NCBI RefSeq assembly: GCF_964355755.1
Contig: NC_092672.1
Span: 22,333,237-22,397,236 of the forward strand
DNA: 64,000 nt
Direction: 5' to 3'
Source: Antedon mediterranea
Lineage: Eukaryota > Animalia > Echinodermata
This document shows, one piece after another, positions 1 through 64,000 of this stretch. The stretch's first letter is position 1. Each line of letters opens with the position of its first letter. Both the position numbers and the translations under genes were made by a program. Below the pieces are notes generated by a model that saw only the letters and a program-made list of their open reading frames with translations, ran no database searches and was not told where the DNA came from.

Positions 1-193
1 TTGTGATACATCTAGTGAACCGCACAAATTGATGAGAACATTTAAGAGATTGGTTACCCTCTCATTATACCCAGTCTCTCAGCTGAAATATGTCAGGAGT
101 CAATTGTGATACATCTAGTGAACCGCACAAATTGATGAGAACATTTAAGAGATTGGTTACCCTCTCATTATACCCAGTCTCTCAGCTGAAATG
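1..193. repeat. Tandem duplication, 103-bp unit (about 1.9 copies, cut by the window edge)
   Basis: ttgtgatacatctagtgaaccgc...cagctgaaat occurs at 1 and again at 104. Confidence 0.9.
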
Positions 194-357
194 TGTCCTA
201 TGTGTTTACATCCCTGATATGATGTTATATAGGCCTATATTCTAAAAAGAGAGATGGGAACTAATAAACTGACTCTGAAACAAAAATTATTAAAGTAAAA
301 CATGCAAACTAGATTGAAAATGAAAGCCATTTATTCTATGATTGTACACAGCTAATT

Positions 358-903
358 ATTATGTTATGATACCATATTATATAGGAATCAGTTGTTAATA
401 TGTTATGATACCATATTATATAGGAATCAGTTGTTAATATGTTATGATACCATATTATATATGAATCAGTTGTTAATATGTTATGATACCATATTATATA
501 GGAATCAGTTGTTAATATGTTATGATACCATTATTATATAGGAATCAGTTGTTAATATGTTATGATACCATATTATATAGGAATCAGTTGTTAATATGTT
601 ATGATACCATATTATATAGGAATCAGTTGTTAATATGTTATGATACCATTATTATATAGGAATCAGTTGTTAATATGTTATGATACCATATTATATAGGA
701 ATCAGTTGTTAATATGTTATGATACCATATTATATAGGAATCAGTTGTTAATATGTTATGATACCATATTATATAGGAATCAGTTGTTAATATGTTATGA
801 TACCATATTATATAGGAATCAGTTGTTAATATGTTATGATACCATATTATATAGGAATCAGTTGTTAATATGTTATGATACCATTATTATATAGGAATCA
901 GTT
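358..903. repeat. Minisatellite, 39-40-bp unit, about 14 copies
   Basis: Repeated atatgttatgataccat(t)attatataggaatcagttgtta; it produces the periodic ORF 640-894. Confidence 0.95.
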
Positions 904-1529
904 TATAAAATGTAGTGTTAACTATCTGTCGGTTATTTTGTACACCAAAGCAGATGTATTTTGTGATGTAGTTAAATATCTATGGACGTTTTATTACGAA
1001 AGGAAAATTATAAAACACATTTTAAATATTTTTATATCACTATTTTGAATATAAAGTATTACAGTACTAAATTGTTTATATTTGTATGATAAAATAATTA
1101 TAAATGAATAAAAGCGGGATGATATTTCCATGAAATATTTCTAATTACTGTGATAATAATTTGTATATATTGAACTTAATTCATTTTAAATCTGTGTCGT
1201 TGTAAGAAGAGAACACCTCAATTATTGCATCCGCGTCTCTTTGGTTGCCGTTTAAATATCACGTCATCGTTCATCATCATTGCCGTTCGTGTTCATTATC
1301 ATTGTCACTATCGTCATTATTATCAAATCATTATTCGTCACCATCATTCGAAACTGTATATTAAAATGTAACGGATTCTTTCGGAATTCTGTGTGTCACC
1401 TCATTAGTGCAGCAATGTGTACTAATTCGTGTCTTTAAATTTTCTCTAGACTTAAAAAGTACGTAATTAAATGCACCGTGCAGGAATCAGTAACTTCCAG
1501 AAAGAGATCCAAATACTTTGAGGAACTGT

Positions 1530-1685
1530 AAGCACGCCGAAAAAAAAACCACTCATCATGGTGAAGTGAACATGAACAAGGTCAACAGCCATAAGTCGCA
1601 TGCTAAAACGCATAGTGATACCGGACCGACAGACCGACCGACCGACATAGTGAACTATAGAGTCGCGTCCACGCGACCAAAAATA
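1530..1685 (+). mobile_element. End of a Helentron-type (HINE/DINE-1-like) non-autonomous element
   Basis: (gacc/gaca)n microsatellite, then tatagagtcgcgtccacgcgaccaaaaa with a GTCGCG/CGCGAC stem-loop, the typical HINE terminal structure; other boundary not defined. Confidence 0.55.
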
Positions 1686-1963
1686 GTAGGCAAACATCAT
1701 GAGTAAAAAAAGGTCACGATAACTGGTGTGTAATACAAAATTGCTCAGTTGACCATAAATACAATAATATGATAATACGTCATAATCATCGTAACCAACA
1801 ACATTAAAAAGTTAGATTATTCCTCATGAATGTTATAAATAATAAACTGAATGAAGCTACTCTAAATAAATATAAAGTTTAGATAGGAGTTAAACGCTTA
1901 ATGATGAGACCAGTGAGTTTGCAGAATTTGATAATTACCAACCTAATACAAAAAATAGAAAGA

Positions 1964-2147
1964 CAAAAAGGAGGTGGTCTATATTGCCAACGGAACTATT
2001 ATGTGAGACACTTACCGACCACAACAAAAGGAGGTGGTCTATATTGCCAACGGAACTATTATGTGAGACACTTACCGACCACAACAAAAGGAGGTGGTCT
2101 ATATTGCCAACGGAACTATTATGTGAGACACTTGCCGACCACAACAA
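1964..2147. repeat. Tandem repeat, 60-bp unit x3
   Basis: acaaaaggaggtggtctatattgccaacggaactattatgtgagacacttaccgaccaca repeated three times. Confidence 0.95.
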
Positions 2148-2769
2148 CTGCCCTTTTGAATGCCTTTTGATTAAAGTTACATTACCAAGAATGTGCAAAC
2201 TCTTTAGCACCAATCGGTCGAACCATCACAACTTTATTCTTATCTGCTCGACGAATGAGATAAACACTAAGATCATAAATCACAATGAAGACACAGTTCT
2301 ACGAGAGTTCGTCAGTTAGATCTTTCGGCCAATGTATACAATGGAGATAATCCTTTTCTCTCGGATGGTAATGTTAATGCCAAAACTAATTTATATAATT
2401 CAATTATGCATGATACTTACAATGAGCATTTCCCAGTGATTACTAGCAGTAAGCGGGTTACAGATAAAACTGACGCACAATATAAGAAAATTAGTTAATT
2501 AATTAAGTTGCTAAATTTAATTTAAGATAAATTTTAAAAACTGATCAATGGGCCAGACTTCGGAATTTTGTACAAAAAATGATTTAGGTTACCAGCATAA
2601 TTGCCATCAAGAGAACCTCCCCAGTTATATTCATATACTTTTTTTTTGTATAATTTGTTCATCATTTTTATATTGTAATTGTATTTCTTTCATACGGTCT
2701 CGTGAAAGAACACATTTTGTTGTGAACGAGCCTCCGTTTTAAAATAAATATATTGTTATTATTATATAT

Positions 2770-3600
2770 GCCTGGAAAGTACGGAAAAGGCTTAATATAG
2801 CTTGATTTAAAAACATCTAAAGCTGGTCATCCCGACAATTAACCAGTGAGCTTAATAATGGATTTTGCACCTGAATTAACGCCAATTATCCCGAATATTT
2901 TGAACAGTGTACTAGTGAAAGATATTTTTTTTTGGAGGATTGGAAGAAGTCCACTCAGTTTACAATATGAAAGGTTAAAAATGCCAAGACTTTAAATGTG
3001 CTTAGACCTATCTCGCTCTCTCCATTTTTGTTTGAATATTTCATTTTTCAATGGATTCTCTAGAATAACAGTGACGGATAATAGGCAATAGCTGCAAGCA
3101 GAGCTCGACAACTTTCCATCTTATCAGCGTCATTGACAAATCTTGAAGGGTTTTAAGAGAGATAGCTTTGATGCAAATATTTGTGTTCATCGTGTAGGTC
3201 ACTCTGTATGTATCAATAGGTTAATTTAGCTTAGGATTTGGTCGTCAATGGCACATCATGAATACTCAATTTGCGGGAGTGGTCTCTGATACATACCAAT
3301 TAACTGTGGAGTACCTCATGGTAGCCCACTTTAATAGCACCCACCCTTTTCCTGGTATTATTCAATGATGCACTCATTGTGTGCTGTGGAGGTTACAGTT
3401 ACTTAAACAAGTGGTGCAATGTAACTGGTAATATGACACCGAAACTATCTAAATGTAAGGTGATGTCGTTACAACTATTAAGATGTTATTAAATTTGAAG
3501 TAAAAATGATTCAGTATTAAAGGTGTTGAAAATAATTACTCGATATTGTTATTCATAATAATTTAAAATGTGATACAAATACTGATATATTGATAGATCT
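2770..3600 (+). pseudogene. Highly degenerate non-LTR retrotransposon reverse-transcriptase fragment
   Basis: Residual motifs LRPISLSPF (3001-3027), GVPHGS (~3309) and FLVLFNDA (~3349) in the canonical RT order; many stops and frameshifts. Confidence 0.6.
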
Positions 3601-3674
3601 ATTTATTGAACAAACAGTAGGCCTAATAAAAAAAAAGATGTGTGGGAATTGTATGTAGTTGAAACTGAAACACG

Positions 3675-3813
3675 ACATAAACGCCCTGGTACAATGCCCC
3701 GGGGCATTTATTATTTGAGGAGGTGGAAGGGTGGGCGTTTATTTCAAATGATGTTTTATGAAGGGGACGCTGCGCGTCATTCAAAGCGGGGCGTTTATTA
3801 GAATAAATACGGT
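3675..3813. mobile_element. Terminal fragment of a pogo/Tc1-like MITE
   Basis: Repeated ggggcgtttatt motifs ending ...ggggcgtttattagaataaatacgg; partner end not found. Confidence 0.35.
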
Positions 3814-5790
3814 CGGTTATTAGTTTTAATAAGTTAATCACTTCCGTAAAAAAACGACAAATGACCAAAAAAAATGGTTAAATTCTCTCAAAACCCCATT
3901 TGCTTGTAGCAATTTGACTCTTTTTAAAATTACAGTTTTTCAGGTAAATTCAATTTTTGTCGAAGTGGATAACTATTAATGTGACATTAAAATGGCATCT
4001 GTAATTAACGTGGCCAAAATTACATTTCGATGATTATGTTGACACCTTAAATAATGAACAAAATATATATTGCGATATTAATTTGATTAAAAAATCAGGA
4101 TTAGGATATGACATTAAACAAACTTAAAAAAAACGTTATCACCACTTAATACGAAACGATATGGGAAGACAACTTTAGCTTATGGTTATAAAAGATATCT
4201 CTGATTATTTGATGATAAATAGATGATTATTGATGATGTATGAATTATTTGATCACAGTCATTCCAAATTACATCTTTCTTGCGTCTTTTAGTTAATAGA
4301 TTATAATGATTAAGACATGGTTTGTTCTTCCAGGCCTAAAAGGCTGTCGATTGCTTGATGATCGATTGATGAATAGGGTCACATCCCTACCATAGGCCTA
4401 GGTCTGCAATATTTATTACACAATAGTATATCCTGACTTGCAATGATCTCAACCATGATCCTGTTTTAGAATGATTTTTTGTTGTTGAAATTAGATAAAT
4501 TCGTATTATTAGGCCTACTTTAAATTTATTAACATCACGTCATTTCAGTAATTTCCCAGGGACGTCTTCTTAAACGATTTCAGGTCATCTCTTTAGACTT
4601 AGACCAAAGAATATATATCACAAGAATGAGTATTCCGCGATTTTTGCATGAGAGCTCCAGAGAGAGTGATGCCCGCCCTAATAAGGGCGGATGTATACAT
4701 ACTAAATAAGACTTGATTTAATAGATATTATACATGTCACATTACATAGAATTATGATAATATATTTTGCAATTGTAAACTATTTTATAATACATATTTA
4801 TTAACAAACTAGTGTACATTCACTTTTACAGACAATTATTTACTAACATGCTAAATTAGTTCACAAAAAAAGGCCTAACACAGCAATAGGTGGTCCAGCC
4901 TTTGATTAGTGAAACCGTCACAAAAAGTTGTATACGTCCCAGATACATCCTCACTCATGGCGGCGCCCTACCACATGGACAAGGAAAATCGCGGATTACT
5001 CATTCTTGTGAGTCGTCGGCAGAGGTCGCAAACGTGTACTACCATGGAGCATGGATTAAAGAATCGAATGCATAGAGTAAAGAATAAATTACTTTCTGTG
5101 ATATAAGTATTATTTAGAATGCTGTGGTGTGGATATATTTGAATCTATTTTAAATGATTTAGATATACGTTTATTATTATAATAATAATCTTAAACGGGC
5201 AATAAACTTGTACTTGTGTCTTGTACATTTACTCTTGCAGGCCTAATGTGTTCTAATAAAAACAGAAATGACGATTAAATCAGTTAATAATACATTAAGT
5301 ATTTTAAAGCTCTGGTTATATAGGCCTATTGTATGTCTAATAATTATTGTATGTTATCAACAATACTTAAATAAGCCTATGCCTTCGTAAGAAAATAGGA
5401 GGAACAAAATAACATTACAGTATTTTGAAATTCCTTTTTTATAGCGATTTTTGGAAAAATTCATATTTAGTAAGGCTTGAATTATTTCAGGATTATACAG
5501 TTCCACAGTAAAACCTACCAACACTGGATTGCGAAAACTCTGAAAAGGCTACTACTGCTATTGTTTTAAAACAATGAGGGAGTGTCTTGAATTCCATCTT
5601 AGACAATGAAGGTGGTGTAGCATGATTGTTTTTTATTAACATAACAATGAAATGTGTTACGTTTCGTGTCTTCAATTTGTTGAAGTGTTATTAACAGCAA
5701 AGTTAAATATAAACATAATGGTGAATTATTTTATGTTTTTAATAATTAGAGGGAAGCTAGATTGTTTGTTGTGTGTGATTAATGGAGATG

Positions 5791-8643
5791 TTAAAGTTGT
5801 ATTGTCCCCCAAAACATGAAAAGTAAAGATGAAAAAAATCAAATTTTGAATAGACCATTTTGTAGTTATAATAAAGTTATTCACTTTCGCCGAAAAAAAA
5901 TCCGGAAAAAATATTGATTTCGCTTTTAAAAAATCAAAATAAGTTTACCATTTTTTCGAACTCATAAGTTCAGAAATTCCAAAATAACGATGGTTAGCTA
6001 ACAGCTCATAAATATGCATGATATGTTAATGAGTATCCAAACAGGGGGAGATCCGATCTGTTCACCACGTAAACAAACATGTGCGAAGAACAGAAGAAAG
6101 TGCTGGGGTTTCCCTGATCGTATGATGTAAAAAGCTCTGCCGTTAATTTGCTGGTAAGTAGAATTCTATTTTAGATGAATGACACATCCTCCTATAATAG
6201 TTTTTTGGCGTATAGTTATAGGCTTAGCTATCTAGGCTAGGGCTATAATATAAGCCTACTTCTACTAATCTATCTAGTAGGGCCTAGTTAGTACTGTAGT
6301 TTACTACTGTGTAGTGTAGTGTAGCAGCAGCTGTAGGCAGGCAGATAATCGGGTCAGAAAAGTAGACGGGAACCCACTTTGAGGCCTAGCTAGGTCCTAT
6401 ATATCGTACCCACCTAGCTAAGCCATCACTCCACAACTAGCTACAGGAAATAGGCCTACTATGTTGATGTACCACTGATATACATTTGGAGCTCGAATTA
6501 ATTTTAAAGTCTAAAAAAAGACTAACTGATGACAAAAAACGAAAATTTGGAAAATGATCAGCATACAGTACCAAAGAAGTTGACGGTAGAATAGATTGTT
6601 GTTGATAGCAACCAAAACGAAAACACTAGTAATTAGACTAGGCCTTTTTTATAGAGGAGATGCACTTTTCAGGGATTCCTTACTGTACATTAGTACCCCA
6701 AATTGAAAACTTCAGATTCATGTACATAAATAATAATTATATGTATGCAATAAATTGTGAAATATTTAACTTTTCTATTTGACTTTTGTATTTATACATC
6801 ATTGTTTTTCAATTATAGACTTAAGCTAATGAAGACTGGAACAGAAGTTACACCCATACAGCATTTTAAAGGCAACTGGCAGTAGACTCGGTAGTGGAAC
6901 ACAAGATAAATATTGGATGACTATCATAAAGCATTAGGCAAATGGGTTGGTTGTTTTCCAGCTTTTAAAATGTTGTATAGTTTTCATAATTCGAGCAATA
7001 ACATTTGTATACAGCATTAAATAAATAAAAAATACTACTACAGTACATGAGATAAAATCACCGTAATTTTAATGTGTGAAGATTTACAGTACAGTACAGT
7101 AAAAAATGAGTTAATTACTAGTATATTTCATTGAATTTCTGCATTATTGTTGACAATTTATTTTCAACTATTAATTGATGTGTTGATTGTGGCATTACAG
7201 CAATAGCTTGTCTTCTGTGATTGTTCATCCATTTTAAAGTGTCATAGTAAGAAACGTTCAAATAAATATTGTGAATGTTGCTACCACATTTTGTGTTGAT
7301 TTCTTCACCATTTTCCACTACTTGCTCATATTGTTCATTCAAGTGTGTTAATACCTATTAAAAGAAAGACATTATTTATTAAAATATGTACATAAAAAGT
7401 TTAATTGTGTGAATGTTGGTTTGAACGTTATTGCTTTGGAAGAATTTTCAACATAACGGTACTAAGTACTGTAAAGTACACATTCCAAAAAATATTTAAC
7501 TTAGATTATTTGGTCATTTTCTCTAAAATAATTACATTATTGGATGTACAGTATAGGCCTAGTTACAATTTTCACAAATTTATATTAGCATTAAAATCTA
7601 ATTAATCATGAAGGAAAAACCAAGCACCATAATCTCTCCTGGCCCTGGTGGTGACCTTATTTTCTATTTTTGGCAGCCATTCACAAGTTTTCGCTTTTTG
7701 AGTTTCGCTGCTCTTATGTATAATTTTTTTTAATCACAAACTCTACATAGAAAAGAAAATTAAATGTTTTAAAATGAATGAAAAGTGATATGAATAATGA
7801 TAAATTAAAGACTATTATTAATATTATAGTATTATACTAAAAATAAGAAGAGTTGGTGGTGTCGAAATTCACACAAGTCACAATAAAACCATGGAGGTAT
7901 AAAATATTTTATTTTTATACCTCCATGCTAAAACCTTATTCCTTACTCCATGCTCACAGATGAATGTTATAGGCCTAATCCTATTTAAAGCTAGGTTGGC
8001 AATAACTATTAATAAGGCTTACAAGTTGTATCTATTAGTATTAGCTAGGCCTGCTACTCACTCAGGGTGAACCCTCACTCAGGCCTACAACTAGGCCTAG
8101 TACTACTACTACTACTAGACTAGCTACTACTCTAGGCCTAGCCAATAGATAGGGGATAGTACACTAGATAGCCAGTACAGCTGTAATGGGCTAGCTAGGC
8201 TTCCTATACTAACTAACAAAGCTGCACCATAGAAACTACAGTTCTTACTTACCAATCTGCTAGGGCCTAGCCATAGTCTTTTCTTCAAGTAGGAGTTGTT
8301 TTTTTTGTTGTTAAACTACAGAACTTTCCCACATCGTCGTCTCGCCATATCACGTCGTATTTTTTTTCTGATGACCTAGAGGTCACATACACGCGCAAGA
8401 AGAATCATACAATATGCATAATTCATAAGCTAATTCAGGTCAAGGGTTAAATTAAACCGGAAGCCAGCTGGCTGCCAGCCAACCGACTTCCGGTTGACTA
8501 TTTTTTACTTTAAATTACGATTTTCTAAGGTAAATAATTTTTTTTTTGATCCAATTTTTTTTCAAAGTGAATAAGTTTTATGTATCATTAAAATGGCCTT
8601 TAAAAAAAAAAAAATTTTGTTCAGGGGGACAATACATCTTTAA
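5791..8643. mobile_element. Degenerate TTAA-flanked TIR DNA transposon, Kolobok-like, 2.85 kb
   Basis: Left TTAA-AGTTGTATTGTCCCCC and right GGGGGACAATACATCT-TTAA (16-bp TIR, 1 mismatch). A TTAA target with 5'-RR termini fits Kolobok. A decayed NRSY.HTAF*RQL motif at ~6840-6880 resembles the KolX accessory protein. Confidence 0.75.
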
Positions 8644-9898
8644 TATTAATGTTACATTATATTATGTTATTTATCCAATATTTACTATTTTTATAAATTG
8701 TCACGATTGTTGTAATTCAGTTTGTTAACTGCAAGAACAATTTAAATAAATAAACCTTGCTTATTATTGTTGTTGCGTCCGTTTTCACTTACATTTCTTT
8801 TCTTACGTTATGTTAATATAATATGTTCATTATTGGTTTTATATTTATTTTACTCTGTACAGTATTTGTAAAAATAAATGTTATTAAGTTGTTGTATACA
8901 TTACTGATTCTGATTTTCAAATGTACAAATTATATGTGGCAAACTTCACCGACATTGATATACAGTAACAACAACGATAAATGAAAAAAAACATAATTAA
9001 AAGTTAATATTTATTTGTAAAGTACACACACTCTTTTTCATTATAACTTATAGAAGTGTATATCCTTAAATTAATATAATGAAGGTACTGTATATAACTT
9101 GTATTCCTTTCAGTCTTAAATATAATCGTTGGGGCACATTTTCCGAAAGGTACAAAAATGAAAACATTTCATTTTCTTATGTCATTACTGTATTTATAAT
9201 TCAATCTTTATATAAGAAAAAAGAAAGCATGATTTTATGTTCAATATCACAAAATACACATTAAATCTCATTTAATTTGATTTATAATAACATTTTGTTG
9301 TACTTAGTTAATAATAAAACGTCAGATATTTATGACTGTATAATCTCACATAAAAAAAGTAGGGTAAGTGATCTAAGTATAACATCGAAACTTTGCTGTA
9401 TAATGTCTATTTTCATAACGTGATTCACTAGTTATTACAAAAGTTAGTAAAAAGACTTAACAAAACCAGTTGTTTGTTTGATTTCATCGTAGTGTTACAT
9501 GAAAAGGGAAATTTTGTATATATATAATTTTGTGTGTTTTCGCTTGCATCGTTATTCATTTTGGTTTGATTTATTACAGTTAGGCCTCTAAAGTTAAAGT
9601 TTAAAAGTATAGTCACCTACAAAAAGCGCATGATGACACAAGCGCAGTCAGTTACTTGCAAGAAGTTTGGCTAAACAATGACCATTATTTATTAATAACG
9701 CTTTTAAGTTAGGCGTTTACCGTCACACAATACACACACACAAAATTCGGTACATTTAAGGATTCTTTTTTTGTAATCGGTAAAACAATAACCGGAGTGC
9801 GCGCATCTTTATAAGAGAACCTCATTTTAGGGAATATTACTTATTTCTGAATTGCCATCTGAATTGTTAACTACACTTTTACTGATTATCTACGAACC

Positions 9899-10063
9899 AT
9901 GAACGATTGTATTGAATGTCGCGAACCCGTAACGGAACAGCAAGAAGGACCGTTTTGCGAAGAGTGTCAGAGATGGCAACATCGTCGGTGTAACTCAGGA
10001 GTGAAAAGAGGAGCAGCGTACAGGTTAGCCGTCGAAGAGGGTTTTATTGATTGGACATGTAGA
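9899..10063 (+). pseudogene. 5' part of a PHD-finger/FLYWCH (MULE-like transposase) gene, interrupted by the Maverick
   Basis: CIEC...CEECQRWQHRRC...WTCR; the last Cys pair (R-E-C) resumes after the right TSD at 26640. Confidence 0.85.
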
Positions 10064-10996
10064 AGTAGAAGTAGTCCTACTTCAGACAGAAAATGACCTT
10101 GAGGTATTTCCTGATTACGTAATATCCGCCAGGTGTTTCTAATGGTGATACAGATGATCGTTACACGGATAGTCAGTCGTGGTTATAACAATGGTTAACA
10201 ATGGGGATAGTATAAGACAATAGAGTATATCATTTCACTAGAATTGTTATATAGATTTGTTATATATTAATATACATTATAATATAAAATTAATAAATAT
10301 TAAATAAAAATGATATGGTAATTTAGTTGCTTGTGATGAGAACAAAATGGTTTACAATGGTTGAAGTCAATAGGTGTTATGTTTCGGATTATAATACAAT
10401 GGTTAACATAGGGTAAGGAAGTGAGACAATATAGTTTTTGTAAGATTTGAATTAGTCATAGATGCACCTGGTTAATTAAAACTAGTTAATTGAGGTTTTT
10501 GCTTGATGTATGCCGACATAATCCAAAGACATAAGTTATTTGATCCGGATATTATAACAATGACTAAAACAAAAAGATAAGAATGAATGAAGTTAAATAA
10601 TAAGTATGTCTTGATTGAACTATACCGACAGGTAATTAACCATCTTCCGGATTTGTTAACAAAGGGGATAAATCGAAAGCAGTGACACGGGGTGTTTGAC
10701 ATACTAAAGTTTAATGTGTAACGTTATGATGTTAGTTTCACTATTTTTCATGATTTTTGTTTTCCAATGTTTAGTTTTATTTTCATTTAAATTGGTTACG
10801 TTTACGAAAAGATTTCTTTGTTTCCTTTTAAAATAAAACAAAAAGTGGGTAAAGAGGGACGCTACTGACATCATGCATAAATTATTTTAGTGTGTATAAA
10901 TATATGGGTAAATTTATAGTGAACTCATCAGTACCAGCTTACAACGCACTAAACTCACTTCCACATTCTTGATTAAGAGAATTTTAGTACAGTTTT
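10064..10996 (+). repeat. Maverick left TIR (933 bp)
   Basis: Reverse complement of 25675-26633 apart from a 26-bp deletion near 10144 and about 2 substitutions seen by eye; identical 76-aa ORFs at 10472-10702(-) and 25969-26199(+). Confidence 0.97.
10895..10932 (+). promoter_or_regulatory. Putative TATA + initiator promoter inside the left TIR, facing pPolB
   Basis: TATAAA at 10895-10900, TCATCAGT about 30 nt downstream, ATG at 11017; the mirror copy in the right TIR faces the PC4 gene. Confidence 0.55.
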
Positions 10997-11016
10997 TTAC
11001 TGATTTTTGTTTAACA

Positions 11017-11593
11017 ATGGCTCATTACGAATCATCATCATCATCTTCCGATTCTAACGATAGCTTGTTTATCGAATGTCAGAGAGCAGTAGAAGATATC
11101 GTTAGTTAATCGCGAAACAATATCGAAAATATCGATACCGACGATGTTATCCCCGATGTTGGACTACTAGAAGATTTCGTATTTAATGACCAGGATCTTG
11201 ATTTAGATGTTAGCCAGAGTGTTTCTGAAGCCGATAGCCTCTCACTTTCGGATATTTGTAATAACGCTATTGAGATAGTGCAGGAGCTATCGGCTAATTT
11301 GCGTATTGATGACATAGAAGTAAGTGTTTGTTTATTTTATTTTTTTACGTAATATTTATTTTACCGTGTATAATTCTAAAAAAGTAGATTGTAATTGGGG
11401 GCATTTACAAAGTGTTTCTGCGTTTACGGTTTATATACGTTTTCCTTTCTAATTTATCTAATTATTTTTATTTCTGTATAGTACGGTGTTGGTGCTCACA
11501 CCAAATGTTTGAGTTTGAGAGGAAATGTCGAGATTAATGATTCAGCGGAGTCTTCGATTATTGAGGTAACTATCGTTTTATTTTCTTTACTAC

Positions 11594-11635
<42 letters not shown>

Positions 11636-14600
11636 CGTACAACGTCTTTTATTTCTTTTTTCTTTACCGTTTTTCTCTTTTTGTTTTCAGCCTGTACCCA
11701 TACAGTACGGAAGGGGCGTTAATAGAAAGAGGCTCAGAATCGAAGACGGGGAAGAAGAAGAAGAAGAAAAAGAAGAATTTGCCGACATTGATACTGTTGA
11801 AGACGAGGACCTTAACCTTGATGAGGTAGAGTTGAATCACTTCTGTAGAATCGTTCAAGTAGCTCATAGGTATAATCAACGTTTTAACGCGACTATTAGC
11901 GATTTTTTAGTAAATTTTTTTAATATTGATCATATAAGTTTAGAGGTGTTTCTGCCCACACTGTATCGAATTTTCGAGCATGTCGTCGATAATCTCTGCG
12001 TTAACGTGCATGTCGACGACATGCTTCGAATAGTCATACAGGCTGAGGGGCTAGATTCACCTATCTCTATCCCTTTTGGACGGAGGGGCCATCTTACGGC
12101 TGACGTTATTTTTGCAGCCATTATGAAGGTCCTTCAGTCCAAAACGGATATTTTTATTAATAACAAATTTAAATTTAACGTTCTTCACATGAGAATGCCT
12201 AGGGGTGGGGGCTATAGAAGAAACGGTATCGACATATTGTTAAATGCTAAATGTATAATTAAGATTAAGAATGATGATAACGAAACTATCTGCTGCGCAC
12301 GCGCTATTGTTACGGGTATTTCTATGCTCGAAGACAAAATTAACAACGTAACTAGATGGAATAACGTTAGGCAAGGTTGGCGTCAGCAAAAAATAGCCGC
12401 CCTTCATTTACTTAGAGATTCGGGGGTTAGGGAACAGACATGCGGCATCGAGGAAATAAAAAAGATGCAATCAAAATTACCAAATTACCAAATTATTGTC
12501 ATTTCAAAAGACAATTTAAATTCTGTCATTTTTAGCGGCGATTATAGAAAGAAGCAGATATATCTTTATCATCATTCTAATCATTACGATCTCATAACCA
12601 CAATAACAGGTTTTCTAAAATTTAAATATTTCTGCGATAGATGTCATAAGGGGTATAATCACAAGTACCAACACAATTGTCAATTTACGTGCGTGCTGTG
12701 TAAGCACAACGACTGTCCCTCTTCTAATTCTTTTGAAAATAGAGAGAGTAGAATTGAATGTAAAGAATGTAATAGATTTTTTAAGGATAAGCAATGTTTC
12801 ACCAATCATAAAAAATCTCCTGATTCTAAAGTTTCAGTATGTGGCAAAATTAAAAATTGTTCAACTTGTAATAGGATCGTTCAAAAAGATCACAATTGTC
12901 AAAACCGCTTTTGTAGAATTTGTAGGACTTTCGTTTCATACGATCATCAATGCTACATGGAACCGGTTGTAGCCCCTAAGCATACTGAAAGAAAGTTTAA
13001 GAATCAGGAGACCCGTAACAGAGCTGTCACCAAATATTTCTTTTTTGATTTCGAATGCACGCAAGATACAGGCGAACACAAACCAAATTTATGCGTTCTT
13101 CAAAAAACTTGTCTTAATTGTATCGACGGTGCTAATGATTCCGCCGATTGTGACGTGTGTGGGGATAAAACAGTGGTTTTTCACGGGGGGTCTGCATGCG
13201 AAGATTTCTGCAATTACGTATTCAAAGATTACAAATTTAACGAAAATATTACGTGTATCGCTCACAACTTCCAGGGTTATGATAGTTACTTCGTGCTCAA
13301 CTACCTGTACGAAAACTCCATTGTACCGGATGTAATTGCTCGCGGTGGTAAACTTATTTCGATTAGGACTAAAGAAACGAGCATTCGATTCATCGATTCC
13401 CTTTCATTTCTGCCCATGCCTCTATCCAAATTGCCCAAAACTTTTGGCATCTCCGAACTTAAAAAGGGTTACTTTCCTCATTATTTTAATTCTTTAGAAA
13501 ACCAAAATTACGTAGGTCCTTACCCCGATTCTTCAAATTATTCCCCCGATAAAATAACTACTTCAGGTCGAGAATCTTTCTTTAAATGGTACAACCAGAA
13601 AATTGAAAGTAATCAAGTATTTGATCTTAAAAAAGAACTCGTCGAGTATTGTATCAGCGATGTAGATATTCTCAGAAAGTGTTGTCTTACTTTTAGACAT
13701 CTTTTTTTTAAAGTAACTATATCGCCGAAAAACCCTCTACTCGGCGGTGTTGACCCCTTTTCAAATAATTTAATGACAATTGCCTCAGCGTGTAACCACG
13801 TATTTTCTAGAAATTTTTTAAAACCATCCACCATCGCTCTATTTCCATCATCAGGGTATCTAACAACCGTTAACCATTCTCACTCTAGCATGGAATGGCT
13901 GTGCTACGAGTCGCATAAAAGGGGGGTCTTTATCCATCATGCCAGAAATGGAGGGGAAAAAATGTTTGGGCCTTACTCCGTCGACGGCGCATGTTTAGAA
14001 AACAAAATAATTTTCGAATTTATGGGTTGTTTTTTCCACGGGTGCCAAGATTGTTATAGACCCGATTCCATTAATCCCTTCAATAACGAGACCATGTTGG
14101 AATGCTTTGTCAAGACAAGCAAGAAAACACGGTTTCTGAAGGAACAATTTCCGGATTTCGAGTACGTCGAAATTTGGGAGAGCACGAATGGAAACGGATC
14201 AAACAATCGTTGGCCCCAAACATTAAATCTATCGTCTCCAAAGTTCCTTTAATTAGGCAAACTTTGAATCCAAGAGACGCGTTTTTCGGTGGGAGGACTA
14301 ATGCCAGTTGTTTGTTCTATAAGGTAAAACCGGGTGAAGAAATTAATTACATAGATTATACTTCATTGTACCCTTATGTAAATAAATACGGTACCTACCC
14401 CGTAGGGCATCCTGAAATCAATGATCGCAACGACATGTCCACGGATATCAACGATTATTTCGGCTTGATAAAGTGTACAATCGAAGCGCCTAAAAAATTA
14501 TTCCATCCGGTCTTACCTTATAGATCAAACGGTAAATTAATGTTTGCTCTCTGTAGAACATGCGCCGATTCCCAACAACAAACCGCTTGCAATCATTCCG

Positions 14601-15634
14601 GTACAGATAGAGAATTTACGGGTTCTTGGGCAACGATCGAAGTCGCTAAAGCCGTGGAAGTTGGGTACGAGATACGTAAAGTTCACGTAGTATGGCACTT
14701 TAAAAATAAAAGCGCGTACTCTGCAGATTCTCCCTCGTCCGGCCTATTTGCCTCTTACATTAACACCTTTTTAAAATTGAAACAAGAAGCTTCGGGTTGG
14801 CCTGAATGGTGTAAAACGCCCGAAGATAAACAAAAATACATTTCGGACTATCGAACCGTAGAAGGTATCGACTTGAATCATGACGACATTGCGTACAATC
14901 CTGGGCTTCGATCTCTGGCCAAATTAATGCTAAATAGTTTTTGGGGTAAATTTGGCCAGCGTGAAAATCTCACGAGAATTAAATATACGCAAGATCCTAA
15001 CGAGGTTTACGATATTTTATCGAACCCTGGGATAACCGTTCATGACATAAATTTTGTTAATGATGATTTGGCGGAGGTAAAATACGAGGACGAGGAACAA
15101 TTTGTAGAAGTTAACCGAAAGGTTAACGTTGTCATTGCCGCATTTACCACAGCGTTAGCGCGTTTAAAATTGTACGAGCTGTTGGAGCAATTACAGGAGC
15201 GCGTCCTGTATTACGATACCGACAGCGTAATCTTCGTATCAAAACCCGGGGATTGGGACCCTCCCCTGGGCGACTATTTGGGTCAGTTAACGACCGAGGT
15301 CGATCCTAAAGATGGTAAATTCATCGAGTCCTTCGTTTCTGGGGGGCCTAAGAACTACGCCTATAAATTGGATACGGGGAAGACCGTTTGTAAAGTTAAG
15401 GGTTTTACCCTTAACTTTACAAACGCTCAGAAAATTAATTTTGACACCGTCTCCAATATGGTAAGGGGTGTTGGCCCCGATACAATTAAGACGGTTGAGA
15501 AGAATCGCATAACGCGCAAGCCAAAAACACGAAAGATAGTCAACGAAACATCGACTAAAGACTATCGAATCGTGTACGACAAAAGAATTATTATCGAAAA
15601 TTATCGTACAGTTCCTTACGGGTATGTTTGGTGA
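11017..15634 (+). pseudogene. polB: Protein-primed DNA polymerase B (acidic N-terminus, terminal-protein region, vOTU-like protease, Cys-rich region, exonuclease, Vsr-like nuclease, polymerase); spliced model with exons 11017-11319, 11482-11565, 11691-15634
   Basis: Exo motifs FFDFE, AHNFQGYD, YCISDV; pol motifs DYTSLYP, KLMLNSFWGKF, YYDTDS; C-terminal PYGY. Phase-0 GT-AG introns at 11320-11481 and 11566-11690. Premature TAA at 11107-11109; 2-nt insertion (gagag) near 14180 splits EIWEHEWK. Confidence 0.93.
11594..11634. repeat. (TTG)n microsatellite in predicted pPolB intron 2
   Basis: About 13 ttg units. Confidence 0.9.
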
Positions 15635-16306
15635 ATCACGGCCATAAATTTCTTTTTAAAAATGTAAACATACTTTGTTATAGATAATTATTTGTTACTC
15701 TTTATACATTCTTTACCGTACTCTCTCTCTTTTTATAGTTTGAACAAAATATATTTGTAGTTTTAATGTAAATATTTTTATATTTGTTTTAATATAAATA
15801 ATTTTTATACCCGTTTTTTTAAAGTCGAATTTTTGCGGGTTAAGTAAATATATTTTTAAATATTTTTCCGCTTGATTTTCTTATGTCGATACCGTTTCTC
15901 CTTTTTGTGTTTAAGTTATCATTATTTTTATTTATATTTTTTTTAAGTAAGATGATCACTTGAACGTTGAACTTATCTATTAGTACTCGGTTTTAAGTAA
16001 TTAGTTTATTCTTTGTTTTATATTTATATATATATTTTTTTAAATTTAAATTCAAATAATTTTGTAAATTTTATGTAATCGGTTTGTGCAATAACTTTCT
16101 AAATATCTATTTTATATTAATTGTACAATAATAATTTCTTTGATTAATTTACTGTACATAATGTAAAAAACAAATACGCATTAGTGTTAATATGAATAAA
16201 GATTTAGATTTACGTTTTAAACATTGATTCAGTTTTATTGTTTAATTCGTGTCAAATAAGATGTTATAAAACGCAATTATTTAACTAAATTACCGTCATA
16301 ATTGTA

Positions 16307-17202
16307 ATGGCGAGTCCTTTGATAACACCTTTCACCGCAGTTATTAGCGGTCCGACATCTTCGGGTAAATCCGTCTTTGTAAGGAAATTGATTGAAAATA
16401 ATTATTTCAATAAACCCTTTGACGATATTACATGGTGCTATGGTGAATATCAGAATTTATTTTCGGAATTAAGTACAGCTGTATCAAATATAAGTTTTAT
16501 GGAAGGTATACCTATCGAAACATTAGATGCGTTTGATTCGAGTAAAAATCATTTAGTAATTATAGATGATTTGATGACAGAATGCAGTAGCGATAAAAGA
16601 GTCGTTAATTTGTTTTTTTTTTTTTGTTTTTTTTTTTTTTTTATTTCATACTCATCCAACAGTAACCCGCCAATTACAGGATGGATAAACTATTTAAAAT
16701 TTCACAAGACAAACATATACACAAGATGCTCTACATAAACAAAGACTTATTATTAAGTCTTTGGGAGTGGAGTTGTAAATTGTCATGAGAAAAAAACCCT
16801 GACATATGACAGGACTTGAACCCAGGACCCTTAGATTGGTAGCCAAGCATCATAACCACCAAGCCACAGCTCCACTCCAAAGGATCTCATCATAGAAACA
16901 TTTCAGTGATATTTATAATGCAAAATTTCTTCTACGGTTCCAAAGAAATCCGTACCATTACTTTGAATACTCATTATATCGTACTTTTTAAAAATCCACG
17001 GGATAAAACGCAAATATTGAATTTATCGAAACAAATGTATCCTGGCAAAGGGCGGTTCTTACAAGAGGCATTTAATGACGCTACGCGTGAATCGTACGGA
17101 TACCTATTCATTGATCTCAAACCATATACGTCGGAAGAAATGAGAATACGAACAAATATCTTTTCAGTAGATAAACATTATGCTTACGTACCAAAAGTAT
17201 AA
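16307..17202 (+). pseudogene. A32/FtsK-like genome-packaging ATPase interrupted by a SINE
   Basis: Walker A GPTSSGKS, Walker B VIIDD; removing ~16616-16875 restores VVNLF-SKGSHHRNISVIFIMQN. Confidence 0.93.
16616..16875 (-). mobile_element. tRNA-derived SINE with poly(A) tail inserted in the ATPase gene
   Basis: Minus strand has A-box TGGCTTGGTGG and B-box GGTTCAAGTCC; the poly(A) tail appears as the T-run at ~16613-16642. Confidence 0.85.
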
Positions 17203-17250
17203 CACATGTGATTTGAAATTATTCTATTCATTCCAATACAAACTCACAAC

Positions 17251-17577
17251 ATGTCAAAACGTATCAAAAAGAACGCAGAGACTTTAAAGTTTTTAGCTAA
17301 ATGTACGCCTAAACAAAGAAAGGCCCTGCTTGAGAATGCCGACAGTCAATTAGTAACAGCAATCTGTGAGTGTGCAAAGAACATCTTAAAAGGTAGTGTA
17401 CCGGTGTCTAGTGCTCATAAGAAGAAGTTGACGAAGCATAGGAAACACTTGCGTGATATTTCCAATAAAGCTATACCTACGCTTCGACGTAAGCGTATAC
17501 TACTTCAAAAGGGGGGATTTCTTGGTCTTATTTTGAAACCTATATTACAGACTCTGGGCGGATTACTTTTGGAATAA
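17251..17577 (+). CDS. Small basic Polinton virion/core protein with an adenain-type site (QKGG|F) before a hydrophobic C-terminal helix
   Basis: 108 aa, Lys/Arg-rich, ends LLQKGGFLGLILKPILQTLGGLLLE; directly follows the ATPase. Confidence 0.8.
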   Translation: MSKRIKKNAETLKFLAKCTPKQRKALLENADSQLVTAICECAKNILKGSVPVSSAHKKKLTKHRKHLRDISNKAIPTLRRKRILLQKGGFLGLILKPILQTLGGLLLE

Positions 17578-17578
17578 A

Positions 17579-18340
17579 ATGGAGCACACAAAAAAATTGA
17601 TTGTAGTTCCTCAAGAATTGGCAAATACATTGCTACATAGCAAGCACTATGAACAAAAGCACAAATCAATAACTAACGGATTAGACGACTCTATGCAGAC
17701 TATTCTTAATAGACAGGATATTAGCGATCACGATAAAATCACAATGTACAATCAAGTACTTCAGCGTTTTTTAAATAAAGAGAAGCCCGTTAACAACCCT
17801 TCACCTATGAACATAAATATGCATGGACCTCTTAATGACGAAGACAAGAATGATGAATCGACAGAAGCAATTAAGGATGATTCGATGACAAAAGAAGTAT
17901 TGCAAAGCATGCCTATATCGTTAAAATAAAAAACTAAGACATTTTTAGATCGAATAGACCGATACAGAAATATGGGTATTTTAGATTGGACAAAATACGG
18001 TGAAATGATCATCGAAGGAGAATTGCTAAAGGGTAGTAATTTATTTGATTTAACCAAAGATATGATACAAGAAAGGCGAGGATTTGAACCAGTGGGGTGG
18101 AAAGAATTTATATCGTTGTTGGCTAAGTTGAACACGCCAGAAAGTTTGATTGGAAATGCTACACGACGCAACATGTTGCAACGTCTAAAATCTGGTGAAA
18201 TAAGCCCTCTTTCAAAAACCACATCTACAAAATCTAAACGACTTGAAAGATTTGATGACGACGATGACGATGAAGATAAAAAATATACTATTACTAAAAA
18301 GAAACGTACTAAAACTAAACCGAAAAGGCTTGGATTCTAA
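17579..18340 (+). pseudogene. Conserved Polinton hypothetical protein split by one nonsense codon
   Basis: ORFs 17579-17929 and 17972-18340 are in the same frame, separated only by TAA 17927-17929; the segment WTKYGEMIIEGELLKGSNLFDL...PVGWKEF recalls Polinton conserved ORFs. Confidence 0.75.
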
Positions 18341-18523
18341 TCAATGTTATAAAATGTTTTTTTCAGTTATTAAATGTATTCATTATTCAAATTTATTTCG
18401 TTGTTTGTTGTTTTCTTTCTTTCATTATTTACTAACCAACGCGTAATAAAGATACATACACATATTTTTTTTTTTTTTTCAACATTTAAATTTTAATACC
18501 AATATGAAAAAGACAACACTTAA

Positions 18524-19006
18524 TTAAAATATGTTAGTTAACATTTTGACAAATTGTATTTTTATATACTCCTTATCATACACCGGTAGGTTAACATCGT
18601 ATCTACGTTCTACAAAATCATTAACATGTGCATCGTTAGTATTCTTATCTTTAGTGAACATATTAACTATATTTGAGGTGTCAATACCTCTACATTTATG
18701 AGCCTGTAAACCCGTATCATTAAAAGTCCACGTGTTTACCGTACGATTTAGAAAATTTACAAAATGATTACTGTAATATTGAGGCGAATGTCCGAATGAA
18801 TCAAAAAATTCACCCTCGTTAATATTGTTTAGAAAAAAAGCGACCCAATGCGAACCGTTTTGACTACTATCATCAACATTCGCTATGTAAGCACTAGGGT
18901 AACTTTTTATTCTTTTAGGTAACAAATCTGAAGGATATACACCTCGAAAATATCTTTGAGTTAATGGATCAGATTTAACTAGTTTTAAAAGTTGCACAGT
19001 ATCCAT
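18524..19006 (-). pseudogene. Adenain-like (C5) cysteine maturation protease lacking the catalytic Cys segment
   Basis: GSHWVAF (His), FFDSFG (Asp) and LQ present; the expected ...CGxYC... segment after LQ is absent (reads LQAHKCRG). Confidence 0.85.
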
Positions 19007-19784
19007 GATTTTTTTTTTAAAGTCTAAAATTACGTTACGAGACTTATCGATTTCTATTAATGAATCAAATTCTGAATAAACTATTACGTTAATTGTTTCG
19101 ACTAAAGCTGTAGCAAATTGAATTTCAAGACGTATATTGCCGTGTTTAATTAAATTGAAATGTCCACTGCTTGATAAATCGGGTGTAAGGTCGAATGCAA
19201 ACAACGTGTATCCTCTGGCGTAGTCTTCTCTGGATATTTGATTTCCCGTGTCGTCGAATAATGTATTTAATCCGGAGAATAAACTTTGATAGGCTAAAAT
19301 ATAACTTCCTTCACCGTTTGCTTCAAAATTAGGCTTTAATGGTTTCCAAGGTATTTGCTCACCGTCCAAATATAAGGATATAAAATTTGTGTTAAAGTGT
19401 TGAAAATTAAATGGATTTTTGCTATAATCACCGTTGAAAGCGTCGGTTCCTACTAATCCTACCACTAAGCGTTTCGGTAGATTCCCGTTGTACAGCGACT
19501 CTCGGGTAAAGGAAAGGTTCCCCCGCGGTATCGACAGCGTTTTAACCGCGACCCGCCGAAGAGGGTATTTAGCTGACCCGCGCTCCAGCGCTTTTGCATG
19601 AGCCAACGCTATAGATGGATTTAGTTTCACTTTTCGTACGTAAATAGATGCAGCTTCTAACTGTAACTTATAACCAGCTTGTGCACCGGATGACATCAAA
19701 CAGAATGCGTTTTTACTTCGATGCAGTTTTAATTTAATGTCAACTCCATTCAGCATCATACGATCTTGAAAGAATATATCGCAA

Positions 19785-21872
19785 CAGGCCCGTATGCAGC
19801 ATTTATAATGGGGGGGTGCGAGCGAAGCAAGCAACAATGGCTGGGAGCCAGGGGGCCGCCAAGGGCCCCCGGTCAGGGTCCAGGGGCCGAAGGCCCTGGA
19901 AAAATTTGCGTTATTTGACGTTCTAAAGACTGATGTAAGACTCTCTGTTGTGGCTTGGGCTAGTTGAACGATGGACACCAGAACTTAACGCTTTCATGAT
20001 GAGGCCAACTCAGCAGGGGTGGCGCCAGGATCTTCCCGACGCGGGGGCTACATTCCCCGACGAGGGGGCTATGCGAGCGAAGCGAGCATCACTAGGCTGA
20101 GGGCCAGGGGCCGCCAAAGGCCCCCGGTGGGGTCCAGGGGGCGAAGCCCCCCCGGAAGCAACGCGTTCTAGCGTCATTTGAGGTCTTTTTAATCAGATTT
20201 AGGGTAGCCATTTTTCCATTTTTTATAATGCATAAATAAAATACTGCGTGCAAAAAAACGATGCGCGATGACTGTTTCAATCCATATTTTTCAATTTAAA
20301 AAATAAAAGTTCAAAGAAAATTTAGAAAAATAGAGTTGGAGGTCCCGGAAATTGGACTTATTATACTTCAAAACATGAAAAAAAATATATAAGTCCCTAT
20401 CATGGGTTGTGACTGAGCTAAGAAATGTTTGAAAAATAGAGATGTTAGGTCCCGGAAAATGTACTTCTTGTTCTTCGAAATATGACCAGCTTTATTGTTG
20501 GGGCTGAGCTAAGAAAATGTTTAAAACTAGAGCTGCAGGTCTTCAAAAAATTGCATTTTATACTTTGGAAACATCAGGCCTAGAGGCTTAAAAAACGCAA
20601 GCGTAGACCTTTTTCAGTCGGGGAAAAAAGTTTATTCCTCCCAGGTGTATGCATGCGTACCATCTGGACTTCCGAGTGGTGAGAAATTCATGACATACAG
20701 GATATTGAAAATGTAATAACTATTGGCTAAGCGAAAATGGCATGTTTTTTTGTTTAGTAATGGATGAAAAATTTATTTTAGGTGCCCCACGGTACCGAAG
20801 GTTACTTGTAAATTAAAAAATTGGTGAACAAACGAACAATTAACATAATTCGTTTTTGCTGTAGTGTAGCGTACGTCGACGCAGTACACGACGTAACCGT
20901 CGGTAAACTTCGCCTGGAAAATAACACATTACACATTTTGGTCCCTGGATGAAACTTGATATCACGCGTCTCGACCCAACGTTGAACGATTCGTACAAAG
21001 GGATACCGCCAGACAAGTGCGTACCTAGCTATTGTTTAGTAGTAAGTTAGATCGCTGGCAATAATGAATGCATATAAAGTGCATAATATCACTCTGACGT
21101 ACTCTCACGGTCAATGAAACGTCGCGGTTTTCTAGGCGCTGAATAGCTACGAAGTGAACGCGAACGCTTTTTACTGTATATTATAATTTGGTCCCTGGAT
21201 GAAACTTGATATCAGGCGTCTCGACCCAACGTTGAACGATTCGTACAAGGGATACCGCCAGACAAGTGCGTACCTAGCTAATGTTTAGTAGTAAGTTAGA
21301 TCGCTGGCAATAATGAATGCATAAAAGTGCATATTAGCCCTCTGACGTACTCTCACGGTCAATGGAACGTCGTGGTTTTCTAGGCGCTGAAGCTATATGA
21401 AGTGAACGCGAACGTTTTTTACTGTATATTATATTCCCCGACAAAAAGTACCCGTGTTCCCCGACGGGGGGTTGGCCTTCCCTTGTTTAGGCGCCGTATT
21501 CGATAGTGTCTGTATTTCCAGACACGTCTTTACCGCCGGTTAAGTTGTCTGTATTTCTCCAGCAAACACTTTACCGCGTACCGCGTACATGAAGCGCTAA
21601 GCTATTGCTTGTCGTCACATGATCGACTGCGCATGTTTTACATCGAGTTTGTAGTCAGTTCAGATTCCGTAATTTAATTACCGGTATTTTTTCATTTTAT
21701 ATTAGCATATTTTTGTTTGTATACCATTGATAATGTAAATTTTGTATTTATATAATGATATTGTCTTTAGTTAAACAAGACAAGAAAAAATACCAACCGA
21801 GGAAATAGTGGACCTTTTGGGACTTGGGGGGGTGCGTCTGCACCCAACGCACCCCCCCTGGATACGGGCCTG
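19785..21872. mobile_element. Non-autonomous hAT-like (CAG-ended, 5-bp TSD) DNA transposon inserted in MCP
   Basis: TIR CAGGCCCGTAT(G/C)CAG at both ends; TSD CGCAA at 19780-19784 and 21873-21877; GC-rich subterminal motifs; no transposase ORF. Confidence 0.9.
20937..21432. repeat. About 250-bp tandem duplication inside the hAT-like insertion
   Basis: tttggtccctggatgaaacttgatatca...tactgtatattata begins near 20937 and near 21187. Confidence 0.9.
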
Positions 21873-22450
21873 CGCAATGAATAGGTCCTATCAAATCAAC
21901 CAATCGACTTCCTCGTATGTACTGAGATCGTTTTTTAAGTCCTTGATTCGCAGCAGCATCGTCTAAAGTTGGATTTGCTACATCCATTCTACCCGCTGTA
22001 TCTTTATAAAACAATCCACCTCTAAGGTGATTTTCCTTCGCGTCAGCACCGTACGTTAACAAGGTTTCAATCATCGCTCTGTACGAATAAGTGTTATTCG
22101 ATGGAGTAATTAATCTCTCATTCAAAGAAACGTCAACTTCATTGAATAAGGACTGTAGTAGTAAATTAGTTGGTCCAACAGGATCGTCAGCATGCAAATC
22201 TGTTCCATCGCCTCTTGTAATTTTAACTTTAACGCGTAGCATAGTCTGTGATAAATCTACGTATTCTTCGGTGGAACCTTGAATGTTAAATTGAACCGGT
22301 CCTGTATCGGTAATACTATTGAAAGGATGATACTGAACCCATTGTCCCTTTGTTATACTTGTTTGAGTCGGTGGAACAGAAAACAAATCCAATTCTGACT
22401 TTAAACATTCGCAAGATTGTTTGTGTACGTACGCCATAGTAATTATATTA

Positions 22451-22831
22451 TTAATCAAATATATCGGAGGATCTTCTCGCTCTCTTAGTTCTTCTTCGAC
22501 TGACTTCATTGCTTTTTCGCTTTCTCTTTTTATTCACTTTTCCGCTACCATTCTGAGAAACAATTCGTTTACCGGCTTGCGTGATTCTACGTTTTGCAGC
22601 TTGTTTGATATTTTGTCCACTTATAGCATCCTCCATTATTTCGGCTCCGGTTCGTAACGCTTGTTTTCCTAGAGTTTTGGCACCCTTTTTTAAAAGCGGT
22701 ACAGCTTTTTTGAACAAACCAGACAACATTCCACCTAATCCGTACCCTCTCTGATTAGATGATCCATGAAATACAGGTAGGCTTAAACCGCCAGCTTGAC
22801 CTACGTAGTAATCCTCATACGCGTTAGGCAT
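22451..22831 (-). CDS. Polinton core/membrane-lytic precursor-like protein with several QxGG/QxGxG protease sites and an Arg/Lys tail
   Basis: QAGG, QRGYG|LGGMLSGLFKKAVPLLKK (amphipathic), QNGSG|KVNKKRKRK...RRRTKRARR; lies between mCP and MCP. Confidence 0.85.
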   Translation of the reverse strand: MPNAYEDYYVGQAGGLSLPVFHGSSNQRGYGLGGMLSGLFKKAVPLLKKGAKTLGKQALRTGAEIMEDAISGQNIKQAAKRRITQAGKRIVSQNGSGKVNKKRKRKSNEVSRRRTKRARRSSDIFD

Positions 22832-22833
22832 GA

Positions 22834-23610
22834 TTAAATGAGATGCGATGATCTACTCTGTCGAAAATGAAGCTTCACTAAAACCTTCCCACGTTGAAAT
22901 GATACTTTCTCACCAGTGTCACTCCTTATATCTATCGAAATGGTATCAATTTCTTTTTTGATTAAACGCTTGTAGTGAGGCATCATGTATTCGTGAGAAG
23001 TAACGTTTCTCATTTGACTCTCCTTGGTTTGTACAATTCTCAATAAACGAACGCTTACATCTCCAACTCGTTGATGTTCGATTACGTCTGTATAAACGTA
23101 TAAACCAGGTACACGATGATGAAGATTAATCGGATGATTACCTGTAACATTTGAATTTAATAGAATCGAAGATATGTCGAATCCCAATAACGTTTGCATA
23201 CCTCCTAACGACGTTATAGATGTCAGAATATCGGTTGAAATATTAACTTTTTCCGATACAGAATTGAATTTAAACCTTATGTTATCATCCAACTTCTTTT
23301 TTCTTAAAGCAGAGTTTATCGTATCAATCAGTTTCGAACCTGAACTATAATATCCGCTTGTAATTTCGATTTTGTATTCCATCGTTGCTGTTTCTATTTG
23401 AGAAACGTTTAATCGTATCCAAATTTTATTGTTTGTATCGTCTACATTGTACCACGTATGTGGGTATTGTATTTCAGTTAAACCAACTTCCCACTCGCCT
23501 TTTAATCGTATCGACTCGGCTAATTTTGTAATGTAACTTGTAAGTGTATTTTCCGGAAAATAATTCAATGAACTATTGCTCGGTAGTGAGACGTGAAACT
23601 GAGATGACAT
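22834..23610 (-). CDS. Single jelly-roll minor capsid (penton) protein
   Basis: FHVSLPSNSSLNYFPENT...WEVGLTEIQYP...LYVYTDVI...LLRIV...LHFR, the typical Polinton mCP pattern; intact frame. Confidence 0.9.
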   Translation of the reverse strand: MSSQFHVSLPSNSSLNYFPENTLTSYITKLAESIRLKGEWEVGLTEIQYPHTWYNVDDTNNKIWIRLNVSQIETATMEYKIEITSGYYSSGSKLIDTINSALRKKKLDDNIRFKFNSVSEKVNISTDILTSITSLGGMQTLLGFDISSILLNSNVTGNHPINLHHRVPGLYVYTDVIEHQRVGDVSVRLLRIVQTKESQMRNVTSHEYMMPHYKRLIKKEIDTISIDIRSDTGEKVSFQRGKVLVKLHFRQSRSSHLI

Positions 23611-23621
23611 GATGCTCGTGT

Positions 23622-24686
23622 TTATCTGACTAGATTCTGAACCCAACTGTTGAATTTAGCAGGGTACCCTAACCACTTAACGAAATATTCTGTCTTTCCA
23701 TCACGCTTTCGCCTTTTAATTACTTTTTCGACGCGATATACATCTTTATCAGATTTTGAAACTTTTTGTAATTTTTTTTCGTAGACATTTCCTTCGATTA
23801 TATCATTGTTCCAGTCCTTTACTTGATACGTTGGCATTGATGTTCCTTTACGTTTAAATACAGTGAATATCTCTTCTGTCCAGTTTGCTAAATAACCTTT
23901 TTCAAAAATCATTTTATATCTACTGATACGCACTTGATCACCGACTTTAAACTTAAAACGTTTTACCGGATGCTTTCTTTCACCATACAATTTCTGCCAC
24001 ACTTCGTGCTCGTTGTCGCTTGTAACGAGAATCGGTGCAGTTCCTATAGATCTATGTTTTGAATTATTGTAACTGGAAACTAATTTAGGAAGTGCGTCGA
24101 TATATTTTTTATTACCGTTTGCTGTAAATAATTTCCACATTCTCGTTTTTAAAGTTCTATTGAATCGCTCAACTATGCTTGCCTTCGTTTCGTTGTTTGT
24201 CGTAAAGAAATGTATATCTTTAGATTTCAGATACGATTGTACTTTTTTATTTATAAATTCTGTACCTTTATCTGTATGAATTTTAATCGGTTTTCTTTTA
24301 CCTGATAACAGTTTTTTCATAGCTTTTAATATGGTATCTGAAGACTTGTTCTTTATCGGTATAACCGACGCATATTTAGATAAGACATCTATGCATGTTA
24401 TAAGAAATGTATTTTGCTTATTGTAACGTTTTAATGAAGTCAAGTCAACCAAATCCATTTCCCATTGTTCATCGATAGCGTTTACTTGTACACGGTTCCT
24501 CTTGAATTTTCGTTGAATTGGTTTATGTAATGTATATGTATCTTGATTGCTCAGCCATTCCTGAACTTGTTTCTTGGTAATATTTAATTCGTCTTTTACA
24601 TTTTGATGAAGTCGGTCCACACCACCAAAACTACCGGGATGTTTAGGATCGTAATATACTTTTCTTAAGTACTCATCCATACTCAT
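23622..24686 (-). CDS. Retroviral-like (rve) integrase with C-terminal chromodomain
   Basis: YYDPKHPGSFGG, DDE triad in MDLVD / TDKGTEF / VERFNRTLK; chromodomain YRVEKVI...YFVKWLGYPAKFNSWV; intact frame. Confidence 0.96.
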   Translation of the reverse strand: MSMDEYLRKVYYDPKHPGSFGGVDRLHQNVKDELNITKKQVQEWLSNQDTYTLHKPIQRKFKRNRVQVNAIDEQWEMDLVDLTSLKRYNKQNTFLITCIDVLSKYASVIPIKNKSSDTILKAMKKLLSGKRKPIKIHTDKGTEFINKKVQSYLKSKDIHFFTTNNETKASIVERFNRTLKTRMWKLFTANGNKKYIDALPKLVSSYNNSKHRSIGTAPILVTSDNEHEVWQKLYGERKHPVKRFKFKVGDQVRISRYKMIFEKGYLANWTEEIFTVFKRKGTSMPTYQVKDWNNDIIEGNVYEKKLQKVSKSDKDVYRVEKVIKRRKRDGKTEYFVKWLGYPAKFNSWVQNLVR

Positions 24687-25178
24687 TACCCTCAATCATC
24701 CAAATGAAAATTGTAAAAATAATTCAAATACTTAAATAACACGCAAAGATCAAATTTCATTTTCGTTGTTGTTGTTAAAAACAAAATTTATTTCAATACA
24801 CATTCTATTGCAATACACTTTACAAAAAATAAATCAAAATTACACAATAACAATTAAATAGAAAAAAAAATACTTTTATATATACACTAACGTATTATTT
24901 AGTCAGAAAAAACAAAATACATTAATCTCAAAAACATTAAATTTATTTTTAAATAACTTTTAAATAGAAATGAAGAAATACAAATGATAAATTAAATTTT
25001 TTTTTTTAATTTCTTTTACAAATACACTAGCAAGTTATTTAGTACTGAAAAAACCACACCAAAAATAACACACAGGTTAAAATGTTTAAATGCCCATTCA
25101 AAGTGGGTACTCGCATTTAAAAAATTGTTCAATTCAAGACCATCAATCCGTTCCGTTTTCCAAAAGATTACATTGTAA

Positions 25179-25667
25179 TTACGGGAACTGTTTTAACCAA
25201 TCGTAATTGTCATTCTTGTAGCTTTTTTTGGTCATTTGTGTTTCTGGCATTCCATTGTCATTCATGTCTACACCGGTTCCACAATCGTCAAATCCATCCA
25301 ATTCTAAAAACATTTCATCGACCATGTCCTTTTGTTCCATTAGATCTCTCCACTGCATCATTGTTAAATTAATACCTTTCTTCCCAGGTTTAAATTTACC
25401 ATCTGGTTCTGATTGATAGTATTCTCGGATACATACGTACATATCATCACCCCAACGTTGAGCAACGACGTGCCTCGTTTCATTAAGTTTAATACGTTTA
25501 GTAGCTGTAACTGTAATTCGACTATCATTCTTAAAAAAGTGATTCTTTACCACAGGTCGACAATCTTGTTGAAAAGAAGCGCTTGTATTTGGTTCATCTT
25601 CTACTCTCTGTTTCTTATCAGCTAATTTAGAATCGGCGTAATCAGCTGTTGGTTTGTAGAAGTTCAT
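25179..25667 (-). CDS. PC4/Sub1 (p15)-like ssDNA-binding domain protein
   Basis: RHVVAQRWGDDMYVCIREYY...KPGKKGINLTMMQWRDL matches the PC4 signature (v.IRE.Y...PgkKGIsL...QW..L). Confidence 0.88.
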   Translation of the reverse strand: MNFYKPTADYADSKLADKKQRVEDEPNTSASFQQDCRPVVKNHFFKNDSRITVTATKRIKLNETRHVVAQRWGDDMYVCIREYYQSEPDGKFKPGKKGINLTMMQWRDLMEQKDMVDEMFLELDGFDDCGTGVDMNDNGMPETQMTKKSYKNDNYDWLKQFP

Positions 25668-25674
25668 ACTGATG

Positions 25675-26633
25675 AAAACTGTACTAAAATTCTCTTAATC
25701 AAGAATGTGGAAGTGAGTTTAGTGCGTTGTAAGCTGGTACTGATGAGTTCACTATAAATTTACCCATATATTTATACACACTAAAATAATGTATGCATGA
25801 TGTCAGTAGCGTCCCTCTTTACCCACTTTTTGTTTTATTTTAAAAGGAAACAAAGAAATCTTTTCGTAAACGTAACCAATTTAAATGAAAATAAAACTAA
25901 ACATTGGAAAACAAAAATCATGAAAAATAGTGAAACTAACATCATAACGTTACACATTAAACTTTAGTATGTCAAACACCCCGTGTCACTGCTTTCGATT
26001 TATCCCCTTTGTTAACAAATCCGGAAGATGGTTAATTACCTGTCGGTATAGTTCAATCAAGACATACTTATTATTTAACTTCATTCATTCTTATCTTTTT
26101 GTTTTAGTCATTGTTATAATATCCGGATCAAATAACTTATGTCTTTGGATTATGTCGGCATACATCAAGCAAAAACCTCAATTAACTAGTTTTAATTAAC
26201 CAGGTGCATCTATGACTAATTCAAATCTTACAAAAACTATATTGTCTCACTTCCTTACCCTATGTTAACCATTGTATTATAATCCGAAACATAACACCTA
26301 TTGACTTCAACCATTGTAAACCATTTTGTTCTCATCACAAGCAACTAAATTACCATATCATTTTTATTTAATATTTATTAATTTTATATTATAATGTATA
26401 TTAATATATAACAAATCTATATAACAATTCTAGTGAAATGATATACTCTATTGTCTTATACTATCCCCATTGTTAACCATTGTTATAACCACGACTGACT
26501 ATCCGTGTAACGATCATCTATATCACTGCCTGGAACAACAACAGTATCCTCACATTAGAAACACCTGGCGGATATTACGTAATCAGGAAATACCTCAAGG
26601 TCATTTTCTGTCTGAAGTAGGACTACTTCTACT
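25675..26633 (-). repeat. Maverick right TIR (959 bp)
   Basis: Inverted copy of 10064-10996 with 26 extra bp at ~26527-26552. Confidence 0.97.
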
Positions 26634-26639
26634 TGTAGA

Positions 26640-27173
26640 GAATGTGCTCCAGAAAACAACGTCCAAGCGGTGCCGCAACTGGAGATTTTTGCAGCCGACC
26701 TTGGCGACTTTTTGGAACCAATAGTTCATAGAAGAAGAGGTACTGAATCTTTACTCTGAACCACAACCAATACCAGTGATGCCTGCTGTTGATGATGACA
26801 TCGTTACTTATCGGCGATTAGCAGGAACAACAAAACGTGGGAATGTAAGTTCTTAAAATATTTATAATCTATTCTTTGTAATTTTTTTCTTTATTATCGC
26901 ATTTCTTGTGAAAACCAACTTAACCTTCTGTTGTTTCAGGACTCGCTTGTAGACAGTCATGTGTACCAATATACAGAGAAGATTGATAAAAGACGGGCAA
27001 ATACAACATGGAGATGTTTTCTCAGAAACAAGAATGTGACGTGCAAAGCAACAGTGTTGGAGAAGAATGGAGTTGAAACATTTTGGGACGAGTACCGCGA
27101 GGGCCAACGCAGTGTACGTTCTCAAATGCTTGCCGCGAGTAAACTTATTACTCGCGATGCTCGCGTTGAATAG
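26640..27173 (+). pseudogene. 3' part of the PHD-FLYWCH (MULE-like) gene with the catalytic core deleted
   Basis: ECAPENN... completes the PHD; frameshift near 26725; GTTKRGN, phase-0 intron 26845-26939, then DSLVDSHVYQY...TTWRCFLRNKNVTCKATV (FLYWCH-like), then directly a C-terminal-like FWDEYREGQRS...LAASKL. Confidence 0.75.
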
Positions 27174-27751
27174 TGCTAATGTATGTATGTTAGTTAAATT
27201 AGTTAAAAAATTAGTAAAAAATCTTATGTTAGTAATAAACATTAAATATAATTTTAAACTATTTGCAAACTATATTACTTATTAGTTAAGTAGTTTTGTA
27301 ATATAACATGTTATTACTAGTAATAAAGTCAATTTTAATGCATGCTAGTGGTCATATATGAAAAAAACAATTATAAATATAAATGTTATATTATATGTTT
27401 ATTTATAAAATATGGTAGTTAAGTTAATTCGTTCGTAAATTCTCAAACTTATAACATGTCTAAATAAAAATAGAGGAATTGATAATAAATGTGTTAAGAT
27501 TGTATATAATAGAATAATTTTCATTTTTCTCTATCTGTGATGAATCTAACTGTATCTGAAAAGAAATCGTAATATTATATACAATAATACAAATGTAGAG
27601 AAAAATCGGTAAAGCAATGCACCCCTATTTTTTTAATGGAATAAGCCACGGAGATCGCCAATCTAAACAATGCATTTAATATAAACAATGCAAGCAAACC
27701 TAACCCTCTAAATAATCTCTCTCAACTATTAAAAAAAAACATGTTCATGAA

Positions 27752-27806
27752 AGACCTCGAACCGAGGGCTTCAGCGTAATAGGTTAAAGCCTTTACCACT
27801 AGACCA
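27752..27806 (-). pseudogene. tRNA-like / SINE-head remnant
   Basis: Minus strand reads TGGTCTAGTGG (A box) ... GGTTCGAGGTC (B box). Confidence 0.45.
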
Positions 27807-30432
27807 AACATTTCGGTTGGCAAACGTTGTTTACACTAATTATTTAATCTCTCTGCATTCTTATACAGCGCCCTCTATAATGTTCTCTATTATGTCATAA
27901 TTAATCATGAATTATTCATGACTTCTGCCCACGTTCGTCCTGGAAAAAAAAATTACGCCGGCCGAACTCGTTGGCGGCCGAACACGACGGTATTCCTACA
28001 TGTGGTGGCACAAAAAAGTTTTCAGGAATCATGACTGTTAGTGTTGACATATTTTGAACTTTAGTTCCCGGTAATATTTTACATATTTTATGGTAAAGTT
28101 AAGCTATCAGTGACTTTTGTAAAGGATAACAATAGGCCATTCCAACAATACAGGTGCCTAAGCCTACTAATAATTATTAAGCTAATAAGACAAGAATGAT
28201 TTTAGCCTTAGGCTACTATAGTAAGCTGTGTAGTAAGTACTGTATGTAGGCTAAAGTTAAGCCCCCGATCCGGCCTCACTATGGCCTAGCTAGCTGAGAT
28301 TTAGGTACCTGTCTTTCTTACTGTAACAGCAGTCTATCACAGCTTTTCCGACTGGCGAGGTATGCAAGACTTGATAATTTTAAGATTGAATGCCTACAAC
28401 TTAAGCAATAAATCTGTTTAATAACTTGGTAGCAAAAATGATACATTAGTTACTATACAGTGTGTGCCGAAATTGTTTTGAAGTAATTAACCACTGATGG
28501 AAGGTATCCCATCCTTTAAGTCGCCTATGTTTTTTATGTTAAAAATTTTAAAACATGAAACCAGGTCATTCCGTGTCTTAAATGTACGTTTTATGGTAAT
28601 ATGATAAAAGAAAAAAAAACCAATGCACTACTAAATTTATTAGAATCGATTATTTTTCACATTTTTAACCATTTAAAGCCAAAACAAGTTATCGCAATAG
28701 GATAAGATGAATGTAATTTGTGACCTTCTTAAATTAAATCTAAAACACGTAGGGAATGGGACTTTAGACAGACTTCCCCCATGATTTTATTGTATACTCC
28801 TTGAGTGGTGGTAAAGATGCAACAGTATTCATAAAATGGTTTTGCAAAATGAGGACCAGTGAAAATACCACTACACCATGACGTCATTTATATTAACTAA
28901 AAAGATTACTAAAAGTATTACAGTTACCTCTGACTTAATTAAAGTCTTCAGTCCATGTTGATCAGATTTTTGTAGATTTTGTATTTTGGTATGACCCACT
29001 ATACGACAAGATTACATGGTTTTGTAAATATTTTTTTCTCTAATTTTTTTAATTCCACAATTTTTCCAGTCATCTTAATTTTGTAAAGCTTGGTTTAATA
29101 CCTTTAGCAGAGCATCATTCTTTACATTTGTTTCTTGAAGGTATTTGTATCATGAACACATTCTCTACGTTACCAAACTGTTCCAAGCCAAACACACACC
29201 ATTTAACAAACGACTGACACATAAAATCTATGAGCGTAGTCAGCCTAGACGAGTACTAAGTCTTACCATTTGCCTCTTTTTTCATTTAAGGTAAAGATTA
29301 ATAAGATAATAAATTAGTAACTTCTATCATAATTAATTATGAAAAACTACAGGGATATTGTAAATTAGAAATGTAAAAGTATGAATATATCCACTGTGAT
29401 GTAACACATACACATCTATCAGACACACACTGCAGAATAAGTGTAATTTTCAGAATAACCATTAATTATATAGTTCTAGATAGTCTTTCTCCTTTTTGGC
29501 TGAAGTAGGGAAGGCCATTGTCCCTGTATCCCCCTCTTTTGATCCTGCATTTGCCCTCATGGTTTTTCAAGATTAAAAAAACATGTTGAAATACTTGCTG
29601 TTCTATTTAACTCAGTTCAACCTTCTTTTAACAATAGTCAATCTTTCAATTCATGACATTTTCTCACCACAACTCAATCATTCATTATTTGCATACTAAT
29701 GCCAAGTGCCAAGCCATAATAACATTAATTTCCATAGACAGCTGCCAATACTGTAAACTATTTTATTTTGCAGGTTCATAACTGGGCAGCAGTGCCTCTT
29801 GTGGTTGTTACCTTGCCACAAAGGCAGAAATAGCAAAGCTTTGAAGAAGACTGCTCATAAAATTGCTGCAGCCAGGAAATATCAGACAACATAATACGGT
29901 ATGTTTTTGCTATAGGCCTACAGTATAGCAATGATTTTCTATTGAAACTTGTTTTAATGAGATGTGTATGATTGATGTTATGTCTATTAGTATTAAGTTT
30001 CCATATACTACACTTAACAGCTTTTTGTGTTTTGTAAATCATGTGTAGGAGTTTTGTAAATGAATTGTATAGAATTTTAAAGTGAAATTCAATAGAATAC
30101 TTGTGTATTGTGCTTCTATATTTAATAAGTGCACAGACCGTGGACACGTTTTTGTGATATCAAAGTTAGGTACTATTCATTGTGAATACTATAATAGAAA
30201 TATACTCTAAAGAGTTAGACAGTTGGTGCTATGAATTGATTGAATTCAGACAACTAGAAAGTCAGTCCAGTTATTATGAATTACCAGATTATTCCAGTTT
30301 AGCCAATAATATGTAAGTTTGCAATGTAGACGTTATGTAAGTAAAGTAAGAAATACAGTATATTGCTGGTTTTTTAGATCAATTTTATAAATTCGATAAA
30401 TATTATTTTATAATAGAAGGAAGCTGAAATAA

Positions 30433-32690
30433 GCTGGTTGAGAATTGAAATGTTTGGATAAAAGAGAAGAAAATTAAATGAGTTATTACAACAGGATATG
30501 TCATTTTTTTTGTCACCAGTATGTAGATTTAGGAGGACACTTTTATATAGTTTAACTCTATTTCCTTTAACATAACATGTTTGATAGCCTGATAAGTTTA
30601 GTAGACTTCTTTATTGATTTATTGACTGAATTGATTTATGTAGGTCTGTCAGTCTTTTAAACAGGTAACAGGTTAGATCTAGTATACCAATTGATTTCTG
30701 TAGGTCTGTCAGTCTTTTAAACATGTTACAAGCTAGATCTAGTATACCAATTTATTCCTGTAGGTCTGTCAGTCTGGTAAACATTTATCACATTAGATCT
30801 GATATATCAATTGATTTCTATAGGTCTTTCAGTCTTGTAAACATTTATCACATTAGATCTTATATACCAATTTATTCCTGTAGGTCTGTCAGTCTTTTAA
30901 ACAGGTCACAGGTTAGATCTAGTATACCAACAGCAGTAAAACCTACAGGAATCAATTGGTATATCAGATCTAATGTGATAAATGTCTAAAAGACTGACAG
31001 ACCTACAGAAATAAATTGGTATATCAGATCTAACCTGTTACCTGTTTAAAAGACTGACAGATCTACAGGAATCAATTGGTATATAAGATCTAACCTGTTA
31101 CATGTTTAAAAGATTGACAGTCCTACAGAAATCAATTGGTATATCAGATCTAACTGTTTAAAAGACTTACAGACCTACAGAAATCAATTGGTATACCAGA
31201 TCTAACCTGTTACATGTTTAAAAGACTGACAGACCTACAGAAATCAATTGGTATATCAGATCTAACATGTTACATGTTTAAAAGACTAATAGACCTACAG
31301 GAATCAATTGGTATATCAGATCTAACCTGTTAAATGTCTAAAAGACTGACAGACCTACAGAAATCAATTGGTATATCAGATCTAACCTGTTAAATGTCTA
31401 AAAGACTGACATACCTACAGAAATCAATTGGTATATCAGATCTAACATGTTACATGTTTAAAAGACTAATAGACCTACAGGAATCAATTGAGCTTGTTTC
31501 CCTCTAGTACTTTTTAGGGGTTCTATAGAAATTTAATAACATAACTCTAAAGGAAATTCCACAGAGTATTGTGAATTGTACATCAACAGAAAAAAGCGCA
31601 TAGACCGTGCAAAAGTTGTTGTGACATCATAGCTAAAGTCAATAAGCATATTATGTGAATGAACACTAAATATGAAAATAGACTGTAAATTGGTTGAATT
31701 TTGAGTTGATTGGTAAAGTCAGTATAGTTATCAAGATTTCAAGTTGAGTCTGTAATTTGTAAGTTTGCATTGTTTGTAGTTCATATTAAAGCAAGAAATA
31801 CTACCCTAACTATTATCAGATAAATTTATTTACAAATTTGTAATTTACAGTTTAGTATTGAAGGCTGCAATGAGTAGATTTGAAAATAAACACTGAAATA
31901 CTGTTTGGATCAGAGTGCAAACAATTTTTGTAAATGTAAGAATTACACAATTGTGGGAAGCGGGTTAAGAGTATGGAAGGGGCATGTTCTTTCACCCCTA
32001 ATTAGGGATGTCAGAAACTCTAAACTCTGGGCAATCTCTAGGCTTGATTGTTGTTTTACCTAGTCACCATGCATACAGATTATAAGCCAATTATAATCTG
32101 AAAAGAAATTCTAAAAATGGACAGAAAAGTATGAGTCATTGTACTGTATTAAACAATTTTTTGCACGGCAACCAATTCTATGTAAAAGATACCGAGATTT
32201 AATTAATTTTACAATGCTAAAGTAATTTTTTTTTTCTCTTTTGTGGGGCAGCCCACTTTTATTGCACATATTATGATAAACAATATGATATTTATATTAC
32301 ACATTCTGAGGTTAAAAGATTATAGAAAATATTGTGATATTGTGTTGAAATCTAAATATGATAAAACAAGTATACAGAGAAAATTTATATTACAGAGCTA
32401 AAACGATATAAAGATTAACTCAGTTAATATTCAGTATTAACAAGCACGAATGTGCAATACTCGGGGTACAGCAAAAGAAGCTGTAATGACGTCATAAGAC
32501 CGGATGTAACGTAACATACACATCAATAACCGCGCTACCAAATACGGCTATACGGTACCATCTTCGAGACGTGATATGGCTGCATCCGGTATGAAATTAA
32601 AAAATCCGGCTCTATAGCTTTGAGGACATGTCCCTGTAGTATATTCATGCTAAATCCGAGCTCAATACTACAAGGAAAGGGAGGAGTATT
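30433..32690 (+). repeat. Direct duplication, copy 1 (copy 2 is 59958 to beyond 64000)
   Basis: Near-identical from gctggttgagaattgaaatg to caaggaaagggaggagtattt. Copy 1 lacks blocks seen at ~60955-61185 and ~61383-61408; copy 2 has a 1.58-kb insertion. Confidence 0.96.
30600..31490. repeat. 60-bp satellite in two opposite orientations (foldback arrangement)
   Basis: tgtaggtctgtcagtcttttaaacagg...gatctagtataccaatt up to ~30930, then the reverse-complement unit acctacag(g/a)aatcaattggtatatcagatctaacctg... Confidence 0.93.
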
Positions 32691-32765
32691 TACCGATTAC
32701 ACAAAATAAATATTTAAAAAAATAATAAAAATAAGATATACTGTGTATAATTATCATATTGCGTA

Positions 32766-33175
32766 AAGGACGCCTTGAAACTTTCATCCGTCGGGCTGGT
32801 AAAATGATTGGTCTGGAACTGCCTTCCTTTACCGATGTGCACCTAGAACACCTCCAAAAAGATTTTGAACGCATTGAGTCGGATGCCTCTCATCCTCTCC
32901 ACAAAGTAATCATAGACCAACTTAATCCAAGTGGTAGATTGAGGCTCCTCAGTGTGAAAACAAATCGATTTGCTAAATCCTTTATTCCCTCCGGTATCAT
33001 CTAGTACAACAGGAAGTCAAGAAGATAATTTTATCTTGTAATTTTGTAGATGTTTTTATAAGAATGGTTTTATGCTATATTTGTTTTTATTGTGTGTTCT
33101 TTGTTATTATGATGAGCAATGAATTTCCTTTTTGAGGATCAATAAAAGTTATCTTATCTTATCTTATCTTATCTT
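32766..33175 (+). mobile_element. 5'-truncated LINE 3' end (CR1/Rex-like ORF2 C-terminus, 3'UTR, (TTATC)n tail)
   Basis: DASHPLH...SGRLR...KTNRFAKSFIP; AATAAA at ~33141; the equivalent empty site is visible at 33680-33700 (tattgcgta|tacagtac). Confidence 0.8.
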
Positions 33176-33210
33176 ATACACTACTTTTCACCATAAAGTT
33201 AAATAAAAAA

Positions 33211-33274
33211 GGTTTCGCCCGGGCTCGAACCAGGTACCTTCTGCGTGTTTTTAAGTAAACGTGATAACCACTAC
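33211..33274 (-). pseudogene. tRNA-Val(AAC)-derived pseudogene, partial
   Basis: Minus strand gtagtggttatcacg...acacgcagaagg...ggttcgagcccgggcgaaacc. Confidence 0.7.
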
Positions 33275-33434
33275 GCCAACAAGCCGCATATAACTACATA
33301 GCGCTGTGGTGTGTGTCACACATTGTGGCTTCCTAATTAAACAAATTAATTAAAAAAAAGCACGAATGTGCAATACTCGGGGTACAGAGAAAGAAGCTGT
33401 ATACAGACGTATACAGTTAAAGTTAAAGAAAAAT

Positions 33435-33506
33435 AGGTTTCACCAGGGCTCTAACCGGGACCTTCTGCGTGTTAAGCAGACTTGACAATCACTACACTAC
33501 GAAACC
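33435..33506 (-). pseudogene. Full-length tRNA-Val(AAC) pseudogene
   Basis: GGTTTCGTAGTGTAGTG...CTGCTTAACACGCAG...GGTGAAACC; acceptor and anticodon stems pair, B box mutated (GGTTAGA), downstream T run. Confidence 0.7.
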
Positions 33507-33722
33507 CACTTACACTAAAAATGTGGGTTACAGAAAGTTTTTTAATCCATTTAAATTACAAATAAATATGGTAATAAGCACAAAGAAAAATAAACATGTG
33601 TAAAAGTGATAATTACCGATTACACAAAATAAGTATTTAAAAAAATAATAAAAATAAGATATACTGTGTATAATTATCATATTGCGTATACAGTACTTTT
33701 CACCATAAAGTTAAAAAAAAAA

Positions 33723-33779
33723 GGTTTCGTCCGGGCTCGAACCAGGTACCTTCTGCGTGTTAAGCAAACGTGATAACCA
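33723..33779 (-). pseudogene. tRNA-Val(AAC)-derived copy truncated at the left edge of the candidate giant element
   Basis: Matches the 33211 copy up to ...cgtgataacca, then diverges at a/cacgattttg. Confidence 0.7.
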
Positions 33780-34356
33780 ACACGATTTTGTGCCATAACG
33801 GATTTCTACAATCCGCATTATTTATAGAATTTTCCTAAAAAAAAGCTATCATTAGAATTAAAAATATTATTTGAAAAAACAGATGTGGTTGTAAGATTTG
33901 TTTAATTATTGAGAAAGCATACAGTTTGATAATGTCAGCCATAATGTACATTATGGTAAATATTTTAGAGATAGAAAAAGATCAATAAAATAGATCGACA
34001 ATATGCAAATCCTTGTTTATTCTATAAATTTATAATTCGCTATCATTTTTATAATTATAGAAAAAAACATACTAGCTTTTTTAGGTTAAAATATACTGTC
34101 CGTTTTCCAAAACAACAATAGACATTACACAATGAGTTTTGTTCGGATTATGAGCTTCTTATTTAAACTAGGTTTAATGTGCAGAAACTGCTTTATTTAA
34201 TAAAAAAATAAATGGTATGGGCCAAAAAAATCTTTATAATGTCCATTTTTTTCGCGAAGTACACACAAAGCAAAGAAAACAAATTTTAATAACTGCAGAA
34301 TATTTTTAATTTTTAATCATTCATTGTTTTAATACAACTTTACTATAAAGTTCATC

Positions 34357-34905
34357 TACATGGTCATAAACATTATGACTACAGTATATGGTTGAGCTAT
34401 TGTTATAAAAACTACATGGTCATAAACTTGACTACAGTATATGGTTGAGCTACTGTTATAAAAACTACACGGTCATAAACATTATGACTACAGTATATGG
34501 TTGAGCTATTGTTATATAAACTACATGGTCATAAACTTTATGACTACAGTATATTGTTGAGCTATTGTTATATAAACTACATGGTCATAAACTTTATGAC
34601 TACAGTATATGGTTGAGCTATTGTTATACAAACTACATGGTCATAAACATTATGACTACAGTATATGGTTGAGCTATTGTTATATAAACTACATGGTCAT
34701 AAACTTTATGACTACAGTATATGGTTGAGCTATTGTTATATAAACTACATGGTCATAAACTTTATGACTACAGTATATTGTTGAGCTACTGTTATACAAA
34801 CTAGATGGTCATAAACTTTATGACTACAGTATATGGTTGAGCTATTGTTATATAAACTACATGGTCATAAACTTGACTACAGTATATGGTTGAGCTACTG
34901 TTATA
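34357..34905. repeat. 56-bp tandem array (about 10 copies), most units carrying the palindrome GTCATAAAC(T/A)TTATGAC
   Basis: Unit ctacatggtcataaactttatgactacagtatatggttgagctattgttatataaa (period 34521 to 34577). Confidence 0.95.
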
Positions 34906-35020
34906 TACAATTATGAAATTGGTTGAAAATTAAATAATTTTTTTTAGATTCATTATACATGTAAAATTCCATTAATGTGCACCCTATTGTGACAACCAGT
35001 GAGTTGTAAAACTCCCTGCA

Positions 35021-38000
35021 TTAACTTTCATTTAAAAAGTCATCTCTTAATTCTTTTAATTTAACAATAACATTGGTAGGCAATCTACTAGTTGGTGTTA
35101 AATTAAATATACTTATCACCTCCTCCTTCGATATTATTTCTCGCCATTCTTGTCCATCTTTTTCACACAGAACAAACCGGGAAGTATACGTTCCAGTGTA
35201 CCACACTACTTCTACCTTATTGTTATTTATGCTGAATATTTTGCCTATCTGAGGCCATTCTGTGGGATATCTCCTTAAAGCTGTTGCTACCATAGCACCA
35301 ACATCGAGTTGCTGTGGTGGCTTACGCTTCGAAAATTTACCAATGTGTACCTAGTAGTGTGGGAGAAAGCATAGAAAAGTCATAATCATTTTTCTTACAA
35401 CCCTAAAAATATAGAATTTTCGTTGATGCATTTGCTTGATGCGATTATGAGATCATATCCCAAATATAAGCACTGCTTTAAACTATGTTGCATTACATTA
35501 AATTTTGAAAATCTATAATATCTTTATCATACCGGTCTTATTTCATTTTCATTATCTGAGTCACTAATGTCTGTCTCGTTTCCATCAGATTCCTCCCTCA
35601 TAGGGCTTGCATTGTTGTCATTAAAAATGATGTCATGGAGCAAAAATCGCTGTTCATTTCCTAAAAAAAAAGAGTACGTATTAGTTTTAAAAAGTAAATA
35701 ATATACATTCATACAAAATATCATGATATATTTATGCTGAGGTGTTTGTTGCATAAAAGCTGGGCCAATACATTGCGCACCATGCTAATCAGATGCGGAT
35801 TGATTGATTTTATCTTATGAATTAATCAGGAGGCATGTTTCTCCAGTGTACTCCACTAGATATCAGTCATGTTATTTGATAATTTTAGGTTCTCACATAA
35901 AATGATCAGTGGAAGCATGCATTGGTGAATGTGACCCAACATAGTTGTGTGGAGTAAATAGTTGAATTTTGTTATAGCTGCTGAATCTATACTAAAATCA
36001 AATTTCTCTTGTTAACCAAAAAATATATGTGTAAAATGGTGAAACATCACACATGCAATGTAGTACAGTACATACCTTCTGTGATCTCTTCTATATTATT
36101 TAAAAATTCCTCCCACCAGTCACGTTCTTCTATTCGCAAAAAATTTGCAACAGACGCCAGACTTTTTTTTAACTTTGGTATATCTGCATTACTAAAATCA
36201 GGAGTACACAACACTGGTATATCAGCAGGGCTTTCCTTGAGCAAATATGGAAGTGTGTCCATTTCTCTTGCACATTCACACCAAGTACAATCCGTTGACC
36301 AGTTCTTATAGGACATGATGCATTTTCCGGTTTGAGCCAAAACAAACTTAAACTGGTGTGGTTTGCTGTGGTAACGTATGTCTTGCATGTATGGTACTAA
36401 CCAGTTCTTAATGTCATGCAGATAGGAAATGATACTTGATGTAATCGGCAACTTTTTGTACGAGTTTTCAACAGCACTTCGAAGATGATCAAGTGTAGAT
36501 GCTCTATATTTGTTCAGGTATTTGGCCACACATGAAAATAATTGGGTCAATATCCTCGGGAGTGTGACCCACCATTAAAAACCCAATCTTTATCTGAAAG
36601 AGTAAAAGAAGTAATGATTTAAAATTAAAACTTTTCAAAGCAAAATAAAAAAAAATACATTTTTAGTATATTTCCATTTTTTCCTCATCTAGTTAGACTA
36701 GAATGTTATTGAATATTTTATGTCTTTAGATAATTACCAATAGTAAATTAATTACTGTCCTATTAGGCTGGTGGAAATCACCCAACACAGGGGATATTTT
36801 GTGGTGAACGAGAACAGGGTAAATGAATGATGAACTGGGTTCTTTAAAGTGCACTGTGTATACTGTTTTATTATTTATATACCATTTATAAATGTATAGT
36901 CATTTACCTTTCGAAAAATCTTTAACTCTACAAGAAGAGCACATAGGGCAAAAACAAATCTGTTTTTATTATCCTTTCCGCTATTGTCCAACTGCAGATA
37001 TAAGACTGGTGGTAGAGGTTGTATCTCTGACAGCACCGTCAGTATAATGTTGCAGGTTAGGTTTGAGTCATGTGGAAACTGCTTTAGGTCAATGAAGCAG
37101 TGCCCATGTCGCCCATGTACCAGAACACCAGTTACATGTGTGGCTAGTTTCCACATCTTCGAAGGAGTTGTGAGGCCCATCATACATGCATCTGGATTGT
37201 ACAGTATGTTTTTCCAGTATTTTATTATGAATGAAAATTGAACCTACAGGACTTTCTGCATAACATTGAAGTGAATTTATAAAAATACGTTAAAAAATAC
37301 TTCAGTCAATGAAGATGACATGGATTTTGTCCATTGGTACAAACCATAATAAGTGTAAAAACGTAAACATACCTCAGGTATTACAATATGCTTGAATTCA
37401 ACACACCAAAACTTGTAGAATGTCGCTAATGCACACACATCTTCATTTCTTAGCTCAAACTCATCTTTCATATGCATGTACACATCATGTTTGGTAAGCG
37501 TTGATGGTAGATGGATTTGTCCGTTAGTTGGCATTTGATCACCGTATTCATTACAAAATTTAATAAACCAAGCCCGACACTGTTGAGTTGAATTGCTATA
37601 TACCATCTTTCTGGTGAAGTTGGGTGGTAAAAGATAACAGCATCCTTCTGAAAAGAAATAAAATGTAAATTTCAAATATTAGGAATTTCAAATACTGTAC
37701 TATTTTATTATTGTTTGGTTTAATCCATTGATTAATGACTTATGATCATTTTGCATTATCTTTCTAACATAGTGTTAAGCATATTAATTTTATTGTGTAA
37801 AAATAATTAAACAATAATCAAATGCATTCTATCTATTCATTTAAAAAAAAGTTATTCTCCACTCCTCGTCAGATCCTGCCTATGTCCCTGTATAATACGA
37901 CTATAAGTATAATGGAAAGTAATCTTCACACAGTCACAGTAATCTTTCCGTTTCAGCAACATTAAAACACATACATTAAAAGTAATATTAACAGCATGTA

Positions 38001-39252
38001 AAATTAAATAATGTAAAATGTACTGTAAAACTAAACAATTAATTACCAATAGCTTGCTTCCTTATTTTGTAAAAAGTTGACCGGCCAATACCATTTACTA
38101 ACATCCATGCTTTTGCACAAACTTTGTTAGCACCAACTAGTAGACAGATTTTGGTGGCACCTCCGGATGTGCTGAGATGTTCATTGAAATATTTAAGGAT
38201 CCAACAGCGTTGTTCATATTCGGTCATTGCTTGAAATGCTTCCCTTGTCTGTTTTATTTCTCTAAAATTTAGCATACCAATGCACATTAATGCACAACAG
38301 CAGGTCAAATACAAGTTGTGTATTGGCTGTAGGTGATTCCTTTTCCTTTTTTCTACAGAAAGAATAAACTTACATTATCCATTGGCAAAAAAAACAAACA
38401 AACAAAATAACAATTATATGGTACCAATTGCGGAAAATGTGATCAGTCAATACGGTTTCAGAAGTTTTGGAGGTTACGTAAAACTAGGTGACTAATTCGC
38501 ATTAATATATAGATACTTTTAATTCTTTGACAAACAATTTTTTTTTCGGTTCAGATAATTCAATTTCAATTTTCGAGTGTTCAATTACAGGTTGTGCAGG
38601 TGCCTTGTTCATTGGACAGTCCTACCTATTTACATACCATACAGACATAACATTAGAACCTGACCATAGAATCAGACACAAATGGAAACAACCAGCAATT
38701 TCCATATCTTTTAGGTACAGCACAACCATCAACATCAAGCACTATTTAATAAAAGTAGTTTTAAAAATTAATGACATATCAAACCTACCACTACGCTTAC
38801 TTGTGTGATTAGAGATTTTAATCTCATCATCACTTGATCCAGATGAATTAAGGTAATTAGTTTCTACAGTCTCTAGGCCTCCTGTATTTCTCTTGCAGGC
38901 TAAATAAAAATATAGTAGTTTAATATTTATAGCAGCCTATGCAACATACATGTACAGTAATTCTTCATTTGGGGTAACTGGTGATTGATAGCAGACATTT
39001 TCAAATTTTGGATAGTGGAAGATAATATTTTGATCCAGGAGCTATAGGCTTTATGGGAGGTTATTACCATTTATCCTTTTTTTTTCACCATTATTCTCAT
39101 CGTTATTAATAATGAGGTTTTTGTTGTATTTTGTTATTTCTGAAGAATGCACCTTTGTAATTATTAAGTATGCTAATGATTTAAAGGTGTAGTAGGGAAG
39201 TAAATCTAAATAAATAAACTAGCCTCTATAGAGGATACTAATATCTACTGGC

Positions 39253-39296
<44 letters not shown>

Positions 39297-41428
39297 TTAT
39301 TAGGCTGGCTGCTTAAAAGGTAATTCCCTACCCAAGCCTAGATGAAGTTTTGTATAAAGTTGGTAGGAGCCCTACTAAGAAAGGTTAGCAAAAGCTCATG
39401 GTTAATGTTATTGCTACTGACCTGCTGATATGTCATCATCGGAAGTATCGACATCGGAAGTATCGACATCTGTTGTAGAAACCTCCCATGCTTTTCTCTC
39501 TGCTGCTGGAGGAACTTTGGTAGTTGTTACTAGACAAACAGAGTCTATGTTGTAATCAGAAAATGTGCAATTTAAACTATTATCATAGAAATACATTTAT
39601 TGTTTAAAAGGGACTGCTAATTTCAATTTTTTATTTTATGATTCCAGATCAATTATTTATTTTACATATCAAAATAATTTCTTTTTTTTCCAGTAAAAAA
39701 CCCTTGCCAAGGGGACATTATTTTGTTCCTGAAGCCTTAATAGGGGTTATACTGAACGTAACTAGAGGTGGTCCAGTGAAATAGAAAACGTTAACAATGC
39801 AAACTTCTTTGTTAAGAACAATCTCAACGCACACAATTGTGTTATAAGTACGGAAAGGTAAATCAACAAAAAAAAAACTATACTCAACGATAAATGTCCC
39901 AATCGAATACGACATTGCTACCTCCCAGATCGGGCCCATAAAAACATAGGGATAGGCCTAGAGGCGGCCTCTACTCTAACCTAGTAAATAACTACATAAC
40001 ATGTCATTGTATTGTTAAAGTTACTGACCTGCTGACTCTGTCGGTATGTCATCATCAGAAGTATCGACATCTGTTGTAGAAACCTCCCATGCTTTTCTCT
40101 TTGCTGCTGGAGGAACTTCGGTAGTCGAAATCCCAGTAGGTGACCCTTCTGTATCATCAACAGCAGAACATCCATTATTGATTGATTGAATTGAACCGTT
40201 CCCACGTACAATTAGGCCTACTTCATCATCTTCACTTGAAGAATAGTAAAGCATACGCTCAGTTGGATAAGCAGTGCTGTGTGTTGTTGTTACTTGACAA
40301 ACAGATTCTGTATCGTAATCAGAAAATTTGCAATTTGATTAAATTATTATCATACATAATTAATTAGATATTAAATCAAGAATGATTCCACCGAAATTTT
40401 GAGTTAAAATAACGATAGTGAAGCATATGAATAGGCAAACTGCCTAAAAATTGACATGTTTTGAGAAACTATTCTCATCTTCCACCAGAACAGAAAACAA
40501 CGCCTAGGCTTAGAGTACTTATATACCAATAGGACAGGTTGTATGTAAATGAGGAAGTAATTAGCATGATAAAACAACAAGGAATGTAGGCAACAAACAA
40601 TCATATGGCAAGCGTGACGCCTATTCATCAAATGCCTCACTATCGTTATTTTAAATAATTAATTATATGCCACACATCGTAAAATATTTAAATTGAAAAT
40701 GTGTATGTTTGATCTCTTCTTTGGGACACCCTTTCCCACAAACAAGTGGATATAGGCCTATTAAGGGGGCCGGCACACATTTTGAGTGTAGGCCTACCTG
40801 GAAAATGGTTGATTACCCCTATTAAGTTTTTTCTATCCCAAACACAGTACAGTACTACATACTAAAATTCCCATATGAATAGGCCTAGGCTAGAGCCTAT
40901 CTCTAGCTAGGCTTAGTAATAAGTAATATTTACTAGGCCCAGGCCTAGGGCCTAGTACTAGGCCTAGTAGTAGTAAATAACTAGGCCTCTAGGCCTAGGC
41001 CTACCTAGGTATGAACATTCATTGTTGTAGGCTAGGCCTATTGTATTGTTATACTCACCTGCTGCTGCTGACTCTGTCTCAAGTCTGTATGTCATCATCA
41101 GAAGTATCGAAATATGTTGAAGAAACCTCCCATGCTTTTCTCTTTGCTGCTGGAAGAACTTCGGTAGTCGGAAGAACTTCGGTAGTCGAAATCCCAGTAG
41201 GCGACCCTTCTGTATCATCTACTCCTAGGACTAGGCCTAGGCCTAGGCCTTCTTCATCGTCTTCACTTGAAGAATAGTATAGCATACGCTCAGCAGTTGG
41301 AATGGAACAGGGTGTTCTGTCGTGCCATCATCAGAAAATGTGATATTCATAATGTTATTATCGTAGAAATATGCATCGTCTTCGCTTGAGTATTGAAGCA
41401 TTAGCTCAGAGTCGCTTATCATGTTCAT
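35021..41428 (-). pseudogene. Multi-exon Sola-like DDD transposase with Cys-rich N-terminus and Tudor/SH3-like C-terminus; approximate exons 41058-41428, 40025-40254, 39417-39596, 38787-38899, 38047-38354, 37372-37647, 36909-37190, 36076-36594, 35533-35660, 35021-35350
   Basis: LYLQLDNSGKDNKN and IGFLMVGHTPEDID-QLFS (1-nt frameshift ~36546); YGDQMP...IHLP; CCCALMC...VCAKAW...GIGRSTFY; GT-AG junctions. The first catalytic Asp region was not found. Confidence 0.8.
39253..39296. repeat. (TAG)n microsatellite
   Basis: About 14 tag units. Confidence 0.9.
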
Positions 41429-43184
41429 GATTTAACAAATTGATAAAAGAAATGAACAATATACGGTTTTATGTTCATTTAACCGTCATTCGCATCTAAT
41501 CTTTGGAAAAAGCGCGAACGAATTTGATTGGCTGCTGATCAACGTTATATTTCATGGGACGTCGTCAACGTCCAATGCAATTACAATACTGTACTTTATT
41601 CATTTTAAAACAAACTGAAATTGTCCACTTTTCCATTACTGAAACTGATTTACTGATTTAACCTAAAGCCATAGAAATGTAAACTAAAATATGCGTAGTA
41701 CATGAATATAGAGTAACAGTAACATTTCTAGTTTTTAATCTTTCTCAGTTTACTTTTAATAATGCTTTGTTTTTTTACGTTTTGTTTTATATTTGAAGAT
41801 ATCAAATTTGTCAGTGGTTTGTCATGACAAATTATACTTTTTAAATATGTTTTTTAATGGTTTTTATGTATATTTTTTTAAAAATATAATTATGTTTATT
41901 TACTCTTGTTGCACATCTCCCTCATTGAGACTGTGCCTCTGATAAAGAGATACAAAAAAATTCATAACATAATTAACTGTACGCCACATTAAATCTTGAA
42001 AAAAAAGTTTATATAAACTTTAGATTCTATCATCAAAACACTTCCCCTATTATGATCAAATCATCTTTCATGTAAACTTGGCCTATTTTTCAGAAATGAA
42101 TATCCTTATAGTAATACGATGAGTGGTAAGTTCAGAGCTTGGGATTTTTTTAGGAAACAATGAGTTTGAAAGAATCCCAATTTGATTGGTCAAAATTATC
42201 GCTACTTATACGTCCGCTATAGATGGCGCTTTTTTTCATACAGATAACTACATAAACAGAACACAATTGTTAAAGAATAATTAATAATATTAAAGAACCA
42301 ATTCTTTTAATTATTCCTTGTATAAAAATTGTCCCCATGTATGGCAAGATATTCCTAATTTTATCATATATCATCTTTAATTGTCTGTACACACGAACCA
42401 TGTTATCTGTATATTTAAATGATTGTTCACACAATTTATTATATCTTATGTATTTTTATTGTTTTACTAAGTTTTATGATTGAAATGCAGTATAGATAAC
42501 CAATTCGATAGTGCTTAGCACTCAAGAAAGGAAATCCCCAGGTTGCTTTGTTGCGTTGTTTGACTGCATGAAAATTTAATAAAATAATTCTGTTCGATCC
42601 TTTTCCTTCATCTATATGGCTTGTGTTTTGTAATTTCTGTGTGCATGCTATACATGTTGGCTTCGTCTATGAATTTGTTACCGATTGGCTATTTCCTTTG
42701 ATTGTTAATGCGTTGGTGGTTGGTTACAATCAGGCCTGCATATTATTTTTCAAAATTATAACATTTTAAATTTTGTTGTAAATTGATGCTTTCAATAATG
42801 ATTGTAGATCATTTTCACTATTTCCAATGAGAATTATATCGTCGGCCAAGAATGAGTCTTTTTATCAATAAAAAATATTAATCTCTTTCTCTTTGAAATC
42901 TTTTGTAAGTTCATTTATATATAATATTAACAGAATTAGAGAGAGAGAGAGACAGCCTTTGTGGGTTGAAAAAAATGGATCATTTTCAATATAAATCCAA
43001 ATTACTAAAAAAAAGACAATGTTGTGGGTATCAGTGTGGCTGTGGGTATCAGTGGCTTGATCTTAATAAAGATACAAAATAATATAAACAAAAAGCTAAA
43101 TCTAAACGATACAATTTAAACAACTTGACAAAATTAGCAGAGCTTTCGGGCAAAACTAGCCCTTCATCAGTGTGTAGAAATCAA

Positions 43185-43445
43185 GCGCTGCCTGAGTGGA
43201 CTGGAATAAAAGAAATAAAACAAAAGAGGCATAATGCTGGTGAAAAGAGTGAGATTAGAAAACAATAAAGATAGCTTGGTATATATAAACAATTTAGAAA
43301 TTGAATTAAAAATCAACTCAAATGGTGGTTAATATTGAAACATTAAATTTAGGTAGTCGATGGAATAATTTTACCGATCTGGGAATACGTTCCTAATGTT
43401 AAGTCAAAATATTTCGTGGTTTTAAGTAGTAATTCCAAGTGGTTT
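43185..43445 (-). repeat. Dispersed repeat; inverted copy of 47866-48105 and 49628-49868
   Basis: gcctgagtggactggaataaa...ttaagtagtaattccaagtg is the reverse complement of cacttggaattactacttaa...ttattccagtccactcaggc. Confidence 0.85.
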
Positions 43446-44059
43446 TCATGGTCTGCCCTGTCGTGAAAGAACGTCTCAATTGACACATTTTAAAAAAGCT
43501 TTTTGGGCAATTTAGGGAATGATACACCTTGTGGTGCATTCGGATTTTCAATTACTTGCAATTATTGTTCATTCCGGATGATAACAAAAACACGTTTGGT
43601 TGATTATCTGAAAATTATGCAGTATGCAGTTGAGAGGTTATTTCATGACGGGGCAGAAATGTAGGCTAATAATAATTTGTTTTGCACAATGCATGGTTAA
43701 TATTAAACATCTTTTTTTATGCGAGTCTTCCTTATTACTTTCATTTAAACGAAACACAATTAAGTCACCTATGTGCGCTCACTTTGCTTTTTCACTTTGC
43801 AATGTTATCGATAACTTTAAACGAAGGGAGCCAACCGAAGCGCACCCGCATCATTTGGACGCAATCATAATGGGTTTTTGGACCGATGTCTTATTAACGT
43901 TCCCTTTTGTAATGAAAATTATGTATAAAGGGTTTTTTTCGGGCCGACATAAAAGTCATTCGAGATTCATGACATTTTTCGTTCTTTAATTTTTAAATGC
44001 CAAGGAGAACTAAAATTAGCAAAAGTATAGTCACGCGAGGGTTTATGAGTGCTATAGGA

Positions 44060-45130
44060 TGCAAGTACAGCACGTTAGTAAATCAGGAAAGGTATGGATG
44101 ATTTGTATAATGATATTGTTTGTGCTCTATCTAGTGCCTCCAAAATGTGTTTTAAAAATAAGAAAATAAAAAATGGGACCCACATTCCAGGGTGGAATGA
44201 AAATGTCGCAGAATGCCATAATGTGGCTAGAGAATCATTCCTTCTATGGGTTAATAATGGAAAGCCTAAATCTGGTTCATTATTTGAGGCGATGCGTTTT
44301 AAATGCTAGTGTAAATCAGAAGAAGAACAGCATAGGGCTGATTCTATGGTTAAGTCTTTATTAAAAAATGATTATGCTGATTTGTGGAAAAGGTTTATAA
44401 GTCTAAATCATGTACTCCTGTTCTTACTTCTTCTTTCTTGGAAATTTAAGAAATACTTACAGAATCTTTGGATAATGTTAATGGTGAATATGATAATTAT
44501 AAGTAACCACTGGGCAGCTCATTTTGAGGAGCTGTTTAATTGTGTTCATAATGATAGTAATAAGGATTATGTTCACAGTATACTTGTTAATTGTAATGAT
44601 GATTGTGGTTGTGAGGTAAATGTCCAACAGGTAGCGGGCATTATTAAAGATTTATCTAGTGATAAATTGTTCCGATTTTAAAATCTAAATCAGGTGATAT
44701 TACGAGTAAAAGCAATTAGGCCTATAGCTTTAGCTAGTGTGGTATCTAAGGTACTAGAATTTGTATTAATTAAATTGTCCGGAGATAGCCTTAAGTCATC
44801 TGACCATCAGTTTGCGTTTAAATCGGGTCACTCCACAGATACATGTATATTAGTCTTAAAACAAGTTGTTGCATTTTACAGTCGGCAAAATAGCCCTGTA
44901 TATGCTTGCTTTCTTGATGCCTCTAAGGCATATGACAGATTAAATAACTCTTTTTTAAAAATTGTTAAACAGAAAGATGCCAACCGCAATTGTAAAATTG
45001 TTATCGTGTTGGTACTCACAGCAACAGTTTTGTATTAAATGGGGAAGATCTATCTCCCGATGGTTCTATGTAAGAAACGGAGTGCGACAGGGTGGAATCA
45101 TGTATCCGTTACTGTATAATGTTTACATTT
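44060..45130 (+). pseudogene. Degenerate non-LTR retrotransposon ORF2 (RT), RTEX-like
   Basis: IPGWNENV...ARESFLLW...GKPKSG; RPIALASVVSKVLE; QFAFKSGHST; CFLDASKAYDRL; NGVRQGG; several frameshifts. Confidence 0.88.
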
Positions 45131-47776
45131 CCCAAGAACCAGTGGGAATATTAAAAGAAAGCCGATCACGCTTACTAACATCTTTTAAACGGAGTTTTGG
45201 ACGACGATATCAATGCCTGTTGCCACTGAATTGGACTGTGACTTTCATATCTTGTTCTTACGTGATATTAGGATTTATTGCTAAAAATCATATACAGTAT
45301 AACCAAAGTTAAATATAAACTATGAAATATGAGTCTATGAAACATTTTAATTAACGCTTGAACTTTTTTTAAATTAATGTGATTGTAAATAGGGGCCTAC
45401 CTGATTTGTATTAAAATGTTTCTAGGCCTATAATTATCAATTATTCCTTATATTCATCTGAATATAAAACAAAAGTCTACTTCCGAATTGGCAGGGTCGG
45501 AGTCACTATAATGTAATTAGCTACCCCATTTGGACGGAAAATAATAATAATAATAACGTTCAAATTACTAATATAATGTTCAGATACTTTAGTCTAATAC
45601 CACCTCAGCCCGACCATGGGGTTGGTTAGAGCATTTTTTAGAAATAGGGACATAGCTTAGATTGCTAGCAATTCCACTATTAACTCTTGATAATATCACA
45701 GATAAGTTTAAAGTTTTAAAAAACCGCTGATTATAGTTTCAAGCAATAAATAGATAGGACTGGACATGCCCTCTAGAGTAAAACTAGGTAAAACTATAGG
45801 AATCCATCCCAAAAACGTATTGGATTTGTTTCCGTTTAAAAATCTTTTCATTTACAATAATTTTTAGTTCATACATTAAATGCCAAGGAAAACTAAATTT
45901 AGCAATATTATTTGTTTAGGGGTGCAAATAAAAGTGAAAACTATAGACAAGATGTAAAGTAGTCTAATGTACCGTTTCTTCGATAATCTTAATTTTACCT
46001 ATACCTATACTTTTATTCAGACATTCCGGATTTTTAATCCTCTCAAAAATAATGTTAGCTAAAAGTAAGAGTGCATTGCCTGGTCTATATTCCTGAAAAA
46101 AGTTTTGTCGTCTCTCGATTTTATGATGCTGTGTCCGATTCTATAAATACGTTTTATATTAACACTGGCAGTATTTATCTATATTAACGAACACATCCCT
46201 TTTTACTTTCCGTACTTTTGAACCTTCTGAACATAGTCTGGTTATACTGAGATTGTTTATCTAATTGAATTCGTATCATATATTACGTAATATTAGGATA
46301 TATTGCTAAAAATCAAGAAGTAAATAATTGTTCGGGTTGAGTGCTATAGGATAGAATTACAGTTATGAAAAATGTAACGAACAATACACTTTAGAAGTTG
46401 TTTGAATCCCATCTAGTCTACACGCTTTAAACTATTTTAATTTGATCGTAAATACCTATATTCGTGTCATTGATATTACACGATTGCGACATGAATTTTC
46501 ATCAAAGTATCATACATTAAAAGTGATGCTGGTGATTGTAAATAAAGCTCTTTTAAATGGCAACCATATACCATACGTTTCTTATAGACCTAATCCGTTA
46601 GAAAATTAAAATACTTTTAAAACTTTTAATTTGCATCTCCTATTTAGGCATCAAAACTTATTGTGTGTTGTCCCTTAGATGGAAACCAGGCAATCTAGCA
46701 CCAAAATAATTTCGTAATTATATACTGTAGGCCTAGTGTATATATTAATATAAATCACTCGAATAATGACAATACAAGTTATTGCCTATTCCCTATCGAA
46801 GTTAAAAGTTCTTCTGTAGGACTAAGATACAGTCACTAAAGGCAATATTGTATGTATGTTACCTATTAAATACAAGCCCGTACTTCATCATTCAACATAA
46901 TTAATAATTTCGCCATGCAAACTTCGAAGTGTTTTTTTGTATACTTTACTAAGTACTTTCCATGTATTTTAAATAGTCAATTAAGCTAAGAATATAGAGC
47001 ACCGTGTTTTTATAGGTTCATCTTTTAAATGTGTCTCGTTGTGTGCTTTGCATCTGTTTAAAAAAAAATCGTCACATTTGTCTTAGCTTTCGGAGTCAAA
47101 AATCTCGAATGACTTTTATGTCGGTCGAACAAATTTATTATGATGAACTCGTATGTTGATTCTCTCTCTCGGACAACATCTTTATAAAACTGGCTAATCG
47201 TATCTTAGCGGTATCAGGTCGGCTGTCTTCGTTTTGCTTCTAGATATCGCATTAAGCTATTAGTAGGCCTACCTGACATAACCGAGCTATCAAAAAGCGA
47301 ACTTCAATCACAGAGGTGACTTATTTGTCCCAAATTTAGTTGAGAATGTTTTAAGGCCTAAACGAATTATTATTACAAAATTTAGTGGGCCTATATTATA
47401 AAGTGATTGGTTTAATGAAATTAATAACAAAGACTCGAATTAAAAAGTACAGTATAATTAATCATGCACGTGTAAAACAAATTATTATATTAGCCTATAT
47501 TTTAATGCCAACACTTTTCCAATACGTGCTTAAATTGGCTTTGATTGTTGCTTCATAGAAAACCATAACCAATTAATTGTCTAACCAAAAATGTCATTTA
47601 TCTCATACACTGTAATATTTGTAGTGAGTGGTAGAAACCAAAACACTCTCCGTATGAGAATGACACAGAGATCAGCTATAAAAAACATTAAAGTTTTTCT
47701 GTAACCGAAATGTTAATTCAACCTACTTGCAGAAATCGCACAGGACTTTTAATGTAGTCCTGTTGCTTTCAAAAGT

Positions 47777-50055
47777 CATGTCGCAATCGTTTAATATCTT
47801 ATATCAATGACACGAACATATTAGGTTGTCAAATGGAGCGACAAAACTCGCAAAGACAAAAAAACACTTGGAATTACTACTTAAAGCCACAAAACTGTTT
47901 GATCTTAACATTAACATACTCCCAGATCAGTAAAATTATTCCATCGACTACCTAAGTTTAAGGTTCAATATTAACCACCATTTGAGTTGCTTTTTTTAAG
48001 ATACAATCCTAATTGTTTATATCTACCAAGCTATCTTCATTGTTTTCAGCTTGTGCCTTGATCCTTTGTTTTTATTTCTTTATTCCAGTCCACTCAGGCA
48101 GTGCTTGTTTGCTTCATATTCTCAATTTTGTCCTTTCACTTATAAAGGGCTAGTGGATTTATATTTAATGTTTTTTTAAATTTCTGTTGTTTTAATTCAC
48201 ATAATGTCTAAAAGATCGCAATAATAATGAAGCTTTTGAAATGGATGTAAAATATTCATATTCTCAATTTTGTAAAAGCACTTCCACTGATATAGTATAT
48301 TATCCTATTAATTAAATATGACAAGTTGTACAGGTAGTTTCAGTTTTTATTTTCTATTGTTTTTGTATATTTTTTTTTTAAAGTAATTGTGTTGCTTAAA
48401 TCATGGAGGTATAAACATATTTTGATATGCTTAAATGTTGTATGTGTGCCACTGTTAAATATGTGTTGCTCCAAATAAATATTATTATATTATTATTACA
48501 AGGTACAGTATTCATTTCTGAAAATTATATACATAAAAGATGATTTGATCATACAGGAAATTGTTTGAAGATAGAATTTAAAGTTTAGATTTAACTTGTT
48601 TTAAAGATTTAATGTGGCTATACTTTGATATATTATAAACGAATTTAACAAAACTCTTTGAAATTTATAATTCTATTGAGCCTATATGCGTGGTACGGTC
48701 ACTGTTACTCTTTATTCATTGATTTAAACTTCAGGATAGACTTTTTATTAGAAAGAAATAAACACACCAGGGTTAAAAGGGTTAAATAATCCATAATTAA
48801 GCGATATATCTACACTGTGAGACACAAAATGCTTTCATAAAATTACACATTTATACCTTTGCTTAATAATAATATTTTATAATAATTCATTTTAACGGCA
48901 CTACGCCTACATGATGATCATGGGTAGCTAATGGCATGGGGCTCCGACCCTGTATGCCACTTTTGGAAGTGTTTATATTGATGTTGCAAACAATTTCATT
49001 ATCAAAATTTATATGTAGAAGACAAAACTGATTAATTAGTGTGCATGATGCATATAAGAAGTAATTACTGAAAACTATCATTGTAGTACATTTTTTATAG
49101 TATTAGTAGTACTTTATAGTATAAAGGGTGTATAAAGTTGTGCCTTTTTAAGCATGATTTGAGTGATAGTTGTTTTTGGGGTTGGCAATTATTGCGACAA
49201 AATTGTAATGTCCTTGACGTTATTAATGCCTAATTTCCGTGACAGAGATAGGCCTAAACCCTTATATCAATAACATATCATTGGATTTTTTTTTTAATTA
49301 ATGTGATATAAAGGGATAATCGCAGAAACAGCACAGAACTCCGAATTCCTAAAAATGCTCTAAACATTAGTCCCAATCATAGTCGAGCTGACGTGGGTTT
49401 GGACTTCCAAATATACACAACCTTAAATTACCACTAAATTTCAAAAACGTTGCGCCGGTTCTGAATATTATATCTAATCTGAATGATATAGGCCTAAATG
49501 AATAATACTGATACTTGCAGAAACCGCAAAGAACGTTCAATGTATTGCATTCAAAAGACATGTCGCATTCGTGTAATATCTTATATCAATGACACGAACA
49601 TATTAGGTTGTCAAAAGACAAAAAAAACTTGGAATTACTACTTAAAGCCACAAAACTGTTTGATCTTAACATTAACATACTCCCAGATCGGTAAAATTAT
49701 TCCATCGACTACCTAAGTTTAAGGTTCAATATTAACCACCATTTGAGTTGTTTTTTTTTAGATACATTCCTAATTGTTTATATCTACCAAGCTATCTTCA
49801 TTGTTTTCAGCTTGTGCCTTGATCCTTTGTTTTTATTTCTTTATTCCAGTCCACTCAGGCAGTGCTTGTTTGCTTCATATTCTCAATTTTGTTCTTTCAC
49901 TTATAAAGGACTAGTGGATCTATATTTAATGTTTTTTTAATTTTCTGTTTTTTAACTCACATAATGTCTAAAAGATCGCAATAATAATGAAGCTTTTGAA
50001 ATGGATGTAAAATATTCATATTCTCAATTTTGTAAAAGCACTTCCACTGATATAG
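47777..50055. repeat. About 500-bp direct repeat pair (47777-48294 and 49559-50054)
   Basis: catgtcgca...atcaatgacacgaacatattagg...cacttccactgatatag present twice at high identity. Confidence 0.9.
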
Positions 50056-51712
50056 GGCTAGTGTTGCCCATAATAATAATAATAATAATTTATTTGGAGA
50101 TTACACTTTTACAACAGTGGCACTCGACCAAATGGAAGGTGCATCCATATATTATCCTATAATTAAATACGATTTAATGTGGCTTTACTTTTATATATTA
50201 TAATAATATTTTATAATTATTCATTTTAACGGCACTTTGATAAAACAATGTTATATATCATACTATTGCACCTTTATTCATGGGGTGACCTACTATAACC
50301 TTACACTATTATGGAAAAAAAGAAAAAAAAAACAAATAAGAATTGTGAAAGTTAACCCAATGTATCACAGGTGTGACTTGGCTACACAATTGAAAAATTC
50401 ATTATATAATAATATCATGTGCATGCAAAAACAAAATTGTATTATTAAATGTGCATATCATTTATTTGTCTAATATAATTTTATATATTAGTTTAATTTA
50501 TTTTTCTAACGCCTAGTTTGACAGGCCAACTTTGAAATTGAAATAATCTTTTCGTTCGACACAATATTTCAGAGATACGTGAACATTTGATGATGGTCTA
50601 TCCGATATGACTTTGTTTTTTTGTACATAAAAAGTGGACAATTTTGGTTTAGATCAATGAATGCTTAAAATTGTTTTTTTTTTTGTGCTATATTTTTCAA
50701 GTTGATATCTGGAATACTATCAATGCTTTTATCTTATAATACGCGATATATTCATATTTTTTTACAAGAAAATAAAGTATTGATCACTAGCTTGTTTTTA
50801 TGTATTTAATAACTATTCTAAGTTCATTTTAAATAGGCGTATGTTTATATTTTAATGATTCATGGTAAACAATTATAAACAGCTTCAATATTACACAGTA
50901 GGTTATTCAAAAGAGACGCACAATTTATACGGACGTGTTTTTAACGACAAAATTGACCAATCAAAATGGAAATAGTCAAAATACAATAATTTTATGTTCA
51001 TTGGCTACCCCACCAACAACCTAAACTTCAAATAATAAAAGATCCCTGTAATACTGTATTTAAAAAAAAGCATATTTGCAACCGAAATGTCTTATAAATA
51101 TAATATAAATTTACAATTATACAAAACAATATACAACTGCTTATAAAAAAGGAATTTAATTCAAGAATTTTAATTTAGTTAAAATATCAGGATTTCTTAC
51201 TTCAATTTGATGTTTCCTTTAGAGGCGCTAAACTTTTGAATATATGATTTATTTATTTTTTGGTCATATGTTTTTTATATCATGTTATTATGTTATGTGC
51301 AAATAAAGTATTTACATAGTTGATATATATATATATATATATATTATGCAGTGTAGCATAGGTGAAATTACGGGAGCCCAATATGAATTAGTTTGAAATG
51401 GTAAAAATTATTTTACTACAGTATAAGTAGATTAAAATATATAAATTAATCTATGAAAATGATTATATATTACTGGCAGATTTTATCGATCTCTATCGTG
51501 CAAATAATACTCGTTATCGATATGAAATACGATTTGCACTTGAGTTTTTCTTCCTGCTGATCTGTAGCTTTAGTATAAACAATGTGAACAATGCCCAAAC
51601 AGGGAGTTGACTAATAACTCCCTGGCCCAAATAAAAGATCGTAACAGTGTGAAAGTGCGTCACTCGTCGCCCAACATTGTTTGTGATCACTTCGTTATCG
51701 CATTTGATAAAA

Positions 51713-54700
51713 ATGGACTGGAGGTTTTGTGTAGAGGAAGACAACATTGCTTATCTAATAATTAATAACACTAGGGCAATAAAGCATTCTGATGGTGAAC
51801 AGTTAGGCAAGGTTATAAAATTTACCAAAACAACTAAAGGCAAAAACTGGCTTAAGGTAAGATTGTTGTGTTCTTCTAAATAATATAATTTTCTTTTAAT
51901 GTTTTTAGGGAACCATTCTTCACCAGTCTTATTACTTTATACAGATGTTTTATTTTCCATTTTGCAGTTTTAAAAAGTGTTTCAAGCCACGCAATTATTA
52001 GTTTTATTAGTATTTTCCCAGGGGCACAATCTTCAGCTGTTTAATAGGCCTATTATATTTGGATTTTATAGGCTTTCTGATTATAATATATATTATGATT
52101 TATTCGATTATTTATTTCATCTAATTCATTGAAATGTTGTTTCAGGCCTAAAACTAAATTGTAATATATCTTTACTATAGGACCATTGATACTAATTTTG
52201 TTGACCATTTTTTTAACATGAAAGTTTTATATATGATTTAAAAAATGCATTTTCATCAAGAGCACCAACACTGAATATTAGGGTGTAGTGTGTAGACTTA
52301 CCAACTATATAAATTTTTATGTTTAGTTATTTATTTAATTAAAAACAAATTTGCAATACTATAGATTGTTACAGAAGAAAGCGACTGTAGTAGTACGCTT
52401 GCTGCAACCAAAGTATTGTGGAGCAAATTCAAACCGGACGAAAATTGCCCATTTTGCAAATGCAAGACAATTGACGACCTTACCAAAACATTGCAAACAT
52501 TACGAAAGCGAAAAGCTCAAGATGCTGAAAACTTAACACAAAGAGAACAAGAATTAACATAAAGACAATCGACGAAACAATCAAAGAAAAGATCATTGGT
52601 TAGTATATGAAACATTTGTTATTGAAGTTACATACTGTACCATGCCCCATGGACAAGCATAATTATTATCTGCTTTTGTTACTGTAGTTTACAATTAAAC
52701 AAACGTTACTGTTTTATATTTTTTCAAATGTTTTGTTGAATATGTCACATAATAGTTATTCACTTTGATCTTGGATAACAAAAACTGTAATTTTAAACAT
52801 AACTCACAATAACTATAGGCCTAACCATGATTAGATTTAATGTATCTACAATTCGTTACGTTAAATTAGTATAATCTGGCTAGATAAGTAATTATACGTA
52901 CTAGGCCTATTAAAATATAAAGCGGATGAACACATTTTTCGAAGATGAACGAACTAAAGATATTTTGAACACAGGTTTTAACTTCTTATAGTTACTCTAT
53001 TTTCTATTTGTTTTATTGTTATTTAAGTTTCAAACAGTTATTATAAAACGCATAAATAGATTCCGGTCATTCGATTGGACAATTTTCTTTCACATGACTA
53101 CTACTAGCCTTGCAAACCCAGACCTAGGCCGGATGCTAACATACACTAGGCCTAACCTTCCTAGATATTGTGCAAAATACCTATATAAATTCAAAATTAA
53201 CTAAAATATAAAAAATAACATGTGCAGGGTGATCTCCATGCACTTAAGCAAGCAGGGGGTGATGATGTCCTGACACTACCTAGGCCTAGACTAAATGGCC
53301 TATACTGTATGGCAACGTTAAATTTTTAGGATATATATTGTTATTTAAAAAATAAAACTAATATTAAAATATAATGTCAATCATTTTTTGTAATTCATAT
53401 AATTTAATAATGTATCCTTTTTCTGAAAATGTCCAACTTTTTATGTAAAACAATTTTTTAAAATGTTTTTTACTGATGTCGCAACTTGCAATTACTGTGG
53501 AATTCCCCATTTTAGTAAAAAATAAAATTGGTTTATTAAATATAAAAATCCTATCATAATAATAATACAATGACATATTTATATTAAGTTGTTTCATATT
53601 AGAATTGTGAAATACAGGTAAATGATTTCACTAAATTGTAGTAGTAGGCTGACATTATTAGTCACCGACACCCAGATTAGCCAGGACATAAGATTACTAC
53701 GATGCTTGATCTAAATCCTGGGGAGAATACTTCCTTGTTGTATAATCATAAGATGTAATATTTAACAAACTGTCATTTTACCTTTATAGGTCTAGTTGCT
53801 GTGCCAAGAAGTTCGATAGTAGCGCTGCCATCGGACTTACTACTTCGCAAGATCGACCAAGATTTTGTTAAAAAAATTCAAGAAACGCTTACAAAGGACG
53901 GTCTGGTGAACACGATACTACCTGTATTGCTTAATAAAGAACATTACGATTTCTTTAACAAACAAGAATACGAGAAGTGTATTTTTTATTCACTTGGCGG
54001 AAATCATTTAAGAACAGCACTATCAACAATGAGTGAGAATATATTTAAACAATTAGAAGTGGCAGTCTATTTTGATCTAACAAAAACTGAATCACTACGT
54101 GTGGCATCTCGACATAATTTCGTCACAGGTAATACTCACCAAGCAACTTTTGAAGACAACGTTGCAGTATGCCGTAACCTTTTGCAAGATTACAATGACA
54201 AAGATGCCAAAACGACTTCGACATGGAGGAGAAAGTGTGCAGAGGCAATTGGCAAACAATCGTTCGAAAAAAAGGTATTATTAATATTATTTAAACAAGT
54301 TATTTAGGACTCTAATATATAAAGTTGTAATTAATAATGTAATGGTGATATAATTAATAATAATGTTGTAATTAATAATAATATATAATAAATAAGGATA
54401 TTAACAATAATAAAAAGATAATAACGATAATAATAAATAAGGATAGTAATAATAAATAATAACGTTGTATTGCAGATAATATCGTCCATGGAACCGATGT
54501 TCCAAGTATCATTGTATACGGACCGATGCTACACAAAGGTTACCAAGCTGTTTGCCCAGTATAATGCAGGAACGGTAAAGGATTCCAAACCCGGAAAGCA
54601 ATTGAAGCAGTCGGTAGGTTTCTTACATTTATTTTCTGTCACATTTATTCTCTCAATAAATAGCAATTACTGGTGTATGCTTTTTTTTTGGCAAAAACAA

Positions 54701-57680
54701 ACAAGCAAGAAACACAATCAGTTAATTATTAGTCTCAGTCACTTGCGGTAGAAACAACGCGTCTTCATTCAAAGGGTTAATAACTTTGTAAAAAACAATC
54801 TATTATTTATTAATTTATTTATTTTATACAGTTGTCAACCAACAGCGATGAAACCGCCACTAACAGGTTAAATCTAAACATAACAAACTATAAAAATGTA
54901 TTCAAATTAGGCCTAATTTATTATAAAAAAAAACATTTTAAAATAGGCCTGTTTTTTCTAAAGGGGGGGGGGGGAGTGTGATTAACTTTGTTAAAACTAA
55001 AAAATGGCCTATTCAAAAATGATATGACGTGCATTAACAATTGTTTTGTTTTCTTCAATTGTTATCCACACGAGAGAAATGTTTATACTGAACCTCTTGG
55101 ACCCTTATTGGAACGCTTTATTATTTGTTATCAGTATTGTGACTAAACATTTTTTTACAATTCTATAGTTCTTCATGACACTACAAGGCCTGTCGGAAGA
55201 AGACAAGTTTGAATTGCTGTCATCTGTAACAGACGGAACAATGTCCATTAAAGAGGTTGAAAATAAAGCACGGTCGATTAAGCAGATAAAGGTGATCAGA
55301 GGAAAATTTTTGACAACTATTAAAGTACTGACATGGAAGGAAGCGACCGAAAGATTTCCGGAGCACACGACCGATTCTGCTCTTCGGCCTTTTTTAACAA
55401 CAAGTAAGGTTACTATGTTACTAATAGAATTCAGTCGCTGTATTTGTGCTATATTTCTAAAACCAAGTCCCACTCTGTCAGATTTTAAAAATTCGTACAA
55501 AATTGAAACAATTTAATATTATGCAGTTCGATGCAAAGGTACTTTATTCACACAAAACTACTATCCCTTATAGAAATTAAAATATTGAATAAATAATAAT
55601 AAAAACATTTTAATACATTTCTTTTGAAAGGGAAGTTATCTAAAAGCGAAATTCCACCAGGTTTATTCATGCATTGTCAAGATGCTCTGTTTTGGGAGGA
55701 ACAAAGGCAAAGCCTCAAGCGTCAACAGTTGATATTTTAACAGAAGATGGAACAAGATCAAAGTGTCAAGTTATGTCTGGGCCGTTTATTGGCAGAAAAT
55801 TGACAGATATTGCCAATTCCAGTAATATGGGGTTACATCGTGGCCTGCTCGTACTGACAGAGGTTTGATATATTTTAAATATTTTATATTGTTTTGTATA
55901 TTTGTAATTCATTCTATAGTGAGGGGTTTTCAAATTTGAAACTAAATTGTTTTTTTACGGCCTATCAATGTGGCTTTACTAAGAAAGATTTTAATAGATT
56001 TATATAAACAACAGAACAAATATTCAAACTGTTTTTAGAGATTATATATATTATTTTATAATTCTACCCATTCTAACTGACCCCCCGAAGCCTGACACAT
56101 GCAATTTTTGCATAACACAGTAACATTGAGACTGCACTGGTTTTGTTACTGGTTTTGTTACTGTTGTTATTCTTATTATATTATTTTTTCTATGCTTTTT
56201 TTTGTAGAAATGTGAAAAAGAAATGCTGATTTCTGATGTCATCGTAGTTGTTTGCAATGACGAGGACCTGCTATACAATATGACTATTTTAAAAGACAAT
56301 GATAGAGTCATGCAAGTACAGTATTGGTATTGCGAAGAACAAGGTATACCCAGTTTGTTATTGTATTTACAAATATAGTTCAGTCATTTTTATTCAATTA
56401 TAAATATAGGTCAATCATTGATTGGCAGTCTACTAAAAAATGTTCACCAATTTGCAATACTAACTGCTTTTTGGTATGAGGTGGATGGTGAGGTAATGGG
56501 GTTATTTCTTCTTGTTTCTAATAAAAGAAAAAAAAAAGAAATGTACCATTGATATTATTATTATTATATTCAAATATACAGGAAAGTTAATTTAAGTATG
56601 TAGGCCTACAGTTTAATGATGATTCATATTTTTTTTAGACACCATTCGCACGTTATTAGTAAGCCCTCAACACGAACGCATGATGAATGGAATTGGTGGC
56701 GTCATTAAGGCTAAGTCACTAGAACCGCTAATTAAGCAACTAGTGACAAGGCATAGCAGAGAAGGTCACTTAGTTGTAAATTGCCTAGGATGGAATGGTA
56801 AATAATACATTTATACCATAACTCATAATAATCATTCATTGATGTTAACCAAAAACATACCGCGTGACAATTGGGCATGTCGCTAAAATCCAATCAAATG
56901 GGAAAAATTCTTGTTCTTTGAGTCATTACTATTGTCGTTTGTACAAACGACATTAATGAACTAACAAAATATTTTAATATTCAATTGAAATCTATTTTAT
57001 TGTTATTATAATTACAGTGTTCAAGGAAATAATTTTGCAACGGCGCAATTGTATAACCTTGCTCGAGAATGATGGGGAATCTGAATTAAGATCCAGATTA
57101 GTTCGTTTCAAAGAAGAAATTGAAAACAGCATTCAGCTTGAAAATGGAGCCCAATCGGATGGTAAGTTTAAGTTAAATTAACTTTATTGTTTATCTATTG
57201 TCATGGATGCTAATACGAAGAACAATATACAAGCGATATTGTATACATTCAAGTCGCAATACAATGCTGATGATTTGATGTTTGTAGTGCAATATACTGC
57301 TACTTTTTGTTCAGGAATTTTAAAACGGCATATTAAGCTGTATTCTCATAACTTGGACGGCATACTATGCTATCTGTATTGTAAACTTGTATAAACACAG
57401 CCCATGCATTTAATTTTTAATCAATATTCAAAATACCCATAATCAATTTCTGACCCAATTTGAAACATATAGTAATACAAATTTAAAAAAAGAGATTCTC
57501 TATTTTAAAATTTTGTTTACACAGAGCTTCTAAAAAAATTATACAACTATTTAGAGGTCTATTAAATAATAGGGCCTTGGTTTATTCATCATTTCAGATG
57601 AGGACGACAGTACAGATGAGGAGGTTGAAGATAATGCGGAGATGGCAAATGAGGAGGACGACTACACATTTCCGGGGTGA
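51713..57680 (+). pseudogene. Multi-exon gene: ParB/Srx-like domain + helical region + degenerate beta-class N6/N4 DNA-methyltransferase-like C-terminus + acidic tail; approximate exons 51713-51856, 52366-52598, 53790-54274, 54476-54613, 55169-55403, 55631-55862, 56208-56343, 56410-56487, 56639-56797, 57018-57161, 57598-57680
   Basis: LLRKIDQDFVKKIQETL...YSLGGNHLRTAL (ParB GxxR box). Spliced C-terminus QYWYCEE...LKNVHQFAIL...AKSLEPLIKQLVTRHSREGHLVVNCLGWNVFKEIILQRRNCITLLEND...RL. Phase-compatible GT-AG junctions; apparent 1-nt frameshifts near 52555 and 55680. Confidence 0.75.
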
Positions 57681-57829
57681 AAATAGCATTCATGATACTG
57701 GACACATGCCTTGCAGTCACATTTTATATAACTTTTCAAATTAATTTATTAAATTTATTCTGTGCCTTGTGATGTTTATATATATACTGTATATACAATT
57801 GAGAGACTAGTACTGTTCCGCCGTACTAC

Positions 57830-57897
57830 GACAGTGGTCTAATGGTCATCTGCATATCAAGCAGAATGTTCCGGGTTCGGACCTTGGATTGGGCATT
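57830..57897 (+). pseudogene. tRNA-like SINE head remnant
   Basis: A box TGGTCTAATGG and B box GGTTCGGACC at tRNA-like spacing. Confidence 0.45.
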
Positions 57898-58110
57898 CTC
57901 ACTGATTTCCTCATCTTTATCGTTTAAAATTAAATAATTAAATTTCACTGGGCGGTTTAGAATTATTCTGTGCCTGTGAAATGTATATATCTTTTAAATA
58001 TTTTCTACTACAATCACGTATAAATAGTTAGTAATGCATACAATACTTATTTTACTAGAAGCCGAGTTTAATTCATTCTAAATTAATAACCAGTGTTAGT
58101 GAATAAATAG

Positions 58111-58664
58111 TTAAAGATGTATTGTCCCTTTGACTAATTCCAAAAAAATAAAAAATAACAGATTTCGAAAAAAGGGGGGTCATTTTGAAGTATCATAATA
58201 ATTATTAACTATCACCAAACATTTTTCGAAAAAAAAAAAATTTAACTGAAATACAGACGTTTTTTTGTTAAAAAAATAACTTTGACTTCCAGTCAAAGTT
58301 TTCGATCAAAACATATCCCATAATGAAATGCGCTTGTTTGGCTACTCTGTATGCATAATCATAAAACTTCCTCGCGATCTGTGTGAAAACACCTTCTCAA
58401 TCGTGACGAGTTGTAAACAATCCTAATTAGCATCATGCATAATGCGTACTCGTGGTTTGAAATGTTTGTTTACTTTCGCTCGCGACGATTTTCTAGACAA
58501 ATGTAATCAAACTAATTTACCTGTTAATTACGTAAACTTGTTGCTTTTGGCTTGAATTTTCGACTTAAAGTGAATAACTTTAATATTACTTTGATATGGC
58601 CAATTTAAATTTAGAATATTTTGACCTTCATTTTTTTGTGTTTCAAGGGACAATGCATCTTTAA
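58111..58664. mobile_element. TTAA-flanked MITE of the same Kolobok-like TIR family as 5791-8643
   Basis: TTAA-AGATGTATTGTCCCTT ... AAGGGACAATGCATCT-TTAA. Confidence 0.85.
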
Positions 58665-58813
58665 AATTTATCAGTTCTTTAATTCTTTGATGTACGGCTG
58701 AGAAAAAACACCTTATGAGTGTATTCATGTTTTGTCATTAATAAAAAGCTTGTATAGCACACTAAAACTTTGTCTACTAATTATTTTTACAGAGAAATTC
58801 TTGTATTTCTGAA

Positions 58814-59199
58814 GTCATAAATTTTATGACCTAATGGCAGCTTCACAATCATGTCATAAATATTATGACTTATGTGAAAATAGTCAATACCTTGAAGCCC
58901 GGAAATCACAGCCTCATGTACTATAACCAGCGTATTCCGAGACATAACATGTAGTTTTAAATTGTCATAAATTTTATGACCTAATGACTGCTAAATTAAT
59001 GTCATAAATATTATGACTTATGTGAAAATAGTCAATACTGTACCAGGAAGCCCCGAAATTAGTGCTTCCTGTACTATACACTATAACTAGCGTATTCCGA
59101 GACTTAACATGTACCTTTAAATTGTCATAAATGTTATGACCTAATGACTGCTAATTAATAATGTCATAAATATTATGACTTATGTGAAAATAGTCAATA
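58814..59199. repeat. About 150-160-bp tandem unit x ~2.5 carrying six copies of palindrome GTCATAAATNTTATGAC in pairs
   Basis: Palindromes at 58814, 58853, 58964, 59001, 59124 and 59163. Confidence 0.93.
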
Positions 59200-59957
59200 G
59201 GCAGCTACCATGTCGCTCGAATAATACACGCTGTTATCTGCTGTATAAAGCCCATCACTTTATAACTTTTTTGTTGAATCTAATATATTATTACTGAGTA
59301 TAAGGTGGTTAGGAGCTAATAATACTAAGCTTTAGAGCTGAGTGGAAATGGGCCGCTACTACTGGTAATTACACCAAAGTGTTTTGTGTATGATAATCGA
59401 AGTGCAGCTAGCTCTGCCAACAAATGCATGGATTAATACATTCATTTATAAAAATAGTTTTTAACACTCAGCTAGCTTTTATCTTATTATCATAAATGAA
59501 AACAAAAAAGAATTGCCATTTTCAACTACAAATAAAAACATATCATCCAAACTAATAAACAGAAAAAAGAAACAATTATTCAATCAATATTATAGTTTAT
59601 CGTTAAAGTAAGTTGATATATTTATGTTTCATTATACATTGTATTAAACTAGTTAATGTCGATGTATACATTTATATAAAACAAGGTTTTGTTTATTAAT
59701 TTCTCAGCGTTACTAAAATCAAAATATAAAACAAAACAAATTATACGGCAAGTTTATGCAAATAAAAATAATTATAAGAGGAAATGTTTGTTATCGCTAA
59801 ATTGTAGTATTTTGATAATATTGAAATCGATAAAAATCAAAATATGCATATTTTACGATTTTGTATACATTTTAGCTATGAATGGCCAAAATTAAAGTAA
59901 AGGTCGATTTTGTTGAATCTACACAGACGTATAATGTTTGTACTGAAAATAAAACGT

Positions 59958-62900
59958 GCTGGTTGAGAATTGAAATGTTTGGATAAAAGAGAAGAAAATT
60001 AAATGAGTTATTACAACAGGATATGTCATTTTTTTTGTCACCAGTATGTAGATTTAGGAGGACACTTTTATATAGTTTAACTCTATTTCCTTTAACATAA
60101 CATGTTTGATAGCCTGATAAGTTTAGTAGACTTCTTTATTGATTTATTGACTGAATTGATTTATGTAGGTCTGTCAGTCTTTTAAACAGGTAACAGGTTA
60201 GATCTAGTATACCAATTGATTTCTGTAGGTCTGTCAGTCTTTTAAACATGTTACAGGTTAGATCTAGTATACCAATTTATTCCTGTAGGTCTGTCAGTCT
60301 GGTAAACATTTATCACATTAGATCTGATATATCAATTGATTTCTATAGGTCTTTCAGTCTTGTAAACATTTATCACATTAGATCTTATATACCAATTTAT
60401 TCCTGTAGGTCTGTCAGTCTTTTAAACAGGTCACAGGTTAGATCTAGTATACCAACAGCAGTACAACCTACAGGAATCAATTGGTATATCAGATCTAATG
60501 TGATAAATGTCTAAAAGACTGACAGACCTACAGAAATAAATTGGTATATCAGATCTAACCTGTTACCTGTTTAAAAGACTGACAGATCTACAGGAATCAA
60601 TTGGTATATAAGATCTAACCTGTTACATGTTTAAAAGATTGACAGTCCTACAGAAATCAATTGGTATATCAGATCTAACTGTTTAAAAGACTGACAGACC
60701 TACAGAAATCAATTGGTATACCAGATCTAACCTGTTACATGTTTAAAAGACTGACAGACCTACAGAAATCAATTGGTATATCAGATCTAACATGTTACAT
60801 GTTTAAAAGACTAATAGACCTACAGGAATCAATTGGTATATCAGATCTAACCTGTTAAATGTCTAAAAGACTGACATACCTACAGAAATCAATTGGTATA
60901 TCAGATCTAACATGTTACATATTTAAAAGACTAATAGACCTACAGGAATCAATTGGTATATCAGATCTAACCTGTTACATGTTTAAAAGACTGACAGACC
61001 TATAGAAATCTATTGGTATATCAGATCTAAGGTTGTGTTAAATGTTTTACTATTTTTTCTGTCTTAACTTTCAGTCCTGTAGTTATCATACTAAGAATTG
61101 TCCTCATATGTGTAGACATTAAATTAAAATACTATTTAATATTTTTGGCTAAAATAGCAATTATTTGCTAATAAAAACTGAGCTGAGCTTGTTTCCCTCT
61201 AGTACTTTTTAGGGGTTCTATAGAAATTTAATAACATAACTCTAAAGGAAATTCCACAGAGTATTGTGAATTGTACATCAACAGAAAAAAGCGCATAGAC
61301 CGTGCAAAAGTTGTTGTGACATCATAGCTAAAGTCAATAAGCATATTATGTGAATGAACACTAAATATGAAAATAGACTGTAAGGAGTGGTAGGCAGTTG
61401 GTGCTACAAATTGGTTGAATTTTGAGTTGATTGGTAAAGTCAGTATAGTTATCAAGATTTCAAGTTGAGTCTGTAATTTGTAAATTTGCATTGTTTGTAG
61501 TTCATATTAAAGCAAGAAATACTACCCTAACTATTATCAGATAAATTTATTTACAAATTTGTAATTAGGTGATCATTTAGAATAAAATGATCACCTATTG
61601 TTATTGTATGAAATCTTTATTCTTCTTCTTATTCTTATTATTTATTTCTCTCTGTACAAATTTGTGTAACAATTATCTCAAAAAGTTTAATGTAAATGAT
61701 TACCAAAATTTTACAATGTCTTTCAAATACTGTAACTTAGTCCTAATAAGCTTTTCAGCGTGATCACTCATCCATGACGTCGCGTATACGCCATTTTGTG
61801 AAATCACATTGTCAATCATATCTCCATAATTCATTATCACATATTAATGAAATTCACTACACGTAAACTTCAGGTCAAAGGTAAAAGTATTAGCAAATAA
61901 AAAATTGCGTGTTTCAAGGTCATGCGCGTGAAATCGCGCATTAAAATTTTAAAAAGCTCAAAATTAAGTTTTGATCAATTTAGAGCATGAAATAGGCCAT
62001 TTGCGTGTTTCAAAAAATTACTGCGCAAAAACACATTTTTGCGCACGCGATTTTTGAAAAGGGTAAAAAATAAAATTTGATGTATACATCATATTCTACT
62101 CACAATCCTTAGTACATTCTCCGACTTTGAGTCCATTCCGACTTAAAATAACGCTATACGAGCACGTTAAAAATGACAAAATGCGCACATTAATTGTACA
62201 AAAGTGCTAAAAATGGTAAAAAATAAGGCCTTTTTAAAATGAATATAACTCTTCAGAATGGCAGTTGACCCCCAATTTTTTTAACTTATTATGGAAGCCA
62301 ATAAGTTGTAGATATAAATATATATACATATTAGACGTACAAAATGGTATGACGTCATGAAATGGCCACTTGAATTTAAAAATTAGTAATTTTTATCTTT
62401 TTGTGTGGGTTATCACATTCAATAGAGCGCATCTCCGTTATTTGAGCCCGATTTTTGCAGATATTTTAGTATGTGCTTGCTCAATTAATTATCTTTCTTG
62501 TGAGTTGTCAACATTTTTATTGTGATGACGTCATCACGCGTAAAAACTTGAATAACCTAGGTCGTGTAATTTCAGCTACACCATACATTTGAATATCTTA
62601 TAGCTCCTCAGAATTAAAGGTGACCTTGAAGATTATAATTTATTATGAAAGCTGATGAAATGTAGATATGAATTCATATCAAAATTAAGCCTATCGGATG
62701 TTGTGATGTTATCATATGGCCAGTTGAAGTTAAAAAGTAGTTTTTAAATTTCTTTAGTCGAAGTTATACAAATTTCAAAGAGCGCGCATTGCGCTTCTAC
62801 GTGTCAAATTCTCTTCCAATCCTTATATTTATTTGCTCAATTCATTATCTTTCGAAATTGTCATCTTCGAGTTTATTTTGATAATTCCATCATACCAAAA

Positions 62901-64000
62901 AATTTGAACTTGATGTGTGTCCCATAATTTCACCTATGCTACACTGTATATAGATATACAGTATATACTGTACATTGTATATGGCATATAATAAGCATAA
63001 CTCAGCACTATAAGCGTATAATAGGATGGCATACATCAACATTTTCCTATCGTATGTTAACGTACGTACATGTTTAAAAAAAAATTAATTTCATTAAAAT
63101 GATAAAAATGATCACCTATAATTCGTCAAAGTGACGAATTAAATTCTAGTTTACAGTTTAGTATTGAAGGCTGCAATGAGTAGATTTGAAAATAAACACT
63201 GAAATACTGTTTGGATCAGAGTGCAAACAATTTTTGTAAATGTAAGAATTACACAATTGTGGGAAGCGGGTTAAGAGTATGGGAGGGGCATGTTCTTTCA
63301 CCCCTAATTAGGGATGTCAGAAACTCTAAACTCTGGGCAATCTCTAGGCTTGATTGTTGTTTTACCTAGTCACCATGCATACAGATTATAAGCCAATTAT
63401 AATCTGAAAAGAAATTCTAAAAATGGACAGAAAAGTATGAGTCATTGTACTGTATTAAACAATTTTTTTTTGCACGGCAACCAATTCTATGTAAAAGATA
63501 CCGAGATTTAATTAATTTTACAATGCTAAAGTAATTTTTTTTTTCTCTTTTGTGGGGCAGCCCACTTTTATTGCACATATTATGATAAACAATATGATAT
63601 TTATATTACACATTCTGAGGTTAAAAGATTATAGAAAATATTGTGATATTGTGTTGAAATCTAAATATGATAAAACAAGTATACAGAGAAAATTTATATT
63701 ACAGAGCTAAAACGATATAAAGATTAACTCAGTTAATATTCAGTATTAACAAGCACGAATGTGCAATACTCGGGGTACAGCAAAAGAAGCTGTAATGACG
63801 TCATAAGACCGGATGTAACGTAACATACACATCAATAACCGCGCTACCAAATACGGCTATACGGTACCATCTTCGAGACGTGATATGGCTGCATCCGGTA
63901 TGAAATTAAAAAATCCGGCTCTATAGCTTTGAGGACATGTCCCTGTAGTATATTCATGCTAAATCCGAGCTCAATACTACAAGGAAAGGGAGGAGTATTT
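59958..64000 (+). repeat. Direct duplication, copy 2 (runs off the window), including the foldback 60-bp satellite at ~60125-61030
   Basis: Colinear with 30433-32690; duplicated 88-aa ORFs at 30723 and 60248. Confidence 0.96.
61567..63149 (+). mobile_element. Helentron-associated non-autonomous element (HINE/DINE-1-like), 1.58 kb
   Basis: Absent from the paralogous site at ~31840 (gtaa-ttt-acag) and inserted in a T-run. Sub-terminal inverted repeats TAGGTGATCATTT/AAATGATCACCTA, a (ttc/tta) microsatellite and terminal hairpin AATTCGTCA-AAG-TGACGAATT. Confidence 0.85.

Follow-up and report, generated by a model that had tools for sequence, protein, structure and literature searches.

The window analyzed here, a 64,000-nucleotide stretch of the Antedon mediterranea genome, harbors a ten-exon gene whose protein is predicted to join a ParB-like N-terminal domain, a helix-turn-helix and a methyltransferase-like C-terminus. 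In the reading that we favor, with modest confidence, it is an accessory gene of a DNA transposon of ∼25 kb; its ParB-like product is predicted to bind palindromes at the element flanks, and its C-terminus would be an inactive methyltransferase. The assignment as transposon cargo is suggested by near-identical dispersed copies, a transposase-like gene placed head-to-head and flanking arrays (Table 1). All three had been missed in the initial annotation, which treated the locus as a stand-alone animal gene.

Table 1. Features of the putative element in the window
Feature	Position	Strand	Evidence
Left array, ten 56-bp units, eight with GTCATAA-N3-TTATGAC	34356..34907	.	repeat/palindrome scan
Spliced DUF7869 transposase-like gene	35021..41428	-	Pfam DUF7869 E 1.2e-35, 2.6e-19; 5' exons from sequence only
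Exon 1, small N-terminal region (predicted)	51713..51856	+	ATG at 51713; canonical donor
Exon 2	52365..52598	+	joint 52598/53790; frame break near 52537 in window copy
Exon 3, ParB/Srx-fold N-terminal domain (GGNHLRTA motif) and start of helical domain	53790..54274	+	AF2, Foldseek, viral ParB matches, both joints
Exons 4 (54476-54613) and 5 (55169-55403), predicted KorB/ParB-type helix-turn-helix	54476..55403	+	VIA-align; joints
Exons 6-9 (55631-55862, 56208-56343, 56639-56797, 57018-57161), degenerate beta-class amino-methyltransferase fold	55631..57161	+	structure search, hhalign
Candidate 78-nt cassette exon of the initial annotation	56410..56487	+	skipped in transcripts seen
Exon 10, acidic tail and stop	57598..57680	+	joint 57161/57598; 100% match to P0002, P0003, P0004, P0006
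Right array, about 2.5 units of 160 bp, six copies of GTCATAA-N3-TTATGAC	58814..59199	.	repeat/palindrome scan

Seven GT..AG joints across the ParB-like gene were observed in read run X1, namely, 52598/53790, 54274/54476, 54613/55169, 55862/56208, 56343/56639, 56797/57018 and 57161/57598. Spliced RNA is implied by these joints, X1 being probable RNA by deduced type, with no read run recorded as RNA. From 54274 onward, the joints of the public A. mediterranea protein models agree with these, and 55403/55631 is used in addition; this last joint and 51856/52365 were absent from X1. The exon carrying the ParB-like motifs was present in the sequence as initially described, but the small exon encoding GQSLIGSLLKNVHQFAIL is passed over by the X1 joint, as it is by each of the six public models that span it (P0003, P0004, P0006, P0007, P0008 and P0009). 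This cassette has canonical AG/GT ends and phase 1-1, and a Ptychodera homolog resembles it (pairwise E 6.7e-4 with the exon, 0.013 without). The profile score against methylases was 27.7 with the cassette and 31.9 without, a test confounded by the misplaced tail of P0012 in that alignment. Exon 2 matches Anneissia P0010, split over two frames, and the likeness of exon 1 to the N-termini of P0063 and P0042 was loose and not significant (E 0.049). An artefact of reading frames was ruled out by the agreement of joints, homologs and fold.

In the window, the ten-exon chain does not keep to a single frame, a point missed in the initial annotation. In four of four read runs, one base is inserted after 52537 and four bases after 55710, both at full contig depth; a 1-base deletion at 56435 also occurred in all four runs, at part of the contig depth. 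As four runs carry two frameshifting insertions, the window copy is either defective or mis-assembled, and it is probably non-autonomous. The near-intact protein model is P0004.

The ParB-like gene lies head-to-head with a gene on the opposite strand encoding a DUF7869 protein, which we take to be a transposase. LDN and GHxxED motifs were seen in this protein, and the first-Asp motif of the Sola type was not found in the window copy; the gene may encode a transposase of the Sola class, which is marked by a DDD transposase, a TIR and a 4-bp TSD. Owing to a frame switch near 36548, it is likely defective in the window copy. The two genes appear to be linked in a second copy as well, since the first 39 residues of P0004, which is encoded on another contig, match the opposite strand of DUF7869 exon 37047-37163 at 97%. 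Neither a terminal inverted repeat (TIR) nor a target-site duplication (TSD) was found around the window copy, the one copy searched, and hence the element ends are only putative. A link to the Polinton in the window was rejected, as that element stops near 26620 and is bounded by terminal repeats of its own.

Among the palindromes of the window, GTCATAA-N3-TTATGAC is repeated most often. This 17-bp sequence has 14 matches against 0.11 expected in the window, all of them in two clusters on the outer flanks of both genes, about 25 kb apart. Transposases of DNA transposons often use subterminal repeats as their sites, and the palindromes are therefore not necessarily those of the ParB-like protein. 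It is conceivable, though rather unlikely, that the transposon carries the gene as cargo while the palindromes serve the transposase; the ParB-like protein would then bind to DNA or chromatin at other sites, for example, as a regulator of the shared promoter region in the manner of KorB, which regulates promoters on its plasmid. The usual place of subterminal repeats is where the arrays sit, the ParB-like and DUF7869 genes are divergent, and the repressor KorB is among the best structural matches. However, a helix-turn-helix dimer would fit well on a perfect palindrome with a spacer, and algal Plavaka families are described with such arrays beside a ParB gene (10.1101/2025.02.11.637652).

Ten public protein models (P0001-P0009 and P0011), isoforms or fragments included, share 94-100% identity with P0004, and their genes map to at least five chromosome-scale contigs. 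As an alternative, recent segmental duplication may have spread a host gene family, with the transposase-like gene and the arrays as chance neighbors; in keeping with this are the missing TIR and TSD, the ten exons with a conserved intron position and a direct repeat of 98-99% identity (30433-32691 and 59958-64000) that brackets the region. This explanation is nevertheless improbable, given that the near-identical copies are often broken and dispersed over those contigs, that family members reach down to about 20-40% identity and that linkage to the DUF7869 exon recurs in the second copy. Altogether, 51 homologs of the ParB-like protein were found, and 12 of the 20 looked up bear animal names from five phyla. 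The phase-1 intron preceding the ParB exon recurs in two unrelated loci, L077 and L078, in which no palindrome array was found (3.2 and 1.6 kb, respectively). At the sequence level, no relatives were found in viral contigs, annotated phages or prokaryote genomes, and metagenome scans returned 0 and 2 short loci.

Structural modeling of exon 53790-54274 with AF2 gave a pLDDT of 92. A Foldseek search with this model showed 12 PDB matches at E<=0.001 (best E 8.5e-5), the ten listed being all KorB, Noc or ParB, and the exon also matches viral ParB proteins. These predictions bear out the ParB fold first suggested from the exon's motifs and provide strong model-based support for it. In keeping with this fold, a Mytilus homolog carries the UniRef name ParB/Sulfiredoxin domain protein. 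No ParB or N6_N4_Mtase match was found in Pfam for 9 exons, 6 models and 51 homologs, and NCBIfam gave no match. Among 10 proteins searched against PHROGs, only weak ParB-like matches were seen, for P0012 (E 0.0056) and P0063 (E 0.11), and all rows of the PDB sequence searches had E>0.07, sulfiredoxin appearing at E 0.8-2. Because Pfam misses it, the family is invisible in routine annotation. No ParA gene was seen in the 18 of 48 longer window ORFs scanned, a set that small exons could escape.

The arginine patch GERRxRA, a motif described for bacterial ParB/Spo0J (PMC7333895), reads GGNHLRTA in the ParB-like protein, its arginines being lost. An Arg directly after GGNH occurs in only 2 of 48 motif-bearing homologs, and hence CTP-gated clamping may be lost. 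The altered motif, the full conservation of the pocket residues Arg19, Gly-Gly-Asn-His and Asn109 across 12 aligned sequences, and the sulfiredoxins among the structural matches of the exon model would also fit a stand-alone enzyme (NTPase, nuclease or kinase-like) in place of a clamp, with that activity as the purpose of the gene. The sulfiredoxin motif GGCH aligns to GGNH, but its cysteine is present in only 1 of 48 homologs; a true sulfiredoxin was ruled out, as the catalytic cysteine of GGCHR is missing. An enzyme of another kind is also unlikely in view of the helix-turn-helix predicted after the domain, as in ParB. VIA-align comparison of P0004 residues 80-230 with KorB, ParB-parS, Spo0J and SopB gave Z scores of 4.4-5.8, which fall below the caution level of Z 8, and ParB-family chains made up five of the top 40 rows. 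The exons after the ParB exon are predicted from models, with moderate strength, to form a KorB-type helix-turn-helix. Both folds of the original two-domain reading hold, but this predicted ParB-type segment between them had been overlooked.

For the C-terminal part, an Atlas structure search with a low-confidence model gave TM 0.65-0.71 to beta-class N6/N4 methyltransferases; on that same model, 10 of 10 rows were PF01555 clusters, 8 of them above the naming threshold. In hhalign, the C-terminal profile matched methylases at E 1.8e-4, with a score of 34.3; 100 shuffles reached at most 17.2. The predicted Rossmann-like fold keeps motif IV before motif I. HMMER searches of the profile against 44 control methylases were not significant in either direction, a separate AF2 model had a pLDDT under 50 in this region, and Foldseek with the whole P0004 model, methyltransferase region included, returned nothing at E<=0.001. 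The beta-class fold proposed earlier thus gains moderate, model-based support. The proposed loss of the DPPY and FxGxG motifs was confirmed in the profile alignment, where ANSS (about 55812-55823) occupies the DPPY position and NCLGWNV, spanning joint 56797/57018, that of DPFxGxG. No paralog with intact motifs at these positions appeared among the 68 proteins compared.

The C-terminal methyltransferase is likely inactive, judging from its motifs. A still active enzyme with unusual motifs, marking its own element DNA, would agree with the retained fold and motif order and with the self-modification proposed in the algal papers (PMC12477816, 10.1101/2025.02.11.637652), but it is very improbable, as catalytic and SAM-binding motifs are both missing, DPPY-like and FxGxG-like motifs are also absent from the C-terminal domains of P0012, P0061 and P0063, the three others looked at, and the homolog models P0037, P0030 and P0015, mollusc and nemertean included, end without the domain.

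Under the favored reading of a transposon accessory protein acting on the flank palindromes, the pair of helix-turn-helices of a ParB-like dimer would read the two 7-bp half-sites, and the N-terminal domains would self-associate, perhaps under nucleotide gating, with the dead methyltransferase substituting for the C-terminal dimerisation domain of ParB. The protein could then coat or bridge both element ends, which would hold the ends of a long element together for the transposase and shield them from host silencing. A bolder version can be put forward only tentatively: one lineage of large DNA transposons, occurring widely among marine invertebrates (echinoderms, hemichordates, molluscs, nemerteans and cnidarians), may carry a functional ParB/parS-like module that came from phages. 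Its clamp, encoded by an intron-containing gene, would have a rewired nucleotide pocket and, as third domain, a dead methylase; it would load on element-specific end palindromes and, by sliding or bridging on animal chromatin, pair the ends or prevent silencing.

Giant transposons with comparable genes have been described in algae. In Sola1-1_Ec32 of Ectocarpus, a ParB and N4/N6 methyltransferase gene lies opposite the transposase, and the element spans 21.5 kb, with an accessory protein of 1104 aa, a 282-bp TIR and a 4-bp TSD (PMC12477816). The Antedon locus is similar, as far as that description goes, in having both domains in one protein encoded on the strand opposite the transposase-like gene, and in size, with about 25 kb between the arrays. 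It differs in its animal host, its shorter protein (about 664 aa), its lost methyltransferase motifs and the lack of a detected TIR or TSD; the likeness is known by domain description, and the relevant passages on Sola1-1_Ec32 mention no palindrome array. In red-algal Plavaka (EnSpm/CACTA) elements, the ParB gene PAG3 is reported beside tandem inverted repeats proposed as its binding sites (10.1101/2025.02.11.637652). This pairing of a ParB-like accessory gene with inverted-repeat arrays recalls Antedon, although PAG3 is described as fused to a 2OG oxygenase with a separate methylase (PAG2), the transposase is of a different superfamily, and the arrays adjoin PAG3 whereas those of Antedon occupy both flanks. 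The algal reports are, as presented, predictions (PMC12477816, 10.1101/2025.02.11.637652). Transposons whose accessory protein binds and manages the DNA of the element are rare; the Bostrychia preprint names VANDAL as the only shown case (10.1101/2025.02.11.637652). By analogy, the Antedon locus would be the animal counterpart of a transposon design published for seaweeds in 2025; no animal report of a ParB-carrying transposon design was found in a literature search. The locus provides an example from animals in which the candidate site is sharply defined and the protein model near-intact. If the reading is true, it would account for the way in which cut-and-paste elements of 25 kb pair their ends or escape silencing, and a eukaryote-adapted ParB/site pair would be on offer.

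ParB clamps are familiar as part of the machinery of bacteria and plasmids. Similar to ParB/Spo0J, Noc and KorB with parS, as far as these are described, the Antedon protein has the N-terminal domain and a predicted helix-turn-helix, with clustered palindromes nearby. Unlike the bacterial systems, it carries GGNHLRTA in place of GERRxRA and a methyltransferase fold in place of the C-terminal domain, no ParA was seen in the ORFs scanned, and the gene is eukaryotic and intron-containing. Phage fusions of ParB_N and N6_N4_Mtase, described in ParB-terminase loci (PMC4738411), share its domain order, but their methylases are Pfam-recognisable, whereas the Antedon gene is spliced and its methylase degenerate. 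A cluster of this phage-type ParB_N and N6_N4_Mtase architecture was the top structural neighbor of the Antedon C-terminal domain (TM 0.71).

Read in the initial annotation as a ParB/Srx domain fused to a degenerate N6/N4 methyltransferase fold, the ParB gene proved real and its domain-level reading correct; it is best understood as transposon cargo, which we regard as highly probable. Its protein was recognised by neither Pfam nor NCBIfam. The ParB pattern noticed in exon 53790-54274 was borne out by a predicted model of these 161 residues, built with 40 homologs (pLDDT 92). The model had 12 matches in the PDB at E≤0.001, of which the ten listed were KorB, Noc and ParB, with sulfiredoxins lower in the list. 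In a viral library search, ParB-like viral proteins topped the named rows. Residues 80-230 of the model of P0004 (a near-intact protein model from another contig) aligned with five ParB-family DNA-binding domains, namely KorB (Z 5.8, 5.5), ParB on parS (5.2), Spo0J (5.1) and SopB (4.4), scores that are each modest taken singly. The GERRxRA arginine patch is described as a mark of CTP-binding ParBs (PMC7333895); this position reads GGNHLRTA in the ParB gene product. Among 48 motif-bearing homologs, two have an Arg directly after the GGNH His and one has the sulfiredoxin Cys. Because Arg19, Pro44, GGNH and Asn109 were invariant in a 12-sequence alignment, the ligand pocket is probably retained but altered.

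HMMER and Foldseek, named in the initial annotation as checks, returned the ParB fold by Foldseek and were silent on the methyltransferase: plain HMMER gave no significant match of the C-terminal part to methylases, and our own AF2 model of this part (pLDDT <50) gave no Foldseek match. A low-confidence Atlas model of P0004 residues 290-490 matched PF01555 clusters in 10/10 rows (TM 0.65-0.71), with a phage ParB-methylase fusion in first place. A four-sequence C-terminal profile aligned over 147 columns with a control profile built from YhdJ and 43 methylases of viral contigs (E 1.8e-4, probability 49%), scoring 34.3 vs ≤17.2 in 100 column shuffles. DPPY aligned to ANSS and DPFxGxG to NCLGWNV, and neither motif occurred in the other three C-terminal domains compared. 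Given the structure and profile matches, the missing motifs and the non-significant HMMER result, the C-terminal part is likely, though not certain, to be a dead beta-class methylase fold, as had been claimed.

The gene comprises ten exons between 51713 and 57680 of the AT-rich window, with AG/GT ends on all. Seven GT..AG joints were present in X1, a read run presumed to be RNA. Exon 56410-56487 of the earlier splice model was left out in X1 and in 6/6 public models joining across. This exon is clean (phase 1-1) and improved the match to the Ptychodera homolog P0061 (E 6.7e-4 vs 0.013 without it), and thus probably represents a genuine cassette exon or one lost recently; a profile test pointed the opposite way, confounded by misalignment. 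Joints 51856/52365 and 55403/55631 were absent from X1, the latter being present in public protein models. The ten-exon chain breaks frame within the window, and 4/4 read runs carry, at full contig depth, insertions of one base after 52537 and four bases after 55710; the window copy is thus defective or mis-assembled. With both insertions included the chain is, by arithmetic, 664 codons. Reads over the gene may come mostly from other copies. The nearest public protein models bear the name of a feather star, Antedon mediterranea. Since four window exons are matched at 100% by one of them, P0006, and P0005 terminates in the window's shifted frame, the window is probably the locus annotated there.

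Features of the ParB gene and its surroundings
Feature	Position	Strand	Description
X1 joints, ParB gene	52598/53790, 54274/54476, 54613/55169, 55862/56208, 56343/56639, 56797/57018, 57161/57598	+	X1 reads, presumed RNA
Palindromes, left	34363-34824		eight
Palindromes, right	58814-59179		six
DUF7869 gene, 5' exons	39439-41173	-	one 91-bp unit three times, 84-93% identity
DUF7869 gene, last exon	35021-35350	-	resembles small chromatin-reader barrel; no Pfam match
Direct repeat	30433-32691, 59958-64000		98-99% identical; opposed 60-bp tandem arrays; brackets putative transposon
Inverted repeats	41983-50183		degenerate, ~78-80%; between both genes; region also has a duplication spaced 1.76 kb
Reverse-transcriptase fragment	44310-45312		near centre of inverted repeats
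Insertion	58111-58660		550 bp, very high-copy; missing from other alleles/copies in 4/4 runs; 5 bases common at joint
LINE-like fragment	32700-33780		terminal (TTATC)n tail; labelled by eye
Polinton/Maverick-type element	~10060-26620		852-nt perfect inner inverted repeats

Ten public models of the ParB gene, many partial and 94-100% identical, are spread over at least five chromosome-scale contigs. About 10 kb upstream, the opposite strand carries the spliced DUF7869 gene, in which two exons match DUF7869 (E 1.2e-35, 2.6e-19); its frame changes near 36548. The LDN and GHxxED motifs of this family are presumably those of Sola-like transposases, and the barrel of the last exon we take to be Tudor/PWWP-like. 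The first 39 residues of P0004 are antisense of a DUF7869 exon (97%), which links both genes in a second copy. At ≤2 mismatches, the 64-kb window contains 14 copies of the palindrome GTCATAAA-N-TTTATGAC vs 0.11 expected, all within the two flanking arrays, and 14/14 are perfect as GTCATAA-N3-TTATGAC. The array unit lengths differ (56 bp vs 160 bp), so that the arrays share mainly the palindrome, as would fit a predicted protein-binding site. The main rival, that the palindromes belong to the transposase, we consider unlikely. Neither TIR nor TSD was found around the two genes in the window copy.

We slightly favour the full cargo reading, in which the ParB-like product is predicted to bind the palindromes. 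On this account, the simplest one, the second gene of a large DNA transposon would encode a ParB-like dimer that reads them; its N-terminal domains would self-associate, pairing the element ends or protecting the element, and the dead methylase would occupy the place of the ParB dimerisation domain.

The product has 51 relatives at E≤0.001, and 12 of the 20 looked up carry animal names (echinoderms, hemichordates, molluscs, a nemertean, a sea anemone); one from Mytilus is auto-named ParB/Sulfiredoxin. Two further loci share with the ParB gene a phase-1 intron directly before the ParB exon. Sequence searches of phages, viral contigs and prokaryote genomes gave no relative. By language-model features, the nearest to the homolog P0012 were two Streptophyta clusters (0.95 and 0.92; 813 and 1673 aa), a lead pointing to plant counterparts of this module, followed by phage ParB and methylase clusters at ~0.8, a level that serves as a lead only. 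By eye, P0037, P0065, P0030 and P0015 (Mytilus, Tubulanus and another homolog) end, beyond the helical domain, in a short strand-plus-helix segment with no methylase, resembling the classical three-domain ParB; these gene models may be incomplete.

A close published likeness is Ectocarpus Sola1-1_Ec32 (21.5 kb), described with a 1104-aa ParB and N4/N6 methylase gene opposite the transposase (PMC12477816), as the ParB gene here lies opposite the DUF7869 gene. In Bostrychia Plavaka elements, the ParB-oxygenase gene PAG3 is reported to adjoin tandem inverted repeats (10.1101/2025.02.11.637652). The accessible text of Iyer and colleagues describes chlorophyte and chytrid ParB-HTH methylases as well as phage ParB-terminase loci, with no animals (PMC4738411), and a giant-transposon review nowhere mentions ParB (PMC6431247). 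Our literature search gave no published animal case, a weak negative as most subscription papers and Repbase fell outside its scope. As transposon cargo, the gene would represent a new animal version, catalytically degenerate, of a design first reported for algae in 2025.

Among the surrounding repeats, the bracketing direct repeat may have arisen by tandem duplication, or may be a long terminal direct repeat or an element of its own, and the inverted repeats between the genes are probably nested insertions. Three short tRNA-like repeats, labelled by eye, lie directly outside the left array. The Polinton/Maverick-type element, with ORFs for a protein-primed polymerase, an integrase with chromodomain, an ATPase, a protease and PC4, several in pieces, has no relation to the ParB gene finding.
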